DNA of 64,000 bases from an uncultured Candidatus Saccharibacteria bacterium (GTDB lineage Bacteria > Patescibacteriota > Minisyncoccia > Phycocordibacterales > UBA918). Numbering within the stretch: position 1 is the first letter of the stretch; every line of letters begins with the position of its first letter. The position numbers were made by a program, and so were the translations under genes. This document shows, piece after piece, positions 1-64,000 of the stretch. The DNA lies in contig CAYGKO010000004.1 in the NCBI GenBank assembly GCA_964350735.1, positions 83,583 through 147,582 of the forward strand. The letters run 5' to 3'. The notes beneath the pieces are model-generated. The model ran no database searches and had not been told where the DNA came from. It saw nothing but the letters and a program-made list of their open reading frames with translations.

Positions 1-1694
1 GGATCAAGAAAGTTGGAGAAAAGGATGACTGGACCGTCACCAATGTAAAAGAGAGTGAAGCCAAACGTTCGCCAAAAGCACCGTTTACAACTTCGACCAT
101 GCAGCAAGCAGCTTCGACCCGACTCGGCTTCGCCCCGAGTCGCACCATGGGCGCGGCCCAGAAGCTCTATGAAGCCGGACACATCACCTATATGCGTACC
201 GACAGTACCAACATGAGCGAGATCGCCCTCAAGCAAATCTACAGTGTAGTGACTAAGCAGTATGGAAAAGAGTATCTCTCACCCCGGACTTTTAGTGCCA
301 AAAGCAAATCCGCCCAAGAGGCCCACGAAGCCGTCCGGCCGACTAATTTCAATAAAACCCAAGCGGGACTAACTGGTGATCAAAAAGCCCTCTACGAGCT
401 GATTTGGTCGCGCGCCATGGCTTCACAGATGGCCGACGCGCAGATGAAACGAACCAAAGTGCTCATTAACGTATCTGACGCCAAAGATAGTATTCCTGAT
501 TTTGCTGTCAATGGTTCCCGACTTACCTTCGACGGCTGGATCGCGGCTGATCCACTAGCCCGAGGGGAAGACACCGAAGTGCCAAAGATCGCTGCTGGCG
601 ACGTAGTAAAAGTAAAAGAAGTGGAAGTGGAAGCGAAACAGACTCAGCCGCCAGGACGCTACTCTGAAGCTGGCCTTATTAAAGAACTTGAAAAGCGTGG
701 CATCGGCCGACCATCTACTTACGCCAGTATCATCAAAACCATCATCGACCGTGGCTATGTCCTAAAAGAAGGTAAAGCCCTGCAACCAACCGATACCGGT
801 GACGTCGTATCGTCATTCTTGGAAACACATTTCCTTGAGTACATCGACGACGACTTCACTAGTGACATGGAAAACCAGCTCGACGACATTGCTAACGGTG
901 ATCGTAAATACGAAAAGACCTTAAAAGATTTCTACACACCATTTCACAAAGCGGTTGAAGCCAAAGAAGATATCGAAAAACTCACCAACCTTGGCCCTGG
1001 ACCTAAGGAATTCCCGTGTCCTGAGTGTAAGTCAGGCATGGTGCGCAAACTCGGCCGTAATGGTACGTTTTTGTCATGTGATCGCTTCCCTGACTGTAAT
1101 GGAGCTCGCATGATTGACGGTAGTGAAATCAAAGAAGACGAACCAATCGGCAATCACCCCGAAACCGGTGATCCGATCTTTGTCATGAATGGACGGTTTG
1201 GCCCCTACGTACAACTCGGCGCTACCCCAGAAAAAGTCAAAGGCAAGAAACAAGAGAAACCGAAGCGAGCCAGTATCCCAGCGGACGTCAAATCCGAAGA
1301 CGTTACGCTTGATCTGGCAGTAAAATACCTACTCCTCCCCCGCGAACTAGGTGAGCACACAACGACTGGAGAACCTGTCATTGCCAACACTGGTCAATAC
1401 GGACCGTATATCGGTCACGCTGGTGACTTCCGCTCCCTTAAAGGTGACGACGACCCGTACACCATCACGTTTGAACGGGCACTTGAAATATTACAGGAAC
1501 CAAAGCAGCTGCGTAAGGGTGAGACGCTCTGCAAAGAACTCGGTATCCATCCACGTACTCGTAAGCTGGTAAATGTATACAAAAGTAAGTCAGGTAAGTA
1601 TCTCCGAAAAGGCTTCAAACGAATCAATATTCCTGATAGTGTCGATATGAAAAAGTTTACAATCGAAGACGCGATAGAGATGCTAAAGCAGTAA
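1..1694 (+). CDS. topA: DNA topoisomerase I, C-terminal portion; the gene starts upstream of the window
   Basis: The frame is open from base 3 and reads KAPFTTSTMQQAAS, the TopA domain III/IV signature. C-terminal zinc-ribbon motifs CPECKSG...CDRFPDC are present. The protein listed in the ORF track is a sub-fragment. Confidence 0.9.
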   Translation, partial: IKKVGEKDDWTVTNVKESEAKRSPKAPFTTSTMQQAASTRLGFAPSRTMGAAQKLYEAGHITYMRTDSTNMSEIALKQIYSVVTKQYGKEYLSPRTFSAKSKSAQEAHEAVRPTNFNKTQAGLTGDQKALYELIWSRAMASQMADAQMKRTKVLINVSDAKDSIPDFAVNGSRLTFDGWIAADPLARGEDTEVPKIAAGDVVKVKEVEVEAKQTQPPGRYSEAGLIKELEKRGIGRPSTYASIIKTIIDRGYVLKEGKALQPTDTGDVVSSFLETHFLEYIDDDFTSDMENQLDDIANGDRKYEKTLKDFYTPFHKAVEAKEDIEKLTNLGPGPKEFPCPECKSGMVRKLGRNGTFLSCDRFPDCNGARMIDGSEIKEDEPIGNHPETGDPIFVMNGRFGPYVQLGATPEKVKGKKQEKPKRASIPADVKSEDVTLDLAVKYLLLPRELGEHTTTGEPVIANTGQYGPYIGHAGDFRSLKGDDDPYTITFERALEILQEPKQLRKGETLCKELGIHPRTRKLVNVYKSKSGKYLRKGFKRINIPDSVDMKKFTIEDAIEMLKQ

Positions 1695-1786
1695 TATCCA
1701 TTAAATACATCGAAAGCCGCGCAAGGCCTACGGGTTCTGTGCGGTTTTTCCTTGCCAATTTAGCACTTCATCTCTAGAATGAACTG

Positions 1787-3328
1787 ATGATAACAGCCAA
1801 AGAAATAATTGGACGACTCAATAACCCAACTGACGCTGACAAAGCTTTGATAACAAAGTCCTACGAACTCGCTGAGACTGCACACGCTGGCCATACTCGC
1901 TATTCTGGAGAGCAGTATATGATCCATGTCGCTACCGTTGGTCTCAGGCTGGCTGAGATGGGCATGGGACCACGTACTATTGCAGCCGGACTGCTGCATG
2001 ACACTATTGAAGATACTGAGGTCACACCGGATGAAATAAAAGAAAAATTTGGTGAGGAGATTTTATTCCTCGTTGATGGTGTAACCAAACTCAGTTCTGT
2101 TCGTTATTACGGTACCGACCGGCACAACGAATCACTACGAAAACTGTTTGTTGCTACCAGCCAAGACATTCGAGTCTTGATTATAAAACTGGTTGATCGT
2201 CTTCATAACATGGAGACGCTGAATTTCGTCCCACCTGAAAAACAAAAGCGGATCGCGACTGAAACGCTGGAGATCTATGTCCCCGTGGCCCACCGCCTTG
2301 GTATTGGTCGGATTCGAAAAGAATTGGAAGATCTGGCCTTTCCATATGTATATCCCGAAGCATACGAACGTGTCGAAACACTAATTAGTCAGAAAGCTGG
2401 TAAGCGGAGTGAGATTTTGGAACGTGAACGTAAGACCTTACAAAAACGACTAGCTGAAGTTGGACTACGTGACTTCTCGACTTCATACCGCGTCAAAGGT
2501 AAGTATAGTTTGTTTCAGAAACTAAAACGAAAGGATTGGAATATTGAAAGCGTCTACGACCTGCTTGCTATCCGGGTTGTGGTCGGTAACATGGAAGAAT
2601 GTTATCGCACCCTTGGAGTGATCCATGAGCTTTGGCGACCATTACCAAAACGCATGAAAGACTATATCGCGTTCCCAAAACCTAACGGTTATCAATCCAT
2701 CCACACCACGGTTGCTACTCCTCATGGCACAATCTTAGAAATCCAAATTCGCACCCAAAAAATGCATCAGGAAGCTGAGTACGGAGTCGCTTCTCACATT
2801 ATCTACAAAGACACTAATTCTAGCAAAAAATCACCACAGTCCCACTGGTTTAGTCGCCTAGCTCCTTCTCTCTTTCGTCCGTTTGCTTGGCGCGACCAAG
2901 CGATCGTCACAAAGTCTATAGCCAAGGGAGACTTGCCGCCACACGCTAAAATTCCTACGTGGATCAATCAGATTGGGGAAATCTATACTGATGAAAAAAG
3001 TTCAGGTCGAGAATTTGTTGACGATATGCGCACTGACTTCTTTAAAACTAGGATATTCGTCTTTACCCCCAATGGCGATGTGGTTGATTTACCAACTGGA
3101 GCCACACCAGTAGATTTTGCATATGCCATCCACTCTGAAGTTGGCGGCCATATGTCTGCAGCAAAAATTAATAACAAATTAAGCCAATTAGATTCCGAAC
3201 TTCGCAATGGAGATATTGTAGAAATTGAAACCAAGAGATCATCCAAACCTACGCCAAAATGGCTCGATTTTGCTAAAACTTCGCTAGCCAAACGACGTAT
3301 TAAATTGGCTCTAGAAAGCGAGAAATAG
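1787..3328 (+). CDS. rel: Bifunctional (p)ppGpp synthetase/hydrolase of the RelA/SpoT family (short Rel)
   Basis: HD hydrolase motif LHDTIEDT. A synthetase domain is present. TGS-like C-terminal region TPNGDVVDLPTGATPVDFAYAIHSEVG. Length is 513 aa. Confidence 0.9.
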   Translation: MITAKEIIGRLNNPTDADKALITKSYELAETAHAGHTRYSGEQYMIHVATVGLRLAEMGMGPRTIAAGLLHDTIEDTEVTPDEIKEKFGEEILFLVDGVTKLSSVRYYGTDRHNESLRKLFVATSQDIRVLIIKLVDRLHNMETLNFVPPEKQKRIATETLEIYVPVAHRLGIGRIRKELEDLAFPYVYPEAYERVETLISQKAGKRSEILERERKTLQKRLAEVGLRDFSTSYRVKGKYSLFQKLKRKDWNIESVYDLLAIRVVVGNMEECYRTLGVIHELWRPLPKRMKDYIAFPKPNGYQSIHTTVATPHGTILEIQIRTQKMHQEAEYGVASHIIYKDTNSSKKSPQSHWFSRLAPSLFRPFAWRDQAIVTKSIAKGDLPPHAKIPTWINQIGEIYTDEKSSGREFVDDMRTDFFKTRIFVFTPNGDVVDLPTGATPVDFAYAIHSEVGGHMSAAKINNKLSQLDSELRNGDIVEIETKRSSKPTPKWLDFAKTSLAKRRIKLALESEK

Positions 3329-3332
3329 AATT

Positions 3333-3362
3333 TAAAAAACTGGATCGTTATCGATCCAGTTT
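3333..3362. terminator. Bidirectional rho-independent terminator hairpin
   Basis: aaaaaactggatcg-ttat-cgatccagtttttt is a perfect inverted repeat with A/T runs on both flanks. It lies between the convergent rel and parB genes. Confidence 0.8.
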
Positions 3363-3366
3363 TTTG

Positions 3367-4725
3367 TTACACTCCGAAATTTTTTACAGTATAGAGGTCA
3401 CTGTCATCATCATTTTTTTCTGTCACTTGTTGTGGTGAAATAAACGAATCTTCTGTGATCAGGCGCTCAGGCGCTTCAGTATTTTGGACTGGTTCGGGGG
3501 GCACAATCGGTGCTGGAGCATTACTTGCTGCAAAGCTAGGATCCAAGACAGTGTCATTTAAGGCTTCTCGTAAGTGGTTTCGTAAATCAGATTGTGTTCT
3601 GTTTTTTACTGTTTCTATTTTAGCTTGAGTATCGTCTTCGTTTACAGGTACTAGAGCCTCCTCAATCGCTGGTGTCGACACCTCTGCTTCCGGAACTTCA
3701 ATTACAGACAAACGATCAGAGATATCTTCTGACTCTTGAATCTCTGCAGCAGGAGCAACGCCCTCTTCTGGTTTTTCCAGCACCGGATCAAACGGGGTTG
3801 CTTCACTCAGTTTTTTTAAAGCCTCATCAACGTCATGTCCAGTTTCTACCACTTCTGCCGCTATCGCTGCCCCAGCAAGACTAGAGGCAGATTTACTCTC
3901 TTCTGCTTTCATTAAAACGAGCAGCTTGTCTAAGTCTTCTTGCGAGAAGTAATCGATAGTAAGCTTGCCGCCATAGTCAGTCTTGGCAATCTGCACCCGG
4001 GTACCTAAAGTCTCCGTAAATTGCTTTTCCATCTCGATCAGTTCGGGATCGGTATCTTTCCACTTCTTACTCCGCACTTTATCCTGAGCAATCTTACGCG
4101 CAATCCGTTCCACTTCTCGAACAGACAATTTCTTCAACAAGATCTCACGGAACACGGTATCTTGCTCCTCCGGACGATCATTCAACATCAGCAGTGTCCG
4201 ACCATGTCCTTCAGTAATATCCCCTACTTTGAGTGACTGCAGCATACATTCTGGTAGTAGCAGCAATCGCATCGTATTACTTACATACTCACGGCTACGG
4301 CCCACTTTTTTAGCTACCGCTGCATGTGAAAGTCCAAAACTGTCTGCTAACTGGCGAAAGGCTAACGCTCGGTCTACAGCATTAAGATCCTCACGCTGCA
4401 AGTTCTCAATGATAGCCAGCTCAAGCTTCTCTTGCTCACTATCCTCGCCTTCACGGATAATCACCGGCACTTGTAGCAATCCGGCTAATTTACTAGCGCG
4501 CAAACGACGTTCCCCAGCAATCAGTTCGTACTCAGTAAAGAACGCGCCGTCTTCACGCTGAATTTCCTTTCGAGTTACGGTCAGGGGCTGCAAAATACCG
4601 TACATTCGGACCGATTCTGACAATTCCTTGAGTTTAGCCTCATTAAATTCCCGCCGTGGTTGAAACGGATTAGGGACAATTTTCCCTACTTCTACCCAAA
4701 AAATTGAATCTCCTTGAAATGCCAT
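3367..4725 (-). CDS. parB: ParB/Spo0J-like partition protein with a long acidic, low-complexity C-terminal extension
   Basis: N-terminal ParB box GILQPLTV...ELIAGERRLRASKLAGL. Length is 452 aa. There is no adjacent parA. Confidence 0.8.
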   Translation of the reverse strand: MAFQGDSIFWVEVGKIVPNPFQPRREFNEAKLKELSESVRMYGILQPLTVTRKEIQREDGAFFTEYELIAGERRLRASKLAGLLQVPVIIREGEDSEQEKLELAIIENLQREDLNAVDRALAFRQLADSFGLSHAAVAKKVGRSREYVSNTMRLLLLPECMLQSLKVGDITEGHGRTLLMLNDRPEEQDTVFREILLKKLSVREVERIARKIAQDKVRSKKWKDTDPELIEMEKQFTETLGTRVQIAKTDYGGKLTIDYFSQEDLDKLLVLMKAEESKSASSLAGAAIAAEVVETGHDVDEALKKLSEATPFDPVLEKPEEGVAPAAEIQESEDISDRLSVIEVPEAEVSTPAIEEALVPVNEDDTQAKIETVKNRTQSDLRNHLREALNDTVLDPSFAASNAPAPIVPPEPVQNTEAPERLITEDSFISPQQVTEKNDDDSDLYTVKNFGV

Positions 4726-4933
4726 TCTAAAATAAATACCTTACAGACAGCAAAAAGCTTCGCTTTTGCCGTTCATTCATAACTCCAATACTGACATTTT
4801 AGCATACGCATATCTGACAGGGTGTTTATAACTTTTGCATTTTCTGCTACACTCGTATCCACTTGCCGGAGTCAGGAATAGACGGGTGAAATGTGCAGGT
4901 GCACATTTCATGGCGACGGTTTGAACATAGTGT

Positions 4934-5015
4934 GCCGCGGTGGCGGAATTGGTAGACGCGTGCGACTCAAAATCGCATTCCGCAAGGAGTGAGGGTTCAA
5001 TTCCCTCCCGCGGCA
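4934..5015 (+). tRNA. tRNA-Leu(CAA)
   Basis: Folded by hand: acceptor GCCGCGG/CCGCGGC; D-arm GCG-GAATTGGTAGA-CGC; anticodon stem TGCGA, loop CTCAAAA; long variable arm; T-arm GAGGG-TTCAATT-CCCTC. Confidence 0.85.
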
Positions 5016-5039
5016 CAGTGTGTTTAAACAAAATCATAT

Positions 5040-5076
5040 CTCGCAAAGGTGAGGGTTCAATTCCCTCCTTCGGCAC
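5040..5076 (+). repeat. Degenerate duplicate of the 3' half of tRNA-Leu(CAA) (variable arm, T-arm and acceptor 3' strand)
   Basis: cgcaaaggtgagggttcaattccctccttcggcaca compared with the tRNA's cgcaaggagtgagggttcaattccctcccgcggcaca. It lies 24 nt downstream of the intact tRNA and abuts the miaA start codon. Confidence 0.7.
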
Positions 5077-5970
5077 ATGGAAAAGGAAAAAATAATAATC
5101 GTTGTCGGTCCAACTGCTTCTGGAAAAACTGACTTAGCTATTACGCTGGCTCAAGAATTCACAGGTGAAGTAATCTCGGCTGATTCAAGGCAAATCTACC
5201 GTGGGCTTGATATTGGAACGGCTAAAGTAACTACAGCAGAAATGAGAGGTGTTCCTCATCATCTCATTAATATTGTAGATATACATGAAAACTACGGTCC
5301 GGTGGATTTTAAAAGAGATGCCGCTACTGCGATCACGAATATTACATCTCGTGATGCACTCCCTATTATTGCGGGCGGGACATTCTTTTACACTGACACA
5401 CTCCTTGGTCGCATCAGCACTCCGGCCGTACCGCCAAACCCTGCACTGCGGGAAGCACTAGAAGAGCTGCCCGTTGAAGCGTTGTATACAAAACTACAAA
5501 AAATTGACCCTCGGCGAGCAGCTGACATAGATGAGCATAATCCACGACGTTTAGTACGAGCGATTGAGATCGCTAGTGCCCTAGGGGCAGTGCCTGAAAA
5601 AAAGCCACTCGAAAACCTTTATGACGCACTGATCATTGGAATCGAAACAGACAGAGATGAGTTGCGTGCCCGCATCGCAGCACGCGCTCCTGCCTGGCTC
5701 ACCATTGGTTTAAAAGAAGAAGTAGTGGCACTACTTACAGCTGGAGTATCAAAAGAGCGCCTCAACGAAATGGGCTTTGAATATCAAATCGGTATGGAGT
5801 TAGCAGCTGGAGCAATCACTGAAGAAGCATTTATCCAGAAATTCACTGAAAAAAATTGGCAGTATGCTAAACGCCAACTATCTTGGCTGAAGCGAGATCA
5901 GACAATTGAGTGGTACAAACGTGAACATACTCATGACGTTATCGCCCGCGTACGGGAGTTTCTTGGTTGA
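5077..5970 (+). CDS. miaA: tRNA dimethylallyltransferase
   Basis: P-loop GPTASGKT; conserved DSRQIYRGLDIGTAK and IIAGGTFFY motifs. Length is 297 aa. Confidence 0.92.
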   Translation: MEKEKIIIVVGPTASGKTDLAITLAQEFTGEVISADSRQIYRGLDIGTAKVTTAEMRGVPHHLINIVDIHENYGPVDFKRDAATAITNITSRDALPIIAGGTFFYTDTLLGRISTPAVPPNPALREALEELPVEALYTKLQKIDPRRAADIDEHNPRRLVRAIEIASALGAVPEKKPLENLYDALIIGIETDRDELRARIAARAPAWLTIGLKEEVVALLTAGVSKERLNEMGFEYQIGMELAAGAITEEAFIQKFTEKNWQYAKRQLSWLKRDQTIEWYKREHTHDVIARVREFLG

Positions 5971-6018
5971 TTTTAATCTCCCTTTCCCCTACTATGTAGC
6001 GCACGTGATTTTACGTAA

Positions 6019-6089
6019 GGGCCTATAGTTTAGTGGTAGAATTCTGGTCTCCAAAACCAGCGGCCGTGGTTCGAGTCCACGTGGGCCCG
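6019..6089 (+). tRNA. tRNA-Trp(CCA)
   Basis: Acceptor GGGCCTA/TGGGCCC; anticodon stem CTGGT, loop CTCCAAA; T-loop GGTTCGAGTCC. Confidence 0.85.
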
Positions 6090-6093
6090 CCTT

Positions 6094-6128
6094 CAGAAAA
6101 TAGCTTGCAAATGCAAGCTATTTTCTTT
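6094..6128. terminator. Rho-independent terminator after tRNA-Trp
   Basis: aaaatagcttgca-aat-gcaagctattttctttt. Confidence 0.8.
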
Positions 6129-6233
6129 TACCCAAAGTTCGTTTCAGAACTTTTTACTTGAACAGAATAAGTATTTATGGCATTGTGCATTTAGCAGGCA
6201 TTACGCCTAACCGAAACAACTGGAGGGTTTCAA

Positions 6234-6815
6234 ATGTTCTATCAATCCGAAATAACGTACGCAGGTCGGATACCCAAAGCTATCTGGGGTGATTTATTCA
6301 TCAACACCATGATTGCTGATGACATACCTGTCACTGACCACGAGGTGCAATACTTTATTGCACGCTTCTGTTTCTTCAGTAAACCAGACATCCGTGCAGT
6401 CGATGGTGATTTCCAAGTCGCTCTAAATGGCAACGAAGGTGTCACCTTTATCGGTGAAGCAGCTCTGTTATACAACCTGCTTGGAGAAATGATGCAAAAC
6501 AGCATCGAAGCAGGTTCGACCATCTTCAAGTTCGGCGTGACTATCACCGACACAGAGGTCGTTCTGACTATCTCTGATAACGGAAAGGGTTTGCCAAATG
6601 ACTTTGTGCCACTTCGCTTTTTTGAGGGTCATACCACCAAAGCAACTGGCTGGGGTCACTCACTGGCGTATGCTGCACTTGGCATCGAAAAGATGGGTGG
6701 CTCTGTCGCCTATCTTGGCAAAGGTATCGAGGATACTGGTGCAAGTTTCTCAATCACCCTACTTCGGGAAATGCCTGAAGTTCAGATAAATGAAAGGAAC
6801 TGGGATGTTCGATGA
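6234..6815 (+). CDS. Histidine-kinase-like ATPase (HATPase_c) domain protein with no recognisable HisKA/DHp domain
   Basis: G1-like box DNGKGLP and G2-like box TGWGHSLAY in the C-terminal half. Length is 193 aa. Confidence 0.5.
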   Translation: MFYQSEITYAGRIPKAIWGDLFINTMIADDIPVTDHEVQYFIARFCFFSKPDIRAVDGDFQVALNGNEGVTFIGEAALLYNLLGEMMQNSIEAGSTIFKFGVTITDTEVVLTISDNGKGLPNDFVPLRFFEGHTTKATGWGHSLAYAALGIEKMGGSVAYLGKGIEDTGASFSITLLREMPEVQINERNWDVR

Positions 6816-7098
6816 AACTGCAATCAGTGCTGAACTGCTTCGGACAGCAGTCAGCCCCTGTGAGAGCGAAAAAAACGCTCTCACAGCCGTGAGAATGCTG
6901 GGTGCAGCACTTGAGCCAGATGCACAAGCACTTGCGTCAGTTGTGACGGAAGGTCGCAAAAGCGTCGCAGCGTCAGCTCTGGACTACATCATCCGATGCT
7001 TTGGCGATAATGCTGAACAGTTGGACAAGGTTGTCGCCGAGCTAAAACGTGTGATTACGCCTCATCACAAGAACTTCGATTTGGTAAAAGGTCTCTGA
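6790..7098 (+). CDS. Hypothetical protein; an alternative ATG at 6805 has a better AGGA spacer
   Basis: ORF of 102 aa that overlaps the end of the previous gene. A palindromic terminator follows it. Confidence 0.4.
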   Translation: MKGTGMFDETAISAELLRTAVSPCESEKNALTAVRMLGAALEPDAQALASVVTEGRKSVAASALDYIIRCFGDNAEQLDKVVAELKRVITPHHKNFDLVKGL

Positions 7099-7250
7099 CC
7101 CCACCGAGTCCATAAACCGCTTGAAAGTCGCTCTGACTTTCGGGCGGCTTTCTTTTTATACAACCAACTCTTGCAGTATTTGAATACTCGATTTGATATA
7201 TTCTCTTTCTCTGTATAGTTCTGAAAGCCAGGTTTCTTGCCCGCTCGAGT

Positions 7251-7292
7251 AAAACAAAAACACTTTGACATTAGTCAAAGTGTTTTTGTTTT
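7251..7292. terminator. Perfect 20-bp-stem palindrome acting as a bidirectional terminator between convergent genes
   Basis: aaaacaaaaacactttgac-att-agtcaaagtgtttttgtttt. It is nested inside the outer inverted repeat cccgctcgag / ctcgagcggg, and a second hairpin gaaagtgac-ctgc-gtcactttc follows. Confidence 0.75.
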
Positions 7293-7468
7293 AGAAAGTG
7301 ACCTGCGTCACTTTCGTGCTCGAGCGGGAGACGGAAGCATGTCGCACGGAGCGCAAGCGAGTATGATAGCTAAGTCGGGGTCGAAGGTACTTGCTAGATT
7401 ACGAGCGAAGTGAAGTAATCTAGTTAGTAACCTGTGACCGCAAGAAAGACCACTACAAAACAGCACAC

Positions 7469-8140
7469 TTACGGATTACTCAACCGATACTCCGTCGCAT
7501 CCCCAATCATCTGATTCACCACTCGTTCATGCGTTTCTGGCGTAATGTGTTCGTAGCGTAGAAGTTCGTCAGCTGCATCAATACCGCGCTGTAAATTCCC
7601 TCCTTCAGGAATGCTCTGTATAGACATGAGATTAGAACTTCCTAGTGCAGCCCCACCAGTGTAGTTATACTCTTCTCGTAACGCACTGTAGGGGTTATCA
7701 AGCGGCGCTGGACCACAACCATGTAAGCCGAACTGCCGACAATCAGCTGCTTCAGGACGAGGTGTTGGTAGTGGAGACGTAGGTGTACTCCCGTCAGGCA
7801 ATACTGCTCCTTCCGGTCGGGCCCCAGGCACGGGCGCCTCAAGTGGTGCAAACGGGCTCACCGCTTCTTCGACATCTACCCCAAACGTAGCAGCGGCAAT
7901 AGACAATATTGTATACGCGGACAGCATTATCAATAAACCAATCAAACCCCATAAAATATGTTTCTTCCCCTTTTCTTTGGCTTGCGGATTACTAGCTCCT
8001 GCCACATATTCAAAACAACCATACAAAAAGAAAATCACTGCTACCACTGTCATTAGCGTGATCAAAGGGAAGAAAATAGCTGCATTCAATTTCTGAACGA
8101 AGCTTTTAGCTAAATCTACGGCAGCGGCATGAACAATCAT
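7469..8140 (-). CDS. VirB2/TrbC-like (T4SS-pilin-like) two-TM protein with a Pro- and Cys-rich C-terminal domain
   Basis: N-terminal module LITLMTVVAVIFFLYGCFEYVAGASNPQAKEKGKKHILWGLIGLLIMLSAY is TM-loop-TM with a charged turn. Last gene of the four-gene operon. The N-terminal ~95 aa is paralogous to 26206-26523. Confidence 0.6.
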   Translation of the reverse strand: MIVHAAAVDLAKSFVQKLNAAIFFPLITLMTVVAVIFFLYGCFEYVAGASNPQAKEKGKKHILWGLIGLLIMLSAYTILSIAAATFGVDVEEAVSPFAPLEAPVPGARPEGAVLPDGSTPTSPLPTPRPEAADCRQFGLHGCGPAPLDNPYSALREEYNYTGGAALGSSNLMSIQSIPEGGNLQRGIDAADELLRYEHITPETHERVVNQMIGDATEYRLSNP

Positions 8141-8149
8141 AAAATGTAA

Positions 8150-8971
8150 TTAGTTTGCATACAATGAAAAATGATTTCCTGTCGCAACTCCCTCTACACA
8201 ATTACTAGCTCCTAGACAAGATCCACCAGGACCTGGTTCATACACCGCTCGAAACCCCAATGCTGTCGCTTGTGCTTGAAAGGATTTCACACGTTCAGAA
8301 GTCCAGTCTCGATCTTTGAATACAATATCTACACACGTCCCGTCTCCGTGACAAGCTGACTTATGAGTTCGAGTGGGTGGAAATCCTTCAGTTACCTCAA
8401 GTTCAACACCACTTGATCGTGCGAGTCCGGCTAAACGCTCGCCGTATTCTGCCTCAACCGTACAACTTCTAGAATTTTTACATGAAACTGCAGTTGAAAT
8501 ATCAACACACGTAGGGCAGCCTGCACTAGCCTTTGCAGACAACTCAGTACCCGCCTCAGGCCCTTCTAAAGCATTAACATCACGAGCCACCGGCTTCACC
8601 ATACCACCACACTCTACCAGCCCCCACGCATCCAAACCACCAGAGTCAGTGGTGATTCGCAATACAGTATCCACAATCAACCACGCAGACAACACAATAA
8701 TGAATCCAATCACCACATTAGTGAACAACCCTTTTGCTTCAGCAGCTGCGCTCGAGTTTCCACCTGAGGTGAGCAGCTTAACGCCAGCCACGGCGATCAT
8801 AATGACCGCAATCACCACACAAATGGTAATCAGAAAGTTAACAATCCCATTTACCATATCAAGCAAGTTGCAGAAGTCACACTCGGGACCAGAGCAGGTT
8901 ACTAACGCAGCGGTCGCAAACTCAGGTATAGCTGTCACTAGTAAAACTGGAATGAGAAAAAGAAATTTCAT
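8150..8971 (-). CDS. Secreted protein with a VirB2-like pilin module and a Cys-rich C-terminal domain, possibly an M15-like peptidoglycan peptidase
   Basis: Signal peptide MKFLFLIPVLLVTAIPEFATA. Pilin-like hairpin VNGIVNFLITICVVIAVIMIAVAGVKLLTSGGNSSAAAEAKGLFTNVVIGFIIVLSAW. C-terminal HKSACHGDGTCVD...GNHF resembles the Zn-ligand pattern S-x-H-x-x-G-x-x-D...H of M15 peptidases. The peptidase call is inference only. Confidence 0.55.
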   Translation of the reverse strand: MKFLFLIPVLLVTAIPEFATAALVTCSGPECDFCNLLDMVNGIVNFLITICVVIAVIMIAVAGVKLLTSGGNSSAAAEAKGLFTNVVIGFIIVLSAWLIVDTVLRITTDSGGLDAWGLVECGGMVKPVARDVNALEGPEAGTELSAKASAGCPTCVDISTAVSCKNSRSCTVEAEYGERLAGLARSSGVELEVTEGFPPTRTHKSACHGDGTCVDIVFKDRDWTSERVKSFQAQATALGFRAVYEPGPGGSCLGASNCVEGVATGNHFSLYAN

Positions 8972-8973
8972 AT

Positions 8974-9489
8974 TTATTGAAACAATACAGCGTCAGGGCA
9001 AAAACTAAGACCAAGCTCCTGTCCCGCAAAAAACTCATTGACTCCAGCCCTGGTTCGTACTGATACGTCTAAAGAGCAAGCTGTCTCTTTATCTAGATTT
9101 AATGCTGATAAAAATGCCTGCTCTGCAACAACTCGCACCTCAGCTAGTGGCTCGGCCTCTAAGCTGATCTGGAAGTAATTATACGACTCATAGAACGTTA
9201 AGGCATAAGGTTCGTTTTCTACATCAAAACCACCCGCAAAAACCCAAGCATCGGTACCCACTTGATCAGCTCGTTCTTTCACATTTGTGATAGTAATTAA
9301 TTGACCTTCTTTATTTAAAATCATCAACGAAGTCTGCTCTCCTGGTACACCTGATGAGACTGGGGACGTGATATCAACAAAATCAACGGCTCTCGGTTCA
9401 GACACATCCACTGTGGTACGCAAGAAATAACTCACTATAACTATAAGCATCAGTATCCCAGCTACGATGACTAGTATATTTTTAAACAT
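8974..9489 (-). CDS. Hypothetical membrane-anchored protein (N-terminal TM helix); operon member
   Basis: Length is 171 aa. N-terminus ILVIVAGILMLIVIVSYFL. Gaps of 2-3 nt to both flanking genes. Confidence 0.55.
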   Translation of the reverse strand: MFKNILVIVAGILMLIVIVSYFLRTTVDVSEPRAVDFVDITSPVSSGVPGEQTSLMILNKEGQLITITNVKERADQVGTDAWVFAGGFDVENEPYALTFYESYNYFQISLEAEPLAEVRVVAEQAFLSALNLDKETACSLDVSVRTRAGVNEFFAGQELGLSFCPDAVLFQ

Positions 9490-9491
9490 AT

Positions 9492-10445
9492 TTATCTTAG
9501 TTTACACAGATTATTACGGGAAGTTTGCACACCACACTTTACCGCACTACAGGCCCAGTCACCTAAATCTCCCGACTGTTTAGCCAGCCTGATTGCTATT
9601 TGTTCATTACACTGAGGGTACTGAGCAGCTTTTGTTCGACACTCAGCAGCAAGAGCTTCTTTGCCGGACACTACGGCATATTTTTTAATGCCGTTTGAGC
9701 TGCGGCCATCTTCCTTGAACGCACTCGGGCAATCTAGGTTTAGTGGACCGTCAGGTGTATCACACTGTAATTTATGAACTGGGAGGTTGATTTGAAAGGT
9801 GCCTACTGAGTATCCACCTCCACCAGTAAGTTTATCAGTACCGCTCTCAGCCGTGGCGTTGCAACCACTCTCTTGACTCACAATTTTTGCCATATCGCCA
9901 GCAAAATCTCCCCAACCCCGACTTCGTAGAGCATCTTCACTACAAGGTCCCGATTTTGCAGCTACACAACTACCAGCTAAAGCGCTGGAGTTTCCAATAA
10001 AGCCTGTGCCTGATCGGTCCGCTAAGGGAACCTCAACTGGTCGGGTGGGATAAATACACTCCACCGTGCGCCAGTTTAAGGATGGATTACCGTCATCAAT
10101 CAAAACTCCAAACAAAAGATCGATGAAAAGAAACGCCGCTAAGATAATAATATATCCAATTGCCACATTAGTAATCATCTCCTTGGCTTTTTTGGCTGCA
10201 TCAGCATTTCCACCCGAGGTCAGCATTCGGAAGCCAGCAAATATAAACACTAATACTGCGATACTCGAAGCAAGCACGATAATAAACTGGATCAGATTAT
10301 TTACCAGCTGTACAAACTCACACGTACCACAACTCGATGGGTCGTTACCAGAACACTGCAGTGGCACTAGCTGTTCAGCCTGGACCAGCTCGGGAGTCAG
10401 TAACACCAACAGCAAGACGACGGGAATAATCAGAAATCTAAACAT
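9492..10445 (-). CDS. Secreted fusion protein: VirB2-like pilin module plus a family-1 lytic transglycosylase (VirB1/Slt-like) domain
   Basis: The likely true start is the internal ATG at 10445, which gives the signal peptide MFRFLIIPVVLLLVLLTPELVQA. The ORF track extends to 10658. Pilin-like hairpin LIQFIIVLASSIAVLVFIFAGFRMLTSGGNADAAKKAKEMITNVAIGYIIILAAF. Lytic-transglycosylase motifs IVSQESGCNATAE (E-S) and GYSVGTFQIN (GLMQ-like). Confidence 0.65.
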   Translation of the reverse strand: MFRFLIIPVVLLLVLLTPELVQAEQLVPLQCSGNDPSSCGTCEFVQLVNNLIQFIIVLASSIAVLVFIFAGFRMLTSGGNADAAKKAKEMITNVAIGYIIILAAFLFIDLLFGVLIDDGNPSLNWRTVECIYPTRPVEVPLADRSGTGFIGNSSALAGSCVAAKSGPCSEDALRSRGWGDFAGDMAKIVSQESGCNATAESGTDKLTGGGGYSVGTFQINLPVHKLQCDTPDGPLNLDCPSAFKEDGRSSNGIKKYAVVSGKEALAAECRTKAAQYPQCNEQIAIRLAKQSGDLGDWACSAVKCGVQTSRNNLCKLR

Positions 10446-10681
10446 ACGCGTAATAGTAAAATGGTAGCACACTACAGGAGGCTTTTCTCCGCCTCGAAGA
10501 TATGGTAGTTTATAGCACTTGTGAATGCTTGGAGGCCTAGCTACCAACGCACTCAGAAGCAAATGCGTCGGTGGCAGAAATAAAGCGGATAGCTTTATTT
10601 CAAAAATCGGAGCACGATGTGAGCTTGCGAACCAGTGCGACCACACTTTGTTTTGCAATTATAAAAATGAGTAGTCACTAC

Positions 10682-10764
10682 GCGTCGGTGGCGGAGCGGT
10701 CAATCGCGGCGGACTGTAAATCCGCTGACTTATGTCTACGCTGGTTCGAATCCAGCCCGGCGCA
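10682..10764 (+). tRNA. tRNA-Tyr(GTA)
   Basis: Acceptor GCGTCGG/CCGGCGC with one G-U pair; anticodon stem GCGGA, loop CTGTAAA; long variable arm; T-arm GCTGG-TTCGAAT-CCAGC. Confidence 0.8.
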
Positions 10765-10874
10765 CACAATAAAATTCACTCATATTGAACCAACTTTTAT
10801 TTTTTACTCCTTGGCATTTTTGTAATTTCACAGTAGAGTAGATTTAAACTGAATTTCTCAACCCGGAGGAACCC

Positions 10875-11393
10875 ATGATCTTTCGTTCTTTGACACTCGT
10901 CTTTATTCTTAGCATGCTCTGGCCAACTACAGCCTTAGCTTTGTGTGATTATCGAGCTATCTTCGATCAAAATTTAGCCCTAATCTTCGATGAAGAAGAT
11001 CCGAAAGCTGCACTCCCAGCCCTCGACCATGTCGCCATGACGAAAAGTGCGACGGACATGCGCGGGAGGTCACCGACACCAGAAGAATCCTTGATCGGTC
11101 TGGCAGCTTTGACCGAAATCATCACAAACAAAAAAGAAGGTGAAATTGTCAGTGGCACGGTTGTAGTCGACGAGGTGAAGTATGGAGGTGGTCCTCAAAT
11201 TCCTGGAGATCTGGAGGTGGCTGGAGGAAATCATCCTGGTGAACACACTTTTTATGTGCGTTTCAATAAGCGCACATGTCGAGTGACAGATGTGAACATC
11301 GGTATCTTCTATTCACTTCTAAGTCGACTTAGAAATCATGAAAGCATAAGAAGCATTCGTGATGAGGTTCATAAACAACAGACAAACCGCTGA
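10875..11393 (+). CDS. Secreted hypothetical protein
   Basis: Signal peptide MIFRSLTLVFILSMLWPTTALA. Length is 172 aa. An RBS-like ggagg lies 8 nt upstream. Confidence 0.55.
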   Translation: MIFRSLTLVFILSMLWPTTALALCDYRAIFDQNLALIFDEEDPKAALPALDHVAMTKSATDMRGRSPTPEESLIGLAALTEIITNKKEGEIVSGTVVVDEVKYGGGPQIPGDLEVAGGNHPGEHTFYVRFNKRTCRVTDVNIGIFYSLLSRLRNHESIRSIRDEVHKQQTNR

Positions 11394-11469
11394 ATCGTAT
11401 GAATCACAAAATAATCACACGCCGCCCACCCAGGGCGGCGACTTTTTTTATTTACTCTATAATAAGCTA

Positions 11470-12948
11470 ATGATTAATCTGATTGCGCGTCTGCAGCAAA
11501 AACCGTTGTTGCTCTGGAGCGCCTGCGGCGTCCTCCTCGGACTAGCGATGCTAAGTCCTCTGCTAAGTCTCTTACTGATTCCAGGTCTACTACTGTTTTT
11601 TTATGGACTAGATATAACTACGACACGGATCAATCTCTTTTGGTACAGCACTCTAGCCGGCACGCTCAAAAGCATGGGGGCGCTCGCTTGGCTGTGGCAG
11701 ATGGATCCGGCCGCTTGGCATGCCAGTACTCACACGGCAGCAAGTGTTGCAGTACTGTGCTTCTACTGGCTGTCTGCCTCACTCGTCATTGGACTTGGCC
11801 TGAGCTGCACCGTACTAGTATTTGTGTCGATCCGTAGATTTTCACCCTCCATCTGGTTAACCTTACCTTTATTGTGGGTACTTGGTGAAGCAATTGGATC
11901 AGCGCTGTTTTCACTATACTCCTGGGCGCCGCATATCCCACTGCACGCTGGCATGAGTTTCGGATATATCGGCTATCCGCTGGTACAGTTGCCGATCTTG
12001 ACTGGATTCGCAGTGTTAGGTGGTGTCTATGGTCTCGGACTGGTCACTGTCTTATGTGTATTACTGGTATACAAGCTATTGGTAACAAAACGAGCACCCG
12101 TCCTGCTCGCAGCACTTTGTGCGGTCTGCATACTTTCATATGCACTGACCACGTTACTTGTCACGACAGAACAACAAAACCGAACTGTATTGATAGCAGA
12201 AACAGACTACTCCCTCGCTTCTCTCAATACCCAGGCTGGTTTTGCTCGACGTACTGCCGAAGCCAAAAATATGGTACGAGACGCCTTACAGCTACAGTCT
12301 GACTACATCGTCTTACCTGAGCACAGCAATTTCACCAGAAACTTCTCTACTCCTCAAAAAGCCCTGACCTACATCGAGCAGCAAGCTTCATCTGAAGTTG
12401 TACTGATAGACACATTAGCCACCTCTTCAGTTAGAAACAAACGTACCCTGCGCTCGTACACATACACCACTAAAGACCCTCAGGTGTATGTTCAGGAAAA
12501 ATCATACTTAGTGCCACATGGTGAATACTTACCGGTGTATCATCAGTTATTTTTAGAGTTATTTACCCCTCGAACTACTTGGGAGAAATTTGTCCAAAAC
12601 AAAAACTTCCTTCCTCGCACTATCAACACTCTAAACCCTGACTTGAGGCTACCTAGTGTACTTTTCTGTTACGAAAGTCTCGTACCCTGGCAAGCAAAAA
12701 ACCTAGCTATCCGCTCTGAGATACCATTCATTGCTCATACTGTCTCCCATGGTTGGTTTAAAGGAGCTTCAATTTTAGAACATCAACAATCTTTAATGTT
12801 GCGCACTCAGGCAATATTTAGTCAAACTCACATTATTCAAGCCACAAATATGGGTCCGCATGCAGTATACGAACCAACTGGTCAAGTTTCATATGGAGAA
12901 TTAGTCAGTCAGTCTGGACTCTGGCGACTCTACACAATAGACATTTAG
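11470..12948 (+). CDS. lnt: Apolipoprotein N-acyltransferase-like protein: polytopic N-terminal domain plus a CN-hydrolase domain
   Basis: Multi-TM N-terminal region, then catalytic-Cys motif VLFCYESLVPW (the Lnt ICYE motif) and IVLPEHSNF. Start chosen at the MINLIARLQQKPLLLWSACG methionine; the ORF track starts at 11359. Confidence 0.65.
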   Translation: MINLIARLQQKPLLLWSACGVLLGLAMLSPLLSLLLIPGLLLFFYGLDITTTRINLFWYSTLAGTLKSMGALAWLWQMDPAAWHASTHTAASVAVLCFYWLSASLVIGLGLSCTVLVFVSIRRFSPSIWLTLPLLWVLGEAIGSALFSLYSWAPHIPLHAGMSFGYIGYPLVQLPILTGFAVLGGVYGLGLVTVLCVLLVYKLLVTKRAPVLLAALCAVCILSYALTTLLVTTEQQNRTVLIAETDYSLASLNTQAGFARRTAEAKNMVRDALQLQSDYIVLPEHSNFTRNFSTPQKALTYIEQQASSEVVLIDTLATSSVRNKRTLRSYTYTTKDPQVYVQEKSYLVPHGEYLPVYHQLFLELFTPRTTWEKFVQNKNFLPRTINTLNPDLRLPSVLFCYESLVPWQAKNLAIRSEIPFIAHTVSHGWFKGASILEHQQSLMLRTQAIFSQTHIIQATNMGPHAVYEPTGQVSYGELVSQSGLWRLYTIDI

Positions 12949-13021
12949 ACACTTGTGAGTCTTATATTATAAATAATTCGGTATATACTAAAGAAAATTA
13001 CTCAAATATAAACCAATACGT

Positions 13022-14341
13022 ATGTATAGCTCTGCCATCCAAATATCAAACCGAAAATTACTGGTGCTACTAATTTTTACCTGTCTGTTTTACACCCCAA
13101 TAGCAAGCCACGCGGGTGGTGGTGGTGAAGGTGGAGATGCAGATAGTACCGGAGGGATGGCAACAGCTGGAACAGGACCGACTGGCTTCTCTGGGATGGT
13201 CGATAGCGCTATCGGAGCCATTGGAGACGCAGCCAGTGCTGTTGGTGATGCCGCTAGTGACGCAGCTAGCGCTGTTGGTGCTGCTTTTGGCGGAGGAAGC
13301 CAAGGTAGTACCAGAGGCGGTGGCGGATCAGACTCAGGCGCAGCTAACGGAAGCTCTGGCATTGGCGCGTATGGTGGTGGGGCTGATACACCTGGAACCT
13401 CTGGAGGGAATGACGGAGCTGGAGGTGGCAGTTTTGGCGCCAGTCGTCGTGCCACCCCGCCACCTCCGCCGCCAGTTGAACGAGCGGCGGAACTAGAAGC
13501 AATCACAGCCGGAGCCTTTACTATCAATGACACGACTACGTTCTCTGGCTCAATTGTAAATACTGGAAACTCAGTTGCAAAAGCCTTAAATCCTAACGTC
13601 CGCAAAATAAACAATCGTCTTCTTGTTGACTATACTTGTGACGGCACTGTCGACAAACGACAGCAGTTCGAAACTGATTTTGAACTCTTGCGAACCGGAC
13701 GAAATAACACCATCTCATTCTCTGCTTCAGAAACAGAAATCCCAAACGGAAATCATTGTTTTAGCTTTACTATTGATTTAGACGAAAAATATACTGACAC
13801 AAACAGACAAAATAACAAAACGCAATTTGAAAACTTTTCTGTCCAAAATCTTATCACTACTGCCACTGGCGTTGGTGACACACTCACAACGGGAGACAAC
13901 GATCAGGCAGCAGTGGCTCAAAACCCAGACGCAGTGGTTGTAGACGCTACTCCAGCTGTTGTAAATACTAGCAACGGGGTAACAACTGACATCACTGATG
14001 CACCTCCCCTACTCTTTCAAATCAGAACCAGGAAGGTTAGCAACGAAAGCACCGGACAGCTATCTACGGTCACAGACTGGACATCAGACGATGTCAGCGT
14101 TCGTACCGATGAAACTATTTCAGTCAAATGGAACGCCCCCGGCTACGAAATCTGCTTCCCTTTCATTTTCCAAGATGGTTTCTCGAACAAGATCGCAGTT
14201 GGAGCAACTAGTGCCAATACCGAAGTGGCAGGAGTTGCTGTACGACTAGTGAATGGTGCTTACCGCATCAAATGCACCACCGATGATAACCTTGATGCTG
14301 AACAAAGTATCGCTGTCACAGTCATACAGGACTCGGAATAA
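13022..14341 (+). CDS. Secreted Gly/Ala/Ser-rich surface protein with a poly-Pro linker and a C-terminal beta-rich domain
   Basis: Signal peptide LLVLLIFTCLFYTPIASHA. GGGGEGG and GDAASAVGDAAS repeats. PPPPPPV linker. C-terminal 280 aa of normal composition. Confidence 0.7.
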   Translation: MYSSAIQISNRKLLVLLIFTCLFYTPIASHAGGGGEGGDADSTGGMATAGTGPTGFSGMVDSAIGAIGDAASAVGDAASDAASAVGAAFGGGSQGSTRGGGGSDSGAANGSSGIGAYGGGADTPGTSGGNDGAGGGSFGASRRATPPPPPPVERAAELEAITAGAFTINDTTTFSGSIVNTGNSVAKALNPNVRKINNRLLVDYTCDGTVDKRQQFETDFELLRTGRNNTISFSASETEIPNGNHCFSFTIDLDEKYTDTNRQNNKTQFENFSVQNLITTATGVGDTLTTGDNDQAAVAQNPDAVVVDATPAVVNTSNGVTTDITDAPPLLFQIRTRKVSNESTGQLSTVTDWTSDDVSVRTDETISVKWNAPGYEICFPFIFQDGFSNKIAVGATSANTEVAGVAVRLVNGAYRIKCTTDDNLDAEQSIAVTVIQDSE

Positions 14342-14362
14342 CAAATAAACTGCGCATATAAA

Positions 14363-14396
14363 GAAAAGACTCACTAGTTGGTGAGTCTTTTCTTTT
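14363..14396. terminator. Bidirectional terminator between the surface-protein gene and clpB
   Basis: aaaagactcac-tagttg-gtgagtcttttctttt. Confidence 0.75.
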
Positions 14397-14402
14397 AGAT
14401 AA

Positions 14403-17102
14403 TTATGCTGCCACTAACTCCTTTTTACGCTTTGATACTTTTCTAGTCGTTGGTTTCCGTTTTGATTTCTTTTTAATATCGAATTGCAGTTCGTCTTTTT
14501 TCATACTCACTTTTACAGTACCGCCCTGCAACATCCCTTCGCCCACCATCATATTAGCTACCGGCGTAAGAATGCGACTCTGGATCACTCGCTTCAGGGG
14601 TCGAGCACCCATCTTCGGGTCATACCCTTCTTGAGCGATATACTCCAACACATCTTTGGTGACTGTGAGCGAAATGTCTTTAGCTCCAAGTCGCTTCACC
14701 ACTTCTCCTACTTGGATTTCTACAATAGACCGAATGGTCTCTGGTGACAGAATATCGAAGAGGATAATTTCGTCGAGACGGTTGAGGAATTCAGGTCGGA
14801 AATAATCTTTCAAACTATCAATCACTTTATCTTTAGCCTGCACATACTGTGCAGTGTCACCTCGGTCTTCTGAGAACCCAAAATTCGACATCCGATCGAT
14901 GTGTTCAGCCCCAATGTTTGAAGTCATGATAATGATGGTATTGCGGAAGTTTACCTTTCGCCCCTTAGCATCAGTCAAATGCCCTGAATCAAGTACTTGC
15001 AGTAAAATATTGAATACTTCAGGATGAGCCTTTTCCACTTCATCAAGCAAGATCACCGAATACGGCCGGTGCCGCACGCGCTCGGTGAATGAACCACCCT
15101 CTTCATGTCCGACATATCCCGGCGGTGAACCAATTAATTTACTAATGGCATGCTTCTCCATAAATTCTGACATATCCACCCGCAAGAGCGCGTCAGGATC
15201 GTCAAACATAAATTCTGCCAATGCTCTTGAAAGCTCTGTTTTCCCGACTCCGGTGGGCCCGAGGAATAAGAACGAGCCAATTGGTCGATTTGGATCGGCG
15301 ATTCCAGCTCGTGAACGCTTGACTGCGTTGGCTACTAGATTCACCGCTTGGTTTTGCCCCACCACCTGCACTTCGAGATCTTCTTCCATGCGTGAAAGCT
15401 TAGCTGCTTCTGCTTCAAGCATCCGCGCGGCAGGAATACCCGTCCAGCGCGATACCACCGTTGCTATGTCTTCCTCTGTAATTTCTTCTTTGAGCAACTT
15501 ACGACTGCGCTGCAATTTCTTCAGTCGCTTAGTCTTTGCCTCGAAGTCTTTTTCAACTGACGGAATAGTGTCGTATCGAATCTCAGCTGCTCGAGTGAGG
15601 TCCGCCATCGCTTCGGCAGATTCAGCTTCGAGACGTAATTCTTCTAGTTCTTTTTTCAGTCGACTGATTTCTCCCAGCGCATCTTTTTCATTATTCCATT
15701 TTGTCTCAAGTGCTTTAGTAGTTTCTTTCAATTCGCCGATTTCACTATTGATCTCTTTAAGGCGGCTTTTAAGCTTTTTCTTGTCTTCGGCAGTTTCTTC
15801 TTCCTTCTTTAAAGCTTCTTTTTCAATCTCCAAACGACGTACTTGCCGATCGGCCACCACTAATTCTTCCGGCTTGTTTTCAAGTGAGATTCTGAGCGCA
15901 GCTGCTGCCTCATCAATGAGATCAATCGCTTTGTCAGGCAAGAATCGTTCAGAGATGTAACGACTTGATAACGTAACTGCCGAAATAATCGCGTCATCTG
16001 TGATCCGCACCCCATGGAACAATTCATACTTCTCTGCAATACCTCGTAAAATAGCAATCGCATCTTCTAGATTTGGCTCATTTACCATTACAGGCTGAAA
16101 CCGTCGTGTCAGGGCTGGATCTTTCTCGATATGCTTTTGGTATTCCTTGAGTGTCGTCGCACCAATGATGCGCATCTCACCTCGAGCCAATGCTGGTTTC
16201 AACATATTACTCGCATCCATTGAGCCTTCGGCTTGTCCGGCTCCCACAATAGTGTGTAACTCATCAATAAACAGAATCACTCGACCTTCCGACTGCTCAA
16301 TTTCTTTCATGACATTCTTCAGTCGATCTTCAAACTCACCGCGGAACTTAGTTCCAGCCACCAAGAGACCGAGATCAAGAGATAAAATTTCTTTATCTTT
16401 GACTGACTCAGGAACTACACCTTGAGCGATTTGTTGGGCTAAACCTTCAGCGATAGCTGTTTTTCCAACTCCGGCTTCTCCGATTAGCACCGGGTTATTT
16501 TTGGTCCGGCGCGACAGGATCTGTACCACTCGCTGCACTTCTGCATCTCGTCCAATCACTGGATCGAGCTTGTTGTCTTGCGCGAGCTTAGTGAGATTTC
16601 GGGTGTACTTAGTAAGAGCTCGAAATTGCTTTGGTTGTTCTGCTTCACTAATACCGCCTTCACGGATTTCTTGCAACGCATTTGCTACTTGATCTTTTTT
16701 AATACCTGAACGTTGTAGCACTTCAATCGCTGGACCCGGATATTCAAGCGCACTTAAAAATAGATGTTCAACCCCTACATACGAATCTCCAAGCTCTTGA
16801 GCTGCTTCACCAGCCTGTTCAAGTGCTTTTGCCAAATCTGGAGTGAGATACAGCTGATACGATTGTGATACTGAGGAGTTCATTTCTGAACCTTCGAGAG
16901 CTTCTATCAAAAGATCAGTAAAAACGATAATATCGATATCAAGCCGATCAAGCACTGAGATGACCGTACTTTCGTCTTGCATAGCAAGTGCCGTCAATAA
17001 ATGAACGGGGCTAACGTGATTTTGACCACGCTCAATGGCCAGCTCATGCGCTTTTCGGATCGCCTCTTTCGCTCGGGATGTAAAATTGTGAAAATTAGGC
17101 AT
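14403..17102 (-). CDS. clpB: ATP-dependent chaperone ClpB
   Basis: Length is 899 aa. Two AAA+ modules (GEAGVGKT and GPTGVGKT Walker A boxes). Long coiled-coil M-domain between NBD1 and NBD2. N-terminal Clp_N repeats. Confidence 0.95.
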
Positions 17103-17210
17103 AGTTTCAGGATTATTTGTTCATTATACGACACTGAAGTTCAGGATCAGCCGCTTATGCAGTCAGTCAGTCGTATGCATTAATACGCATCGTATAAAGC
17201 TATATTGCAT

Positions 17211-18437
17211 CTATTTAGTAGTCGAGTCAAATGATTGCATCGCCTGGTAGTGTGCCTGGAGTATATTGGCAATTTTTGTGGCATTTTTGACTGAAAGTGC
17301 AGTATCCGAACCAAGCGAAAATCGAATAGTAGAGCTGGCTCTAGTGGTGTCGTCAGTGATAGCTTTTACCACCGCACTTTCTCCACTACCTGCTCCACTG
17401 CAGGCTGATTTGGTGCTCGCAGCAATGCCATTTTTATCGAGTACGACAACGGCAAATTCACTATCAATTCCCGGGAGGGAAATATTTAAGTTGTTCGGTA
17501 GACGAACATCACTCAAGATATCAGACCCATTAAGCTCAGCCGCTGGCACGTGCTGCTTGATGTGCTGCCATAACAGCGCATTTTCTTGCCGTACCCGCTC
17601 TGCCACTGTCTTCCATTCAGACTGGGCCAGGGCGATTGCTGTAGCGGTTCCAACTATTCCCGCTGTGTTTTCGGTACCAGCGCGCAACCCTGACTCTTGT
17701 CCGCCACCAAGTACAATTCCTTTAAGTTGTATATTTCTACCCGCCAACACCCCCACCCCTTTAGGCCCCTGACATTTGCCAGCATCAAGCGTCATCATAT
17801 CGACACCGAGCTGTGTCATCTGGCACGAGAGCCAAAGTGGTGCCTGACTGGCGTCGAGATGGGTTTTGATACTCGTCTGGTGATCAGCATTGTATTTCCG
17901 AATCGATCTCGTTATTCGCTTCACTGGTTGCACCGTACCAATCTCGCTGTTGGCGTACGCAAATGTAACCAACCGAGTCTTTGGACTTATAAGTGCTTGC
18001 AGTGACGCTTCGACAATCACTCCTTCAGAACTGAGGTCAACATACCGTACCAAGACCCCAATTGATTCCAGGTGTACTAATACTTCAAGTACTGAAGGAT
18101 GTTCAATCTTAGTTGAGATGATCTCAATCTCACCATAAGGCACCTGCTCTACTTCGTGTAGGTGTCGGACATATCCGTATAGAGCCAAGTTATTAGACTC
18201 TGAACCCGAAGCAGTAAAGGTAACCTCATTCGGTCGGATTCCTAATGCGCGGGCTATTTTAAGCCGAGCATCAGCCACGGCAATTGCCGCCTGCTGTCCT
18301 TCAGCATGGATTGCACTAGCATTGCCAAACTGTTCAGCAAAATACGGCTGCATTGCAGTACGCACTTCAGCCCGTACTGGTGTCGCCGCAGCATTATCAA
18401 GATATATTCGTTTTTGAGCTTGCCGCCGCCATTTCAT
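17211..18437 (-). CDS. Cysteine desulfurase (class V aminotransferase, IscS/NifS-like)
   Basis: The start MKWRRQAQKRIYLDNAAATPV matches IscS N-termini; the ORF track extends 18 aa further to 18491. Conserved SGSESNNLAL is present. The region around ...STKSACSGAGSGES... is consistent with the catalytic-Cys loop. Confidence 0.85.
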   Translation of the reverse strand: MKWRRQAQKRIYLDNAAATPVRAEVRTAMQPYFAEQFGNASAIHAEGQQAAIAVADARLKIARALGIRPNEVTFTASGSESNNLALYGYVRHLHEVEQVPYGEIEIISTKIEHPSVLEVLVHLESIGVLVRYVDLSSEGVIVEASLQALISPKTRLVTFAYANSEIGTVQPVKRITRSIRKYNADHQTSIKTHLDASQAPLWLSCQMTQLGVDMMTLDAGKCQGPKGVGVLAGRNIQLKGIVLGGGQESGLRAGTENTAGIVGTATAIALAQSEWKTVAERVRQENALLWQHIKQHVPAAELNGSDILSDVRLPNNLNISLPGIDSEFAVVVLDKNGIAASTKSACSGAGSGESAVVKAITDDTTRASSTIRFSLGSDTALSVKNATKIANILQAHYQAMQSFDSTTK

Positions 18438-18547
18438 CGACGAACTATAGCATGTTTCTAAATGGTTAGATATGTGGTATAGTTCGCGCATTATAAGGCC
18501 TAAATCCAGGCTTTTTCATTTCGTTACTAGTTTAAATCACATCGATC

Positions 18548-20047
18548 ATGGCAAAGAAAAAAACAACAGCATCAAATGTAGTGAAACGCCCTCCTGTAGT
18601 GGTGATCATGGGTCATATTGACCACGGAAAATCTACCCTCCTCGACCACATTCGAGAGTCTAATGTCGTGGACGGTGAGGCCGGTGGCATCACCCAACAC
18701 CTGTCTGCCTACGTGGTAGAGCACAAGACCAGTGAAGGCGCTGAAGAAAAGATTACCTTCTTAGACACTCCTGGACACGCAGCCTTCCAGAAGATGCGTT
18801 TGCGTGGGGCTGACGTTGCAGACATCGCTATTTTGATCGTTTCAGCTGAAGACGGCGTAAAGCCACAAACCCTTGAGGCCCTGGAGAGCATTAAAGCAGC
18901 TGATATTCCTTATATCGTTGCAATAAATAAGATTGACAAACCTGGGGCTAATATTGCTCAAACTCAAGCCAGTCTCATTGAAAACGAAATCTACATCGAA
19001 GGTATGGGTGGCGATATTCCTTGGGTTGGTATTTCAGCCAAAACTGGCGAGGGTATTCCTGAGCTCCTCGACTTACTCATCCTGACCGCTGATGTAGCTG
19101 AGCTAACTGGAGACGCAAACGCTCCAGCTGAAGGACAGGTCATCGAAGCGTTGCTTGACCCCAAGCGTGGCAACACCGCTACTTTAATTATCAAAAACGG
19201 AACTCTCAAGAGTGGTGAGTTTGTGTTATCAGGCAAAGCATACTCCCCAGTTCGCATCATGGAAGACCATGTAGGGAAAAATATTCGAGAAGCTACCCTA
19301 GCTCAACCAGTTCGTATTGTTGGCTTCACCGAAATTCCAAAGGTAGGGGCTACATTCTCTACTGTGGCTACCAAGAAAGAAGCCGAGAAAGCGATCGAAG
19401 AAACAACATCAATTCCGAATGAAGCCCGGTTTGAGCGCACGAAACTACCGATCGTCCCGATTATGATTAAAGCTGATGTATCAGGCACGCTTGAAGCCAT
19501 CCAGCACGAACTCGATAAATTTGAATCAGACCGGATCGCTGTGCGCGTAATCGAAGCCAGTGTAGGAGATGTCACAGCAACTGATGTGCAAAGTGTGAGT
19601 GCCACTACTGACGCGATCATTGTTGGATTCAACGTTAAGGTAGAGCGTCCAGCCGTAGACCTAGCGGAGCGACTTGAAGTAGAAATCGACACCTTCAACA
19701 TTATCTACGAGCTAGCTGAATGGCTCAATACTGCTCTTAAAAACCGAACTCCTAAAATGGAAGAGAAGAAAATCACCGGACATGCCAAAATTTTGAAGCA
19801 CTTCAGTACCCAGAAAAATATCTATGTCCTCGGAGGACGTGTAGAGGAAGGTACTCTTAAACTCAATCAAAGCGTACGCATCACTCGACGTGATATTGAA
19901 ATTGGCACTGGTAAGCTCACCAACGTGCAGCAATACAAAAAAGACGTACAAGAGGTGTCCGAAGGTGAGTTTGGTATGCAAGTTCAAACCAAAACTGAAG
20001 TGGCAGCTGGCGACATGATCGAAGCCTTCGATATTGTTATTACCTAA
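18548..20047 (+). CDS. infB: Translation initiation factor IF-2, short form lacking the N-terminal extension
   Basis: G-domain [19 protein letters not shown]-terminal beta-barrel domains. Length is 499 aa. Confidence 0.92.
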
Positions 20048-20050
20048 ACT

Positions 20051-20389
20051 ATGAACGACCGACACATCCGCGTAATTACATTACTCCGTGAACTGGCGGC
20101 TACCTTTATTGCGCATGAAGCCAACACCGATCCAATGATCACGATCACGAACGGCACTACGTCACCTGACTACCGCAAAGTCACCCTCTTCATTACCACT
20201 ATTCCAGACGGTCGTGAGCAAGATGCTCTGATTTGGCTTAAGCGTCACAGCGGTGAGATGCGCCGTTTCATCATGAAAAAAAGTAATCTCAAAATAATTC
20301 CCCACTTTGAATTTGCAGTTGATGCCGGTGAAAAACACCGACAACACACAGATGACGTGTTCCGAGAAATTGAGAATGGGGAACGCTAA
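20051..20389 (+). CDS. rbfA: Ribosome-binding factor A
   Basis: Length is 112 aa. It follows infB immediately, the conserved infB-rbfA order. The VTITNGTTSPDYRKVTLFITT and IPHFEFAVD pattern fits RbfA. Confidence 0.75.
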   Translation: MNDRHIRVITLLRELAATFIAHEANTDPMITITNGTTSPDYRKVTLFITTIPDGREQDALIWLKRHSGEMRRFIMKKSNLKIIPHFEFAVDAGEKHRQHTDDVFREIENGER

Positions 20390-20391
20390 TT

Positions 20392-20431
20392 AAAAAAGCA
20401 GCGCGCCTAACGGGCGCGCTGCTTTTTGTTT
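20392..20431. terminator. Bidirectional rho-independent terminator
   Basis: aaaaaagcagcgcgcc-taac-gggcgcgctgctttttgttt. Confidence 0.85.
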
Positions 20432-20441
20432 GAGATTACAT

Positions 20442-20849
20442 CTAGTGACTCACTGCTGGATCCAGCGTGCCAGCTTCATCAATCCATTTCTGGACAGTTT
20501 CCGCGCTTGGTACTCGATCAGTCAGGTTCTTCTTTTCGTTACATTCTGCCATCGCCGCAGCTAGATTTTCTGCGTTACGGGTAGCTAGTTCCTTTACTGT
20601 ATCAACCCCTGCTTCCTCCATCAGATCAGTGTACTCTTCTCCTACACCATTAATCCGCATCAAATCTGATAGGTTCACCCACTCAAGCAGATGCTTTTCT
20701 GAAATTCCAGTTTCGGTCGCTACTCCTTCTCGACCCTTTTTGTCTCCACATCGGCGAAGTAAATCTTCCGTAGTTTGAATATCTACATCACGAAGCTTTT
20801 GTCCATATTCTGGTCCAATTCCTTCTACTTCTTCAATTTTATATGACAT
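20442..20849 (-). CDS. Helix-hairpin-helix repeat protein (DUF4332-like)
   Basis: Two HhH-like repeats EVEGIGPEYGQKL and INGVGEEYTDLM. Start placed at MSYKIEEVEGIGP; the ORF track begins 15 aa earlier. Confidence 0.5.
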   Translation of the reverse strand: MSYKIEEVEGIGPEYGQKLRDVDIQTTEDLLRRCGDKKGREGVATETGISEKHLLEWVNLSDLMRINGVGEEYTDLMEEAGVDTVKELATRNAENLAAAMAECNEKKNLTDRVPSAETVQKWIDEAGTLDPAVSH

Positions 20850-20897
20850 ATATTTTTGCAATCTATTTCTGATAAGCGAACCATAGTATACCAAACC

Positions 20898-21383
20898 CTA
20901 TGAACCAGTCGGCAGTGCCTGACAAGCTACACCGTCTTTGTTTCCATCTAGACGATTTACATCTGCTTCGACTCCCCCGGCATTTTCAAAGAAACGCTGA
21001 GCCTGGATCTGTGTATCAAAGTCGTCACAGTTGTATTCATCGGTATACTTTGCGCCATCGGTGCCCACTTCCACAATGTTACCGTCCATATCACGCAACA
21101 CACGAGTCATCAGACCACCATCAGCCCCGAGCTGCAGATCACCTTCTTCATCCCGCTCAACAAGTGAATCTGATACTGAACCAGTCTCCATCAGCGTACC
21201 CATATCAACATCGGTGTTTGCCACCTCTAGTCCAAGTGCAATCAACAGCACGGCCCCAATCCCCAACATCCACATCCGCGTCTTCTCAAAGAAAAACGCA
21301 ATTACTCCCACTACTACTAATAAACCAATAATGATAATCAATCGCGAATTTTTACTGCGTCGCCACGCTGCTACTTCTTTCAT
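20898..21383 (-). CDS. Membrane-anchored protein with a C-terminal Excalibur calcium-binding domain
   Basis: C-terminal DGNKDGVACQ (Excalibur DxDxDGxxCE). N-terminal TM LIIIIGLLVVVGVIAFFF. Start placed at the ATG at 21383 because the longer ORF would overlap tRNA-Cys. Confidence 0.55.
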   Translation of the reverse strand: MKEVAAWRRSKNSRLIIIIGLLVVVGVIAFFFEKTRMWMLGIGAVLLIALGLEVANTDVDMGTLMETGSVSDSLVERDEEGDLQLGADGGLMTRVLRDMDGNIVEVGTDGAKYTDEYNCDDFDTQIQAQRFFENAGGVEADVNRLDGNKDGVACQALPTGS

Positions 21384-21440
21384 ATAGGCATAAGTATAGC
21401 AAAGTAATTTGGCATCGAGGATATGCTCGCTTTTGTATTG

Positions 21441-21513
21441 AGGCCAGGACGAGATTCGAACCCGTGTATGTCGGTTTTGCAAACCGATGCGTTAACCGCT
21501 TCGCCACCTGGCC
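21441..21513 (-). tRNA. tRNA-Cys(GCA)
   Basis: Reverse complement folds with acceptor GGCCAGG/CCTGGCC; anticodon stem TCGGT, loop TTGCAAA; T-loop GGTTCGAATC. Confidence 0.8.
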
Positions 21514-21695
21514 AGGTGCTCAATACTTTATCATTTTACCCTTACAACACCAAGCAATTATGCTATCATTGCTGCCACTAACGCCGGAACCGACAGAATC
21601 CGTAGGAGTACAATATCTGAGAGACATTGTACCCAAGGACTTACTGAGTCCCTACTTATTCTAGAGACACTCTGACTTGGTACAGATGCATATTT

Positions 21696-21779
21696 GCCGG
21701 GATGGTGGAATCGGTAGACACGAGGGACTTAAAATCCCTTGCCTTCAAAAGCGTGCGGGTTCAAGTCCCGCTCCCGGCA
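21696..21779 (+). tRNA. tRNA-Leu(TAA)
   Basis: Acceptor GCCGGGA/TCCCGGC; anticodon stem AGGGA, loop CTTAAAA; long variable arm; T-arm GCGGG-TTCAAGT-CCCGC. Confidence 0.85.
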
Positions 21780-21851
21780 CAACAGGCTTGTATTCGTACG
21801 CTTTCTTGTGTACACTCTGGCCTAATATTTAATTCATTTAGGATTTCATAT

Positions 21852-21924
21852 CCGCCCTTAGCTCAGTTGGTAGAGCAGCTCCCTCTTAAGGAGACGGTCC
21901 AAGGTTCGAGCCCTTGAGGGCGGA
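21852..21924 (+). tRNA. tRNA-Lys(CTT)
   Basis: Acceptor CCGCCCT/AGGGCGG; D-arm GCTC-AGTTGGTA-GAGC; anticodon loop CTCTTAA; T-arm CAAGG-TTCGAGC-CCTTG. Confidence 0.8.
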
Positions 21925-21963
21925 CACGTACAGATGTGTTATGCTGTACCGAATCGAATATAT

Positions 21964-22045
21964 GCGGGTGTGGCGGAATTGGTAGACGCGCTAGTTTTAG
22001 GCACTAGTAGAGCAATCTGTGGAGGTTCAAGTCCTCTCGCCCGCA
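21964..22045 (+). tRNA. tRNA-Leu(TAG)
   Basis: Acceptor GCGGGTG/CGCCCGC; anticodon stem CTAGT, loop TTTAGGC; long variable arm. Confidence 0.85.
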
Positions 22046-22161
22046 CAAAGTAAAAAGTCGACAGCTTCTGCTGTTGGCTTTTTATTTGTGCAAGCAACGC
22101 AGGGCGGGACTTGAAAAAGTTGCTAGCTCCAAGAGCGCCAACTTGAACAGATTCTGTAAGA

Positions 22162-22190
22162 ATCAAGTCCTCTCGCCCGCACAAAGTAAG
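22162..22190 (+). repeat. Direct repeat of the 3' end of tRNA-Leu(TAG) plus flank, inside a degenerate partial tRNA copy
   Basis: tcaagtcctctcgcccgcacaaagtaa occurs at 22028-22054 and again at 22162-22188. The intervening 22095-22160 resembles a decayed 3' half of the same tRNA. Confidence 0.7.
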
Positions 22191-22213
22191 TAAAACCGCG
22201 ATTGCGGTTTTAC
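22190..22213. terminator. Terminator hairpin for trhO on the minus strand, also closing the tRNA cluster
   Basis: gtaaaaccgc-gat-tgcggttttac. Confidence 0.75.
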
Positions 22214-22220
22214 TTTACTC

Positions 22221-23279
22221 TCAGTTTTTAGTATGCAGTCGATGTTTTTTAAACTGATCACCTTTCCGTTTTCCTTTCCAAGCCGCATACCGCTTTTTCA
22301 AACCAGCCGGTAACTGATCAAGCGTCTTGCAGCCATACGAGCAGTAACCAGCCTTTTTCTCAACACAATCATCACAGCCCAAAAACAACACATGACACGG
22401 CTGAAACTTACAATGATAATGAGTATCACTCTTAGTAGTGCTACATAAATGGCAGCTAGAAATAATCTCTTCCCCAATCCGCTCGCCCAGACGTTCATCA
22501 AATACAAAGTTCTTGCCTTTAAATTTATTAGGCAGCCCCTCACGCTCGACTTGGTGTTTGTAATCAATAATACCACCTTTCAGGTGTCGCACGTCCGTAA
22601 AGCCGTTATGCTTCAACCAAGCACTCGCCTTCTCACAACGGATCCCACCCGTACAGTATAGCGCCACTTTTTTGTTTTTATGTACGCGCAGTAACTCTGG
22701 AACAATTGATAACTCTTCTCGAAACGTATCAACGTCCGGCTTGATAGCTGTCTCAAAGTGCCCCACCTCGCTCTCATACGCATTACGCATGTCTACCACC
22801 ACTGCCTCAGGGTCATCAATATATTCATTAAATTCAGCTGCGGTGAGATATGCGCCAGTGTCAGTCACGTCAAACGACTCATCACTGAGCCCGTCGGCCA
22901 CGATCTTATCTTTTACTTTAATGGTCAGTTTATAAAACGACGGTGCTTCACCTTCTTCGACTGCAATTTTGTACGGCACAGAAGCTAACTCCGGCACATC
23001 CTTATTAAAGGCATCAAACTGGTCCCAATGCTGCTTTGGTACATTCATCTGCGCATTAATCCCCTCCTTAGCCACATAGATCCGCCCTAAGCAACCTAAG
23101 ACTCCCCAGCGCTCTTGCAGCAACGTCCGGAACGCTACCGGGTCAGCGATCTGCACGTAGCGATAAAACGACAGGGTGATCCGTTCAATCCCGTCGTTTT
23201 CAATCCGCTGTTTTTGCTCCGTTCGTGATAGTACAACTGGCTTCATATTGGTAGCCACAATCCTATCACTAAATCTCAC
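22221..23279 (-). CDS. trhO: Rhodanese-domain tRNA uridine(34) hydroxylase (UPF0176/YceA family) with a Cys-rich C-terminal tail
   Basis: Rhodanese active-site loop LYCTGGIRCEKASAWL. Length is 352 aa. C-terminal CxxC...C...C cluster. Confidence 0.8.
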   Translation of the reverse strand: MRFSDRIVATNMKPVVLSRTEQKQRIENDGIERITLSFYRYVQIADPVAFRTLLQERWGVLGCLGRIYVAKEGINAQMNVPKQHWDQFDAFNKDVPELASVPYKIAVEEGEAPSFYKLTIKVKDKIVADGLSDESFDVTDTGAYLTAAEFNEYIDDPEAVVVDMRNAYESEVGHFETAIKPDVDTFREELSIVPELLRVHKNKKVALYCTGGIRCEKASAWLKHNGFTDVRHLKGGIIDYKHQVEREGLPNKFKGKNFVFDERLGERIGEEIISSCHLCSTTKSDTHYHCKFQPCHVLFLGCDDCVEKKAGYCSYGCKTLDQLPAGLKKRYAAWKGKRKGDQFKKHRLHTKN

Positions 23280-23308
23280 CCACGCAACACACAGACTGTT
23301 ATCTAAAC

Positions 23309-23336
23309 TTGATTTTTACAGAATATGTGCTATAAT
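23309..23336 (+). promoter_or_regulatory. Sigma70-type promoter with an extended -10
   Basis: -35 TTGATT, 17-nt spacer, TGtgcTATAAT at 23326-23336. About 90 nt upstream of the 23429 gene. Confidence 0.55.
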
Positions 23337-23428
23337 AAGTACAGACGTAAATCTTCATCTTGTTGCTCTACTCAGTTCTCTATCCAAAGAGAAGAACTGG
23401 GTAGTCCAGCATAAAAAACGGAGGGAGC

Positions 23429-23944
23429 ATGACTCTCAGAGATAAGTTCACCCACCAAATGAAGAGCGGGACAATCGGATTTCTTTCTTTCGTTCTCGCA
23501 ATTGCCTCAATTGTGGCAGTGTGGGCGTATGATTCATCATACCTTAATACATTGATGGATTGGAATCTGGCTAGCATCAAATGGGTAGCCGCTCAAATCC
23601 CCATCTACGGCGATAAGATGGAATCAGCTCTTCGCTTTCTAGCTGGGGAAAAAGCTTTGATTTTGATTGAGTTCGGTCTCGTATTCAAGATCTTCATCAA
23701 AATAATTGCTCCTATAATCCCTTGGAGGGTCGTGAGCATCTCAATCTTCATCGGGATTTTGGGTTGGGTTGCCTTTACCTTCCGAGAAAGCCTGCCGACA
23801 GCAGTTGGCGACTGGTTCGCCAACCTGATGAACCTGGCGACAGCTGGGGACAGCTGGGGACTGATCTACGCTGTGGGTCCGGTCGTTGTCACTACCATCG
23901 TGGTGGCTCTGACATGGGCTTTCAGGGGGAAGCTCTTCCGCTGA
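23429..23944 (+). CDS. Polytopic membrane protein, hypothetical
   Basis: Length is 171 aa with four predicted TM segments. Contains an in-frame gacagctgggga x2 micro-repeat. Confidence 0.55.
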   Translation: MTLRDKFTHQMKSGTIGFLSFVLAIASIVAVWAYDSSYLNTLMDWNLASIKWVAAQIPIYGDKMESALRFLAGEKALILIEFGLVFKIFIKIIAPIIPWRVVSISIFIGILGWVAFTFRESLPTAVGDWFANLMNLATAGDSWGLIYAVGPVVVTTIVVALTWAFRGKLFR

Positions 23945-24138
23945 AACAGGCGGCGTTGTCTTCGGACTGCGCCGCCTGTATTTTTTATAGTTTTATAAGA
24001 ATACCTATATTTTTAGGGGTATTATATCAAATTATGCTTGACTTTTTTATATAAATATGGTATCATATTGGCAGTGGTGAGGTTTGTCCCACCCTTGGAA
24101 ATCGCTCGGCGCTTTCGAGTAAGGAGCAATTTTCAGGG

Positions 24139-25521
24139 GTGACAGACCCCACCAACATCAACCCTACAGCGTGGCTTCGCCACGCTGATGAACAGGAGTT
24201 CATTGACATGGATACACATCTCAAAAAGGCCCTATGGTTTTTAGGAGCAGCTGCTTTCATTACAGCAGTTTACTTGCTCTTGCCCGCATTTGGCTGGAAT
24301 CCAGGATACTGGAGCTGGCCGATGCTTGGAACAGTAGTTATCTTATCCACAGCTGTTTTATGGCAGCTTTGGAAAGGTTGGTTAAGCAACTGGTGGACTC
24401 CAGTCCAGCAGACGCAAGCAACACCTCCTGGAGCTACACCACCTGCCACACCAGCAGTTCCTCCATCAACATCAATCAGAAGGAGCCATACTATGCAGAC
24501 TCTGTCTCCGAACGGTCTCACACCGTTTCAGCAGCAGATTTCCACCTTTTGTGCTGCAATAGCAGCATCTCTATTGACTGCTCGCATCATCGCTACCTTC
24601 GTTTGGAACACCGAGCAGGGATTCACGATCATTGCGATCTTTTCTCTACTCTACTTCCTGGTCGGAGGCGCTTATCTCAATGGTGGCCTCGAACACTCTG
24701 TACAGGGATTTCTTGGGAGGCCGACGCCATGGGTACTGATCAATGGTCTATCATGGGGTCTCCCTCGACCATTTGGCCAGTCCCTCTTTAGGCGTTCAAT
24801 TGCTCCTCAAACGAGCAACTTTGAAGGAGAGAATGCCATTGCTCAAGTTAACGCTCGGGACGGTGGCCAGGTAAGTGTTGGAGTAGTCAAACAATGGCGT
24901 ATTTGTGACGTACGATTAGCTGGACAATTTACACCCGAGGTACTCGCATCACGCGTACGTGATGTTGAAGACCGCGGTGTTCGCTGGTTTGCACTCTATT
25001 ACGACTCTGATGGAACCGGAGCAAACAACCTCACTCACCAAAAAGCGCCCTTCTCGCGCTACCTGATTGGTGACGAAACACTAACAGAGATCAAACTGTT
25101 CGATGAAAGAGGTGTCGAAACTGGCACCTACAGAATTGACCATAATGATCCAAACTCAATGCGTAACAAGTTTGCTTTGCTTGGTGTGGAAGCAATTACT
25201 GCTGAAGTTAAGGACGTCAATCCTCCGCAAGAAGTTATTGACGCTCGAAACGGAGCGGCAGCAGAAGCTGGTCAAGCTGAGAGTGAGAAGCGAGACATTG
25301 CATCTTTTCGTGCGCGAGTACTTGAAGCTCAATACGGAACAAGTGATCCGGATGAGATGAAGAGGCTTAGAAGTCAAGCTGGTTTCGAACCAGCAATGTC
25401 TAGAGAAGATGCTGTTCGCGAAGTACGAGCTGCACGAAAAAACCTCACCGACATCAACGTCAGCGGAAGCGCTGGTGATTTCACCAAAGGTGCTGCCCTT
25501 GGCGGTACCAAACAACCTTAA
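24139..25521 (+). CDS. Membrane protein with a C-terminal SPFH/band-7 (stomatin/prohibitin-like) domain
   Basis: N-terminal TM segments and a Pro/Thr linker. C-terminal VEAITAEVKDVNPPQEVIDARNGAAAEAGQAESEKR resembles the SPFH signature followed by an Ala/Glu-rich coiled coil. Confidence 0.55.
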   Translation: MTDPTNINPTAWLRHADEQEFIDMDTHLKKALWFLGAAAFITAVYLLLPAFGWNPGYWSWPMLGTVVILSTAVLWQLWKGWLSNWWTPVQQTQATPPGATPPATPAVPPSTSIRRSHTMQTLSPNGLTPFQQQISTFCAAIAASLLTARIIATFVWNTEQGFTIIAIFSLLYFLVGGAYLNGGLEHSVQGFLGRPTPWVLINGLSWGLPRPFGQSLFRRSIAPQTSNFEGENAIAQVNARDGGQVSVGVVKQWRICDVRLAGQFTPEVLASRVRDVEDRGVRWFALYYDSDGTGANNLTHQKAPFSRYLIGDETLTEIKLFDERGVETGTYRIDHNDPNSMRNKFALLGVEAITAEVKDVNPPQEVIDARNGAAAEAGQAESEKRDIASFRARVLEAQYGTSDPDEMKRLRSQAGFEPAMSREDAVREVRAARKNLTDINVSGSAGDFTKGAALGGTKQP

Positions 25522-25531
25522 GGAGGTTCCT

Positions 25532-26131
25532 GTGACAACCATACAAGACCTGCGAGGATGGATCTTGACTATCCTGATCATCATCGCAACCGTTGTTCTA
25601 CTTCGGTATTTATTGCCTGAGTTCGACACAATGCCAGAAAGCCGATCGGTGGCAGAATCCACCTTTCTCCAAAACTGGCGTTGGGTCGAGATTGCTGGAT
25701 GGATCATGCTCATTGCGGGCGTGATCGCATTCGCCGTGTCTTTGACCCGCTGGGTCGATGGTGGAGGCACAGTCGGCATCGTAGCTGCCATCGTTGGCGG
25801 TCTCGTGTTGGCCGGTTTCTACGGCACCGTCTCAGCTAAGCAAGACGGACTTTCCCTACCCGGAAGTTCGACGACGATCGACTGGACTAAGAACTTCAGC
25901 TCAGATGTCTTTGTAGCAAATGCTACAGGAACTAGAAAAGCTATGATCAACGACTGCGTAGTGTCTCCCGACGCAACGCATTCAATCAAAGGATCGTATG
26001 CCACTTGGACGCCAAAGAGTGGTGTAACCTCTGAAATCATCGTCTACTACTTCCCCAAAAAGAAAGGGAGTTGCGAAGCTGCCTACTTGGCTATTCAAGC
26101 AGCTCTCCAGGCGGAAAAAGCAGATGAGTGA
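25532..26131 (+). CDS. Membrane protein, hypothetical
   Basis: AAGGAGG RBS 6 nt before the GTG at 25532, directly after the upstream stop codon. Three predicted TM helices. The ORF track's ATG at 25409 would overlap the upstream gene. Confidence 0.5.
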   Translation: MTTIQDLRGWILTILIIIATVVLLRYLLPEFDTMPESRSVAESTFLQNWRWVEIAGWIMLIAGVIAFAVSLTRWVDGGGTVGIVAAIVGGLVLAGFYGTVSAKQDGLSLPGSSTTIDWTKNFSSDVFVANATGTRKAMINDCVVSPDATHSIKGSYATWTPKSGVTSEIIVYYFPKKKGSCEAAYLAIQAALQAEKADE

Positions 26132-26205
26132 CGGTTCTTTGGCATTGCCCTATTGCCGGGCTGGACCACTTCATGCATACGCATGTGGTGGTCCTTTTCT
26201 TTTGC

Positions 26206-26523
26206 CTACGGTATAAACGCTGACGGTGCAAAGCTGCTCCCCGGCTCTTGGACTTCAATCCCAAACGTGGCAGCAGCGATCGACAAAATAGCGAAGGCAG
26301 ACAACATTACCAGGAGCCCTATCAGCCCCCATAAAATGTGCTTACTCCCCTTCTCTTTTGCTTGTGGGTTACTCGCTCCTGCCACGTATTCAAAACAACC
26401 ATACAAAAACACAACTAGTGCAATTACGAGCATCAGAGTAATTAATGGATATAAAATAACTTCCAAAAGCTTATTGACAAAGGTTTGGGCAAAATCTGCG
26501 GCTGGTCCGGCGTAGGCAATCAT
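26206..26523 (-). CDS. VirB2/TrbC-like pilin-domain protein; paralog of the 7469-8140 N-terminus
   Basis: LYPLITLMLVIALVVFLYGCFEYVAGASNPQAKEKGSKHILWGLIGLLVMLSAFAILSIAAATFG is about 80% identical to the 7469-8140 product over ~90 aa. DNA-level identity is visible. Confidence 0.6.
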   Translation of the reverse strand: MIAYAGPAADFAQTFVNKLLEVILYPLITLMLVIALVVFLYGCFEYVAGASNPQAKEKGSKHILWGLIGLLVMLSAFAILSIAAATFGIEVQEPGSSFAPSAFIP

Positions 26524-26577
26524 ACGAAAGTGAGTCTGGATTCTGAACTAGTCAGAATCCAAGTCAATTTCCAATGA

Positions 26578-26943
26578 CTAGTTTGAAGTGGGAACGTTTG
26601 GCAGGTTCTCAATATTTTCATCATCTGAAAAACCAAGACCACCAGCGATCAGATTCACAATACCGAAAACTGATACCATAATCACAAATCCCACAATCGC
26701 ATAGATCATGTACGTCCGGCCCTCTTCTCGCTTATCAGAATCATCTCGCCCAATAATCAAGAAGTTGAACACACCGTAGAGGAAGAACAAAAGTGCTACC
26801 GCAAAAAGTAACGGGATCAATGTACTGTTAATAAAAGATGAGATATCACCAAGGAAGTCATTGATCTCTCCAAATTGGGCTCCGGCTACCGCTGGCATGA
26901 GCGCGAGCATAAAAGCACCTAGACTGACTGAAATAAATTTCAT
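26578..26943 (-). CDS. VirB2/TrbC-like small two-TM protein with a C-terminal NLPNVPTSN motif
   Basis: Signal peptide MKFISVSLGAFMLALMPAVAGA. Hairpin LLFAVALLFFLYGVFNFLIIGRDDSDKREEGRTYMIYAIVGFVIMVSVFGI. Confidence 0.55.
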   Translation of the reverse strand: MKFISVSLGAFMLALMPAVAGAQFGEINDFLGDISSFINSTLIPLLFAVALLFFLYGVFNFLIIGRDDSDKREEGRTYMIYAIVGFVIMVSVFGIVNLIAGGLGFSDDENIENLPNVPTSN

Positions 26944-27034
26944 ACAAACGTAACTAATTAATTTTTATACTATAAGTATACCGCTAAACTGGCTATATAA
27001 AAGGACTTTCTACCTACCCTGTGTATAGTGCACT

Positions 27035-27292
27035 TTACAAACCAAAGAGTGAATTGCGGAGTATTTCAAGAATCCCCCACACTCCTGACATCACTATCAG
27101 CACCAACACCCCAACCAGTGCTGTCTGCTTCCCTTCGTCCACCTTGGTTTGGTCGCCACCATTGATCACCCAGGCGTCAATGATCTTCCAGATGATGAAT
27201 AATAGCGTCAGGGCAAAAATAAGTGGTACCGCTAAGCTCAGTAAGCCGATGAATAAATCTACTAAATCTGCGAAATTTTTAGGTGTGCCCAT
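27035..27292 (-). CDS. VirB2/TrbC-like small two-TM protein
   Basis: Length is 85 aa. LAVPLIFALTLLFIIWKIIDAWVINGGDQTKVDEGKQTALVGVLVLIVMSGVWGI. Confidence 0.5.
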   Translation of the reverse strand: MGTPKNFADLVDLFIGLLSLAVPLIFALTLLFIIWKIIDAWVINGGDQTKVDEGKQTALVGVLVLIVMSGVWGILEILRNSLFGL

Positions 27293-27295
27293 AGA

Positions 27296-27802
27296 TTAGA
27301 TCGTTATCGCCTTAACTGTGCCTTCAATGACTCTCAGAATAACGAAAGCACCGAGAATAAGAATCCCACCAATCACTGAGTACAGCAAAGCTTTGTTGGC
27401 TTGAGAGATCTGTTCCGGATTGCCCCGAGCGGTGACGTACAGGAAGCCAGCGTAGATAATAAAAAATACGATCAACGGAGTAGCGAAGACCAGAACTACT
27501 TCAATCAGATCCATGAACAGATCAGTGATGGAGGTAGCTTTGAGAGGATTTTTGATAGTGACAGAACCTCCGCCAGAAGGAGATTCCCGCTCGCCAACTT
27601 CGCTACCATCTCCCCCAAAAGCGTCTAGAGGATCTCGCTCGCCAACTTCACCAACGTCGCCTCCGAAAGCGTCTGAAGGATCTCGAGCTCCAACTTCACC
27701 AACGTCGCCTCCGAAAGCGTCTAGAGGGTCTTCAGCAAACGTAAAATGAACAACTGCTAACTGGGAGCAGATCATTAGACATATCACTAGTAAAAATTTC
27801 AT
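27296..27802 (-). CDS. VirB2/TrbC-like protein with N-terminal tandem DPxDAFGGDVGEVGxR repeats
   Basis: Signal peptide MKFLLVICLMICSQLAVVHFTFA. Three or more 18-aa repeats. C-terminal hairpin LVFATPLIVFFIIYAGFLYVTARGNPEQISQANKALLYSVIGGILILGAFVIL. Confidence 0.6.
   Translation of the reverse strand: MKFLLVICLMICSQLAVVHFTFAEDPLDAFGGDVGEVGARDPSDAFGGDVGEVGERDPLDAFGGDGSEVGERESPSGGGSVTIKNPLKATSITDLFMDLIEVVLVFATPLIVFFIIYAGFLYVTARGNPEQISQANKALLYSVIGGILILGAFVILRVIEGTVKAITI
27560..27730. repeat. Intragenic tandem DNA repeat, about 54 nt x 3, encoding the DPxDAFGGDVGEVG units
   Basis: gatctcg(a/c)(g/t)c(gc/t)ccaacttcaccaacgtcgcctccgaaagcgtct(a/g)gagg repeated head-to-tail. Confidence 0.7.
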
Positions 27803-27803
27803 A

Positions 27804-29108
27804 TTAAAAACTCAAGGTTATGCGATCAACTGCGTCACTCACTGCTTCACTAATCCGGGCACGGTTTGAGGCGACGTCTTCGATCATAGTTTGTAGTATA
27901 CCACCCGTACTGGCTGGATTCGGGTCGAGCCAACCGGCCGAGATAAGCGCCGCATTGAATATAATCTGTTCAAAGGCTCCGCTACTTCCTCCTCCTAAGA
28001 CCGAACGATGCACTGGTGCCATCTGCAATTCACGTGAGAGAGCGAGCGCGACATCTGGCCGCGCTAGTGTCTGAGCGGCGGCGTACGCCCCGTTACTATT
28101 GCCAGCTGCCCGTGGAATTGCAAAGCCGTAGAAATTACCGTACGTACGTCGAATCGTCGCGTTAGCTCCCTGCGGGACCATGGCAGCATCAAAGTTTAGA
28201 TTTGGATTACGATCAGAAATTAAACCGACTTCACTACCAAATCCAAAGTAAAGAGCGAGGTCGCCCGCGATAAAAGCAGTCCGGTCTTCGGCCAAAGCTC
28301 GATTCCAACTGTAGGCCGGGCTATTGGCGTTGGCGAAGTCTGTATAAAACTGCAGCGTCGCATCCATTGGCGCGCGACTGGTTTGCTGTCCTTGATTGAG
28401 AGCTACCACATACCCCCGATCTCCTTCTTCTACCATTCGACTACCCGACTGGAGTAAGAGCATTGAAAATACTGCCGTCGCATTACGGACGTTGCGGTAC
28501 TCACCAAAGGCAATTGCGCTACGTAGAATTGAACGATTACTATCACGCTGAGTCAGCGCTGGCACTACTGACCCCACTAATCCTTCCCACGTTGTTGGTG
28601 CTTGCGCTAGACCAGCGCCAGAAAAAATGTCGCGGTTCCAGTAGAGAATAATTGGATCAACCACAAACGGCAACGCGTAGACACCATCGCGTAACGCAAA
28701 GATCTCAGCTCCATCCACATAACTATCTCTGAATTGTCGTTCTGGTAAACTCTCGTATGGAATCGGAAGCAGCTTAGCTCGTAAATTCACGAGCTGGTGA
28801 TGTGGCAAGACAATAAGATCAGGCGAACGTCCTTCAGCGATAGCGTTCACTAAGTCACTATTAAAATTTCGCGCATCTACTTGGGTGTATCTAACCACTT
28901 TAAAGTTTTCGTTTTGGTCTTTCAGGGTATTGAAGATAGGAGTGAACGCCTCACTGGGTAATGAGCCCCAAATAATCACTTGCCCGCCATAGAGCTGCTC
29001 TTCAGTAGATGCACTCGGGCGATAATTACCAATCAGCACCAGTGCTACCAAAGCCATGACAGCAAAGACCGCCAGTAGAACAATTTGAAATGGTCGAAGA
29101 TTGCTCAT
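27804..29108 (-). CDS. Extracellular solute-binding protein (ABC-type SBP family 1-like) with an N-terminal TM anchor; orphan, no permease or ATPase nearby
   Basis: The pattern KVVRYTQVD...SPDLIVLPHHQLVNL...YALPFVVDPIILYWNRDIFSGAGLAQAPTTWEGL matches SBP_bac_1 hallmarks. Length is 434 aa. Confidence 0.55.
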   Translation of the reverse strand: MSNLRPFQIVLLAVFAVMALVALVLIGNYRPSASTEEQLYGGQVIIWGSLPSEAFTPIFNTLKDQNENFKVVRYTQVDARNFNSDLVNAIAEGRSPDLIVLPHHQLVNLRAKLLPIPYESLPERQFRDSYVDGAEIFALRDGVYALPFVVDPIILYWNRDIFSGAGLAQAPTTWEGLVGSVVPALTQRDSNRSILRSAIAFGEYRNVRNATAVFSMLLLQSGSRMVEEGDRGYVVALNQGQQTSRAPMDATLQFYTDFANANSPAYSWNRALAEDRTAFIAGDLALYFGFGSEVGLISDRNPNLNFDAAMVPQGANATIRRTYGNFYGFAIPRAAGNSNGAYAAAQTLARPDVALALSRELQMAPVHRSVLGGGSSGAFEQIIFNAALISAGWLDPNPASTGGILQTMIEDVASNRARISEAVSDAVDRITLSF

Positions 29109-29110
29109 AG

Positions 29111-29671
29111 CTATGGTTTACGAAAAGCTAATCCATAATGATGGTCGCCAGCATCGTAGGAACGTTCATACACAAAGCCAGCAGATTCCGCTAGAGCTTT
29201 CGTTGCGGATTCATCAAACACGTGACCTGGCTGTGGACCAAGTCCATTAAACGATTCACTCCAGTCAACCACAAACAGCTTGCCCCCTGATCTCAGCGTG
29301 CGGCTGATCTCTTGTAAAGCTATTGCTTTGTCATCCATTTGAAACAGTGTATTGATAAGGATTGCAGCGTCGAGCACTTCTGATTCTAATTTAGAACCCT
29401 GCAGGACTTCCAAATCGCACCATAACGTATCGATATTATTCAGCTGTTCTTTTCGAGCGATTTCCCCTAACTTCTCCACCAAACTCTTTTGGATTTCGCA
29501 GGCATAAATACGACCAGAACTCTCCACTGCTGCAGCCAAAGCTTTAAGGAAATAGCCACTGCCAGCTCCGAAATCAGCCACGATATCACCCGGGCGCAAG
29601 TGGAAATGCCCAACCACTTTGTCAGGTTCTACGAAGCGACCGGTCATGGGTGGGGTTTGATTCATTATCAA
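29111..29671 (-). CDS. Class I SAM-dependent methyltransferase
   Basis: Motif I VADFGAGSGYF. Post-I acidic residue. Motif LFVVDW. Length is 186 aa. Confidence 0.75.
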   Translation of the reverse strand: MIMNQTPPMTGRFVEPDKVVGHFHLRPGDIVADFGAGSGYFLKALAAAVESSGRIYACEIQKSLVEKLGEIARKEQLNNIDTLWCDLEVLQGSKLESEVLDAAILINTLFQMDDKAIALQEISRTLRSGGKLFVVDWSESFNGLGPQPGHVFDESATKALAESAGFVYERSYDAGDHHYGLAFRKP

Positions 29672-29710
29672 TAAGTATACCGCACGAATATTTGTAAAAT
29701 AATCATGATG

Positions 29711-30064
29711 TTAGTTATTAGTTGTTGGCACGTCAGGCACCCGCTGCAATCGTACTTCTTCACGCACGTTGATACCGGCTTCACCGTCACCATCTAAATC
29801 TGAATTGGTGACCAAACCTGAGTACGCAGAACCAAGCCAGATGAATCCCATAACGATTCCGTAAATAGCCAAACCTAATAGGAACAAAAGGAATGACCAG
29901 AGAAGCTGCTCACGGCCTTCTTCTCGTTTAGGCTCTTCACCGGGACCAATCACGAAGTAATTGATGCAACCATACAAAAACATAATCAAACCGATCGCAA
30001 AAATAAACGGGATTAGATAGACCGTGAAAAACGTAAAGACATACCCAAGAATAGTCGATATCAT
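29711..30064 (-). CDS. VirB2/TrbC-like small two-TM protein with a C-terminal RVPDVPTTNN motif
   Basis: LIPFIFAIGLIMFLYGCINYFVIGPGEEPKREEGREQLLWSFLLFLLGLAIYGIVMGFIWL. Confidence 0.55.
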   Translation of the reverse strand: MISTILGYVFTFFTVYLIPFIFAIGLIMFLYGCINYFVIGPGEEPKREEGREQLLWSFLLFLLGLAIYGIVMGFIWLGSAYSGLVTNSDLDGDGEAGINVREEVRLQRVPDVPTTNN

Positions 30065-30162
30065 TCCGTATAGTGTAGCATTTTGATTTGGGTGCGCTGC
30101 GGAGAAAAGAGGAAAACGGCCGCAAGCAAAGCTTGCGGCCGTTTTCCTCTTTTACGCCACTC

Positions 30163-32640
30163 TTAGGTCATCACCACGATCGTCGCGATCGAGTCACCAG
30201 CCCGCATCTTCATCACCTTCACTCCTTGTGTATCACGTCCTAATGTCGGAACATCCTTGAGAGGCAACTTGATCACTTGTCCTTTTTTACTCATTACTAC
30301 CAACTCGCCTTCGGCTTTTTCTTCTTGCGAAAGCACTGCTCCACCGACTAGTTTTCCAGTTTTGCTGGTCACCTTTGCTGTCTTAATACCACTACCACCT
30401 CGATTTTGCACTTTGTATTCCTTGGCTGGTGTGGTTTTTCCAAATCCGTTTTCCATGACTACCAATATCTCTCTATCAGTATTACCAGCAGCCAATACTT
30501 CAGCCGAAACTAGGTAGTCGTCTTTTTTCAGCTTCATCGCTCCGACTCCAGCCGCTGTACGGCCCATTTGTCGTACATCGCTCGCTTTGAATCGAATTGC
30601 CTGTCCTTCATGAGAGATGATAGACACCTCATCTTTTGGACCAATGAACTGGGCTGCAATGAGTGCATCATCATCCTTAAGCGTAATAGCAATCAGTCCA
30701 CTTCGGCGCACATCTTTGAAGGAGGCTGCATCAGATTTTTTAGCGACGCCATTTTTCGTGACCATCATCAAGCTCCAGTCACCTGTCCACTCATCTTTTC
30801 GCACCGGCAATACTGATGTGACTTTTTCATCACCGTTAACTGACAAGAAGTTAGCAATTGACTTTCCTTTAGTAGCCCGTCTTCCTTCGGGGATTTCGTA
30901 CATTTTGCACTGATAGACTTTTCCTTTATCGGTAAAGAAAAGAAGATCACTGTGTGATGAGGTAGTCAAAAGCATTGTCACCACATCTTCTTCTTTAGTA
31001 TTTAAGTCAACTACACCAACACCACCCCGCTTCTGCACCTTATACTCAGCTGGATTGGTTCGTTTGACGTACCCACCCTGAGTCAGCACCAACACAGACT
31101 CTTCGTCTGCAATCAAGTCTTCAGCTGACATGTTTTTGACGCCGCCCTTTACAATCTTCGTGCGGCGTTCATCACCAAACTTCTCAGCAATCTCTTCGAG
31201 ATCTTGCTTCACGATTGCCATCATCTTCTTCTTGCTTTTAAGGATCGCGTCAAGCTCTTTGATCAGCTTCTGGATCTCTTTTAGCTCATCCTCAATTTTC
31301 TTGCGCTCGAGGCCAGCCAACTTCTGTAGTCGCATGTCAAGAATCGCTTGCGCCTGAACCTCTGAAAACTTAAATTCCTTCATCAACTTAGCGTGCGCTT
31401 CAGGCACATCTTTGGCAGCTCGAATGATCTTGATGATCTTGTCGATGTGGTCAAGAGCCTTCTTTAGCCCAAGCAAGATATGTTCGCGGTCTTGAGCCTT
31501 ATTAAGGTCGTACTGCGTTCGACGTCGAATAACTTCTGCTCGGTGCTTAACGAACTCCTGCAGAATTGTTTTCAATGACACTGTCTGAGGTACGCCATCC
31601 ACAAGCGCCACCATATTGTAGTGGAACTTATCTTCGAGCTGCGTGTGCTTGTAGAGCTTATTTAAAACTGTCTGCGGGTTAGCACCGCTCTTAAGGTCGA
31701 TCACTACTCGGATATCGCTGGTTGACTCATCACGCATTTCTTTGATACCTTCCACCTTTTTGTCTCGTACCAAATTCGCAATCTTCTCCTGCATATCTGC
31801 TTTGTTCACACGGAACGGGATCGATGTAATGACGATTGAGAAGTTTCCTTTTTTGTCTTCAACTATTTCAGCTTCGCCGCGCACTACCACACCACCGCGT
31901 CCATTGGCGTACGCGTGAGCGATATCTTTTTTATTAAAAGCCACTCCTCCCATCGGGAAGTCTGGACCTTGTACAAACTTAAGCAGATCATCAGTGGAGG
32001 CACTTGGATTATCGATCAAGTGTCCTACTGCCGCTGAAATTTCTCGCAGGTTGTGTGGTGGGATATTGGTCGCCATTCCCACGGCAATTCCAAGGGTTCC
32101 CATGAGGAGTAGGTTTGGCACAGCAGCTGGCAGTACCACCGGCTCTTTCTTGGTACCGTCGAAGTTTGGTCGCCAGTCGACAGTATCTTTTTCAAGGTCA
32201 CGCAGCATCTCTTCTGCCACCTTAGACATCTTCGCCTCAGTATATCGATACGCCGCTGCTGAGTCACCGTCGATTGAACCAAAGTTTCCTTGCCCGATTA
32301 CGAGTGGGTAACGAGTCGAGAATGTTTGAGCCAGCTTTACCATTGATTCGTACACTGCAACGTCACCATGCGGGTGAAAGCTACCCAAAACGTCTCCCAC
32401 TACCGTCGCAGACTTTTTAAACTTCGCGGTTGAGGTCAGACCATTAAGGCGCATCGAATACAAAATACGACGATGTACCGGCTTCAGCCCGTCGCGAATA
32501 TCAGGCAGGGCTCGACTGGTGATTACACTCATCGCGTAGTCGAGATAGGCAGTTTGCATCTCGTCAGTAATATTCTGTGGAATGATTCCACGAGCCTGTT
32601 CTGGGATTGGTGCGTCAGCTTTAGTGGTCTTTTTCGGCAT
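30163..32640 (-). CDS. gyrA: DNA gyrase subunit A
   Basis: Length is 825 aa. N-terminal [12 protein letters not shown] with the catalytic Tyr region. C-terminal beta-pinwheel repeats. gyrB is not adjacent. Confidence 0.93.
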
Positions 32641-32692
32641 AAGTAATCAGAATAAAACTATAAAATATGGCAATATCATACCACGATCACCC

Positions 32693-33136
32693 CTACTCGG
32701 ACTCTAGCGAATTGGCTGAAGTTGTGGCAATAAGAATTCGCTTTGGAGCGGGTGCTGGTGCAAGAACTTCTTCTACGCTAGTTGATGCCGCCACTCCGGC
32801 CGTGAACGTAGGGGCCGTAGGTGTTGAAGTTGTCGAAGCAATATCTGCCTCAGGTGCAGAGTCTTGGGCGGTAGAACTACCTTGGAACGCACTCAGTATA
32901 TTTGCCACTCCATCACCAATTTCAGCAAAAAATTCAGATGTCAGGCCGGTCTGTTCTTCTGCGTCAGCGATTGTCTCTGGTGCTCGAGAAGATAGTACAC
33001 TCGGCAGCGCCACCGCCCACAACAAAGCAATCACGGTCGTGACAATGACAGCTCCTGCAAAGGCGTACTGATTTTTGACAGATTTAGGCTGCTGACGCAA
33101 CGCTTCGAGCTTACTCATATAAATATAGTATATCAC
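32693..33136 (-). CDS. Hypothetical single-TM protein with a Thr/Ser/Ala-rich extracellular tail
   Basis: TM segment AFAGAVIVTTVIALLWAVALP followed by a low-complexity region. Confidence 0.45.
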   Translation of the reverse strand: MIYYIYMSKLEALRQQPKSVKNQYAFAGAVIVTTVIALLWAVALPSVLSSRAPETIADAEEQTGLTSEFFAEIGDGVANILSAFQGSSTAQDSAPEADIASTTSTPTAPTFTAGVAASTSVEEVLAPAPAPKRILIATTSANSLESE

Positions 33137-33235
33137 CAGAAACTAGTACCAAAATAGTTAGGACGTACGCCCTACGATCTCTTTCTACGAAAGCGGTACA
33201 CCTTGTCGATATTTCTTCCAGAAATATCTGGCAAG

Positions 33236-33389
33236 GTCTTGCGATCGCAGCACGGTGCTTACGCACCTAGCACTACGATCTTTTCTTACAGAAACTGTCC
33301 ACTCATTGGATCTTTTGCTCCTGGCGTCACAAAAGCTCTCAATGAGTCTTGCGATCGCAGCACGGTGCTTACGCACCTAACACTACGAT
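33236..33389. repeat. Two 46-nt direct repeats separated by a 62-nt unique spacer, with a degenerate third copy upstream at about 33160-33182
   Basis: gtcttgcgatcgcagcacggtgcttacgcacctagcactacgatct at 33236-33281. The same at 33344-33389 with one mismatch (g to a). It contains the gcgatcgc palindrome. Confidence 0.7.
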
Positions 33390-33998
33390 CTCACCTTGTT
33401 TTTCAGCTAAATCTTTCTTCTTAAGTGTGAGTTTATCGATCGCTTTAGTACCCTCTGCACTTTCCTCTTTCAAAAATGCTTTTAGAGCCGTCGCATCGTA
33501 ATGCATTGGGATCACTACTCTGGCTTCGAGCTTCACGCCCAACTTTGAAGCTTGTGGTACTTCGAGCACATCGCCGCCGCCAATTGGTACAAACAAGATA
33601 TCAATATCTCCAAACTCTCCCAGAATCTTCGGGTCAATATCAGTATCACCCAGTGCGCCCAAGAAAATAATATTCATCCCTTCGAGCTGCACTTGGTAGA
33701 TAGTGTTAAAGCGCTCTACGTTATCGTATGTCGTAGCTACCGCCCACCCACGTGCAGTTACGTCACCAACTTCGTACTCCCCAGGAGTATCAACAATAAA
33801 GGGTTGCTTGTTGCCGTGCGCTACTTGATCAACACCATTAAAGTTCGGATGTTGCAATGAGACAAAGGCCACATCGGAACCAAATTTAGCTGGAGGTAGT
33901 TTTGATTTCTTAGAAATAGGGTCAAAGGCCAGGGTTGTATCGCCAAACGATACCTTGAAGCACTGGCCGCCGTGGTGTGTGATTATCATAGTGCGCAC
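33369..33998 (-). CDS. MBL-fold metal-dependent hydrolase (Lactamase_B_3-like)
   Basis: N-terminus MIITHHGGQCFKVSFGDTTLAFDP is typical of the UlaG-like/YtkL MBL family. Length is 209 aa. Confidence 0.6.
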   Translation of the reverse strand: MRTMIITHHGGQCFKVSFGDTTLAFDPISKKSKLPPAKFGSDVAFVSLQHPNFNGVDQVAHGNKQPFIVDTPGEYEVGDVTARGWAVATTYDNVERFNTIYQVQLEGMNIIFLGALGDTDIDPKILGEFGDIDILFVPIGGGDVLEVPQASKLGVKLEARVVIPMHYDATALKAFLKEESAEGTKAIDKLTLKKKDLAEKQGEIVVLGA

Positions 33999-34436
33999 AT
34001 CATACCAAGAACCGCGCGCAAAATGAAACTGGCGTTCCCTTTGCCGATGGTCCGGTCATTACAAAACTTTTTATATGTACTATTTGTTTTACATATCAGG
34101 AGGAGCTCATGAAAACTATTCAAAACATCTTGTGGTTCATTCGACTGCTGGTCGATTCCAAAAATATGGGCTTCAGCCAGGAAGTCGGTGTTGATACCAC
34201 CTACCGCAGCTGGGGTGACGCGTGAGCGCGTCACCCTCTTTTTTTACAGCTAAACCCTTTACCTTTTCCCACATTCTGGTATATTTGCCTCACTTCGTAA
34301 GAAGATTATCAGTTCCTAGCGGCACACGATAAAACCTGGACTCATGAACACGGCCGGTTAGAAGATCTCTCTGAGATTTCCTCACTTCGCGCAACGGTTG
34401 TCCAGAAGCGTGTCGTCGGAATAAAAATAAATAAAT

Positions 34437-35576
34437 ATGTCAGAACTAGAAATGACGGTCACTGACCGAGTTTCAACGCCAGTGGATCTAACTGATCCAA
34501 CCCAGCTCGATACAGCTATGTACAAACTGGCAAACCAAAGCCCTAACCCACCAGAGTTAGGCGACATCGTAGAAGGAACCGTATCAGCGATCGGACGAGC
34601 GCGTGTACTTATCGAGCTCAACCCATTTGGTGCTGGTCTTATTTATGGACGTGAGTTCATGAACGCCCGTGATATCTTGCGTAAGGTATCAGTTGGTGAC
34701 ACCATCGCTGCCAAAGTAGTAGATGCTGGCAACGAAGACGGTTACATCGAACTATCCCTCAAGGAAGCTCGTCAGGCTCTTATTTGGAGCGACGCTGAAG
34801 CAGCGCAACGAGAACAAAAAGTTCTTAGTCTTGAAGTTAAAGAAGCCAACAAGGGTGGACTTATCCTTGACTGGCAAGGTATCCACGGCTTCCTACCCGC
34901 TTCACAGCTGTCAGCTGACAACTACCCACGCGTCGACAACGGTGACAAAGAGAAGATCTTCTCTGCGCTGCAAGAGCTGGTTGGTAAATTCCTTTCAGTC
35001 GTAATCATCACCGCTGACCAAAAAGAAGGCAAACTAATCTTCTCTGAAAAGGGACCACAAGAAAAAGTTGAGAAAGAAGAAAAAGTATCTCGCTACGAAG
35101 TTGGCGACACACTTAAGGGAGAAGTAACTGGTGCTGTAGACTTCGGTGTCTTCGTAAAGATCGAAGACGGTCTGGAAGGACTCGTACACATCTCTGAACT
35201 CGACTGGGGTCTGGTGGAAGACACGCGAACTCTCTACAAGGTTGGTGACAAGGTTGATGTGAAGGTGATCGAAGTCAAAGACGACAAGATCTCACTCTCA
35301 ATCAAGCAACTGAAGGCAAACCCTTGGCAAGTAGCCGCTGACAAGTACAAGAAGGACCAGACTGTAGAAGGGGTGGTCATCAAGTACAACAAGCACGGCG
35401 CCCTCGCTTCAATCGAAGAAGGAGTAGCTGGACTCGTCCACATCTCAGAATTCGAAACTGAACAAGGACTCAAAGATGCTCTGTCACTCGGCAGTGTCTA
35501 CAAGTTCAAGATCACTTTGTTTGAACCAAAGGATCAGCGGATGACACTACAATTCAAAGAAGTCGACCAAGCGTAA
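34437..35576 (+). CDS. rpsA: 30S ribosomal protein S1 (four S1 domains)
   Basis: Repeated S1 OB-fold motifs GDIVEGTV, GDTLKGEV and VEGVVIKY. Length is 379 aa. Confidence 0.85.
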   Translation: MSELEMTVTDRVSTPVDLTDPTQLDTAMYKLANQSPNPPELGDIVEGTVSAIGRARVLIELNPFGAGLIYGREFMNARDILRKVSVGDTIAAKVVDAGNEDGYIELSLKEARQALIWSDAEAAQREQKVLSLEVKEANKGGLILDWQGIHGFLPASQLSADNYPRVDNGDKEKIFSALQELVGKFLSVVIITADQKEGKLIFSEKGPQEKVEKEEKVSRYEVGDTLKGEVTGAVDFGVFVKIEDGLEGLVHISELDWGLVEDTRTLYKVGDKVDVKVIEVKDDKISLSIKQLKANPWQVAADKYKKDQTVEGVVIKYNKHGALASIEEGVAGLVHISEFETEQGLKDALSLGSVYKFKITLFEPKDQRMTLQFKEVDQA

Positions 35577-35600
35577 TCAGATCATTTCGATTTAGCGTAC

Positions 35601-35627
35601 AAAAAACTGGCCACTGGCCAGTTTTTT
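35601..35627. terminator. Terminator after rpsA
   Basis: aaaaaactggcca-c-tggccagttttttgtg. Confidence 0.8.
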
Positions 35628-36015
35628 GTGCGTATGATTGCCGACAAACCATAAATATGATTTGATAGCTGTAAAGGAGGACGTTCCATGTCAGAAATAG
35701 ACGACGCAATTACAGAGCTGAAGCAAACACTCAATGATGCGGTTAGATTCATCGGTTGGCGGATGTTTTACATTATGCTTGGGGGACTCGGAATTGCATG
35801 CAATATTCCCCTCAAATATGGTGCGGGATACCTTCCGCCGCTGGAAGAACAAATCTATAGAACAGCCGTGCCTCTCGGCTGTCTGATCACTCTCTGGCAG
35901 ATCTATCGATGCTGGAACTGGTATTGGTCGATACAATCGGAGAATTAGCGAATACAACGGCGCACACCCGTCCGGAACCACCTTGGTTTCGGCCGGGTTT
36001 TTTAGTATCTCTCAT

Positions 36016-36693
36016 TTAATTAAACCGATTCATTGCCTGCTCTACTCCATCAGTAATGATAGTGGCAATGATCTGGGGGATTTGCTCTTTCACCGCTTCG
36101 AGATGCTTCTGTTCACTACTGCCAAACTTCCCCAATACATAATTCGGCAGCTTCGCTCCGGCAGGCCGCTTGGTCTTCCCGGTCCAAAAGCTTTTCGGCG
36201 ATATCCCGACTCTGATCCGTACAAACTCCTTAGTACCAAGTGACTGCACGATCGACTTAATGCCATTGTGTCCCCCATCACCCCGACCAAACGACACCTT
36301 CACTTCTCCTACCGCTAAATCAACTTCGTCATATACCACAATCAACTGCGCACTCTCAGTTTTTGGCACCAGCTTCGCCACCGCACTACCCGACTTATTC
36401 ATAAACGTATCCGGATACAGCAGAGTGACATCTATGCCACTCAATACTCCTTCTGAGATCCTTCCCGCGTATTTGGCAGACTGGATCAAATCCGGCAGCC
36501 CGCACTGCTCCCGCAACGCGTCCAGCATAATCCAGCCAACATTGTGTCGGGTATCTGCGTATTTCTCTCCCGGATTACCAAGTCCAACAATATAAAAGGG
36601 TTCCCTTTTGCTATCTGCGCTCACTCGGTCATGCTCAAACTCGCTATTCACTACGTTTTGATCACGACTCTCATTCGTTTGATAGTAAAACAT
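36016..36693 (-). CDS. pth: Peptidyl-tRNA hydrolase
   Basis: IVGLGNPG...RHNVGW N-terminal signature. It carries a ~35-aa N-terminal extension; the first 13 aa overlap lepB on the opposite strand. Confidence 0.85.
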   Translation of the reverse strand: MFYYQTNESRDQNVVNSEFEHDRVSADSKREPFYIVGLGNPGEKYADTRHNVGWIMLDALREQCGLPDLIQSAKYAGRISEGVLSGIDVTLLYPDTFMNKSGSAVAKLVPKTESAQLIVVYDEVDLAVGEVKVSFGRGDGGHNGIKSIVQSLGTKEFVRIRVGISPKSFWTGKTKRPAGAKLPNYVLGKFGSSEQKHLEAVKEQIPQIIATIITDGVEQAMNRFN

Positions 36694-36996
36694 ACGAACA
36701 GTATATCTCGGACACCTCGTCTGCCAAAGCTAGTGAGAGAGCAGCTAGATTTGAGAGAATTTGGCTGAGCACGTCATGTGGTGATTTAAGAGACTAAGAC
36801 TTGGGCAAGCGGCCCGGAGCGGTCTTTCTAATTAAGGCAGGACAGAGTCGTACGGTGGCTGCTGGTATGAGGCGATCCGCAGCGAAATATTCAAAGCGAG
36901 GACTTCTCGTCTCATACCAGCAGCCACTGTACGACCACAAAACACAAAATTTGTGGCGAAGGTTGTTTTCATTTATACTAGTGTCACTACGCGGTT

Positions 36997-37641
36997 ATGA
37001 ATATGTTCAAATCTAGTTCTAAGGAAGAAAAAGACACTATTCTTGATGCCGCAGAACTAACTCCCGAAGAACATCCGCTCACCGAGATCATCCGCTTCTC
37101 CATCATCGCACTTATCATCGTGATCCCGATCCGCATGTTTGTCGCCCAACCATTTATCGTCTCTGGCTCATCAATGGAAAATACTTTTCAGAGCGGCCAG
37201 TACCTGATCGTCGACCAAATCACCTACAAATTTGAAGAGCCAAAGCGGGGCGACGTCATTATCTTCCGCTATCCACGAGATATTTCTAAATTCTTCATCA
37301 AGCGCGTGATTGGACTCCCGGGCGATACCATCAGCATTGATGGCAACGTGGTCACCCTGAGCAATGAAACCCACCCTAACGGCATCGTGATTGATGAGCC
37401 ATATATTGCCTCTATGCAGCCCAACACCCGCCTCACCGAAGACCTGAGCGAAGGTGAATACTTTGTTATGGGCGACAACCGCGACGCCAGCTCTGACTCA
37501 CGAATGTGGGGAATCCTTCATGAAGACAAGATTGTCGGTCGCGCCCTGCTTCGACTGTTTCCGCTCACTGAGATTGGAACGTTCCCAGGAGGATACGACA
37601 CTGATGCCGTATTATCAGCCGAAGTTAGTAGTTTAGAATAA
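36997..37641 (+). CDS. lepB: Signal peptidase I
   Basis: Catalytic Ser box SGSSMENTF, Lys box KRVIGLPGD and GDNRDASSDSRMWG. Confidence 0.9.
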   Translation: MNMFKSSSKEEKDTILDAAELTPEEHPLTEIIRFSIIALIIVIPIRMFVAQPFIVSGSSMENTFQSGQYLIVDQITYKFEEPKRGDVIIFRYPRDISKFFIKRVIGLPGDTISIDGNVVTLSNETHPNGIVIDEPYIASMQPNTRLTEDLSEGEYFVMGDNRDASSDSRMWGILHEDKIVGRALLRLFPLTEIGTFPGGYDTDAVLSAEVSSLE

Positions 37642-37646
37642 TAGTT

Positions 37647-38822
37647 ATGGATATTTCAGCCACAGATTTTTTGCGAACCGCCGCTAATACCGCCGAGCAC
37701 TTTGGCTTCAAGCACGTCGACAGCTTAAAGAAGCATCCACTTTGTAAGGGCTGTAAGGAAAAAGTCAGCCACACCGCGAGCGCACAAGATCGCAAGCAAG
37801 ATGCGCTACACGGCCTCCTGACTGCTGGACTCGGAGCATATACTGACAACAAACTCCACGCGTTGGAAGAGCCGGTTCTTTTCTACAATGTCGAGCAAGT
37901 TCCCCGCTCTGGTGACGCCGCTATCTCCTTTCAAATTTATGGCGTCGAAAAGAGTATCGCAGAAGCCATCCTCATCCAAACCGCACGCTCGCTCACGCAA
38001 GACCTGGGCTACAACAACCACACCGTACGCATCAACTCACTCGGTGACCGCGACTCGGCTACTCGCTACACTCGTGAACTAACCAACTACCTCAAGAAGC
38101 GTCTGGACGATATGCCGATTGCCGCGCGTGAACTAATGAAAGATCACGTCATCGACGCCCTCATGCACCTGATTGAGAAGAAGCATGAACTGGCGTACAA
38201 GAGCCCGAACCCAATGGAGTACCTCAGCGACCCCAGCCGCAAGCACTTCCGTGAGATTGTCGAGTATCTTGATATGAGTGAAACACCGTATGAAATCGAT
38301 CCTAAACTTATCGGCCACCACCAATGCTACTCTGATGCTCTCTTTGCCATCGATATGCTCGATGAGAATGACCAAGTCATGGAAGATGCTCCCCTCTACG
38401 TCCGGGGCGGACGATACAGCACCTTCTCCCACAAACACACCAAGCAAGAGATCCCAGCTGCTGGTGCGGTGGTGGTACTAAAGGAAAAGAAAGCTCCCGC
38501 TCGTACTCCGAAAAGCACCCGCAACGCCAATCCATCAGTGTACGTCGTACAACTCGGCTTTGGTCCAAAGATCAAAAGTCTCATGCTGGTTGATGAATTA
38601 CGACAAGCTGGCATTCCCGTCCATCAAAACCTGGCCAGTGACTCCCTGAGTACCCAGCTACGCGATGCTGAGGCACGCGGTGTGAAATACACCGTTATCA
38701 TCGGCCAAAAAGAATACGTCGATGGTACCGCTATCCTACGCGACATGGTCGGTCGTAACCAAGAACACGTTGATATGAAAGTCCTCACCAATAAACTAAA
38801 ACGAGTTGGAGCGATTGTATAG
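37647..38822 (+). CDS. Histidyl-tRNA synthetase-like protein (class II HisRS/HisZ family) with a divergent N-terminus
   Basis: VRINSLGDRDSATRYTRELTNYLKK matches the HisRS insertion-domain motif. C-terminal HGPT-type anticodon-binding domain VYVVQLGFGP...YTVIIGQKEYVDGTAILRDM. Canonical motif 1 and the HisA/HisB peptides are not recognisable. Confidence 0.55.
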   Translation: MDISATDFLRTAANTAEHFGFKHVDSLKKHPLCKGCKEKVSHTASAQDRKQDALHGLLTAGLGAYTDNKLHALEEPVLFYNVEQVPRSGDAAISFQIYGVEKSIAEAILIQTARSLTQDLGYNNHTVRINSLGDRDSATRYTRELTNYLKKRLDDMPIAARELMKDHVIDALMHLIEKKHELAYKSPNPMEYLSDPSRKHFREIVEYLDMSETPYEIDPKLIGHHQCYSDALFAIDMLDENDQVMEDAPLYVRGGRYSTFSHKHTKQEIPAAGAVVVLKEKKAPARTPKSTRNANPSVYVVQLGFGPKIKSLMLVDELRQAGIPVHQNLASDSLSTQLRDAEARGVKYTVIIGQKEYVDGTAILRDMVGRNQEHVDMKVLTNKLKRVGAIV

Positions 38823-38870
38823 CAAAAACCTTGCTATTTACTGCCGCAGATGATATATTCTTGCGCACAT

Positions 38871-39116
38871 ATGGCAACAAACGTTCAAGTAGAAAAGAAC
38901 CAAAACGAAAGCAGTGCTAACGTTATTCGTCGCTTCACCAAGCGCATGCAAAACGCCGGGATCGTCCGACGGATGCGAGATAACCGGTACTACGCTCGTA
39001 TGAAGAGTTCTAATGTCCGCAAGGAAGCTCGGCTAAAGAAGCTAGCTAAAAAAGAAGCTTACGAAAAGGACTACAAAATGGGTAAAGTAATCGAGCGAAA
39101 AGGACGTCGCCGATAG
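38871..39116 (+). CDS. rpsU: 30S ribosomal protein S21
   Basis: MATNVQVEKNQNESSANVIRRFTKRMQNAGIVRRMRDNRYYARMKSSNVRKEARLKKLAKKEAY is a highly basic S21 pattern. Confidence 0.85.
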   Translation: MATNVQVEKNQNESSANVIRRFTKRMQNAGIVRRMRDNRYYARMKSSNVRKEARLKKLAKKEAYEKDYKMGKVIERKGRRR

Positions 39117-39123
39117 GCTACCT

Positions 39124-39162
39124 AAAACAAAAGGTCGACACAAAGTGTCGACCTTTTGTTTT
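39124..39162. terminator. Terminator after rpsU
   Basis: aaaacaaaaggtcgacac-aaa-gtgtcgaccttttgtttt is a perfect 18-bp stem. Confidence 0.85.
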
Positions 39163-39195
39163 ATCTCAGAATCTGCGTGATACACTATTTAACGT

Positions 39196-39573
39196 ATGAG
39201 CATCACTATCTCCAAAACCACTAAAACCTACCCCCGCCTTCCCTACAAAGCAATGGCTGACGCTATTTTAGGCAAACGATACGCTGTCTCGCTCGTGTTT
39301 ATCGGTGCCACAAGAGCCAAACAATTAAATGAGACCACTCGTAACAAAACCTACGTCCCCAACGTACTTTCTTTTGAACTCGATACTAAGACTGGAGAAA
39401 TCTACATTGCTCCCACTGTCGCCAAAACTGAAGCGAAAAAATTTGACCTTACCCCGCGCGGCTACGTCGGCTACCTATTCATCCACGGCTGCCTCCACCT
39501 CAAAGGCCTCCCCCATGGCACCAAAATGGATGCTCTCGAAGCGAAGTATCTCAAGCAATTTAAGTTGAAATAG
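39196..39573 (+). CDS. ybeY: rRNA maturation endoribonuclease YbeY
   Basis: Zinc-binding HGCLHLKGLPHG motif. Length is 125 aa. Confidence 0.85.
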   Translation: MSITISKTTKTYPRLPYKAMADAILGKRYAVSLVFIGATRAKQLNETTRNKTYVPNVLSFELDTKTGEIYIAPTVAKTEAKKFDLTPRGYVGYLFIHGCLHLKGLPHGTKMDALEAKYLKQFKLK

Positions 39574-39609
39574 AAACACTTTATAAGAATTAAAAGTAAT
39601 AAAGAAAAA

Positions 39610-40386
39610 ATGGAAAAATACACAGAAGTACTCGATGTCATGCGAAAAACTCGGGAGATAACCCTCCCATCCTGGGGTAACGTTGAAGTTTTAAATCAAA
39701 AGAATACTTCTGCAGCCAGCGCGGTGACAGAAATTGATGAAAAAGTAGAAAAATATCTCGCTACTGAATTTTTGAAAATAATGCCAGAAGTGAGTTATGT
39801 AGGTGAGGAATTTGGAGGTGATCGCACCGCAAAAAAGTTTTGGCTGGTTGACCCCGTTGATGCAACTGGATGCTATATTCACGGACTACCTTACTGCACG
39901 ACTATGGTCTCTTTAATAGAAGACAACCGAGTTGTATTTGGAGCGATTTATGACTTCATTAATGACATTATGTACCATGCGATACTTGGCCACGGTGCTT
40001 TTGCAAATAATGCAACAATACAGGTAAGCGAGCGTGAAGCTGGACAAGCGTATCTATGCTACGAAACAAAAACAGAAAAACCTGAAAACATCAAAAAATA
40101 CGTTACTGTCTCAGACCACTACCCTCTCTTGATACACGTTTCAGCTGGCTACGAATACATACTTGTTGCCACTGGGAAATTAGACGGTCGCATTGCCCAC
40201 GACCCGTATGGAACTGATTATGATTTTGCTCCCGGCACACTATTAGTATCTGAAGCTGGAGGGGTGGTTACAAACATCGGCTCTAACTCTTACAGCTACA
40301 GTACCCCTAGCCATATTGCTGCCAATAAATCTGTACATAGCGCACTGACCGAGGGGGAAAAAGCTCTGTTTCCAATAGGCAAATAG
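39610..40386 (+). CDS. Inositol monophosphatase / FIG superfamily phosphatase
   Basis: Metal-binding motifs FWLVDPVDATG and WDFAPG (here YDFAPG). Length is 258 aa. Confidence 0.75.
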   Translation: MEKYTEVLDVMRKTREITLPSWGNVEVLNQKNTSAASAVTEIDEKVEKYLATEFLKIMPEVSYVGEEFGGDRTAKKFWLVDPVDATGCYIHGLPYCTTMVSLIEDNRVVFGAIYDFINDIMYHAILGHGAFANNATIQVSEREAGQAYLCYETKTEKPENIKKYVTVSDHYPLLIHVSAGYEYILVATGKLDGRIAHDPYGTDYDFAPGTLLVSEAGGVVTNIGSNSYSYSTPSHIAANKSVHSALTEGEKALFPIGK

Positions 40387-40502
40387 TCTTACGCTATGGA
40401 CCTCTTCCTGAAAGCGCACCAGTATTTCAGAAACGCTTACTTAAACCAAAGTAATCCGTTACCCACAGCCAACCTAAAGCGCTCTAATGCTATAATCACC
40501 CT

Positions 40503-41672
40503 ATGTCTGAGCGGATTATTGCGGGTATTGATATCGGCACCTACCAAGTGAAGGTAGTAGTGGTTTCCTATAACCGCAAGAAGAACGAACGCTCACTCCC
40601 CCAGATTATTGGTACTGGCTACGCCGAAAGTCGCGGCCTACGCAATGGCTACATCATTAATGAGTCAGATGTTGTACGCAGCGTACGCAGCGCTGTCATA
40701 CAGGCTGAGAAGGCCTCAGGAGCTGAAATAAAGCGTGCCTACGTCTCTATTAGTAGCGTTGGCCTCGATGAAGTATTCAGTCATGGTGAAGTAATCACTA
40801 CCCGAGCTGACTCAGAAATCATTCAGGCTGACCTTGATAAAGCTATGCAAGACAGCGAGGAGCGAATCATGGAGTACATTCCAAATCGAAAGATCCTGCA
40901 CGCCATCCCGCTTCATCACACTATCGATGGTGAACGTGTACTGGGTCGTCCGCACGGTATGAAAGGCACCAAACTTGAAGTGGAATCAATGTTTGTCACT
41001 ACGTTTGAACAACACCTGCAAGATCTGGTTGGAGCCATTGAGAGTATTGGTATCACCGTCGAAGATGTGATGGCAGGACCACTGGCTGCTAGTTTTGTCA
41101 TGCTCACTAAAGCCCAGAAGCGAGCCGGCTGTGTCCTGGCGAATATCGGTGCTGAAACTGTCTCGATTGCAGTCTTTGAAAACAGCACTCCAATCTCACT
41201 CAAGATCTTCCCCATTGGTTCAAATGACATCACTAACGACATCGCCTTGGGTCTCAAAATTCCACTCGAAGAAGCTGAGAAAATTAAACGTGGCGGGATG
41301 AGTAATGCCAACTACTCAAAACGCAAATTAGATGAAATTATTGCCGCTCGACTCTCGGATATCTTTGAGCTGATCGATGTACATTTGAAAAAAATTAAAC
41401 GAGATGGACTACTCCCAGCCGGAATTATTATTACTGGTGGAGGATCAGGAATTGCCACTATCCAAGATTTAGCTCGGGCTAGTTTGCGACTTCCTTCACG
41501 TATTGCCACCCTTGATGCCGGTCAAAACGGCAAGATCAGAGATGCTTCTTGGGCTGTTGCCTACGGACTCTGTATGTGGGGCGCTAGTGACGATGAGGAA
41601 GAAACCAGCCTTGGTATGGCTAAAAAAGCTCAGAGCTCAATCATTGAATGGTTCAAACAATTTTTACCGTAG
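40503..41672 (+). CDS. ftsA: Cell division protein FtsA
   Basis: Actin/HSP70-fold N-terminus GIDIGTYQVKVVV. Length is 389 aa. Immediately upstream of ftsZ. Confidence 0.85.
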   Translation: MSERIIAGIDIGTYQVKVVVVSYNRKKNERSLPQIIGTGYAESRGLRNGYIINESDVVRSVRSAVIQAEKASGAEIKRAYVSISSVGLDEVFSHGEVITTRADSEIIQADLDKAMQDSEERIMEYIPNRKILHAIPLHHTIDGERVLGRPHGMKGTKLEVESMFVTTFEQHLQDLVGAIESIGITVEDVMAGPLAASFVMLTKAQKRAGCVLANIGAETVSIAVFENSTPISLKIFPIGSNDITNDIALGLKIPLEEAEKIKRGGMSNANYSKRKLDEIIAARLSDIFELIDVHLKKIKRDGLLPAGIIITGGGSGIATIQDLARASLRLPSRIATLDAGQNGKIRDASWAVAYGLCMWGASDDEEETSLGMAKKAQSSIIEWFKQFLP

Positions 41673-41866
41673 TTTTAAATACTCTTTAAAATATAGCTAT
41701 TTTTTGTGGTGTTTTAGTAATCCGTCAAACACACGCTACCGAAATATGTCAAGATGGTGACAGCTAAAACATACCCCTGTATTATATTGCTCAAGAACTG
41801 AGATTTGCTGCTCCGGCTACGTATCAGCAATCTCGGGAGGTATTAATAACATTTGGGATTCTTTAT

Positions 41867-43105
41867 ATGGAACAGATCAAATCAGACGTCGAATCATTTG
41901 CTCGGATTCGAGTAGTGGGTGTTGGAGGTTCAGGAAACAACGCCGTCAATCACATGCTTGCTTCAAAAATCAAGGGGGTGGAGTTTGTAGCTATTAACAG
42001 TGATGCGCAAGATCTGCACAACTCACTTGCTAAGAAAAAAATCCACATTGGTAAGAACCTTACTCGGGGTCTTGGAGCTGGTGGAAATCCTGATATGGGT
42101 CGCCGCGCAGCTGAAGAAACACGGGAGGAGATTGCCAATTCTATTAAGGGTTCAGACATGCTGTTCATCACCTGCGGTATGGGTGGTGGAACTGGTACTG
42201 GAGCCGCCCCGGTCACTGCCAAGATCGCTCGCGAAACAGGTGCGCTCACAGTTGGTGTAGTTACCAAACCTTTCTTGTTTGAAGGGCAAGAGCGAATGCG
42301 AATGGCCTTGCAAGGAATCGAAGAACTTAAGAAGGAAGTTGATGCACTTATCATCATCCCAAATGATCGTCTGCTTGCTATCGTGGACAAAGAAACTACG
42401 GTGAAGAATGCTTTTGCAATGTGTGACGATATCCTGAAGCAGGCAGTAGAAGGCATCTCTGACCTGATCACTATGCCAGGAATCATCAACGTTGACTTCG
42501 CTGACATCCGTAGTGTTATGGAAAACGCCGGATCAGCACTGATGGGTATCGGTGAATCAACTGGCGAAAAGCGTGCTGAAGAAGCCGCCAAATCTGCCAT
42601 CAACTCTCCCCTCCTTGAAGTATCTATTACCGGAGCAAAGGGCGTCCTCTTCGCTATCGCCGGTGGCGATGATCTAGGAATGCTCGAAATCCAAGATGCT
42701 GCCCGAGTGATTACTGAGTCAATCGATCCCCACGCTAAAGTTATCTTCGGAACCATTAAGGACGATAAAATCAAGAAAAATGAGCTGAAGGTCACCGTGA
42801 TCGCCACTGGTTTCCCTGAAATAAATGGCGCTGACCAAGGTGGCAACACTGTGGTACGAGCAGCTGCTCGCGATGCTGGCACCTCAAACGAAACGGAAAC
42901 TCAAGGCCGAGGCCGAATCTTCAACTCACTTAGCACACCAAAACGTGAAGAACCAGAAGAGCAACCCGTTAGTACTCCTGAATCAGCAACTCCAAAACGT
43001 GAAGAACCAAAATCAGAACCCCGACCAGTCGACCCAATCGACGAAGAGGATGATGAGGACTGGGGAGCTGTGCCAGCTTTCCTCCGAAGGAGTAAGCTGA
43101 AATAG
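41867..43105 (+). CDS. ftsZ: Cell division protein FtsZ
   Basis: Tubulin signature [10 protein letters not shown] and NTDAQ-like NSDAQDL. Acidic C-terminal tail with a conserved terminal peptide. Confidence 0.95.
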
Positions 43106-43195
43106 CTCACCAGTCCGTAGGAATGGGGCTGAGAAGTGTTACTACACTTCTCAGAAGGTTGCCTAGTATTTTGAACTTGTGAAAAATACTGACAA

Positions 43196-43357
43196 CCTAT
43201 ACAGCTTCTGTAAGAAGCAGTGCCTGCGAGGCCGGGGAGGAAGTTCTTACTAGAATTAGAGCGTAGCGAATAATTATAGTTAGAAACTTGACCCCTATTC
43301 CAACCTCTACAGCTTCTGTAAGAAGCAGTGCCTGCGAGCCGGGGCAGCAAGTTCTTA
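43196..43357. repeat. Two ~52-nt direct repeats about 110 nt apart, each containing a gcttc-tgtaa-gaagc hairpin
   Basis: ctacagcttctgtaagaagcagtgcctgcgag(g)ccgggg(a/c)ag(g/c)aagttctta at 43196-43250 and 43307-43357. Confidence 0.7.
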
Positions 43358-43531
43358 TGAGCATAGCGAATTAGAAACTTGCGCCAGTGCCAGCAAAGCT
43401 GAAAATACCTCCACCTGCCCGTATACAAATACGGACAACTGAGTCCAAAATCCGCTCACAGCGGATTTTGTACTTTTAGGCACATATCAGCTACAATTAC
43501 CCGACTTAAATTTAATTTATTCCATCACGAC

Positions 43532-44458
43532 ATGTTTGACCTTATCATTATTGGGGGCGGCCCAGCCGGGATTGCCGGCGGCGTCTACGCTTCACGAAAA
43601 AAACTCAACACCCTTTTTATTACCAAAGAGTGGGGTGGCCAAAGTATCGTCTCGCCTGATATTCAAAACTGGATCGGCAGTCCGTCTATTTCTGGTGACC
43701 AACTGGCGAAGGACCTAGAGAACCACCTCAAAACGTACGCGGGCGACGTTGTCGACATAAAAGACAATGTACTGGTAACTGCGATTGAAAAAATTGCTGA
43801 CAATCATTTCAAAGTCACACTCGATAATGGTGACTCGGCTGAAGCCTCTGCGGTACTGATTGCTAGTGGATCAAAGCGACGTCGATTGGACGTCCCTGGA
43901 GCTGATGACTTCGAACATAAAGGGGTTACCTATTGTGCGACCTGTGACGGCCCTGTATTTGCCGGACAAGACGTAGTGGTAGTTGGAGGTGGTAATGCTG
44001 GTTTTGAGACTGCAGCGCAGCTTCTAGCCTACACCAAGAGCGTTACCCTACTCCACCGAGGTGACTCATTCAAGGCTGATCCCGTCACGGTTGAGAAAGT
44101 CCTCGCTCACGAGAATATGACTGGCGTACTCAATGCTGCAACTAAGTCGGTAGACGGCGACAAATTCGTCAGTGGTCTTACCTATACTGATTCAGTATCC
44201 GGAGAAGATAAGACTATTGCAGCAACCGGGGTCTTTGTAGAAATTGGTATGCTGCCAAATACAGACTTCGCCAAAGATGTCGTCGAGCTTGATGACTATA
44301 ACCGAGTGAAGATTGACCCGTGGACACAACAAACCACTGTATCCGGAGTTTGGTCAGCTGGTGATTGCACTAATATCAAATACCACCAAAACAACATCTC
44401 AGCTGGTGACGCAGTGCGGGCCCTAGAAGATATCTACGTCCACCTTAAAGCTCGCTAA
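43532..44458 (+). CDS. trxB: Thioredoxin-disulfide reductase
   Basis: FAD-binding GGGPAGIAGG. Redox-active CATCDG. NADPH-binding VVGGGNAG. Confidence 0.9.
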   Translation: MFDLIIIGGGPAGIAGGVYASRKKLNTLFITKEWGGQSIVSPDIQNWIGSPSISGDQLAKDLENHLKTYAGDVVDIKDNVLVTAIEKIADNHFKVTLDNGDSAEASAVLIASGSKRRRLDVPGADDFEHKGVTYCATCDGPVFAGQDVVVVGGGNAGFETAAQLLAYTKSVTLLHRGDSFKADPVTVEKVLAHENMTGVLNAATKSVDGDKFVSGLTYTDSVSGEDKTIAATGVFVEIGMLPNTDFAKDVVELDDYNRVKIDPWTQQTTVSGVWSAGDCTNIKYHQNNISAGDAVRALEDIYVHLKAR

Positions 44459-44488
44459 GTAGCATAGTTGACCAAAACTCAGACAAAC

Positions 44489-44527
44489 AAAAAACCGACT
44501 CCTCCCAGTCGGCTTTTTGTTTATTTT
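44489..44527. terminator. Terminator after trxB
   Basis: aaaaaaccgact-cctccc-agtcggctttttgtttatttt. Confidence 0.8.
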
Positions 44528-44794
44528 CACGCTATACGCACAAAGCACCCGTGAAGGTGCTTCATGCTGTACAACGTAGAGCTTCGGTCTGCATGCCTAT
44601 CGTCCAGTAGCCTCCGGACGTAGTATGAAGATTCACCACCATGCAAACCTAACATAAGGATCTCACACCAGGTCAAACTGTCAACGATATAACCTATCAC
44701 GCAAATACCCTTATTCTTCCACCCTACTGTGTATAACCCTGTGTACAAGTCGGTTCATAAGTCGGTGCAAAACTATGTACACAAGTGATCTTTT

Positions 44795-45514
44795 CTACAA
44801 ACTAAAGAACGTACCGACAAAGTAGGCCAAAACCGCTGCTGTTCCACCCACTAATACTACCTCTGTCAGTGAAGGAATAAATTTTGTCCCAATCACTCGC
44901 CACTTCAAAAGCCCAAGTGCGATTAGTGCTAATAGCGTCCCTGCCGAAGAAATGATAAAAGCTGTCTGCGGGTTTCCTTCGGACTGGAACATAAATGGTA
45001 GTAGTGGAATCGCCCCGAAAATCATAAACGAAATAAACGTCGCTAATCCGGTAAAGACTTCGTTCTCTCCGCGGGGGTCAGACATCTCCTTATCATGTTG
45101 CATGATGAAGTCAGTCCAGTAGTCTTGATTGGTTTTATAGATATCAGCCATTGTGACTGCCTGCTCAGCACTAAAGCCCTTCTCTTGCATAATTCGCACC
45201 GTCTTCTCAACCTCTATCTCTGGTTGAGCCTCCAGCACTTTCACCTCAATCTCGCGCTTGGCGTTATATAAATCTTTCTCTGACCGCACCGACAGAAAGT
45301 TTCCTAACCCCATCGAAGCAGCATCTGCAAACAAGTTTGCTAATCCAAACAACAGTACTATCAAAAATGACATCTGTACCGCCACATCACCCGACATCGC
45401 CGCCCCAGCGAAGCCAGCTACCACCGCAAAGGTAGTCACGATCCCATCAATTCCTCCGTAAATAATCTCCTTAAAGTAGTCAGCAAAGGCTGAATGTGTT
45501 TTTTCGTTTTCCAT
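44795..45514 (-). CDS. VIT1/CCC1-family iron/manganese transporter
   Basis: N-terminus DYFKEIIYGGIDGIVTTFAVVAGFAGA matches the VIT family signature. Five TM segments and a cytosolic metal-binding helical insert. Confidence 0.75.
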   Translation of the reverse strand: MENEKTHSAFADYFKEIIYGGIDGIVTTFAVVAGFAGAAMSGDVAVQMSFLIVLLFGLANLFADAASMGLGNFLSVRSEKDLYNAKREIEVKVLEAQPEIEVEKTVRIMQEKGFSAEQAVTMADIYKTNQDYWTDFIMQHDKEMSDPRGENEVFTGLATFISFMIFGAIPLLPFMFQSEGNPQTAFIISSAGTLLALIALGLLKWRVIGTKFIPSLTEVVLVGGTAAVLAYFVGTFFSL

Positions 45515-45558
45515 ATGGTGGCATTGTAGCAGATCTGGCGTTATTTAGGACCTGTCAC

Positions 45559-47355
45559 TTACTCTTCTCTAATTTCAATATGCTTAATCAAACCGTCATT
45601 CACGATGATGTACGCAATACCAATATCATTAGTTCTCGTATCAGACAACGTCACCCCTTCACGGAAGAACGAGAACTTCACCACTCCCGGACGACTTTGC
45701 TCAACTGCATCTATCACCCACTCTAGTGACCTGTAGTCACCGTATAGTGTTCGGAGCACTTCCATGATCTCACCTTGGCCAAGATACACCCCTGAATCTG
45801 CAGCACTGTAGGTTGTGTCTTCGGTGAGTAATTTTTCGACTCCGATCAAATCCCGATTATTGAGATGATCAAAGTACTGCTTAGCTACCGCCAGGGCTTC
45901 AGCTTGCATACTTTGCTTAGCAGCTAGTTCAGCATAAGCTTCATAGGTTGGCTTTAGTTCTGATAACACCCCGAGACAAAGCACTTCATCAGTCTCAAAC
46001 AGCGAACAGGTTTGCCGCAACACACTTTCACTCACCCCTGACAACTGTGCGTACCCCAGCACTCCTTGATAGAACGAGTACCGGAGTTCTGGCTTTAGTC
46101 CGGTTACATAGATTTCTGAGCCTTCCAAATTTTGACCCTGAAACTTACTCATCATAGTAATACCGAGTCCTTTTAAACAAAAGCCGGCGTTTGATTCTGA
46201 GATACCGCTCTCAGTACACGTCGTGACCGCCCCAAAGTAATCTTTGGGATTTTCCCGCAAATAACCAAACGGCGCATATAAGAAACAAGTTGGTTGTTCG
46301 TCGAGCTTGGCTGCCACACAGGTCGATAATGGATCGGCTGGGTCCCAGCCGACTATATCAACTCCAACGTGCTCAGTGTTACCCCAAAACTGCTCCATCC
46401 GAATCCCTTCAAAACAACGATACATATTGTTACTGGTTTCAACCTGACGACAATCAGTCAGTGCCGCATCGACTTCACGTTGATTAGACAGCATAAATAC
46501 ATGTCCAATCCCGTGATAACAACTATCACGCTCTACCATCGGTAATTGTTCACAGATAATATCTGGTGTCGCCATAAACTCTGGCTGATGGAGTGAGAGC
46601 TGCTCTAAGATACCGTGCATGTATCCTCCAGCACAGATGTACTGCACCAACGGATGGTTCACGTGATTTGGATTATTGAATGTCATCGCTTCAGAAAAAC
46701 CATAGAGCTCATACGCCCGATGTCCCAAGTCATGGGCGACATCATGGCAATTCAGGGCCAGCGCTGGGTTGTCTTGGATCGTATCGATGATAGTAAAAAT
46801 AGAATTTGGGTCACCCGGCACAAACAAATCCAATAATTCATCCCGCACCGACGTGAGCCCTGCTGGTGTTTTGTTTAGCTCTGTAACCTCATGCAGATGG
46901 TCAGATACTACAACCGTACCGCGATGTACTGACTTCTTATGATTGTGATATCCAAACGTTCCAGTTTGCTCAAATGTATACTCAAACTCTTTCCCTTTCC
47001 CGTAGTCAGCCAGCGCGTCAAAATCAGCGTGGTCGGTGTGTTCGGGATGAGGATCTGACCCAACCCACATCGGAATCTCAGTTAGGTTTTTGAACGTGAC
47101 CGTACTCCCCACCAAAACTTCGATTCGGGCTGGTACGAATCCTGTCTCAGTGTACAAAATCTCCTGCTGCACAGCTTGCGCTTCGTCGGAATGATCATGA
47201 GCACCATGATCGTGACCATGTTCAGTGTCAGATTGGCCACTGACCTGAAAAGGATTAGGTACATAATCTAAAAGACCATACCCAAGCACCAGCACAAAAA
47301 ACCCAAGCACTACACTCAAGAAAATATTTTGCCGTTTTGTTGTGTGAAAAGCCAT
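45559..47355 (-). CDS. Large membrane-anchored exported protein: His-rich stretch, cupredoxin-like N-terminal domain, then a ~430-aa Cys/His-containing domain of unknown function
   Basis: TM segment IFLSVVLGFFVLVLGYGLL. HGHDHGAHDHSDE. The pattern ETGFVPARIEVLVGSTVTFKNLTEIPMWVGSDPHP...YTFEQTGTFGYHNHKKSVHRGTVVV fits the cupredoxin fold, but the Cu-ligand Cys is absent. Confidence 0.5.
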   Translation of the reverse strand: MAFHTTKRQNIFLSVVLGFFVLVLGYGLLDYVPNPFQVSGQSDTEHGHDHGAHDHSDEAQAVQQEILYTETGFVPARIEVLVGSTVTFKNLTEIPMWVGSDPHPEHTDHADFDALADYGKGKEFEYTFEQTGTFGYHNHKKSVHRGTVVVSDHLHEVTELNKTPAGLTSVRDELLDLFVPGDPNSIFTIIDTIQDNPALALNCHDVAHDLGHRAYELYGFSEAMTFNNPNHVNHPLVQYICAGGYMHGILEQLSLHQPEFMATPDIICEQLPMVERDSCYHGIGHVFMLSNQREVDAALTDCRQVETSNNMYRCFEGIRMEQFWGNTEHVGVDIVGWDPADPLSTCVAAKLDEQPTCFLYAPFGYLRENPKDYFGAVTTCTESGISESNAGFCLKGLGITMMSKFQGQNLEGSEIYVTGLKPELRYSFYQGVLGYAQLSGVSESVLRQTCSLFETDEVLCLGVLSELKPTYEAYAELAAKQSMQAEALAVAKQYFDHLNNRDLIGVEKLLTEDTTYSAADSGVYLGQGEIMEVLRTLYGDYRSLEWVIDAVEQSRPGVVKFSFFREGVTLSDTRTNDIGIAYIIVNDGLIKHIEIREE

Positions 47356-47460
47356 GGTAGATGAGAATAGTTTTAGAATACCGCACTACTGACAATGGTG
47401 ATACGGGCGGACGTTGGAAAACTTGGTTTTAAGTAAAATAATTTCTGGAGATATTTATAC

Positions 47461-47853
47461 TTAATCAGTATGACCATTGCTTTTCCATGATCTCTCAGCA
47501 TTAATCTGTTCCTTAAGACGAAATGCTTCTTCTAAATCTATGTCGTATTTATTCGCGATAGCACAAACAAAAATGAATACATCGACCAACTCTTCCGCAA
47601 CAGATCCTACTTTAGAATTCGGATCTATTTGATGATTTTCATCTTTACGTATTGCCTTAAATAGTTCGCCGACCTCCTCTCCTATCATCAAACTATAGTG
47701 AGAAATGTCAGTCTGTAGACCTCGTTCCTTTTCTATATCAACTATGTACTGCTGGAAATCCTTCAATTCTGGATTCTCATTAAGCTTTGGCTTATTCATA
47801 CTTGAGAGTATACAATATCTTTTTTGGAATCTTTCGTTACTTTCAAACGACAC
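47461..47853 (-). CDS. MazG-like nucleotide pyrophosphohydrolase
   Basis: EEVGELFKAIRK and EELVDVFIFVCAIANKYDIDLEEA are MazG/NTP-PPase EExxE/D motifs. Length is 130 aa. Confidence 0.7.
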   Translation of the reverse strand: MSFESNERFQKRYCILSSMNKPKLNENPELKDFQQYIVDIEKERGLQTDISHYSLMIGEEVGELFKAIRKDENHQIDPNSKVGSVAEELVDVFIFVCAIANKYDIDLEEAFRLKEQINAERSWKSNGHTD

Positions 47854-48057
47854 GAGGGGTGTAAAAATTTATTTTTACACCCGAGTGAGTACCGAAAGAA
47901 AATTTATTTACATGGGTGGTGCAATATTTGGAGACTTTAATTACCACGAGGGAGAGTAATCTTTCATTACATGAACTGTACACCTTTTGACTATATCGAT
48001 TCGCTACGCTCTCAATCTAGTACAAAAGCTTTTCGATTCCCACGTAAATGTGCCTTT

Positions 48058-48137
48058 GCACATTTACTCGCAGGATCACAACTATTTTCATAAAGAAAAA
48101 CCCGCCACGAAAGTGGCGGGTTTTTCTTTGAAAATAT
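48058..48137. terminator. Long near-perfect palindrome (~75 nt) whose core is the terminator for tRNA-Glu
   Basis: ggatcacaac-tattttcataaagaaaaacccgccac-gaaa-gtggcgggtttttctttgaaaata-tgttgtgatcc. Core hairpin at 48098-48128. Confidence 0.75.
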
Positions 48138-48141
48138 GTTG

Positions 48142-48213
48142 TGATCCCACGGGGAATCGAACCCCGATTTCCAGGATGAAAACCTGGCGTCCTAACCATT
48201 AGACGATGGGACC
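48142..48213 (-). tRNA. tRNA-Glu(TTC)
   Basis: Reverse complement GGTCCCATCGTCTAATGGTTAGGACGCCAGGTTTTCATCCTGG...GGGGTTCGATTCCCCGTGGGATCA. Anticodon loop TTTTCAT. Confidence 0.8.
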
Positions 48214-48440
48214 ATTTTTTAATGACCACCAGGAGTATAAAAAGGAAATACTCTTGTGGTGGACCAATAATGTGGTCTGACTTACTCTTTCTTTGCGTTT
48301 GATTACACAACTGTGCGACAGCTCATGCAGTGCGCCATATAGTACCAAAAAAGTATAAAAACACCAGTCTTTTTACATGGAAGAATAATGTCCTAAAGAT
48401 GCTAATATAACATCGACACGCATACGCTCCCTCTCAAGAC

Positions 48441-49004
48441 ATGTCTGAACTCATTCTAGCTGCACTCAATAATCAATTTCTTATCCAAGGTCTTGGCCTC
48501 CTTGGCTTTATTGTAATGGTTGGCTCGTTCCAATGTAACAACCGCAATCACATCCTCTACTTGCATGTACTAGCCCTGAGCGCACTTGGTGCACATCTCG
48601 CTTTAATTGGAGCCTACACCGGAGCCGCCATGATGGCCACGCTGACGATACGAAACCTTATCTTCGCCCAAAAAGATCGTTGGCCCTGGGCGGCCAAACC
48701 GGTGGTGTATTACCTCACCCTGGTTGCTATTTTGATGGTGGGGATTTTCAGTTGGTTTGGCTGGGCGAGTCTGTTTGCTATCGCCGGGTCATTTATCGCC
48801 ACTTATGGCTTCTGGTCGACCGAACCGCGGCGAGTCCGGTTTGTTGTTTTAATTTCAGCCTTGGTTTGGATTCCTTACGGTGTTGTTTTTAAATCGTACC
48901 CAATGCTCTTACTACAACTCTTTATCATTGTCTCAATTCTACTCGCGATCTATCGCTACGATTGGCTGCCCACTCGATCTTTTACTAAGCAAAACCTAGA
49001 GTAG
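48441..49004 (+). CDS. Polytopic inner-membrane protein, hypothetical
   Basis: Length is 187 aa with five or six predicted TM helices. Confidence 0.55.
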   Translation: MSELILAALNNQFLIQGLGLLGFIVMVGSFQCNNRNHILYLHVLALSALGAHLALIGAYTGAAMMATLTIRNLIFAQKDRWPWAAKPVVYYLTLVAILMVGIFSWFGWASLFAIAGSFIATYGFWSTEPRRVRFVVLISALVWIPYGVVFKSYPMLLLQLFIIVSILLAIYRYDWLPTRSFTKQNLE

Positions 49005-49038
49005 ACCTGATCTTTTATTACGGTGATACACTATAGAC

Positions 49039-49524
49039 ATGAACTACTTTCACACCATGGTCCGGATCTCGGACATCGATGAATCACTCGATTTTTACTG
49101 TGCCAAACTTGGCATGCGTGAAGTGCGACGGATCGAGAGCGAAGCTGGACGATACACCAATATTTTCTTAGCGATGCCTGATGATCAGATTACGTTCGAG
49201 ACTACCGGCGAAGCTTCTAATCGACTCCATCACTACTCTGCCACGCTTGAACTGACCTACAACTGGCCCCCAGAAGATGGTGGTAAGCCTGAGGTGTACA
49301 CCACCGGCCGCAACTTCGGTCATCTGGCGTACAAAGTAGATAATATTTATGAAACAACGCAGAAACTCATGGACGCCGGTGTAACCATCAACCGCCCACC
49401 CCGCGACGGTCATATGACCTTCATCAAATCCCCCGACGGCATCGCCATTGAACTCCTGCAAAACGGCACCCCTCTAGAGCCAGCTGAGCCCTGGCAAAGC
49501 ATGGAAAATATTGGTGAGTGGTAG
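49039..49524 (+). CDS. Glyoxalase/VOC-family protein (lactoylglutathione lyase-like)
   Basis: Two beta-alpha-beta-beta-beta modules: HTMVRISDIDESLDFYCAKLGM and HLAYKVDNIYETTQKLMDAGVTI. Confidence 0.7.
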   Translation: MNYFHTMVRISDIDESLDFYCAKLGMREVRRIESEAGRYTNIFLAMPDDQITFETTGEASNRLHHYSATLELTYNWPPEDGGKPEVYTTGRNFGHLAYKVDNIYETTQKLMDAGVTINRPPRDGHMTFIKSPDGIAIELLQNGTPLEPAEPWQSMENIGEW

Positions 49525-49532
49525 ACGAAACT

Positions 49533-49565
49533 AAAAGAGTCGCGCCCTTAGGGCGCGGCTCTTTT
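49533..49565. terminator. Bidirectional terminator
   Basis: aaaagagtcgcgccc-ttag-ggcgcggctctttt. Confidence 0.85.
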
Positions 49566-49567
49566 AG

Positions 49568-49816
49568 TTACTTAGGATGATTGATAACTGAGACAATAAC
49601 ATAATGAGGATCAATTACGTGAAAATAAAACTGGTAACTTTTATCAATCCGGCCTTGCCACAAGTTGTCTTGACCACCATATTTCTTGGCATTCAAAGAT
49701 GGATGACGAAAATCACTCACAAGATACCTAAATTGCTTGTCAGCTTTATGTTGTATTACAGCCGGCAATTTTTCGTACTGCCTAAGTGCTTTTTCTGTTA
49801 GCCTGATCTGCATCAT
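49568..49816 (-). CDS. Type II toxin of the RelE/ParE superfamily
   Basis: Length is 82 aa. The pattern LPAVIQHKADKQFRYLVSDFRHPSLNAKKYGG...WQGRIDKSYQFYFHVIDPHYVIVSVINH fits RelE/ParE. Confidence 0.7.
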   Translation of the reverse strand: MMQIRLTEKALRQYEKLPAVIQHKADKQFRYLVSDFRHPSLNAKKYGGQDNLWQGRIDKSYQFYFHVIDPHYVIVSVINHPK

Positions 49817-50063
49817 AGGTCTTTATTTTTTTATGAAATTCCTCAATAGTTGAAAACTCAATAAACCGACCATGTTTAATATCCTCAAGACCCTGCTTGA
49901 TATCAGCGGCAAGCTGTCGATCAATGTTCGATTCTGGCACCAGAACAATTCGATCATCTTGTTGCTCAACTCGAAGCGACTGCCCTTCGGACAAGCCAAA
50001 AGCGTCACGAATTTTTTTCGGTAGCGTAAGTACTCCACGTTGTTGTAACTTGATAGTTTGCAT
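49782..50063 (-). CDS. AbrB/MazE/SpoVT-type antitoxin
   Basis: Swapped-hairpin motif GVLTLPKKIRDAFGLSEGQSL. It is upstream of the toxin and overlaps it by 35 nt. Confidence 0.7.
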   Translation of the reverse strand: MQTIKLQQRGVLTLPKKIRDAFGLSEGQSLRVEQQDDRIVLVPESNIDRQLAADIKQGLEDIKHGRFIEFSTIEEFHKKIKTYDADQANRKST

Positions 50064-50095
50064 AAATACAGAATATCAGTAATTCAGTAATCTGT

Positions 50096-51910
50096 CTATT
50101 CCACAGTCACTGACTTAGCTAAGTTGCGCGGACGATCAACATTCACTCCCTTCGCCACTCCGGCGTAATACGAGAGCAGGTGCAGCGGCATGGTGGAGAC
50201 AATCGGCTGCAAGATTGGGTGTACCTTGGGTACATAAATCACATCGTCAACAAGCTCGGCTATTTGAGTATCCCCCTCGGTTGCAATTGCCAAGACCGGC
50301 GCCAAACGTGCCTTCACCTCCTCTACATTTGAGACCATTTTTTCATACACATCATCTTGCGGTACGATCGCAATCACCGGAAAATTCTCATCAAGCATGG
50401 CAATTGAACCATGCTTCAACTCCCCTCCCGCGTATGCTTCGGCGTGGATATAGGTAATCTCCTTGAGTTTCATCGCTCCCTCAAACGCGATCGGCGCATG
50501 GAATTTCCGTCCAATAAACATGGCGTCACGATACTGCGCGTACTTCTCACCGGCCGCTTTGATAGCTGATACATCAGTCAGCATACCGCGGATCACATCA
50601 GGTAGAGCCTGCAACGCAGCGGCGATCTCAACCCCTTCTTTTTGAGTCATTTCCTTCTCTCGACCAATCAACAACGTCAATAGCACAAACGATACTAGTT
50701 GCGAGATTACTACCTTGGTAGACGCCACGGCCACCTCAGGACCAGCGTGGTTGTACATCCCAGCATCAGTTTCGCGAGCAATCGTCGATCCGACGACATT
50801 CACCATCCCGAGCGTGAGCATATCAAGCTCTTTGGCGAGCCGTACTGCGGCCAAAGTGTCGGCGGTCTCCCCCGACTGAGTTACTGCCAGGAGGGCATTC
50901 TTTTGGCCTGGGATATTAGTCTTGTAGCGGTACTCACTCGCTAGTTCAATATCAGTTGGCAAGCCAGCGTACTCTTCCAACATATACTTCCCCACACAGC
51001 CAGCGAGGTAGGCTGAGCCACAGGCAGTAATAGTGAGGCGATTGAGGTCTGCTACTTCGGCCAAGACTGGCTCGAGACCCCCCAGCTTCGCTCGACCTTT
51101 TTCTACCTGCAATCGACCGCGAATAGTATTTTCAATCACCTCTGGTGCTTCAAAGATTTCTTTCAGCATGAAGTGGTCGTAGCCCTGCTTTTGTACTGCC
51201 TCGGCATCCCACTCGATCGTCTCCGGCTGTCGTTCGCGCTTTGTTCCTGCCAGTGACAATACTTCAAAGCCATCTTTAGTTATCAACGCCACCTCGCCGT
51301 CTTCGAGATACACCACGTCTTTAGTATGCGCCAAAAGGGCTGAAGGATCTGACGATACAAAGTGCCCATCTTTCCCCACTCCAAGCACGATTGGACTACC
51401 CATTCGGGCTACGACTACCTGACCAGGATTAGTCTCGTGTACCGCTGCTAAGCCATACGTGCCGCGTACCAGCCCTAGAGCTTGCTGGACCGCCAGTTGC
51501 AAGTTTCCGGTGTAGAGCGATCCAATCAGTTTGGAAAACACCTCTGTATCAGTCTCGCTCGTAAAGGTAATTCCACGTGCCGTCAAACCCTCCTTTAGTT
51601 CTCGGTAATTCTCAATGATTCCGTTATGAACAATCCACAACTGGCCACTAGCGTCAGCATGCGGATGTGCATTAAGTTCTGTTGGCGCACCATGCGTAGC
51701 CCAACGAGTGTGTGCAATACCAGTGGTACCAGAAATAGTTTCAGTGATCGCTGCTTGCAGATTATCGATTGGACCCACAGCTTTTACAGCACCATAACCC
51801 GGCACAAAAATACCAGCTGAATCGTAGCCACGGTATTCAAGCGTACGCAAGCCAGCTACCAAAATTGGTTCGGCGGTTCGGCTGCCAACATATCCAAAGA
51901 TTCCACACAT
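50096..51910 (-). CDS. glmS: Glutamine--fructose-6-phosphate aminotransferase
   Basis: N-terminal MCGIFGYVG (Ntn Cys). Two SIS domains. C-terminal KSVTVE. Length is 604 aa. Confidence 0.95.
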   Translation of the reverse strand: MCGIFGYVGSRTAEPILVAGLRTLEYRGYDSAGIFVPGYGAVKAVGPIDNLQAAITETISGTTGIAHTRWATHGAPTELNAHPHADASGQLWIVHNGIIENYRELKEGLTARGITFTSETDTEVFSKLIGSLYTGNLQLAVQQALGLVRGTYGLAAVHETNPGQVVVARMGSPIVLGVGKDGHFVSSDPSALLAHTKDVVYLEDGEVALITKDGFEVLSLAGTKRERQPETIEWDAEAVQKQGYDHFMLKEIFEAPEVIENTIRGRLQVEKGRAKLGGLEPVLAEVADLNRLTITACGSAYLAGCVGKYMLEEYAGLPTDIELASEYRYKTNIPGQKNALLAVTQSGETADTLAAVRLAKELDMLTLGMVNVVGSTIARETDAGMYNHAGPEVAVASTKVVISQLVSFVLLTLLIGREKEMTQKEGVEIAAALQALPDVIRGMLTDVSAIKAAGEKYAQYRDAMFIGRKFHAPIAFEGAMKLKEITYIHAEAYAGGELKHGSIAMLDENFPVIAIVPQDDVYEKMVSNVEEVKARLAPVLAIATEGDTQIAELVDDVIYVPKVHPILQPIVSTMPLHLLSYYAGVAKGVNVDRPRNLAKSVTVE

Positions 51911-51987
51911 AGATCAAAAAATTACTTAATAGCGTTTATGCTATATCATACTAGCATCAAGTCTAAAAAGTTGCAGACCGCTATTCA

Positions 51988-52023
51988 CAAACAGGCCCGA
52001 GAGTAAATCTCGGGCCTGTTTGT
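51988..52023. terminator. Bidirectional terminator between glmS and the ABC exporter gene
   Basis: aaacaggcccgag-agtaaat-ctcgggcctgtttgt. Confidence 0.85.
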
Positions 52024-52034
52024 ATGTGACAAAT

Positions 52035-53822
52035 CTATTCTGTCAAAAATCCACCGGCTTGATGCTCCCAGAGCTTTTGGTAAGTGCCGCCCGCTTTAGC
52101 CAACTGGTCATGAGTACCGTCTTCGACAATCTGTCCACCTTCGAGGACCAGGATGCGGTCCATTTCACGCAATGTAGATAATCGGTGCGCCACAGCAATG
52201 ACTGTCTTCCCTTCCATTAGTTCATGCAGGGCTTTTTGGATCAACACCTCACTTTCACTATCAAGGGCTGAAGTCGCTTCATCAAGCACTAAGATCGGGG
52301 CGTCTTTCAGCATTGCGCGTGCAATCGCCACCCGCTGCTTTTGACCACCTGAAAGCTTCACGCCGCGTTCTCCGACGAGGGTATCAAACTTCTCGGGCAG
52401 GTCGAGGATGAAGTCGAGCGCCTGGGCTTTGGCGGCTACCGCGCGGATCTCACTCTGGGTTGCCTCAGGCTTGCCGTACGCAATATTTTCCCGAATGGTC
52501 CGGTGGAACAAGAGGGGTTCTTGCGGCACCACCGCGATGTTCTCTCGGAGTGAATCCTGCGTCACCTCCGCAATATTCTGTCCATCAATTTCAATCGCCC
52601 CGCCATTGATATCGTGTTGTCGTAGTAAGAGTGACACAAAGGTGGTCTTCCCTGCCCCAGATGGACCAACGAGCCCAACCCGCTGCCCTGGTTCAATCTT
52701 CAAATTAAAGTCCTTAAAGACTTTGTTAGCCCCAAATTCAAAGTTGACGTCCTTCCAGTTAACCAAACCTCCGGTAGTTTCAAGAGTTTTGGCTTCTGGA
52801 ATATCTTGAATTTCGTGATCAATAAGTAACTCACTGAGCCCTTCCTCCGCCTCCCCATACGCTGCTGCCGTATGATTGAAAGTCCGCCCAATAGTTGTCA
52901 GCGTGTGTGCCACATTTAACACAATCACCATTACTGCAACGAACGAGCCGGTTGTGATAGCGTCTGCCGCCCAGCGATCTGTCAGCTGCAGAAACATGAA
53001 AAAAGTAAACCCAAGTACAATTATCACACTCACTAACTTCATGTATTCGGTATAGATCCAAGAGATTGAGTGTTTTTGTCGGGCGTCCATCGTCAGATCT
53101 TCTACATGTCTCTTCTCTTCAGGAAAACGAACATACTGTCGGGTAGCAGTAATATTAGTAAACACATCTACGATCCCTCCTTTCATTTTAGTATTACTAG
53201 CAGCAGTATTTAGTGAAAATTTACGTTGTCTTGGGACTAAAAGTATATTAACAACCACCAGCACAACCACTAAGGCTAGAAATATCATACCGGTCTTACT
53301 ATCGATGGTAAAAATAACGATCGCGGAAGCGACGATAGATACAAAACCTTCTAAATGGCTCCATAACAAATCTTGCACAAAACGATCAACAGCATTCACC
53401 GCATTACCAATCTTATTTAAGAGTGATCCCGCAAATCGATCGGCAAAATACTGATTACTGTGCTTAAAAGTATAAGCGGCCAGAATCTCACTCGTGTCTT
53501 TACGTATACCTAAAAGCCACATGCGGCCAAAAACAATGCCACTAATCCGCCAGAGTATTTCAGTAATGAAAATTCCTACTGGATACAGAAGACCTAGAAA
53601 AACAACTTCTTCTATCAAACCCGCTTCGGCCAACGTAATTACTTCTCCCATTAAAAGTGCGAGGAACACCTTGGCTGATGAACTGATAATCACGACTGCA
53701 ATACCACCAAAAGCCCACCATTTATACGGCTTTGAAATGTAGAAGAAAAATCTAAACGGTCCATTCGGTATATCACCGGTATATGCTGCCTTCTGGGCGG
53801 TTGTAGGTTCTGTGGTATTCAT
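52035..53822 (-). CDS. ABC transporter permease/ATPase fusion (MsbA-like type I exporter)
   Basis: Six-TM N-terminal domain. Walker A GPSGAGKTT. Signature LSGGQKQR. Walker B ILVLDEATSALD. Length is 595 aa. Confidence 0.9.
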   Translation of the reverse strand: MNTTEPTTAQKAAYTGDIPNGPFRFFFYISKPYKWWAFGGIAVVIISSSAKVFLALLMGEVITLAEAGLIEEVVFLGLLYPVGIFITEILWRISGIVFGRMWLLGIRKDTSEILAAYTFKHSNQYFADRFAGSLLNKIGNAVNAVDRFVQDLLWSHLEGFVSIVASAIVIFTIDSKTGMIFLALVVVLVVVNILLVPRQRKFSLNTAASNTKMKGGIVDVFTNITATRQYVRFPEEKRHVEDLTMDARQKHSISWIYTEYMKLVSVIIVLGFTFFMFLQLTDRWAADAITTGSFVAVMVIVLNVAHTLTTIGRTFNHTAAAYGEAEEGLSELLIDHEIQDIPEAKTLETTGGLVNWKDVNFEFGANKVFKDFNLKIEPGQRVGLVGPSGAGKTTFVSLLLRQHDINGGAIEIDGQNIAEVTQDSLRENIAVVPQEPLLFHRTIRENIAYGKPEATQSEIRAVAAKAQALDFILDLPEKFDTLVGERGVKLSGGQKQRVAIARAMLKDAPILVLDEATSALDSESEVLIQKALHELMEGKTVIAVAHRLSTLREMDRILVLEGGQIVEDGTHDQLAKAGGTYQKLWEHQAGGFLTE

Positions 53823-53890
53823 ACTGGGTGTAGTAGCGAGCTACCTAATATATAAAAGACGCGACTGAAGCACTAATCTTACCACACAGC

Positions 53891-54466
53891 CTATTGTGCT
53901 ACTGAACTGAGAATGTCGGCCGTTGGTATCGCCCCTTCACGTAATACTTCGACCCGATCTTCGATCACTCGAACCACCGTCGATGGCGCCCCCGCCCGCA
54001 CCCCATCATCAATAGTACGATATATCGTACTATTGTCCCGACCGGCAGCTTGAAACTGTTGTAAAATTTTTTCAGGACTGGCGGCTGGCGGGCAACCACT
54101 TACGTTTGCACTGGTGCAAGTAAGGGGTGCGTCGTGCTCAGCCATGAACTCAGCAATCAGTTGCTGCGCAACTGGATCTGTTGAGATGCGAAAACTCACC
54201 GTGTCGCCTGAACCACGCAGCGGGCGCGCGACAGAGTCGCGCGCCCGCAAGACCAAAGTAAGTGAACCCGGCAGCCAATGCTTCGCAATGGCTGCCGCGG
54301 CTGGCGTCAGCGCGCCCCACCGCTCAATGTCAGCCACATCCCGCACCAGCCAGGAAACGCTCTTCCCCACCTCGCGACCCTTCAAGACAAACAACTTCTC
54401 CAACTCACCCTCATCAAGCGCATTCACCCCAAGGGCGTAGATAGTTTCAGTGGGATAGAGAATCAT
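53891..54466 (-). CDS. tsaC: L-threonylcarbamoyladenylate synthase (YrdC/Sua5 family)
   Basis: MILYPTETIYALGVNALD and TCTSANVSG motifs. Length is 191 aa. Confidence 0.85.
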   Translation of the reverse strand: MILYPTETIYALGVNALDEGELEKLFVLKGREVGKSVSWLVRDVADIERWGALTPAAAAIAKHWLPGSLTLVLRARDSVARPLRGSGDTVSFRISTDPVAQQLIAEFMAEHDAPLTCTSANVSGCPPAASPEKILQQFQAAGRDNSTIYRTIDDGVRAGAPSTVVRVIEDRVEVLREGAIPTADILSSVAQ

Positions 54467-54524
54467 AAATCAAATTCTATCATGACTATTTGTACATTTG
54501 AACCACAGAAGTTATCATTAATAC

Positions 54525-55214
54525 ATGAAATCAAAATGGTCTCATTTAAAACCGCAAGCAATTACCCTTCGGAAAAAAGGACAATCACTCCCCTCAATTG
54601 CAGCTAAGCTCGGTATCCCAAAATCAACTTTAAGTTACTGGTTTAAAGATGTGGTACTAACCAAAAAGCAAAAGGCTACCTTGCATGCCAATTGGAAAAA
54701 TGCGCTCGTGAAAGCTCGTGTGGAAGCCGTTAAATGGCATAATCAGCAGAAAGCTGATCGTCTCTTGCAAGCTAAAACAGAAGCGATGGACACCCTCGCC
54801 CGAATTGATCATAGAGACCATGCCACTCTTGAATTAGCGTTAGCTGTACTATACCTAGCAGAAGGGTCAAAGAAAAATATAGAAACCGCCCTCGGTAGCT
54901 CAGACCCGAACACTCTACGTTTTTTCTTATCTGGATTGGAAAAAATCTTTAACTACAATCGCTCAACAGTGCGCTGTGAACTGTATCTACGAGCAGATCA
55001 AGATCCTGACACACTGAAAAAATATTGGTCGAAAGAGCTGTCGGTCCCATTACCACAATTCAAGCAAGTTAATATCGATCAGCGTAGTGCCGGAAAGAAA
55101 ACCTACGCGAGCTACAAGGGTGTTTGTGGATTACGGTGCGGCAATGTTGCCATTCGTAGGCACTTGGTCTATCTCGCTGAAGAATACTTTGCTATAATCG
55201 GTCAACAAAAATAA
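54525..55214 (+). CDS. Hypothetical protein with an N-terminal HTH and two YLAE-containing segments; possibly a degenerate LAGLIDADG-type homing-endonuclease-like protein
   Basis: HTH-like SLPSIAAKLGIPKSTLSYWFK. LAVLYLAEGSKKN and HLVYLAEEYFAI resemble paired LAGLIDADG helices. It ends 1 nt before tRNA-Val. The domain call is weak. Confidence 0.4.
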   Translation: MKSKWSHLKPQAITLRKKGQSLPSIAAKLGIPKSTLSYWFKDVVLTKKQKATLHANWKNALVKARVEAVKWHNQQKADRLLQAKTEAMDTLARIDHRDHATLELALAVLYLAEGSKKNIETALGSSDPNTLRFFLSGLEKIFNYNRSTVRCELYLRADQDPDTLKKYWSKELSVPLPQFKQVNIDQRSAGKKTYASYKGVCGLRCGNVAIRRHLVYLAEEYFAIIGQQK

Positions 55215-55215
55215 T

Positions 55216-55289
55216 GTGCGTATAGCTCAGCTGGTTAGAGTACCCGCTTGACATGCGGGAGGTCCCAGGTTCGAGTCCTGGTACGCACA
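55216..55289 (+). tRNA. tRNA-Val(GAC)
   Basis: Acceptor GTGCGTA/TACGCAC; D-arm GCTCAGCTGGTTAGAG; anticodon stem CCCGC, loop TTGACAT; T-arm CCAGG-TTCGAGT-CCTGG. Confidence 0.8.
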
Positions 55290-55293
55290 CACC

Positions 55294-56151
55294 ATGGAAC
55301 ATAAAAACATCGTCGTTATCTACCACGACCAGTGTAAAGACGGCTTTGGTGCCGCCTACGCGGCTTGGAAGAAGTTTGGTGACAACGCGACATACATCCC
55401 CCGCAAGACACAAGAACCAGTTCCGGAGGGATTGATTGATAAAGAACTCTATATCGTGGACTATAGCTACAAGCTGCCCGAACTAGAAGCTTTACGAGCA
55501 GCTAATAAATCAGTGGTTGTAATTGACCATCACAAAACCGCCGAGGCAGCGGTCCAGAGTTTCCCTGAAAATGTATTTGACCTGGAGCACTCCGGCGCAG
55601 TCCTGACCTGGCAATACTTCTTCCCCGACATTCCTGTTCCTAAACTCCTCCTGTACGTCGAAGATCATGACCTGTGGAACTTCAAGCTTGAACACCACCG
55701 CGAGATCAATGCTGCCCTGAAAGAATATAACCAAGACTTTGAAACCTGGGATCAACTCGTGAAAAATCTGGAAGACCGGGACCACTTTAGTAAGTTCATC
55801 TCTATCGGTGGCATTATTTCTGACTTTGAAGACAAGCTGGTACAAAATATCCTGCGTTTTAAAGAAAAAGTGGAGTTTGAGGGTCATACTGCCTACGCGG
55901 TAAATGCAGAACGGATTTATCGTTCAATCATTGGTCACGAGCTTGCGAAACTGAGCGCCGCTGAAGGCGGCGCTCCCCTTGGGATCGTCTACTATCGCTA
56001 CGACGGCATGGTGCACTGCAGCTTACGTAGCACTGGCGACTTCCCCGTCCACACCCTCGCTGAAAAGCACGGTGGTGGTGGCCACCCTAATGCCGCCAGT
56101 ATCCGCGTCAGCAACTTTGCCGACCTACCATTCACTTTCAGTAAGTCTTAG
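55294..56151 (+). CDS. nrnA: DHH/DHHA1 phosphoesterase (NrnA-like nanoRNase/pAp phosphatase)
   Basis: N-terminus IVVIYHDQCKDGFGAAYAAW. DHH motif VVIDHHK. DHHA1 motif GGGHPNAAS. Confidence 0.75.
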   Translation: MEHKNIVVIYHDQCKDGFGAAYAAWKKFGDNATYIPRKTQEPVPEGLIDKELYIVDYSYKLPELEALRAANKSVVVIDHHKTAEAAVQSFPENVFDLEHSGAVLTWQYFFPDIPVPKLLLYVEDHDLWNFKLEHHREINAALKEYNQDFETWDQLVKNLEDRDHFSKFISIGGIISDFEDKLVQNILRFKEKVEFEGHTAYAVNAERIYRSIIGHELAKLSAAEGGAPLGIVYYRYDGMVHCSLRSTGDFPVHTLAEKHGGGGHPNAASIRVSNFADLPFTFSKS

Positions 56152-57569
56152 TGGTGTGACCGCAAAAAAGATTCCAGCTCCGCTTGATCAGGTTCAATCA
56201 TTGTAAAAGCGTCTTTTGGAAGATTGTTTTCGAGACCGACAAAACGCTCCGGGCGCTCGGGAACAAAACCCAGTGCCTCCTCGATAGTATGTTCAAACTT
56301 AACCGGCAAGGCTGTTTCCATACAGACCAGCGGCACCCCCTCTCCGTCGTCAAAATATTCTAATCCAACCGCTACCCCGTCAGCAGTGTGCGGATCAATA
56401 ATTGTAGCCGCTTTTGCAAACACATCTTTTATAGTTTCTAAACGCTTTCGGTGCGAAGATTCACCACTACACATTTGCAGGTCATCAAACACTGACCGCG
56501 ACAACCCGAAGTCAGACCAATCAACTTTTCCGCGCTGACTAAAGGTGTCCATATACTCATTCACTCGAGCAGCATCGTGCTCAAGAATATCAAACACCAG
56601 TCGCTCATAATTAGACGCCTTGCTGATATCCATAGATGGACTTGAAGTCACTGCCGCTGCAGTTTGCTCATATACACCGGTAGTGATCAATTTATGCAGC
56701 ACATTGTTCTCATTAGTAGCTACAATCAATTTTCTAATTGGTACCCCCATACTGCGCGCAATATATGCCGACAGCACATTTCCAAAGTTGCCGGAGGGAA
56801 CGACAAAGTCGACCGGGTCACCAATATTTTTAGCGACTTGCAGGTAGCCGGAGACATAATACGGTACTTGCGAACTAATCCGGCCCCAGTTAATTGAATT
56901 GACGGCTCCAAGATCTGCAAACTCAGGCTGCCCTTTGATCGCTTTTACCAAATCCTGACAATCATCGAAGCGACCTTTCACACTCAGGTTGTGGATATTG
57001 CCGCCAGAGAAGGCGCCCATCTGGGCTTTTTGGAAATCACTCATGCCCTCCTCTGGACTCAACATAAACAACTTGATTCTGGAAAGCCCTTTCATTGCAG
57101 CTTCTGCCGCTGATCCCGTATCTCCTGAAGTCGCTCCCAGAATGCGAAGAGTTTCATCACGACGAGTCAACTCAAACTCCATCTCTTCCGCTAGTTGCTG
57201 CAAAGCTATATCTTTAAAAGCCGCCGTGGGGCCGAGGGACAGATTTTGCAGATACACATTTTCTTGAATCTCCCGCACTGGCGTGAACTGATCATCACCT
57301 ACATCAAATCCATCATCCCCTACCCGATACGCCTTCCTGATACATTCATACAAATCTGCTTCACTAATGGCGTCACCAATCAGCTTTTGTTTCGTCACCA
57401 GTACAACAGTCTGATACGAAGCTTCTTGTAATGCCTCAAGCTCAGCAATACTAAACTGCTGATATTCATCAGGAACATACAATCCACCATCAGGAGCCAG
57501 GCCCGCCAGCAACACATCCGTGTACGAAAAGCCTAGGGAATTTTTATCTCGGGTGCTGACTAGATTCAT
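56148..57569 (-). CDS. thrC: Threonine synthase (PLP fold type II)
   Basis: Length is 473 aa. PLP-Lys region LGPTAAFKDIALQ. Long ThrC-type N-terminal domain. Confidence 0.85.
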   Translation of the reverse strand: MNLVSTRDKNSLGFSYTDVLLAGLAPDGGLYVPDEYQQFSIAELEALQEASYQTVVLVTKQKLIGDAISEADLYECIRKAYRVGDDGFDVGDDQFTPVREIQENVYLQNLSLGPTAAFKDIALQQLAEEMEFELTRRDETLRILGATSGDTGSAAEAAMKGLSRIKLFMLSPEEGMSDFQKAQMGAFSGGNIHNLSVKGRFDDCQDLVKAIKGQPEFADLGAVNSINWGRISSQVPYYVSGYLQVAKNIGDPVDFVVPSGNFGNVLSAYIARSMGVPIRKLIVATNENNVLHKLITTGVYEQTAAAVTSSPSMDISKASNYERLVFDILEHDAARVNEYMDTFSQRGKVDWSDFGLSRSVFDDLQMCSGESSHRKRLETIKDVFAKAATIIDPHTADGVAVGLEYFDDGEGVPLVCMETALPVKFEHTIEEALGFVPERPERFVGLENNLPKDAFTMIEPDQAELESFLRSHH

Positions 57570-57572
57570 ACG

Positions 57573-58265
57573 CTATAAATATTTTTTAATAATGTCTAAG
57601 GTAGCTTCCCCTGTTGCATCATAGAGCTCGTCGACTGCGATCGAAACGTGGGCCATGTCTCGATACAGCTTTAGTCGGTCGCGCAGCAACTGCGGATAAC
57701 AGCGTTTGAGAGCCGTCATATCTTCTTCACCGGGAGTTGGTTTAAAGGAATCTCCCCACAGCACTGGCTTGGGCTCAGCAAAATACCTCTCACACAGTTC
57801 ATCAATACTATCTTCACCCACATCAATATGGACAGTGAGACACTCATTGCTCAGCCAGGTTTTCGCACTATCAGATAAGTAGATAACACTACCGGTAGTA
57901 TCGAACACTAAGTTCTTGCCGTCCGTATCAAGCGACGCCAAGTGAGTGCACTTCTCTTCGGCTACCAAATACTCAGCTGCCCGGGCAGCGTGGGTCGGAC
58001 TGGTAGGGTATGACAGCCACGCACTAATGTCCTCCATGTTCTCGATCCCCAGCGCGGCTTGAATGTGTGCATCTACTTCGTACCAATAAAAATCGAGTTG
58101 ATCACGCAAGACTGTTGAACGATATGACTTCCCTCCATTAGACATTCCAATAAAAGCTAAGCGGAAGGTTCCGCTGGCAACATGCTGATCAAGCTCAGCG
58201 GCAGTAAGTTGTTCTGTATTCATTAGTCTGATTGTGCCATATTTTGTTTTGACATTCACCCCCAA
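57573..58265 (-). CDS. P-loop NTPase of unknown function (small kinase-like)
   Basis: Walker A FIGMSNGGKS. Length is 230 aa. Co-directional with thrC, 3 nt away. Confidence 0.45.
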   Translation of the reverse strand: MGVNVKTKYGTIRLMNTEQLTAAELDQHVASGTFRLAFIGMSNGGKSYRSTVLRDQLDFYWYEVDAHIQAALGIENMEDISAWLSYPTSPTHAARAAEYLVAEEKCTHLASLDTDGKNLVFDTTGSVIYLSDSAKTWLSNECLTVHIDVGEDSIDELCERYFAEPKPVLWGDSFKPTPGEEDMTALKRCYPQLLRDRLKLYRDMAHVSIAVDELYDATGEATLDIIKKYL

Positions 58266-58277
58266 GCTACGTACTGT

Positions 58278-59459
58278 ATGGAAATGAAAATTCTGAGCAT
58301 CGAAACATCAGCTGATGAGTCAGCGGTGAGCATCGTCGAGACAGACGGTGAATTTCCAACTGCCACCTACACACTCCTTGGTAATTCCTTGCGGACCCAA
58401 ATCGAAATGCACCGTGAGTACGGGGGTATCTTCCCGGCTATGGCACGCCGTGAACACGCCAAGGCCCTCGTGCCACTCTTGCAACACTGTCTCGAAGAGG
58501 CAGAGATGCTGGAAGTGGAAAGTCAAGAAATAACTTCAACCGACCGGGAGCACATCCAATCCATCTTGGACCGCGAACCAGATATGACCAAGGTATTTTT
58601 AGAACTTGTCGAGAACCACGCCCGTCCGGAGATCGACCTGATCGCGGTCACGAGCGGTCCTGGCTTGGAGCCTGCCCTCTGGGTTGGCGTCAGCTTCGCC
58701 AAAGCCCTGGCCCATATGTGGAATATTCCAGTGGTCCCCGTGAATCACATGGAGGGCCATATCCTAGCGTCGGTTTTTGATGTGGAAGAAGATGATCAGC
58801 TAGCGCAAATTGAATTCCCTACGCTGTCGCTCCTAATTTCCGGTGGCCACACGGAGCTGATCCTCATGAAAAACTGGGGTCAGTATAAAAAGATCGGCCA
58901 GACTCGTGATGACGCCGTCGGTGAAGCCTTTGATAAAGTTGCTCGCTTGATGGGACTGCCGTATCCGGGCGGCCCCGAGATTGGTAAGCTGGCGAGCAAA
59001 GCTCGCCAGCAAAATCTTCCCCCTTTCAAAGATGATCTCCCTCGGCCAATGCTGCACAGCAAAGACTTCGACTTTTCATTTTCTGGTCTCAAGACCGCTG
59101 TCCGCTACGCCATTGAAGGCAAGGAACTAACTGAAATTGACCAGATGGCTATCGCCCGGGACTTTGAAGACGCCGTCACCGAGGTGCTCTTAAAGAAAAC
59201 CGCGGCCGCTGTGGATGAGTATGGTATTCAGACGGTCATCGTCGGTGGCGGCGTCAGCGCCAGTACCTATATCCGCCAACAATTCAATGCTGGCTTTCTC
59301 GAGTCACACCCCGACCTCCAGATCTACTTCCCCACCCCCGGCCTCTCAACCGACAATTCCATCATGATTGCTTTAGCTGGCCACGCCAAAGCCGACGGAC
59401 GCCTCAGCCCCCAAGGCGCGATCGATTCAATCCGAGCAGATGGAAATAAATCTCTTTAA
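58278..59459 (+). CDS. tsaD: tRNA N6-adenosine threonylcarbamoyltransferase (Kae1/TsaD family)
   Basis: ILSIETSADESAVSIV N-terminus. Metal-binding HMEGHIL. GGVSAS motif. Length is 393 aa. Confidence 0.85.
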   Translation: MEMKILSIETSADESAVSIVETDGEFPTATYTLLGNSLRTQIEMHREYGGIFPAMARREHAKALVPLLQHCLEEAEMLEVESQEITSTDREHIQSILDREPDMTKVFLELVENHARPEIDLIAVTSGPGLEPALWVGVSFAKALAHMWNIPVVPVNHMEGHILASVFDVEEDDQLAQIEFPTLSLLISGGHTELILMKNWGQYKKIGQTRDDAVGEAFDKVARLMGLPYPGGPEIGKLASKARQQNLPPFKDDLPRPMLHSKDFDFSFSGLKTAVRYAIEGKELTEIDQMAIARDFEDAVTEVLLKKTAAAVDEYGIQTVIVGGGVSASTYIRQQFNAGFLESHPDLQIYFPTPGLSTDNSIMIALAGHAKADGRLSPQGAIDSIRADGNKSL

Positions 59460-59476
59460 AGACAGACGGGGATCAC

Positions 59477-60121
59477 TCACTCTTGCGAAACCACTTTTTT
59501 CTTTCCTGACACTTGCCCAAACACCAACTCAGGGAGTGGAATGTCTGAGAAATTTGGATCAACTTTTTTAGCTATTATGCCTAATATACTACCACCCGTT
59601 TCTTTTCGACCGACAATTTTAGAATTAATGTCACCTCCTTCAAACCCAAGGGTTATATGAAAATCTTTTTCCTGCAAACCAAGCGAATTTCTAAATGTAT
59701 CGAGCGCTGGAATATCAAGCGTCACAAAACAAGTTCTCCGAGACATATCTGCTGGACGTAGTTCCGACTGAGAAGCACCATCAATATAGCCAATACCTGT
59801 CACCTCAACACCATCACCAGCCCGTATTGATCTACCTATCTCGTGCAGATCTTCAAACTGTTCGTCAGTTATATGCTGAAAAACTCGCCCCTCGTGTGGG
59901 GAGATGATTGTGAGATGGGCCCCTTCTGCTCGAGACTGCATAGCAGTCCCTAACTTTGCATTTACTGCCGCCAACGTGCCCGAAAAATCTGTTGCTACTT
60001 CTAAGGACAAAGTCGCCAGCTCAGACAGCCGCTCTTTAGTGAGCATTTCTGCATGAGCAGGCTTTCTATACGATTCATCCATGTATCTAGTATACAAAAT
60101 ATAAAGTCCACATTCATCCAT
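59477..60121 (-). CDS. 2H phosphoesterase superfamily protein (LigT/cyclic phosphodiesterase-like)
   Basis: Two H-x-T-x motifs: AHLTII and FHITLGF. Length is 214 aa. Confidence 0.55.
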   Translation of the reverse strand: MDECGLYILYTRYMDESYRKPAHAEMLTKERLSELATLSLEVATDFSGTLAAVNAKLGTAMQSRAEGAHLTIISPHEGRVFQHITDEQFEDLHEIGRSIRAGDGVEVTGIGYIDGASQSELRPADMSRRTCFVTLDIPALDTFRNSLGLQEKDFHITLGFEGGDINSKIVGRKETGGSILGIIAKKVDPNFSDIPLPELVFGQVSGKKKVVSQE

Positions 60122-60199
60122 GTGAGCAAACTTCTTAAAAATTTACAATAAGAAAACGCGTAACGAGTGCATTTTCTCATCCCATACTGGGAATGCACG

Positions 60200-60694
60200 T
60201 TACGCGTTATGGAGCTTTGTAGACAGGCAGCTTTTGCCCATCAGTGCGACAGGGTTTTCCCCTTCTTCCAGCTCAGTGCCTGTCCATTTTTGAACTTCTC
60301 TCAAAACGACAGTCCGCCCATCTGAAAGCGTCATCGTGATTTCAAAAATCGACTCTGATAGATAGTTTGTTTCTTGTGGATCAGCTGGATCCGGCTCAGA
60401 TGTTCGATCTGGTTCTTTGACGCACTTAACATCAATAGCGGCGACCAGTTCGTTACTATCGAACAAACTCAGCAGAAAACCAATCTGCAAAGCATCACCT
60501 GTCCGGTGATATCCCTTTTTATGAGGACTGAATACTTCTCCGTCGATTTCCATTGATACGATGTCGACGGCAAAATCATTAGCTTCCCCGTGCATATCAA
60601 TGTAATCAGCAGACCAGTAGAACGGGTCCCTGTCTCCAGCAGTACTGTAGACCATTGCCGTGTGTTTGATTTGCATTTCTGCCTCCTTCGGCAT
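60200..60694 (-). CDS. Hypothetical protein
   Basis: Length is 164 aa with no recognisable motif. Confidence 0.4.
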   Translation of the reverse strand: MPKEAEMQIKHTAMVYSTAGDRDPFYWSADYIDMHGEANDFAVDIVSMEIDGEVFSPHKKGYHRTGDALQIGFLLSLFDSNELVAAIDVKCVKEPDRTSEPDPADPQETNYLSESIFEITMTLSDGRTVVLREVQKWTGTELEEGENPVALMGKSCLSTKLHNA

Positions 60695-60901
60695 TATTTG
60701 TTACATTTTGAAAGACCATGTTTTGGCTTTGGTCGTAAGCCATACAGCTGTCCTTACCTCAAAGGCCTAGGGTGCTGTTTGAGCCTTCAAGATTTGGCTC
60801 AGATAAACTACTTATATTATAACATATTTTAAGTAAAAATCAAGTATATTACTTACAATATTCTTTATATACAGTCGATTCCATGCTACGATTCGCCTAC
60901 T

Positions 60902-63112
60902 ATGAGCGACCAAAAACCAAGTATCCCAGAGGTATTTTTACAACCATACAATCCAGAGGCGCACGAGGATAAACTCTACGCCATGTGGGAAGAATCAGGC
61001 TTTTTTAATCCTGATGTGTGTATCGAAAAAGGAGTGACTGACAAAGACGCTGAACCGTTTTCGATCGTGCTCCCTCCTCCGAATGTTACCGGCACCCTGC
61101 ACATGGGACACGCTAGTATGCTCGCTATCGAGGATATTTTGGTACGTCATCATCGGATGGCCGGGAAGAAAGCCCTCTGGATCCCTGGTACCGACAGCGC
61201 TGCGCTCGCCACCCAAAGTAAAGTCGAAGGGATTATCTACAAAAAAGAAAAGCTCCGTCGGACTGATATTGGTCGCGAAGCCCTCCTTGAACGGATCGAC
61301 GAGTTTGTGGAAGAAAGCAAGAACACCATCATCAATCAAACTAAGAAGATGGGCTCTAGCCTCGATTGGTCGCGCTACGCCTTCACCATGGACGAACCAC
61401 GCTACGCCGCCGTGATGGAAGCCTTCATCCGCATGTACAACGACGGACTTATCTATCGCGGCGCGCGGAGCGTGAACTGGGACCCGGCGATGCAGACTAC
61501 TGTGTCAGACGACGAAGTCGTTTACGAAGAAACCAACAGCCCCTTTTATTATTTCAAATACGGCCCCTTCACTATCGGAACCGTACGACCCGAAACTAAG
61601 TTCGGTGACAAGTACGTCGTGATGCACCCTGATGATGCTCGTTACGCTGAATATACCCACGGCCAGCAAATCGAAGTTGCATGGATTAACGGTCCAATCA
61701 CCGCCACCATCATTAAGGACGAAGCGGCTGATCCGGAAATGGGCTCTGGTGTGATGACGATTACCCCGTGGCATAGCGCGATCGACTTTGAGATCGCTGA
61801 GCGGCACGGACTTGATAAAGAACCAGTGATCGATGAACGCGGTCTCCTGCTTGATATTGCCGGAGAATTTGCCGGCCAACACATCAAAAAAGCTCGCGCG
61901 GCGATTGTAGAGAAGATGCGTGAGAAAGGCTTAGTTGAGAAAGTCGAAGAAGACTATGTGAACAAAGTCGCCACCAACGAACGCGGTGGTGGAGTCATCG
62001 AACCCCAGATCAAATCACAGTGGTGGATCGACGTGAACAAAGCGTTTGCCATGGGTCCAAGTGAAATTCCTGGCATTACTGAAGGCGATACCGTTACCCT
62101 CAAACAACTCATGATCAAAACCATCGAAGCTGGTGGGACCGAAATCATGCCCGAGCGTTACGAACGCGTCTACTACAACTGGATCAACAACCTGCACGAC
62201 TGGTGTATCTCACGGCAGATTTGGTACGGACACCGGATCCCCGCCTGGTTTAAGGATGACGAAGTTAAAGTACAAGTCGAATCTCCAGGCGACGGTTGGG
62301 AACAAGACTCCGACACGCTTGATACCTGGTTCTCTTCTGGTTTGTGGACCATGTCGACCCTGGGCTGGCCAAACGAGACAAATGACTTCAAAACCTACCA
62401 CCCTACCGCCGTCCTCGAAACTGGCTACGATATTCTCTTTTTCTGGGTCGCCCGCATGATTCTGATGACTACCTACCTCACTGGGCAGGTGCCGTTTAAG
62501 AACGTCTACCTCCACGGCCTGGTGCGTGACAATAACGGCAAGAAGATGAGTAAAAGTCTCGGGAATATTATTGATCCGCTCGATATGATCGCTAAGTACG
62601 GTACCGACGCCACGCGCCTCTCACTCATCGCTGGCGCTGCTCCTGGTAATGACCTTGCCTTGGGCGAAGACAAGATCAAAGCCTACAAGAAGTTTGCCAA
62701 CAAACTCTGGAACATCACCCGCTTTACCCTTGAGAACACTACCGACTACACTAGTGCCGACTACACCGCAGCCGATGAAAAATACGAAGCTGAACACCTA
62801 CGTCCAACTATAGAGGCTGTGACTAAAGACATCGAAGACTTCCGACTTGATCTCGCCGCCGACAAGCTCTATCACTTCGTCTGGGATCATTTCGCGAGTG
62901 AAATGATCGAGGAGTCGAAGCCGCTCTTACAAAGCGACGATGCGGCAGTGAAAGCCTCACGCCAACGACTATTGACCGAATACCTCACCACCTCACTCAA
63001 GCTCCTGCATCCCTTCATGCCGTTTGTGACCGAGACCATCTGGCAAGAGCTCCCCAAAGAAATGAAAGATCAGGATATATTGATGGTCGCCAAGTGGCCA
63101 GAAACAAAATAG
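60902..63112 (+). CDS. valS: Valine--tRNA ligase, short form lacking the C-terminal coiled-coil domain
   Basis: Class I signatures PPPNVTGTLHMGHA (HIGH) and KMSKSLGN. ValRS-type N-terminus YNPEAHEDKLYAMWEE. Length is 736 aa. Confidence 0.8.
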   Translation: MSDQKPSIPEVFLQPYNPEAHEDKLYAMWEESGFFNPDVCIEKGVTDKDAEPFSIVLPPPNVTGTLHMGHASMLAIEDILVRHHRMAGKKALWIPGTDSAALATQSKVEGIIYKKEKLRRTDIGREALLERIDEFVEESKNTIINQTKKMGSSLDWSRYAFTMDEPRYAAVMEAFIRMYNDGLIYRGARSVNWDPAMQTTVSDDEVVYEETNSPFYYFKYGPFTIGTVRPETKFGDKYVVMHPDDARYAEYTHGQQIEVAWINGPITATIIKDEAADPEMGSGVMTITPWHSAIDFEIAERHGLDKEPVIDERGLLLDIAGEFAGQHIKKARAAIVEKMREKGLVEKVEEDYVNKVATNERGGGVIEPQIKSQWWIDVNKAFAMGPSEIPGITEGDTVTLKQLMIKTIEAGGTEIMPERYERVYYNWINNLHDWCISRQIWYGHRIPAWFKDDEVKVQVESPGDGWEQDSDTLDTWFSSGLWTMSTLGWPNETNDFKTYHPTAVLETGYDILFFWVARMILMTTYLTGQVPFKNVYLHGLVRDNNGKKMSKSLGNIIDPLDMIAKYGTDATRLSLIAGAAPGNDLALGEDKIKAYKKFANKLWNITRFTLENTTDYTSADYTAADEKYEAEHLRPTIEAVTKDIEDFRLDLAADKLYHFVWDHFASEMIEESKPLLQSDDAAVKASRQRLLTEYLTTSLKLLHPFMPFVTETIWQELPKEMKDQDILMVAKWPETK

Positions 63113-63123
63113 TGAAGCTACAC

Positions 63124-63168
63124 AAACAAAAGACCGGTAGATTCTGCGAATCCGCCGGTCTTTTGTTT
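63124..63168. terminator. Terminator after valS
   Basis: aaacaaaagaccgg-tagattctgcgaatccg-ccggtcttttgttt. Confidence 0.75.
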
Positions 63169-63238
63169 GACTTTTCCTACTACAAAACCTATATTTGATC
63201 TTAGTTTGGTATAAGAAAAAGCGAGAGGGGTTTCACTG

Positions 63239-63655
63239 ATGGATTGCAAATCTGAAACACTGGTATCAAATATCATCTACGCCGGTGACGGCACCATTGC
63301 ATTCACTACTGAATATGGTGAAGAAATGTCTGTCCGTGGAAGACTTGAACTGTATACGCACGGAAACCCAGACACTGACCTTGTTCCAAGCGGAAAATCT
63401 CGCATTGAGATTGAGCGTAATGGCTTTGTCTACTCTTATGAACTACGTTTTGCTGGAGAAGACGGTGTGCTTACAGAAGTCATCATTCCTTTTGAGCCAG
63501 GTTATGAAGTTCTCGAAATAAATGCGAGCTTTGCGACGCTCTGGTGTCCTGAAAAACGCACTGAATACTTCTTACTCCGGGAGCTTGGGCATCCTTGGAA
63601 TGAAATCGAATTAACTGGTCGAGTTGAGCACGAGTTAATGCACCTTAAAATCTAG
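63239..63655 (+). CDS. Hypothetical protein
   Basis: Length is 138 aa. Preceded by gagagggg, a possible RBS. Confidence 0.45.
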   Translation: MDCKSETLVSNIIYAGDGTIAFTTEYGEEMSVRGRLELYTHGNPDTDLVPSGKSRIEIERNGFVYSYELRFAGEDGVLTEVIIPFEPGYEVLEINASFATLWCPEKRTEYFLLRELGHPWNEIELTGRVEHELMHLKI

Positions 63656-63789
63656 CGCTTGACTAAACCGTCACTAATAATGTCTGTCCGTCCGGACCGC
63701 GAAACGTTCGTGGTACGGGCGTTTTTCGTCTCCCCAGACTGGCGCTGGCGGAGCGCTCGCCCCGCCAGCGGCTTGGTACAATAGACGCA

Positions 63790-64000
63790 GTGGAATCTAC
63801 TCACTTTGCGATCGCGTTCGTTGCCGGCCTGATACCCGCCTTATTTTGGCTGTGGTTTTGGCTCCGTGAAGACAAAGCCCGACCTGAACCCTATGGACTC
63901 ATCGCCCTGGCGTTTATCGCCGGCATGATGGTCGTCCCACTTGCCCTTCCTCTCCAGAAACTGGCCTGCGATCTCTTCCAGGGCGGCATCTGCCACCCGC
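63790..64000 (+). CDS. Partial polytopic membrane protein (N-terminal part only; putative GTG start)
   Basis: Open frame to the window end encoding ...HFAIAFVAGLIPALFWLWFWLREDKARPEPYGLIALAFIAGMMVVPLALPL. A GC-rich inverted repeat lies upstream. Confidence 0.4.
   Translation, partial: MESTHFAIAFVAGLIPALFWLWFWLREDKARPEPYGLIALAFIAGMMVVPLALPLQKLACDLFQGGICHP

Follow-up and report, generated by a model that had tools for sequence, protein, structure and literature searches.

We identified an operon of four genes (gA, gB, gC and gD) in the window, that is, the whole 64-kb stretch of DNA analysed. On balance, its products probably include two enzymes that cleave peptidoglycan outside the cytoplasm, both attached to VirB2-like pilin modules of the type IV secretion system (T4SS) of Patescibacteria. 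This reading builds on the domain identities, the conservation of the catalytic residues and of the operon, and the linkage of the family to VirB4 clusters and pilin arrays. Judged from sequence and gene context, gA and gC are best read as VirB1-like wall-cutting enzymes constructed on VirB2-like modules.

The four open reading frames are present and co-directional on the minus strand (Table 1). The initial annotation gave the gaps between them as 2-3 nt, which holds for the first two (2 nt each), whereas gC and gD are separated by 9 nt. Homologues with 30-74% identity were found on dozens of contigs with synteny kept, and thus we conclude that gA-gD are real genes and not chance ORFs. A start of gA at TTG 10658, which the initial annotation had entertained, was rejected in favour of ATG 10445. 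Most of the 23 gA homologues start at the same signal peptide; a few gene calls have N-terminal extensions, and the longer form occurs in one automatic call only (P0098). The extended start is also implausible because a tRNA-Tyr gene, beginning 24 nt beyond this TTG, bounds the operon. Scans for promoters and terminators returned signals no higher than shuffled expectation.

Table 1. Coordinates of the operon, its predicted domains and other features of the window
Feature	Position	Strand	Length	Description
gD	7469..8140	-	223 aa	VirB2-like hairpin aa 1-95, Pro-rich linker, small near-orphan C-terminal region
gC	8150..8971	-	273 aa	Signal peptide ~aa 1-22; VirB2-like hairpin aa 33-107; linker aa 122-136
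gC C-terminal domain	aa 145-273			Predicted Hedgehog/DD-peptidase (LAS, M15-type) zinc peptidase domain; H203, H208, D215, E245, H267
gB	8974..9489	-	171 aa	N-terminal transmembrane anchor and ~140 aa extracytoplasmic domain
gA	9492..10445	-	317 aa	Signal peptide ~aa 1-23; Cys-x-x-Cys segment
gA hairpin	~aa 41-115			VirB2-like, helical; loop TSGGNADAAKKAKE
gA linker	aa 133-156			Disordered
gA C-terminal domain	aa 157-317			Putative SLT_3/lysozyme-like domain
gA Glu192	nt 9870-9872			Putative catalytic residue
tRNA-Tyr	10682..10765	+		ARAGORN; upstream bound of operon
Second array	26206..27802	-	105, 121, 85, 168 aa	Four tandem short VirB2-like pilins
Isolated pilin-like gene	29711..30064	-	117 aa	Weaker; adjoins gyrA

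VirB2/TrbC-type pilins are small proteins, ~70-130 aa when mature, that consist of the hairpin alone. As the initial annotation recognized, gA, gC and gD are too long for usual VirB2-like pilins, and they extend 125-200 aa past the hairpin. All three match the T4SS_pilin family (PF18895; 37.9, 41.5 and 31.9 bits, respectively) above its gathering score of 26.6 bits, which bears out the proposed VirB2/TrbC-like module. TrbC itself (PF04956) scores 17.2 and 21.0 bits on the window proteins, below the cutoff of 27.9, and is matched by 16 of 45 gC relatives (best E 9.8e-8). Hydropathy segments in gA and gC indicate a signal peptide and then two hydrophobic helices with a short Lys-rich loop between them, modelled by AF2 at residues 41-76 and 81-115 of gA and 33-67 and 73-107 of gC. 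The suggested succession of signal peptide, membrane helix, loop and membrane helix therefore stands in full for these two proteins, whereas gD has the hairpin of two helices but lacks a separate signal peptide. Relatives keep a TSGGN loop and flanking Cys/Trp residues in the hairpin, and the Cys signature flanking it in gA and gC is absent from the short pilins of the window. A Foldseek search of the gA model against the PDB returned nothing significant, and pilin matches were weak. The two-helix hairpin is a simple fold, and structural matches to it are statistically not strong.

The lytic transglycosylase motifs first noticed in gA (ES...G-x-x-Q-I-N) are genuine, as E192, S193, G215 and Q218 are invariant across 23 homologues. 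E192 lies at the C-terminal end of a helix (residues 170-192 of the model), and this placement of Glu-Ser at a helix end, followed by G-x-x-Q-I, is shared with family 1 lytic transglycosylases (Slt70-type SLT, PF01464; SLT_3, PF18896). Unlike these enzymes, gA lacks the third motif, A-Y-N-x-G, has ten cysteines in its C-terminal domain and falls below the cutoff of both Pfam models (17.4-19.8 bits for SLT_3, cutoff 27). In place of the third motif, gA and its close relatives have S-G-D-[ML]-G-D-W-A-C, and among the gA homologues A-Y-N-x-G was found in the outlier P0023 only. Within the gA family, SLT_3 is matched by 16 of 17 members (best E 1.5e-10) and SLT by 11 of 17, and relatives at the locus include proteins with a canonical SLT domain (L007, 58 bits). 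Foldseek comparison of the gA model with the PDB did not find a lysozyme-fold match, nor did the gA protein or a profile of its C-terminal domain have a meaningful match among PDB sequences.

The conserved residues of gC support the prediction that its C-terminal domain is an M15-like, Hedgehog/DD-peptidase-type zinc peptidase, in agreement with the M15-like peptidase originally suspected in the operon. Four residues (H203, D215, E245 and H267) do not vary across the gC family (45 sequences), and H208 is almost invariant. These residues reproduce the zinc ligands (H-x6-D and a distal H) and the catalytic Glu pattern of LAS/M15/Hedgehog-N proteins, the motifs align with HYEGRAVD and YES of Shh, and the C-terminus of gC falls within the Hedgehog/DD-peptidase fold class. 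Compared with the Hedgehog N-terminal domain and the LAS zinc peptidases (MEROPS M15: VanX, VanY, MepA and phage L-Ala-D-Glu peptidases), gC has extra disulfide-forming cysteines and a fused membrane hairpin, and the corresponding Pfam models are silent on it: at E <=0.01, neither M15 nor HH_signal matched gC or any of 45 relatives. In the related loci L006 and L008, the proteins encoded at the equivalent position pass HH_signal or Peptidase_M15_3.

Between the two hydrolase genes lies gB, which encodes a conserved membrane-anchored partner with a single hydrophobic segment and an invariant Cys pair (C138, C164). Its family comprises ~41 non-redundant members from related loci, with 17-56% identity to gB of the window. 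We found no Pfam family, NCBIfam family or PDB relative for gB, and a word-indexed search gave three matches only. A gB-like gene is present in 34 of 80 metagenome loci and is located between the two long pilin genes in 20 of 39. The fourth gene, gD, is a lineage-specific extra pilin paralogue outside the conserved core operon. Its product is 71% identical over 100 aa to that of the short pilin gene at 26206-26523, and the gene is absent from the closest relative (L001). Contrary to the initial annotation, gD carries no hydrolase-like domain; a search of 1.84 billion representatives with its tail yielded a single genuine homologue.

The conserved gene order is pilin-glycosidase, small membrane protein, pilin-peptidase. 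In metagenomic loci of at least 8 kb, clpB and miaA/relA flank the locus in 28 of 32, and the same order and flanks persist across dozens of lineages with no more than 44-52% identity in MiaA. The fusions and the operon are thus kept in related loci, a point on which the initial annotation had sought evidence. Named homologues belong to Kaiserbacteria, Giovannonibacteria, Zambryskibacteria and Parcubacteria, and when GTDB genomes were scanned with the gA family, one short contig, from Kaiserbacteria, was recovered. The named homologues point to a Paceibacteria/Kaiserbacteria-like lineage, and a Saccharibacteria affinity was rejected.

Neither VirB4/VirD4-like ORFs nor VirB6 or PrgI were detected anywhere in the 64-kb window, which extends the earlier remark that no such ATPases are nearby, and VirB4, VirB6 and PrgI are likewise absent within 10 kb of the operon in all 32 long loci of the clpB-miaA type. 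The T4SS link of the window operon therefore rests on paralogues and on orthologues elsewhere. In L009, L091 and L092, PrgI, TraC-like and VirB4 genes are followed downstream, at a distance of two or three genes, by a member of the gC family, and in L090 a short-pilin array opens with a gC-type fusion. The second array of the window, whose genes are paralogues of the gA, gC and gD modules, is syntenic with that of L090; its products match a local pilin HMM (E 1e-16 to 3e-5), and three of them score above the PF18895 threshold. The isolated gene beside gyrA encodes a product with a local HMM E of 4e-4 and a sub-threshold PF18895 score of 16.8 bits.

This core position, with no VirB4 close by and with housekeeping genes as the only neighbours of the operon in the window, would also suit housekeeping autolysins, that is, ordinary wall-remodelling enzymes of growth and division whose hairpin merely anchors them in the membrane, functionally independent of any T4SS or pilus. 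Even a reduced genome requires an autolysin of some kind, and the combination of a glycosidase and a peptidase suits wall turnover. We nevertheless consider this explanation unlikely, as the anchor is more specific than an arbitrary pair of transmembrane helices. Of 99 long proteins with a pilin module, collected without redundancy from related loci, 97 score above the T4SS_pilin threshold, and the TSGGN loop and the Cys/Trp residues are maintained. VirB4 adjoins family members in three genomes, and a fourth genome has one within an array of short pilins. It would also be unusual for an enzyme acting on the cell's own, constant wall to have its catalytic domain replaced so often at a single locus.

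This replacement is evident from the C-termini of the same 99 proteins, which match Peptidase_M15_3 (19), SLT_3 (15), SLT (10), VanY (7), HH_signal (4), M15_2 (3), M15_4 (2) and NlpC/P60 (2), as well as CHAP, Transglycosylas and Phage_lysozyme2. Hydrolase domains differ between relatives at one locus, indicating that catalytic heads are swapped; in the pairs scanned individually (L003, L006 and L008), the first gene is of glycosidase type and the second encodes a peptidase. A constant N-terminal module with swapped C-terminal 'warheads' is the layout of polymorphic toxins. Accordingly, the proteins might be antibacterial effectors, in which the pilin-like module delivers variable hydrolases as toxins against the wall of a host or competitor and gB is an immunity protein or inhibitor. 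The small conserved gB gene directly follows that of the first enzyme, its product is extracytoplasmic, membrane-anchored and fast-evolving, and it is commoner where the first gene is of SLT_3 type (22 of 26 loci versus 10 of 20 others, counts that ignore shared ancestry). However, gB is missing from about one third of the two-gene loci that still have hydrolase fusions, and no immunity-like gene follows gC. Each genome has a single copy of the genes, at a core locus that does not change, with no arrays of orphan toxin or immunity cassettes and no signs of horizontal mobility, and we regard the effector explanation as quite improbable.

The initial annotation had also considered a remnant, here a decayed conjugative element or minimal secretion system. 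In favour of this reading, ATPases, coupling protein and relaxase are all absent nearby, and the adjoining tRNA-Tyr is, in L001, the site of an inserted recombinase/RM island. We nevertheless regard it as very improbable: the L001 island is situated beyond the limits of the operon and is missing from the window, the operon has the same composition as the remainder of the window, all ORFs are intact and their catalytic residues invariant, and the reading is contradicted by the deep core-genome synteny, with gene order and flanks kept in the dozens of lineages described above. A mobile island, as the flanking tRNAs might suggest, was rejected on composition and synteny.

VirB2-like pilin arrays have already been described in Patescibacteria (PMC12102498, Quinonero-Coronel et al. 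2025; PMC10633639, Wang et al. 2023). Those of S. epibionticum (SEML1_0014-0019) belong to the same family, PF18895, as gA, gC and gD, and the window contains a short array as well. The S. epibionticum pilin genes are 312-558 nt in length (~100-185 aa; PMC10633639), whereas gA and gC encode 273-317 aa, with predicted peptidoglycan-hydrolase domains that follow the second helix. In S. epibionticum, the essential T4SS cluster encodes a lysozyme-like and Cys peptidase protein, a Hedgehog/DD-peptidase and PF18895 pilins, all unfused (Table S2, PMC10633639). SEML1_0006 (two lysozyme-like domains and a Cys peptidase) and SEML1_0007 (C-terminal Hedgehog/DD-peptidase), both essential in Tn-seq (PMC10633639), form the same fold-class pair as is predicted for gA and gC, likewise in association with PF18895 pilins; they are 643 and 1113 aa long with no PF18895 listed in Table S2.

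In PrgK (pCF10), TraG (pIP501) and CwlT (ICEBs1), an SLT/muramidase domain is combined with CHAP/NlpC-P60 and an N-terminal membrane anchor, and the genes are found with VirB4 (PMC12102498). The gA/gC system resembles these VirB1-class hydrolases in having predicted glycan- and peptide-cutting domains, and gC relatives also adjoin VirB4. In contrast to the monoderm enzymes, the two predicted activities reside in two separate proteins rather than one, a VirB2-like hairpin takes the place of the single transmembrane helix as anchor, the peptidase of such pairs is usually of the zinc M15/Hedgehog type, and the window operon lies far from VirB4. Our literature search found no paper on these pilin-hydrolase fusions. 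The term 'undescribed system', used in the initial annotation, is nonetheless too strong, because precomputed Pfam annotations already record PF18895 and PF18896 together on these proteins and VirB2-like arrays have been published.

For the preferred reading, in which gA and gC are T4SS-associated wall-cutting enzymes, we propose the following mechanism. Both proteins would be exported by Sec and cleaved by signal peptidase I, and topology rules suggest a hairpin insertion of the two helices that would leave the Lys-rich TSGGN loop in the cytoplasm. The Cys-rich catalytic domain would then be located outside the cell, connected through a flexible linker that spans 15-25 residues and is modelled as disordered. 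gA may act as a lytic-transglycosylase/lysozyme-like glycan cutter, and gC as a Hedgehog/DD-peptidase-type zinc peptidase that cuts peptide stems or cross-links. The gene context of relatives suggests that the enzymes are recruited, through their pilin module, to the place of T4SS and VirB2-like pilin handling. Glycosidase and peptidase might jointly open the wall locally, as the two-domain VirB1-class hydrolases (SLT and CHAP/NlpC-P60) do in monoderm conjugation. The minimal target would be the wall of the cell itself, to let the T4SS or pilus through, and the host cell wall may also be a target in epibiont attachment. We also considered that the gA and gC modules co-polymerise with short pilins into an armed T4SS pilus of conjugative type that displays the lytic transglycosylase and the zinc peptidase on flexible linkers and with which ultra-small epibionts bore through the host wall, with heads swapped in the course of evolution to match host wall chemistry and gB restraining the enzymes on the producer. 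This possibility is speculative, and we hold it to be doubtful; no pilus has yet been demonstrated for any Patescibacterial T4SS (PMC12857230).

The T4SS is essential in the sole genetically tested Patescibacterium, where its role has been called completely unknown (PMC11665869). The relatives of gC add a large group of bacterial Hedgehog-N-like peptidases that is missed by current Pfam models, and the small soluble domains of gA and gC can be expressed and assayed without culturing the organism. Most Patescibacteria with VirB2-like genes have no detectable VirB1 (PMC12102498), and therefore the fusions, if they are T4SS hydrolases, would fill this 'missing VirB1' gap. Pilin-tethered hydrolases are thus a candidate mechanism by which the wall of the symbiont itself, or that of its host, may be breached.

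The four minus-strand open reading frames of the operon, gA to gD, were recovered as initially annotated, although the spacing of 2-3 nt reported for them applies to the first two gaps (2 nt each) but not to the last (9 nt). An alternative TTG start for gA at 10658 was rejected: a tRNA-Tyr gene lies just beyond it, and most of 23 aligned gA homologues share the signal-peptide start at ATG 10445, so the shorter gene model is right.

Coordinates of the features discussed
Locus	Feature	Position	Strand	Description
Window	Operon	7469-10445	minus	four ORFs (gA, gB, gC, gD)
Window	gA	9492-10445	minus	317 aa
Window	gB	8974-9489	minus	171 aa
Window	gC	8150-8971	minus	273 aa
Window	gC C-terminal domain	8150-8539	minus	
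Window	gD	7469-8140	minus	223 aa
Window	tRNA-Tyr	10682-10765	opposite to operon	just past TTG 10658
Window	Secreted protein	13022-14341	plus	439 aa
Window	Two overlapping ORFs	24139-26131	plus	460 and 240 aa
Window	Short-pilin array	26206-27802	minus	four tandem genes (105, 121, 85, 168 aa)
Window	Repeat-bearing pilin	27296-27802	minus	168 aa
Window	Neighbourhood shared with L090	26206-32640		
Window	Weaker fifth pilin copy	29711-30064	minus	
Window	Cys-rich protein	45559-47355	minus	598 aa
L001	Island	1040-9850		upstream of gA orthologue
L018	Stop-to-stop ORF	8360-10807		816 residues
L009	Protein following the fusion	10911-12128		
L091	Protein following the fusion	10894-12159		
L092	Protein following the fusion	11053-12285		

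The three proteins claimed to carry VirB2-like pilin modules all do so: gA, gC and gD score 37.9, 41.5 and 31.9 bits against T4SS_pilin (PF18895; Pfam gathering threshold 26.6 bits), with weaker matches to TrbC/VirB2 and to a mycoplasma ICE pilin-like family. In gA and gC, a cleavable-looking signal peptide is followed by a short cysteine-containing segment and two long hydrophobic helices joined by a lysine-rich TSGGN loop, and the AlphaFold models contain a helical hairpin (residues 41-115 and 33-107, respectively). gD has the hairpin but not the separate signal peptide once ascribed to all three. Hairpins of the fusion family, in which pilin module and hydrolase-like domain share one protein, have in common a Cys-x-x-Cys ahead of helix 1, a motif absent from the short pilins of the window, and a tryptophan and a cysteine past helix 2.

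The AlphaFold model of gA has a disordered linker (residues 133-156, pLDDT < 50) and a confident C-terminal domain (residues 157-317, pLDDT > 90). The score of gA itself against SLT_3 (PF18896) is sub-threshold; within its family, 16 of 17 C-terminal domains match SLT_3 (best E 1.5e-10) and 11 match SLT, and a Glu-Ser motif (E192, S193), G215 and Q218 are invariant. Neither Foldseek nor a sequence-profile search matched the domain in the PDB. On these grounds we consider a lysozyme-like domain well supported for the family as a whole, but its fold and chemistry putative.

Residues 145-273 of gC are also modelled confidently. A profile of 45 gC homologues matches Sonic and Indian hedgehog in the PDB (E 7e-4), and the family consensus levTEayPPtrtHqnaCHsnGtCvD...YE, which in gC reads VTEGFPPTRTHKSACHGDGTCVD...YE, aligns with the hedgehog segment ending in YES. 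Aligned over ~100 residues, the domain shares 25% identity with the N-terminal domain of animal Sonic hedgehog and keeps every zinc and catalytic residue. H203, D215, E245 and H267 are invariant in the gC family and H208 nearly so; by alignment, these are the predicted zinc triad and catalytic glutamate of the hedgehog/M15 enzyme class. The M15-like peptidase suggested for gC has the hedgehog profile and conserved residues in its favour, but the Pfam M15 and HH_signal models hit neither gC nor any of its 45 relatives. Some 25 more gC-type domains among the fetched loci were seen only by our local model. The long ORF of L018, a related locus, combines a pilin hairpin with a Hedgehog-like domain at its C-terminal end, and may represent either a triple fusion or neighbouring genes with no in-frame stop between them; it may also be the one of 99 scanned proteins that matches Peptidase_S8.

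The hydrolase-like domain attributed to gD was not recovered, its tail being a proline-rich linker and a small region for which a search of 1.84 billion representative proteins gave just one real homologue. gB consists of a single transmembrane helix at the N-terminus and a ~140-residue domain with an invariant cysteine pair, and matched no entry in Pfam, NCBIfam or the PDB.

The catalytic domain at the same operon position varies among lineages. The first gene encodes SLT_3 in the window and canonical SLT in L007, and the second a Hedgehog-like domain in the window and in L001, the closest relative, HH_signal plus Peptidase_M15_3 in L006, Peptidase_M15_3 in L008 and NlpC/P60 in L003. We scanned 99 non-redundant long proteins with a pilin module from the fetched loci: 97 contain PF18895, and the C-termini include Peptidase_M15_3 (19), SLT_3 (15), SLT (10), VanY (7), HH_signal (4), M15_2 (3), M15_4 (2) and NlpC/P60 (2), as well as CHAP, Transglycosylas and Phage_lysozyme2. 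From this survey we derive a rule: a glycan-cutting and a peptide-cutting enzyme are paired, and both are carried on VirB2-like hairpins.

The gA-gB-gC arrangement also occurs in other genomes and is not peculiar to this one. L001 encodes a gA orthologue (74% identity) and keeps gA-gB-gC beside miaA-parB-relA-topA, with gD absent; in more distant relatives the same clpB/miaA interval is occupied. At least 378 relatives were recovered by a metagenome scan that started from the gC family. Of the retained metagenome loci, 32 reach 8 kb or more; clpB, miaA or relA flank 28 of these, and no VirB4 lies within 10 kb in any of the 32. Two long pilin-module genes stand in tandem in 39 of 80 loci, with a gB-like gene between them in 20 of the 39. 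MiaA identity in the clpB-miaA loci is only 44-52%, from which we conclude that this is an old locus passed on by vertical descent. The named relatives (Kaiserbacteria, Giovannonibacteria, Zambryskibacteria and 'Parcubacteria') place the source in the Paceibacteria, not the Saccharibacteria. In L001, an island (an HTH gene, a type III restriction-modification pair and a large serine recombinase, the 3' end of whose ORF appears to run into tRNA-like sequence) takes the place of the tRNA-Tyr; its absence from the window suggests that this tRNA is an integration hot spot.

Housekeeping genes flank the operon in the window: topA, relA/spoT, parB and miaA on one side, and an Lnt-like gene, clpB, a class-V aminotransferase gene and infB on the other. 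Farther away are gyrA, ftsA/ftsZ, glmS and signal peptidase I, and base composition is flat throughout. No ORF in the 64-kb window resembles VirB4, VirD4, VirB6 or PrgI, in agreement with the initial annotation for the two ATPases. The secreted protein between the Lnt-like gene and clpB has no Pfam match; its long N-terminal half is of low complexity, rich in Gly/Ala/Ser/Asp, and it has a proline run. The 598-aa protein has one N-terminal transmembrane helix, a histidine-rich stretch and many cysteines, with no Pfam match at E 1e-5.

Four independent lines of context tie the fusion family to type IV secretion systems (T4SS). First, in L009, L091 and L092 a gC-type fusion lies 2-3 genes past PrgI, TraC-like and VirB4 genes and shortly ahead of yidC-rnpA-dnaA-dnaN, which is where the T4SS of Paceibacteria has been placed (PMC12102498). 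Second, in L090 (Giovannonibacteria) three short pilins form an array led by a gC-type fusion, past gyrA, a methyltransferase and an SBP gene, the same neighbourhood as in the window, where the short-pilin array (three of four above the PF18895 threshold) adjoins an SBP_bac_1 gene, a methyltransferase and gyrA. Third, the gD hairpin is 71% identical to one short pilin of this array. Fourth, the essential T4SS cluster of Southlakia epibionticum encodes a lysozyme-like/Cys-peptidase protein, a Hedgehog/DD-peptidase protein and six PF18895 pilins (PMC10633639), the same three domain classes, but unfused.

In all three of L009, L091 and L092, the gene after the fusion encodes a protein of ~405-421 aa and the genes before it encode proteins of ~110 and 230-260 aa; our scan gave no Pfam match for the copies in L009, and none is on record for the others. 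We regard these as further conserved T4SS components. The 168-aa pilin of the window has three tandem acidic repeats of ~16 residues (DPxDAFGGDVGEVGxR) between signal peptide and hairpin, possibly a surface-exposed variable region. The two overlapping ORFs directly upstream of the array are predicted membrane proteins without a convincing family match, and at least one gene call may be wrong.

The most likely reading is that gA and gC act as peptidoglycan hydrolases outside the cytoplasm, tethered to the membrane and cooperating with the T4SS/pilin system of Patescibacteria. The hairpin loop would lie inside and the catalytic domain outside, and the putative activity might be directed at the cell's own wall or that of a host. 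In function the pair would correspond to the VirB1-class hydrolases known from conjugation systems of monoderms; there the two domains sit on one protein, whereas here they are split over two and built on VirB2-like modules. That catalytic heads are often exchanged while the locus stays fixed may reflect adaptation to substrates that vary, a pattern easier to reconcile with host walls than with the cell's own. The position in the core genome, far from VirB4, favours a rival reading, ordinary autolysins on a co-opted pilin-like anchor, which we consider unlikely. Slightly less probable still are polymorphic wall-degrading effectors with gB as immunity protein, a reading favoured by the variable heads and by the position and rapid divergence of gB; where the first gene is of SLT_3 type, gB is present in 22 of 26 loci, versus 10 of 20 otherwise (counts uncorrected for ancestry). 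The decayed conjugation remnant entertained in the initial annotation is effectively excluded.

The operon is not a categorically new system, and to call it undescribed goes too far. Patescibacterial VirB2-like pilin arrays have been published, as have the findings that they are essential in one species and highly expressed in Paceibacteria that parasitise methanogens (PMC10633639, PMC12102498, PMC12857230, PMC10936435). Precomputed Pfam annotations list PF18895 with PF18896, PF01464 or PF08291 on many family proteins, so the fusion architecture is already in databases; our literature search found no paper on PF18896 or on pilin-hydrolase fusions. The operon is of specialist interest and directly testable, and the fusions offer an answer to the missing VirB1 in most Patescibacteria with VirB2-like genes (PMC12102498).

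Follow-up and report, generated by a model that had tools for sequence, protein, structure and literature searches.

The cluster lies in a window of 64,000 nucleotides, the whole stretch of DNA that was analysed, downstream of gyrA in an ultrasmall bacterium of the Paceibacteria/CPR. It comprises seven co-directional minus-strand ORFs at positions 26206-30064, and the ORF check of the window placed all of them, including five that encode small proteins of 85-168 aa, exactly where the preliminary description had put them. The first gene after gyrA, pilE (29711..30064), encodes a VirB2-like two-TM protein of 117 aa. It is followed by MT (29111..29671; 186 aa as the longest ORF), a cytoplasmic class I SAM-dependent methyltransferase, and by SBP (27804..29108; 434 aa), a membrane-tethered solute-binding protein with the MalE fold. 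Then come pilD (27296..27802; 168 aa), with a putative signal peptide, three 16-aa acidic repeats and a two-TM domain of the Pfam family PF18895, and pilC (27035..27292; 85 aa), a two-TM protein with neither an evident signal peptide nor a Pfam match. The last two genes are pilB (26578..26943; 121 aa), where a putative signal peptide and a PF18895 domain are followed by a C-terminal P-N-V-P tail conserved in the ortholog alignment, and pilA (26206..26523; 105 aa), a PF18895 protein. The intergenic gaps are 2 nt (MT-SBP), 1 nt (SBP-pilD), 3 nt (pilD-pilC), 91 nt (pilC-pilB) and 54 nt (pilB-pilA). Co-transcription of MT and SBP, proposed earlier, is almost certain.

The gathering cut-off of PF18895 (T4SS_pilin) is 26.6 bits for the whole-protein HMM score. 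Three of the five small proteins exceed it, pilA with 30.3, pilB with 32.8 and pilD with 31.8 bits; pilE scores 16.8 bits, below the threshold. In profile-profile comparison with hhalign, the pilC and pilE families match the pilB family with probabilities of 99.7% (E 1e-25) and 99.5% (E 2e-22), respectively, and thus pilC and pilE belong to the PF18895 superfamily. All five proteins have two long hydrophobic segments flanking a short charged loop, as seen in hydropathy and in the loop motifs of the alignments, and the core of about 70 aa with two hydrophobic helices and a short charged loop that defines PF18895 is present. The loop motif is KREEGR in pilB and pilE and KEKG in pilA; the loops are mixed-charge, not clearly basic. 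Hence the initial view of these proteins as VirB2-like two-TM paralogs with a charged turn holds, by Pfam score for three of them and by hhalign for two. Another operon in the window, whose proteins had been noted for the same architecture (7469-10445 in the preliminary description, 7469-10658 here), also encodes three PF18895 proteins; pilA and the N-terminal domain of the protein at 7469-8140 share 72% identity. Pairwise identity among the paralogs of the cluster itself is just 20-36%.

The relationship to canonical VirB2/TrbC (PF04956) is, by sequence, one of remote homology only. The scores of pilB and pilD against this family are 14.4-14.5 bits, below the cut-off of 27.9. Many pilD orthologs carry a precomputed PF18895 assignment, and PF04956 is also assigned to 9 of the 65 matches to the pilD query. 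No solved VirB2 structure could be detected by sequence from the small proteins. Across the whole profile of NCBIfam NF045849, pilA, pilB and pilD score 37-39 bits, just under the cut-off of 40. Inspection of the sequences reveals N-terminal hydrophobic segments ending at A-x-A-like sites in pilB and pilD; signal peptides are evident only in these two, whereas the N-terminus of pilA, pilC and pilE is at once an amphipathic stretch leading into TM1. The acidic repeats of pilD are encoded by an in-frame tandem repeat (48 nt, three copies, 27588-27731). pilC has 1272 representative homologs at E<=1e-3, and about 30 of the best 150, which are metagenomic proteins, have 2-4 modules in tandem within a single chain, suggesting that the modules co-assemble. 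A fusion of the SBP with a pilin was searched for among homologs and not found.

The class I assignment of the embedded methyltransferase proved correct, as several class I models score above threshold (Methyltransf_31, 49.3; Methyltransf_11, 47.3; Methyltransf_25, 43.1 bits). The SAM-binding GxGxG motif, D33-x-G35-x-G37-x-G39, is invariant in the alignment. No NCBIfam model comes near its cut-off, and the closest PDB relatives, 3dh0 and 3i9f, are both uncharacterised methyltransferases. The true start of MT is probably the ATG at 29665 rather than the start of the longest ORF.

The solute-binding protein was correctly described as TM-anchored and SBP_bac_1-like: its score is 60.9 bits, where the cut-off is 26. 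An N-terminal TM helix (positions 6-27, with conserved F7, Q8 and F15) and a tether (28-43) precede the solute-binding domain, which has the two-lobe class II fold of the SBP_bac_1 family. The AF2 model has a pLDDT of 94.6 and a pTM of 0.88. Foldseek aligns it with MalE and other oligosaccharide-binding proteins at E of about 1e-20 and TM scores of 0.6-0.7, and with MalE in the MalFGK2 complex 3puy at E 2e-20. Among 78 sequences, 41 positions are at least 95% identical, including F7 and F15 inside or beside the TM anchor. The N-terminus, MSNLRPFQIVLLAVF..., on inspection has neither G/A at the -1 position of prepilins nor the acidic residue at +5. Homologs are titled 'ABC-type glycerol-3-phosphate/multiple sugar transport system substrate-binding protein' in the source records. 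The ligand is probably carbohydrate-like.

Between the gyrA stop codon and pilE there is a perfect 23-bp hairpin (30105..30153, minus strand) with a folding energy of the RNA of -48.5 kcal/mol (z = -9.3 against shuffles). It is a probable terminator of gyrA, insulating the cluster from gyrA transcription. The exact 13-mer GCGGTATACTTAT, containing the -10-like TATACT, has just two occurrences in the window, both within the cluster and on the minus strand. One lies directly upstream of MT (29671..29683) and may be the promoter of MT-SBP-pilD-pilC, the MT mRNA then being leaderless or near-leaderless; in related loci, a GGTATACT/TGTATAAT box precedes the ATG of MT by 6-10 nt. The other, 28 nt upstream of the pilB ATG (26972..26984), is a candidate promoter of pilB and possibly pilA. 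The cluster appears to contain two transcription units, MT-SBP-pilD-pilC, with gaps of 1-3 nt, and pilB-pilA. Just past the pilC stop codon there is a DnaA-box-like motif CTATACACAG (27019..27027, minus strand) whose position is conserved in relatives: the pattern [AT][TC][AC]CACA occurs about 30 nt or less past the pilC stop (mostly less than 20) in 28 of 52 loci, compared to a background of 1.8% of 48-nt windows.

A Pfam scan of the window's 39 larger ORFs (85-899 aa; about 25 shorter non-nested ORFs were left out) found no permease or ATPase of an ABC importer, no VirB4/VirD4 and no type IV pilus ATPase. The sole ABC protein among them is an exporter-type fusion of TMD and NBD (52035-53822). 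A motif screen of about 976 kb around 81 loci (L001-L081, +/-8 kb) for Walker A plus LSGGQ and for the EAA loop found no EAA loop and just one ABC-ATPase-like ORF, which lies at a distance of 6-7 kb in one of the loci. In the 80 loci found with MT, no gene separates SBP from the pilins; the phmmer queries used on these loci were 16 proteins of the window that did not include any ABC component. No complete ABC importer lies beside the cluster in the loci examined, and the small proteins do match a pilin family and recur as a cluster in relatives, so that neither outcome named beforehand as refuting the first description was seen. VirB4, VirB6 and the coupling protein are absent from the scanned ORFs of the 64-kb window and are not conserved within +/-8 kb in 80 loci; since no T4SS core gene is nearby, the only link of the locus to a T4SS is the homology of the small proteins. 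All this agrees with the earlier statements that the SBP has no ABC partner locally, that no T4SS or type IV pilus ATPase is present, and that the genes do not amount to a canonical transporter or to a conjugation system.

The preliminary description had suggested an inspection of the context in related genomes, and about 160 loci of Paceibacteria were compared, 80 from genomes (found with SBP) and 80 from metagenomes (found with MT). Nearly all retain the block MBL-x-gyrA-MT-SBP-pilins on one strand, with MT as the leading gene of the block in 73 of the 80 SBP-found and in all 80 MT-found loci. The order pilD-pilC-pilB-pilA is kept in closer lineages. The gap between SBP and the first pilin gene has a median of 3 nt and is at most 10 nt in 62 of 76 loci, and it is always pilD that is coupled to the SBP stop codon; the median gaps are 9 nt from MT to SBP and 8 nt from the first to the second pilin. 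The median identity of orthologs to the window protein is 49% for pilD, 48% for pilC, 44% for pilB and 51% for pilA, compared to 47% for SBP, 57% for MT and 81% for gyrA. Judging from these alignments, each position of the array is its own ancient ortholog group under purifying selection, conserved as much as SBP. pilE, present in seven of the 80 genome loci, is a lineage-specific extra member, and the number of pilB-like genes varies from 3 to 7 between lineages. The block is chromosomal and conserved class-wide in the Paceibacteria (Patescibacteria/CPR), and is neither a mobile nor a variable locus. Synteny throughout the class is likewise seen for the housekeeping neighbours (the MBL-fold gene, gyrA, rhodanese, IF-2), and thus conserved gene order alone is no proof of function. 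In Ca. Yanofskyibacterium parasiticum, gyrA-MT is directly followed by four PF18895 genes, with SBP missing (PMC10936435, supplementary file 4), so that the array can exist without SBP. These genes are all transcribed, at levels like those of recA and TraC/VirB4 (PMC10936435).

The explanation we favour, with a rough probability of 0.45, is that the locus encodes a VirB2-like assembly, heteromeric and of fixed make-up, in which the SBP is the module for recognition of a ligand or host glycan. The pilin paralogs would most likely co-assemble in a fixed composition, either as a membrane hetero-oligomer or as a mixed short filament, because their per-position orthology is ancient and chains of 2-4 modules occur naturally. 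The assembly may be part of the T4SS-like surface apparatus of Patescibacteria, with the genes for the ATPase core at another place in the genome. The MalE-fold domain would be held at the membrane by the conserved TM helix, translationally coupled to the pilins and in physical contact with them, and would recognise its ligand for the assembly rather than serve as the receptor of an ABC importer. MT would be a cytoplasmic partner, with its reach limited to the conserved cytoplasmic loops of the pilins (G-G-D-E-x-K-R-E-E-G-K/R) or to N-termini before export.

This assembly differs from the locus for a variable surface filament or an adhesin that had been proposed at first. Spelled out, that reading would mean a battery of diverse pilin-like proteins able to replace one another, as in antigenic or host-range variation. 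The low identity of the array paralogs and the differing number of pilB-like genes are what such a battery would show, and a survey proposes that variation may help adaptation to different hosts (PMC12102498). Position-specific orthology, at 44-51% identity across the class and level with SBP, favours a fixed heteromeric assembly, and few gene orders in the class are as well conserved as that of the block, with the D-C-B-A order stable in closer lineages. Neither recombination substrates nor silent cassettes turned up, and the only repeat is the one in pilD. The variable battery is thus largely refuted, and we give it very little credence. Somewhat better, though still unlikely, is the possibility that the SBP works as an ordinary receptor for an ABC importer of carbohydrates, the permease and ATPase of which are encoded elsewhere in the small genome, the adjacency to MT and the pilins being inherited and functionless. 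The full-length SBP_bac_1 match, the MalE-like fold and its conservation of aromatic and polar residues, the names of the homologs, the equal synteny of unrelated housekeeping genes and the block of Yanofskyibacterium can all be read in this way. It is hard to reconcile with the near absence of ABC importer components from the 81 loci and their absence from the scanned ORFs of the window, with the translational coupling implied by the short gap between SBP and the first pilin, and with conserved F7, Q8 and F15 in the anchor, unexpected in a passive tether.

Another possibility, a little less probable than the ordinary receptor, is that the two-TM proteins are not pilus subunits but membrane subunits of a new binding-protein-dependent uptake conduit: the SBP would pass a solute taken from the host to a hetero-oligomeric channel of pilD, pilC, pilB and pilA, which might be energised by a T4SS ATPase encoded elsewhere. 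The known roles of SBPs are in import or sensing, and a fixed, ordered heteromeric set with tandem fusions of 4-8 TM segments resembles a polytopic complex more than a homopolymeric filament. The nearest relatives outside the CPR are in ICEs of the wall-less Mycoplasma, for which no pilus is known; the name 'pilin' may therefore be wrong for what is a subunit of a membrane channel, a point that also counts against the favoured explanation. It has also been speculated that the essential T4SS of Saccharibacteria serves nutrient or nucleotide acquisition (PMC11665869). Against this, SBP-dependent transport via VirB2-like proteins has no known precedent, the operon has no energising component, 4-5 hairpins without polar pore-lining residues are a weak basis for a channel, and the Yanofskyibacterium block does without SBP. 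The most novel form, which we hold to be similarly improbable, is a previously unknown import or host-capture device made of the SBP and the VirB2-like hairpins: the MalE-fold domain would bind a glycan-like ligand derived from the host at the epibiont-host interface and feed or gate a hetero-oligomeric conduit of pilD, pilC, pilB and pilA, with MT modifying the cytoplasmic pilin loops. If true, it would be the first direct hint of a patescibacterial T4SS-like apparatus working inward.

The SBP shares the class II fold, the SBP_bac_1 family and conserved aromatic residues with MalE-type oligosaccharide-binding proteins (3puy_E, 6dts, 2zyo, 4r9f), but is only 15-17% identical to them, has a TM anchor with conserved residues, and is adjacent to VirB2-like genes instead of an operon partner permease or ATPase. 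In Agrobacterium, the sugar-binding SBP ChvE has a functional connection with a type IV secretion system; it works via the sensor kinase VirA, regulating the vir genes, whereas the operon described here contains no kinase. An analogy, and no more, is offered by the bindosome (Bas) of Sulfolobus, where surface sugar-binding proteins are organised together with small pilin-like proteins (PMC3047682). There the SBPs carry signal peptides of class III, the prepilin type, and depend on a membrane protein and on an ATPase resembling that of type IV pili (PMC3047682); in the present cluster the SBP does not begin like a prepilin, the small proteins resemble VirB2 rather than type IV pilins, and no assembly ATPase of the bindosome type was found in the window.

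Mbov_0395 and ICE_MMCAP2_0565 of Mycoplasma ICEs (NF045849) share a two-TM module of about 80 aa with pilA, pilB and pilD, and the near-threshold scores fit the descent from MPF-FATA that has been reported for the T4SS of Patescibacteria. The Mycoplasma proteins are single-copy and ICE-borne, whereas the pilins here are multi-copy and chromosomal. Arrays of VirB2-like pilins in Patescibacteria are already published (Cell 2023; Microb Genom 2025; PMC10633639, PMC12102498). The T4SS locus of Saccharibacteria holds an essential pilin series (PMC10633639), represented in Southlakia epibionticum ML1 (SEML1_0006-0019) by about six divergent but structurally similar VirB2-like two-TM proteins in tandem (PMC10633639, PMC12857230). 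The array considered here is likewise tandem, chromosomal, without relaxase logic and from a monoderm-type patescibacterium; however, the ML1 pilins lie within a T4SS cluster with VirB4, VirB6 and VirB8, whereas these lie apart from any T4SS core and share an operon with SBP and MT. The survey of Patescibacteria lists 441 VirB2 arrays of 2-11 genes in 383 assemblies (PMC12102498). Like the array here, where pilD-pilC-pilB-pilA are in tandem and pilE is set apart by MT and SBP, they consist of PF18895/PF04956 proteins in tandem or interrupted by a non-pilin gene, with a within-array identity of about 25% (20-36% here). They are commonest in Microgenomatia and Saccharimonadia, whereas the present array is a position-conserved set in Paceibacteria. 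The survey reads array diversity as possible host-range versatility and does not mention an SBP, ABC or gyrA context (PMC12102498). In the literature that was searched, we found no pilin array that shares an operon with an orphan SBP and MT at a site apart from the T4SS core. The fixed link between a pilin array and a binding protein appears to be undescribed, and it provides a testable clue to the role of patescibacterial pilins.

Seven co-directional genes occupy the minus strand at 26206-30064, at exactly the positions given in the preliminary description. In order of transcription they are pilE (29711-30064, 117 aa), the class I SAM methyltransferase gene MT (29111-29671, 186 aa), the gene of a membrane-tethered solute-binding protein, SBP (27804-29108, 434 aa), pilD (27296-27802, 168 aa), pilC (27035-27292, 85 aa), pilB (26578-26943, 121 aa) and pilA (26206-26523, 105 aa), where pilA-pilE denote five small VirB2-like proteins with two transmembrane (TM) segments. 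The intergenic gaps in the ORF listing are, from pilE to pilA, 39, 2, 1, 3, 91 and 54 nt. The upstream gene is gyrA (30163-32640). As the rest of the window contains housekeeping genes (topA, relA/spoT, parB, clpB, IF-2, S1, pth, lepB, ftsA/ftsZ, glmS, a leuS-type tRNA ligase and tsaD), the location is chromosomal and not a mobile element.

Pfam was run on 39 of the larger ORFs of the window (85-899 aa; about 25 shorter non-nested ORFs were set aside). Among these 39 there are no permeases or ATPases of ABC importers, no VirB4, VirD4 or VirB6 and no type IV pilus ATPase, in agreement with the absences listed earlier. The only ABC protein in this set is an exporter-type fused TMD-NBD (52035-53822), 24 kb from the cluster. 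On the other side of the cluster, the plus strand carries a convergent SPFH/Band-7-like membrane protein (24139-25521, weak Band_7 match) followed by a 240-aa multi-TM protein (25409-26131, weak DUF6234 match). These ORFs overlap by 113 nt, and thus one of the two starts is probably mis-set. Many relatives also have an SPFH/Band-7-like protein immediately after the pilin array; these proteins fall into several divergent clusters.

The description of the small proteins as VirB2-like is borne out. PilA, PilB and PilD pass the threshold of PF18895, the patescibacterial T4SS_pilin family (30.3, 32.8 and 31.8 bits, gathering score 26.6), and have weak TrbC/VirB2 matches as well; they also score 37-39 bits, just under the cut-off of 40, with NF045849, the NCBIfam model of the pilin-like conjugal transfer protein of Mycoplasma ICEs. 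PilE is below the PF18895 threshold and PilC has no Pfam match; both are placed by profile-to-profile comparison of ortholog alignments, in which their families match the pilB family with 99.5% (pilE) and 99.7% (pilC) probability. All five proteins have a short charged loop between two long hydrophobic segments, and PilB and PilD have an additional N-terminal segment resembling a signal peptide. The matches of the pilB-family profile among PDB sequences, to FliL and cytochrome oxidase, are all chance similarities of TM segments.

PilD contains three in-frame copies of a 48-nt tandem repeat (27588-27731, minus strand), encoding three acidic 16-aa units D-P-L-D-A-F-G-G-D-V-G-E-V-G-E-R that follow the signal peptide and precede the hairpin. 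Since the lengths of PilD orthologs vary from about 120 to 230 aa, the variable part is this N-terminal segment. The pilB and pilE families have a common C-terminal tail (I/V)-P-(N/D)-V-P-x-x-N, encoded at approximately 26581-26610 and 29714-29745. TrbC and VirB2 undergo C-terminal maturation, and by analogy this tail may serve in processing or recognition. PilC has 1272 relatives at E<=1e-3 (phmmer, 1.84 billion representatives). About 30 of the best 150 of these are single chains in which one signal peptide precedes two to four hairpin modules in tandem, e.g. the metagenomic proteins P0250, P0256, P0273, P0317, P0326 and P0383 (270-360 aa), with linkers of 30-50 aa containing Gly, Ser and Cys. 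Such natural fusions are evidence of the Rosetta-stone type for different modules acting next to each other. The fused proteins terminate in I-P-Q-V.

Three further PF18895 proteins, sharing the architecture of the small proteins as described earlier, are encoded by a second minus-strand operon (7469-10658). Here the hairpins are fused to long C-terminal domains, predicted to be extracellular. The 388-aa protein (9492-10658) has an E-S...G-T-F-Q-I motif and a lysozyme-like PF18896 (SLT_3) match below the cut-off (E 0.0019), the tail of the 273-aa protein (8150-8971) is rich in Cys, and in the 223-aa protein (7469-8140) there is a Pro-rich linker with a small domain. The pilin hairpin may hold wall-active domains at the membrane or on a filament.

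SBP matches SBP_bac_1 over its whole length (60.9 bits). An AlphaFold2 model built from 116 sequences (pLDDT 94.6, pTM 0.88), used instead of one from 21 sequences (pLDDT 62), consists of an N-terminal helix (residues 6-27), a low-confidence tether and a two-lobe domain. Foldseek relates it to MalE and other oligosaccharide-binding proteins (E ~1e-20, TM 0.6-0.7, 15-17% identity), and weak profile matches in PDB to sugar-binding proteins agree with this. The anchor (residues 1-30, approximately 29019-29108) has the motif N-L-R/S-P/K-F-Q, lacks a lipobox and is not prepilin-like. The unusually high conservation of its residues F7 (99% of homologs), F15 (96%) and Q8 (71-90%) hints at packing of the helix with partner membrane proteins. 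Membership in a Sulfolobus-type bindosome is rejected, as SBP has no class III signal and there is no type IV pilus ATPase among the scanned ORFs. A query joining the C-terminus of SBP to PilD had 65 matches and no SBP-pilin fusions among them, a result that does not count as proof of their absence. Pfam places MT among the class I SAM enzymes. Its scores with NCBIfam models are all well below the cut-offs, and the closest solved relatives, 3dh0 and 3i9f, are uncharacterised structural-genomics proteins.

Homologs of SBP, about 435 aa long, number more than 2000. Its relatives are named Paceibacteria, Parcubacteria, and Kaiser-, Nomura-, Campbell- and Zambryskiibacteria. A scan with SBP as the bait, one genome per species, produced 80 loci, in which ORFs were called and then searched with the window proteins. 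Nearly all of them contain, on one strand, an MBL-fold gene, a small protein, gyrA, (pilE), MT, SBP and three to seven pilin genes. The order pilD-pilC-pilB-pilA is retained in the closer lineages (DCBA or DCBa in 27 loci, DCB in 7 truncated ones); more distant lineages have an inserted first member resembling the 8150 or 9492 protein of the second operon, and additional pilB-like copies. An independent scan of metagenomic contigs with MT as the bait added 80 loci, with MT, SBP and pilins wherever the contig extends past MT. The downstream neighbours, convergent SPFH-like membrane proteins, rhodanese, IF-2 and RbfA, are conserved as well, and the window has the same set. Since the class shares the gene order of the entire region, its conservation alone does not prove function, and the argument for coupling rests on near-zero gaps: the median distance from SBP to the first pilin gene is 3 nt (at most 10 nt in 62 of 76 genome loci), from MT to SBP 9 nt and between the first two pilins 8 nt, the later gaps being 50-80 nt.

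Between gyrA and pilE there is a perfect 23-bp inverted repeat flanked by A- and U-runs (30105-30153, minus strand; -48.5 kcal/mol, z -9.3), likely the terminator after gyrA. A generic scan of 25900-30400 for sigma-70 promoters and terminators found sites no commoner than in shuffled sequences; it counts at most 20 stem pairs and does not list this hairpin. The -10-like boxes were recognised by reading the sequence and comparing loci. The 13-mer GCGGTATACTTAT occurs exactly twice in the 64-kb window, both times on the minus strand: directly 5' of the MT start (29671-29683) and 28 nt 5' of the pilB ATG (26972-26984). Related loci (L002-L046) have GGTATACT or TGTATAAT boxes at both equivalent places, 6-10 nt from the MT ATG in the first case. 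These boxes point to two promoters, one in front of MT and the other in front of pilB; the MT mRNA would be leaderless, with translation starting at the ATG at 29665. Between pilC and pilB there is a conserved site TATACACAG (27019-27027, minus strand), which we take to resemble a DnaA box. The word (T)TAT(A/C)CACA(G) follows the pilC stop codon within about 30 nt, mostly less than 20, in 28 of 52 loci (background 1.8% of 48-nt windows), with two consecutive copies in locus L022. It is not enriched across the window as a whole and is notable only by its position after pilC; it may be a regulatory site between two transcription units.

In the 31 loci with all genes, the median identity to the window protein is 81% for GyrA, 57% for MT, 47% for SBP, and 51, 44, 48 and 49% for PilA, PilB, PilC and PilD, whereas the window paralogs are 20-36% identical to each other, the exception being PilA and the N-domain of the 7469 protein (72%). 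Thus the proteins at each position of the array form an ancient ortholog group of their own, conserved independently of the others and evolving about as fast as SBP. Judged from these sequences, such position-wise orthology agrees with a heteromeric assembly of fixed composition but not with variation in antigens or host range. The preliminary description stands as an observation of genes, families and absences; its interpretation is supported in part, the view of the array as a variable adhesin battery being highly improbable.

The reading that we find best supported, though tentative, and to which we assign a probability of roughly 0.45, is that the hairpins form a fixed hetero-oligomer within a patescibacterial T4SS-like surface apparatus whose core would be encoded elsewhere, away from the cluster. 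The co-translated, TM-tethered SBP of the MalE fold would serve this assembly as a ligand or host-glycan recognition module, in an operon led by the cytoplasmic MT. SBP could also be the receptor of a normal ABC importer whose other components are encoded far away, its position here being preserved by the synteny of the whole region; a motif screen of about 976 kb of flanks (L001-L081) found one ORF with Walker-A and LSGGQ motifs and no EAA-loop permease. However, the near-zero gap between SBP and the pilins speaks against this, and we consider it unlikely. A new binding-protein-dependent import conduit built of hairpins is slightly less likely still.

Patescibacteria, which live on other cells, account for a large part of bacterial diversity. 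Their T4SS-like system and VirB2-like arrays are essential in the one species tested, their role being termed completely unknown (PMC11665869). The class-wide, translationally coupled link between array and SBP points to recognition or capture of a specific small ligand or glycan by the assembly. The position-specific orthology and the natural tandem fusions speak for a defined hetero-oligomer, and less for antigenic variation. The coupling with SBP and MT, the orthology and the fusions make the function of the arrays more testable, and answers would constrain models of the interaction between ultrasmall epibionts and their hosts.

VirB2-like arrays as a kind are already known in Patescibacteria. 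Series of divergent pilins are established, and that of Southlakia epibionticum is essential and lies inside a T4SS locus (PMC10633639; PMC12857230), whereas no VirB4, VirD4 or VirB6 accompanies the present array among the scanned ORFs. A survey with the same Pfam models catalogued 441 VirB2 arrays of 2-11 genes, reading their diversity as possible host versatility, and does not mention SBP, ABC or gyrA context (PMC12102498). Where Paceibacteria have been enriched on methanogens, pilins of the T4SS rank with the most highly expressed secreted proteins. We found no open-access paper linking SBP to patescibacterial pilin arrays; as far as found, there is likewise no earlier description of the operonic coupling with SBP and MT, of the position-specific orthology or of the tandem fusions. 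Ca. Yanofskyibacterium parasiticum, a Paceibacterium from a cultivated enrichment, has gyrA, MT and four PF18895 genes but no SBP (PMX_810_sub_00750-00755, with TraC/VirB4, 00739, listed about 11 genes off), all of these genes being transcribed at about the levels of recA and TraC/VirB4 (PMC10936435, supplementary file 4). Thus SBP is not indispensable, and the link between MT and the pilins reaches past the SBP-bearing lineages.

Follow-up and report, generated by a model that had tools for sequence, protein, structure and literature searches.

Two small pilin-like proteins encoded in a 64-kb stretch of DNA (the window) end in a common proline-containing peptide, and comparison of their homologs indicates that this peptide is a real recognition tail with a putative partner. 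Both ORFs and their C-termini had been pointed out in an earlier note made from the sequence alone, and both were found as described, on the minus strand. The first, fam1 (121 aa, 26578..26943), was characterized by a match to PF18895, a sub-cutoff match to NF045849 and an AF2 model, and the second, fam2 (117 aa, 29711..30064), by BLASTP against fam1 and a sub-cutoff match to PF18895. From its N-terminus, fam1 consists of a signal peptide (residues 1-22, AGA/QFG, of the AxA/Q type), an amphipathic N-segment, TM1, the loop GRDDSDKREEGR, TM2 and the tail FSDDENIENLPNVPTSN, and its last residues before the stop codon are ...ENIENLPNVPTSN (...NLPNVPTSN). The fam2 protein has no signal peptide; its start matches the start of mature fam1, and in fam2 and its homologs the first helix begins directly at the N-terminus. 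Its tail, ...GINVREEVRLQRVPDVPTTNN, finishes with ...EVRLQRVPDVPTTNN (...RVPDVPTTNN) before the stop codon. The tails extend 17-36 residues past TM2.

Alignment of fam1 and fam2 over their full length (33% identity, E=7e-17, BLASTP) identifies them as full-length paralogs and, therefore, their common tail as inherited by paralogy; the earlier description of the two proteins as otherwise divergent was overstated. The motif comprises L114-P-N-V-P-T-S-N121 in fam1 (26581..26604, minus strand) and V109-P-D-V-P-T-T-N-N117 in fam2 (29714..29740, minus strand), and the consensus of both is Phi-x-x-Phi-P-(N/D)-V-P-x-x-N (NIENLPNVPTSN and RLQRVPDVPTTNN). In its extended form in fam1, I-E-N-L-P-N-V-P, a hydrophobic residue occupies each third position, and this spacing recurs as I-x-x-I-P-x-V-P and L-x-x-V-P-x-V-P. 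A six-frame search of the window found the string P[ND]VPT at just two places, these two C-termini, 7-8 codons before a stop. Within the window alone, the match between the two tails is nevertheless at chance level: among the C-terminal 12-mers of 73 non-overlapping ORFs the best 7-residue match was 5/7, and 198 of 300 random sets reached the same value. The motif is regarded as real because homologs conserve it, not because of the within-window match.

We found 191 homologs of fam1. The pattern [ILV]P[ND][VI]P was present within the last 12 residues of 119/120 fam1 homologs and 9/9 fam2 homologs (128/129 together), and exactly four residues followed the second proline in 126/129 (3-5, usually four, in close homologs). 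The earlier note had proposed C-terminal enrichment in homologs as the check on chance similarity, and these counts reveal such enrichment and lend chance no support. In the 58-sequence alignment of fam1 (A3), P115, P118 and N121 were invariant; in the 19-sequence alignment of fam2 (A4), P110 and P113 were invariant, even though the linker before them varied by more than 10 residues. Each family alignment has just six invariant columns, of which the motif prolines are two, and these prolines remained invariant in joint fam1 and fam2 alignments. The residue after the second proline is T, V, R, L or K in fam2 homologs and T, S, K, I, A, N, L, M or V in fam1 homologs. Hence, of the motif originally proposed, (L/V)P(N/D)VPT(S/T)N, the core Phi-P-(N/D)-(V/I)-P-x-x-N is conserved, whereas the PT(S/T)N ending is not, since its threonine varies. 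The motif is near-invariant in a set of over 100 clusters that come from many marine and freshwater samples, in contrast to the remainder of each protein, which diverges. At nearly all synonymous sites the codons of the fam1 and fam2 tails differ, and third codon positions vary freely among ortholog tails; this pattern indicates purifying selection on the tail at the peptide level.

The specificity of the motif was evaluated in the window and 73 related loci, which together contained 281 pilin-like ORFs and 6654 other ORFs. The strict motif was found in 25/281 pilin-like ORFs vs 0/6654 others, and a general Phi-P-x-x-P tail in 70/281 vs 52/6654. The general tail was also present in 37/149 diverse family representatives, and we conclude from these sequences that the strict motif represents the local variant of a more widespread C-terminal tail, Phi-P-x-x-P, of the PF18895 family. 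Decay of the tail is graded along the phylogeny, from NIPNVPTxNx to NIPSTPTR and then to TIPGTPTL or YPDAPxxN. Some lineages carry 6-12 extra residues past the motif, e.g. IPSVPSTGGSSGRGN, and the motif therefore appears to be independent of a free C-terminus. Within genomes, the two paralogs change their class of tail end together (PTR pairs with P(T/R)R, and xxNx with xxN(N/D/E)). This pattern derives from about two transitions in evolution, is confounded by the phylogeny, and is compatible with one shared partner.

The pilin-like, two-helix character suggested by the earlier note was supported. The fam1 protein matched PF18895 (T4SS_pilin) with 32.8 bits (cutoff 26.6); fam2 scored 16.8 bits, below the cutoff, and its place in the family rests on its alignment with fam1. 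A joint fam1 and fam2 profile retrieved 9317 family members, and by these matches both proteins belong to the VirB2-like PF18895 family. For PF04956 (VirB2/TrbC), the scores of fam1 (E=0.042) and of the ORF at 8150-8971 (E=3.9e-4) both remained below the cutoff. The best NCBIfam match was NF045849, the Mbov_0395 family of Mycoplasma ICE conjugal pilin-like proteins; it has the same hairpin architecture, but all scores (36.9 bits for fam1, 37-39 bits for fam3 and fam5) were below its 40-bit cutoff, and no homologs were found in plasmid or phage collections. A profile search against PDB structures matched no pilin, and a Foldseek search of the PDB gave no match with E<=0.001, a helical hairpin being too simple to be diagnostic. 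In the AF2 monomer model of fam1, helices 27-66 and 69-101 form a hairpin (pLDDT above 90) and are followed by coil at 102-121 (pLDDT about 54, low confidence), which places the tail after the second helix, as first described. The GLGFS junction after TM2 is invariant, and the mature N-terminus of fam1, QFGEIN, is conserved. The inter-helix loop contains four K/R residues, and the fam1 tail in the window contains none. In other paralogs of the window the hairpin is followed by large C-terminal domains, and this end would therefore be a display site. From these features and the signal peptide of fam1 we infer that the tail is located beyond the cytoplasmic membrane and, if a filament is built, on its outer face.

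The genes belong to a chromosomal array with the order gyrA-pilin-methyltransferase-SBP-four pilins. The window encodes five PF18895-type paralogs at 26206-30064 and three more at 7469-10658. Next to fam1 and fam2, all on the minus strand, are fam3 (26206..26523, 105 aa, PF18895 30.3 bits), with a different tail (...TFGIEVQEPGSSFAPSAFIP; its orthologs end ...TFGIxVPx); fam4 (27035..27292, 85 aa), a tailless pilin-like paralog that stops just past TM2 and was detected by the fam1 and fam2 profile (E=7e-13), with no Pfam match; and fam5 (27296..27802, 168 aa, PF18895 31.8 bits), a tailless paralog with a signal peptide and three 16-aa acidic repeats, encoded by a 48-bp x3 tandem repeat at 27588-27731. 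Inside the array, also on the minus strand, are genes for a membrane-anchored SBP_bac_1-type solute-binding-like protein (27804..29108, PF01547 E=2.7e-16) and a class I SAM-dependent methyltransferase (29111..29671, domain match), both syntenic in 58/72 related loci. The sole S26 peptidase of the window (36997..37641, plus strand) is encoded 7 kb from the array with conserved synteny. It scored 145 bits with TIGR02227 (cutoff 47) and 37 bits with the TraF model TIGR02771, below the cutoff of 100; it was rejected as a TraF-type pilin cyclase, these being the scores of a housekeeping signal peptidase I. None of the window ORFs of at least 100 aa contained a VirB4, VirB6 or VirD4 domain, the array being 26-34 kb from the window ends, and related loci exhibit the same housekeeping synteny. 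By gene order the array is syntenic across Paceibacteria-type Patescibacteria, and it is best explained as a vertically inherited, chromosomal array of a marine Paceibacteria-type Patescibacterium.

It resembles the VirB2-like (PF18895) pilin arrays described in Patescibacteria (Quinonero-Coronel et al. 2025, PMC12102498), one of which is essential in Southlakia epibionticum (Wang et al. 2023, PMC10633639): the proteins are of the same Pfam family, small and two-helix, encoded on a monoderm CPR chromosome as 2-11 divergent paralogs that are sometimes split by non-pilin genes. However, neither report (PMC12102498, PMC10633639) mentions a C-terminal motif, and the array analyzed here has no adjoining virB4 within the 64-kb window and is set in a conserved gyrA-methyltransferase-SBP context.

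As to the function of the tail, we tentatively favor an extracellular polyproline-like docking peptide. Each pilin ends in a flexible acidic linker and the short proline peptide, which, from its sequence pattern, may be extended in a polyproline-II-like conformation that aligns its hydrophobic residues in a single stripe. A partner that is conserved and encoded in the bacterium's own genome would bind this peptide as the pilin matures or assembles, and the tail might be clipped afterwards. Both the partner and the function of the tail are putative; candidates for the partner would be an adjacent subunit, an assembly factor or one of the extracellular proteins encoded at the locus, among which the SBP-like protein might be considered. 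Phi-P-x-Phi-P polyproline-II motifs are known as ligands of SH3-type domains in eukaryotic cytoplasmic signaling. The tail shares with them the Phi-P-x-Phi-P pattern, the three-residue hydrophobic spacing and the position in a flexible tail, but those ligands are eukaryotic and cytoplasmic, and no bacterial reader domain was found for the tail; the analogy is structural only. A bolder form of the proposal, which we consider a modest possibility, is that the tail is an unrecognized C-terminal assembly or maturation code of patescibacterial VirB2-like pilins, independent of sortase and TraF, with a dedicated extracellular reader, possibly the orphan SBP-like protein of the array, that would select the paralogs entering an essential T4SS-associated filament.

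The main rival to docking, which we consider somewhat unlikely, is that the tail is a C-terminal pro-peptide of the TrbC/TrhA type, cut off by a peptidase that may join the ends into a cyclic pilin. TrbC and TrhA are the only characterized VirB2-family pilins with C-terminal extensions, and in both the extension is removed: TrhA of R27 is shortened by five C-terminal residues (AGIPD) and cyclized, and TrbC of RP4 loses 27+4 residues, the last four via the S26-family TraF (PMC12037004, PMC13434634). This precedent within the superfamily favors, by analogy, a cleaved pro-peptide over docking. Here too a VirB2-superfamily pilin carries a short conserved peptide, predicted to be extracytoplasmic, past its last helix, and the peptide leaving TrhA includes I-P-D. 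The cleavable signal peptide of fam1 with its conserved mature N-terminus, the invariant GLGFS junction, the resemblance of tailless fam4 and fam5 to already mature pilins, and the syntenic S26 peptidase would also agree with processing. That peptidase, however, has the scores of the housekeeping enzyme, the window contains neither a second S26 protein nor a TraF-type peptidase (TraF/TrhF, S26), and the tails have no clear similarity to AEIA or AGIPD except 'IP(D/N)'. Moreover, fam2 carries the same tail without a signal peptide, and therefore has no processed N-terminus to join, which weakens cyclization as a shared role. The fam2 motif is 15-35 variable residues past TM2, an awkward geometry for ring closure, and conservation is strongest at the far end and not at a plausible cleavage junction. 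Unlike the TrbC and TrhA peptides, the motif is proline-based and is separated from the helix by a variable linker of 12-35 residues.

It is less probable that the tail is a permanent surface adhesion peptide for a host-cell or environmental ligand in an epibiotic lifestyle. The tail is predicted to be outside the cell and unstructured, and host interaction has been proposed for patescibacterial pilin arrays (PMC12102498, PMC12857230). Yet host-specific adhesins usually diversify, whereas this motif is the near-invariant part of a diverging protein, and the tail ends of the paralogs change together, pointing to a self-encoded partner.

We also doubt that the tail is a modification site (e.g. 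for O-glycosylation of Thr/Ser beside Pro) or a proline cap against exopeptidases. Pro-Thr/Ser near the C-terminus recalls the pilin of Pseudomonas aeruginosa 1244, in which the C-terminal serine is glycosylated, and many exopeptidases are resisted by prolines. However, Thr/Ser is variable in fam2 (V, R, L or K), the tail has no N-x-S/T sequon, and the 64-kb window yielded no glycosyltransferase or oligosaccharyltransferase; a proline cap would leave the conserved N/D, V and upstream hydrophobic residues unexplained.

A sorting signal of the sortase, exosortase or rhombosortase type, covalently linking the pilin to wall, lipid or subunit, is disfavored as very unlikely. The analogy with LPXTG or exosortase motifs drawn in the earlier note is superficial: LPNVPT looks like LPXTG, the envelope is monoderm, and LPXTG and PEP-CTERM signals are likewise short, conserved, proline-bearing C-terminal motifs of monoderm surface proteins, but the tail lacks the tripartite arrangement of motif, hydrophobic helix and basic cluster, and just 0-4 residues follow the core. 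The threonine varies in both families, and in the window and the 73 related loci the motif is restricted to pilins (0/6654 other ORFs), diverse cargo being untagged. Pfam and NCBIfam scans of the 64-kb window found no sortase or exosortase domain as a cognate enzyme, and no CTERM-type NCBIfam model matched, the motif-TM helix-Arg/Lys architecture being absent. Finally, functionless similarity by chance, although expected at the level of the within-window match, is refuted by the conservation in homologs, by the prolines invariant over both paralog families and by the diverged synonymous sites.

Arrays of VirB2-like pilins occur widely among Patescibacteria and are essential for epibiotic growth in the sole species tested. 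A strictly conserved, paralog-specific, presumably outward-facing peptide offers a concrete handle on pilin maturation and assembly in a monoderm envelope, and it could be used for classifying paralogs or as bait for its reader. If the tail is a pro-peptide, C-terminal pilin processing would reach beyond proteobacterial plasmids; if it is a docking peptide, it would represent a new assembly principle for T4SS-type pilins.

The reported C-terminal ends of both pilin paralogs were confirmed: the 121-residue protein encoded by 26578-26943 (-) (fam1) ends ...ENIENLPNVPTSN, and the 117-residue protein encoded by 29711-30064 (-) (fam2) ends ...EVRLQRVPDVPTTNN, both tails having the form Phi-P-x-Phi-P (Phi, hydrophobic residue). 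In a six-frame scan of the whole window, P[ND]VPT was restricted to these two ends, 7-8 codons ahead of the stop. The earlier note had called the proteins otherwise divergent, which is incorrect, as BLASTP aligned them end to end with 33% identity (E=7e-17), the start of fam2 corresponding to the mature start of fam1 past its AGA|QFG signal peptide. When the C-terminal 12-mers of 73 window ORFs that do not overlap were compared, the top 7-residue match was 5/7; since 198 of 300 random sets reached the same value, the window-only evidence of that note was not significant. The codons of the two tails differ at nearly every synonymous site, so neither a DNA-level repeat nor recent gene conversion was accepted as the source of the common tail. 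In 16 fam1 orthologs third positions vary freely while I-P-N/D-V-P is kept; given this and the codon differences, selection acts on the tail at the peptide level.

Homologs of fam1 were detectable in 191 cases, of which the 120 listed span 58-80% identity and 110-154 aa, and 9 homologs of fam2 were found. The strict motif [ILV]P[ND][VI]P occurs within the last 12 residues of 119/120 fam1 homologs among the matches listed and of 9/9 fam2 homologs, and exactly four residues follow the second proline in 126 of the 129 homologs among the matches listed. The invariant columns are P44, G75, F86, P115, P118 and N121 in the joint 58-sequence alignment, and Y16, P19, G25, G50, P110 and P113 in a 19-sequence fam2 alignment reaching down to 25-40% identity, where the two prolines stay invariant even though the linker ahead of the motif varies by more than 10 residues and TM2 is poorly conserved. 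The locus scan for fam2 used a narrower alignment, the joint and broad ones being too divergent, and found only two metagenome loci. The fam2 relatives there end ...LQNVPNTPQRNI and ...VLEVPDTPQVRSD, both with tails of the form V-P-(N/D)-T-P. The window and 73 related loci together hold 6935 ORFs of 45 aa or more; 25/281 pilin-like ORFs in this set have the strict motif at their C-terminus, versus 0/6654 others. The C-terminal signal is thus real, being near-invariant in homologs and specific to pilins.

The tail changes gradually over the fam1 phylogeny, from NIPNVPTxNx through NIP(S/N/A/T)(T/V)PTR to TIPGTPTL, YPDAPxxN or VPQVPQ. Searched in full with HMMER, 1.84 billion cluster representatives yielded 9317 pilin family members; among the best 149 of these 9317, 37 end in [ILVYF]P..P, and ...LPQV(K/Q/R)P terminates many two- or three-domain pilin fusions. 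In the ORF set from the window and related loci, the general form Phi-P-x-x-P was found in 70 of 281 pilin-like ORFs versus 52 of 6654 others. The graded change and the family-wide endings indicate that the window motif is the local dialect of a Phi-P-x-x-P tail found throughout the family and lying beyond the Pfam domain. Many relatives (P0130-P0163 in the representative library) carry 2-3 tandem pilin hairpins per polypeptide (231-368 aa) and the ...LPQV(K/Q/R)P end; in them pilins are joined covalently into one chain, and the C-terminal motif is akin to the fam1/fam2 tail. The tail of the 105-aa pilin (fam3) is consistently different (TFGIxVPx), and the 85-aa and 168-aa proteins (fam4 and fam5) have none, ending immediately past TM2. 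In the 13 genomes where fam1 and fam2 occur together, their tail ends shift class jointly (PTR with P(T/R)R, xxNx with xxN(N/D/E)), which suggests that a common reader may recognize both tails, although the pattern comprises about two transitions and is confounded with phylogeny. Asparaginyl-endopeptidase-type cleavage after N/D was discarded, because more distant orthologs have S/A/T/E/G/Q there, as was PDZ-like reading of a free C-terminus, because the last residue is R/T/N/V/S/Y and some lineages extend by 6-12 residues.

fam1 matches the PF18895 T4SS_pilin model (32.8 bits, cutoff 26.6), and fam2 scores 16.8 bits, under the cutoff; in NCBIfam both come closest to the Mbov_0395 pilin-like conjugal transfer family, with scores slightly below cutoff. 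Given 58 homologs, AF2 models fam1 as a hairpin of helices 27-66 and 69-101 (pLDDT >90), with residues 102-121 as coil (pLDDT ~54). A Foldseek search of this model against the PDB gave no matches at E<=0.001, the hairpin being too simple to be diagnostic, and a PDB profile search retrieved only spurious membrane helices. Since fam1 has a signal peptide and carries four K/R in the loop between its helices but none in the tail, these sequence features would place the tail outside the membrane. In the solved conjugative pili (F, T and H pilus structures), pilin termini are located on the outer surface.

A second pilin cluster at 7469-10658 (-) encodes proteins of 223, 273 and 388 aa, in which PF18895 hairpins are fused to large C-terminal extracellular domains of 130-200 residues. 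Because these paralogs carry extracellular domains there, the C-terminus of the pilin hairpin is a display site. The 388-aa protein, rich in cysteines and weakly similar to the lysozyme-like SLT_3 (E=0.0018, under cutoff), may be a cell-wall hydrolase that is anchored in the membrane or displayed on the pilus. The products of 7469-8140 (-) and 26206-26523 (-), 18 kb apart, are 71% identical over the first 100 residues (E=7e-49), beyond which one ends after a 20-residue tail and the other has 130 residues more; the pair looks like the outcome of a recent duplication in which the C-terminal passenger was swapped. The 168-aa pilin gene contains a 48-bp x3 tandem repeat (27588-27731, 84% matches) coding for three acidic 16-residue units, DPxDAFGGDVGEVGxR, which follow the signal peptide and precede the first helix. 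An Lnt-like apolipoprotein N-acyltransferase gene (11359-12948 (+); CN_hydrolase plus LNT_N; 88 bits against TIGR00546, under the cutoff of 133) adjoins the second cluster and is unexpected in a monoderm Patescibacterium.

The fam1 and fam2 genes belong to a tight minus-strand array that starts with gyrA (30163-32640 (-)) and continues with fam2 (29711-30064 (-)), a class I methyltransferase (29111-29671 (-)), a membrane-anchored SBP_bac_1 protein (27804-29108 (-)), the 168-aa pilin (27296-27802 (-)), the 85-aa pilin-like protein (27035-27292 (-)), fam1 (26578-26943 (-)) and, last, the 105-aa pilin (26206-26523 (-)). The remaining window genes are housekeeping (topA, relA/spoT, parB, clpB, infB, ftsA/Z, lepB, glmS, tRNA synthetases), and domain and profile scans found no VirB4, VirB6, VirD4, sortase or TraF within the 64-kb window. 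Scanning a single genome from each species gave 72 loci, whose titles name Paceibacterota, Kaiserbacteria, Nomurabacteria, Minisyncoccia and Parcubacteria. In about 58 of the 72 the methyltransferase and the SBP_bac_1 protein precede the pilins, with gyrA and a rhodanese gene flanking the array; in the conserved Paceibacteria-type order the latter lies a few kb past four pilin paralogs. fam2 is present in only ~13 of the genomes with related loci. Because synteny is kept in 58/72 loci, the array is an old chromosomal locus passed on vertically. A mobile-element origin was rejected, as tblastn found no fam1 homolog in plasmid and phage collections. The SBP_bac_1 protein adjoins no ABC permease or ATPase and is therefore an orphan inside the array. 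The methyltransferase has only generic class I similarity and is not an isoaspartyl methyltransferase (pimt TIGR00080, 19 bits versus a cutoff of 159).

The slot that separates the last pilin from the rhodanese gene always contains 1-2 convergent membrane proteins of 250-490 aa (L004, L006, L013, L020, L021, L023 and L034, ~10.7-13 kb, and window 23429-26131 (+)), whose similarity between lineages is undetectable; in the window, one is weakly SPFH/Band 7 and the other DUF6234-like. The slot is hypervariable, beside a conserved array. The convergent downstream proteins of the window (24139-25521, 25409-26131) were dismissed as conserved partners, having no same-position homologs in other loci. 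The loci L003, L032 (titled Patiriisocius sp.) and L037 (titled Acidimicrobiales) show the Patescibacteria-type pilin locus and synteny on contigs deposited as Flavobacteriia and Actinomycetota MAGs; these contigs are probably mis-binned.

The conserved tail residues follow Phi-x-x-Phi-P-x-Phi-P (NIQNIPNVP, RLQRVPDVP) after an acidic linker of variable length, and we infer from the three-residue hydrophobic periodicity and the two prolines the signature of an extended polyproline-II ligand. This pattern, together with the exposure of the tail, favours a docking peptide, which would be bound by a conserved self-encoded partner while the pilin matures or assembles; we infer both the partner, for which the candidates are an adjacent subunit, an assembly factor and the SBP-like orphan of the array, and the conformation, and hold this reading tentatively. 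A pro-peptide removed by cleavage and cyclisation has strong precedent, as TrhA is shortened by AGIPD and TrbC, through TraF, by 27+4 residues (PMC12037004, PMC13434634); it is unlikely here, however, since the only S26 peptidase of the window is a housekeeping signal peptidase I (36997-37641), fam2 lacks a signal peptide, and its motif lies far from TM2 on a variable linker. That the tail is a host-binding adhesion peptide is doubtful in view of its near-invariance across many samples, and a modification site or protease cap is less probable again, Thr/Ser not being conserved in fam2. The earlier note, right about the C-terminal signal, had likened it to LPXTG or exosortase motifs; this analogy is rejected, because the tripartite architecture, an invariant Thr, a multi-cargo distribution and, within the 64-kb window, an enzyme are all missing, which makes a sorting signal very improbable. 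Chance similarity is hardly conceivable, as homolog conservation, codon divergence and pilin specificity make the match significant.

VirB2-like pilin arrays of Patescibacteria are known from earlier work, which covers 441 arrays with 2-11 genes each and shows that Southlakia cannot do without its array (PMC12102498, PMC12857230, PMC10633639); these papers mention no C-terminal motif. The tail is a new, undescribed feature of these known arrays. It will not surprise specialists, but gives precise, testable access to the maturation or assembly of these essential pilins.
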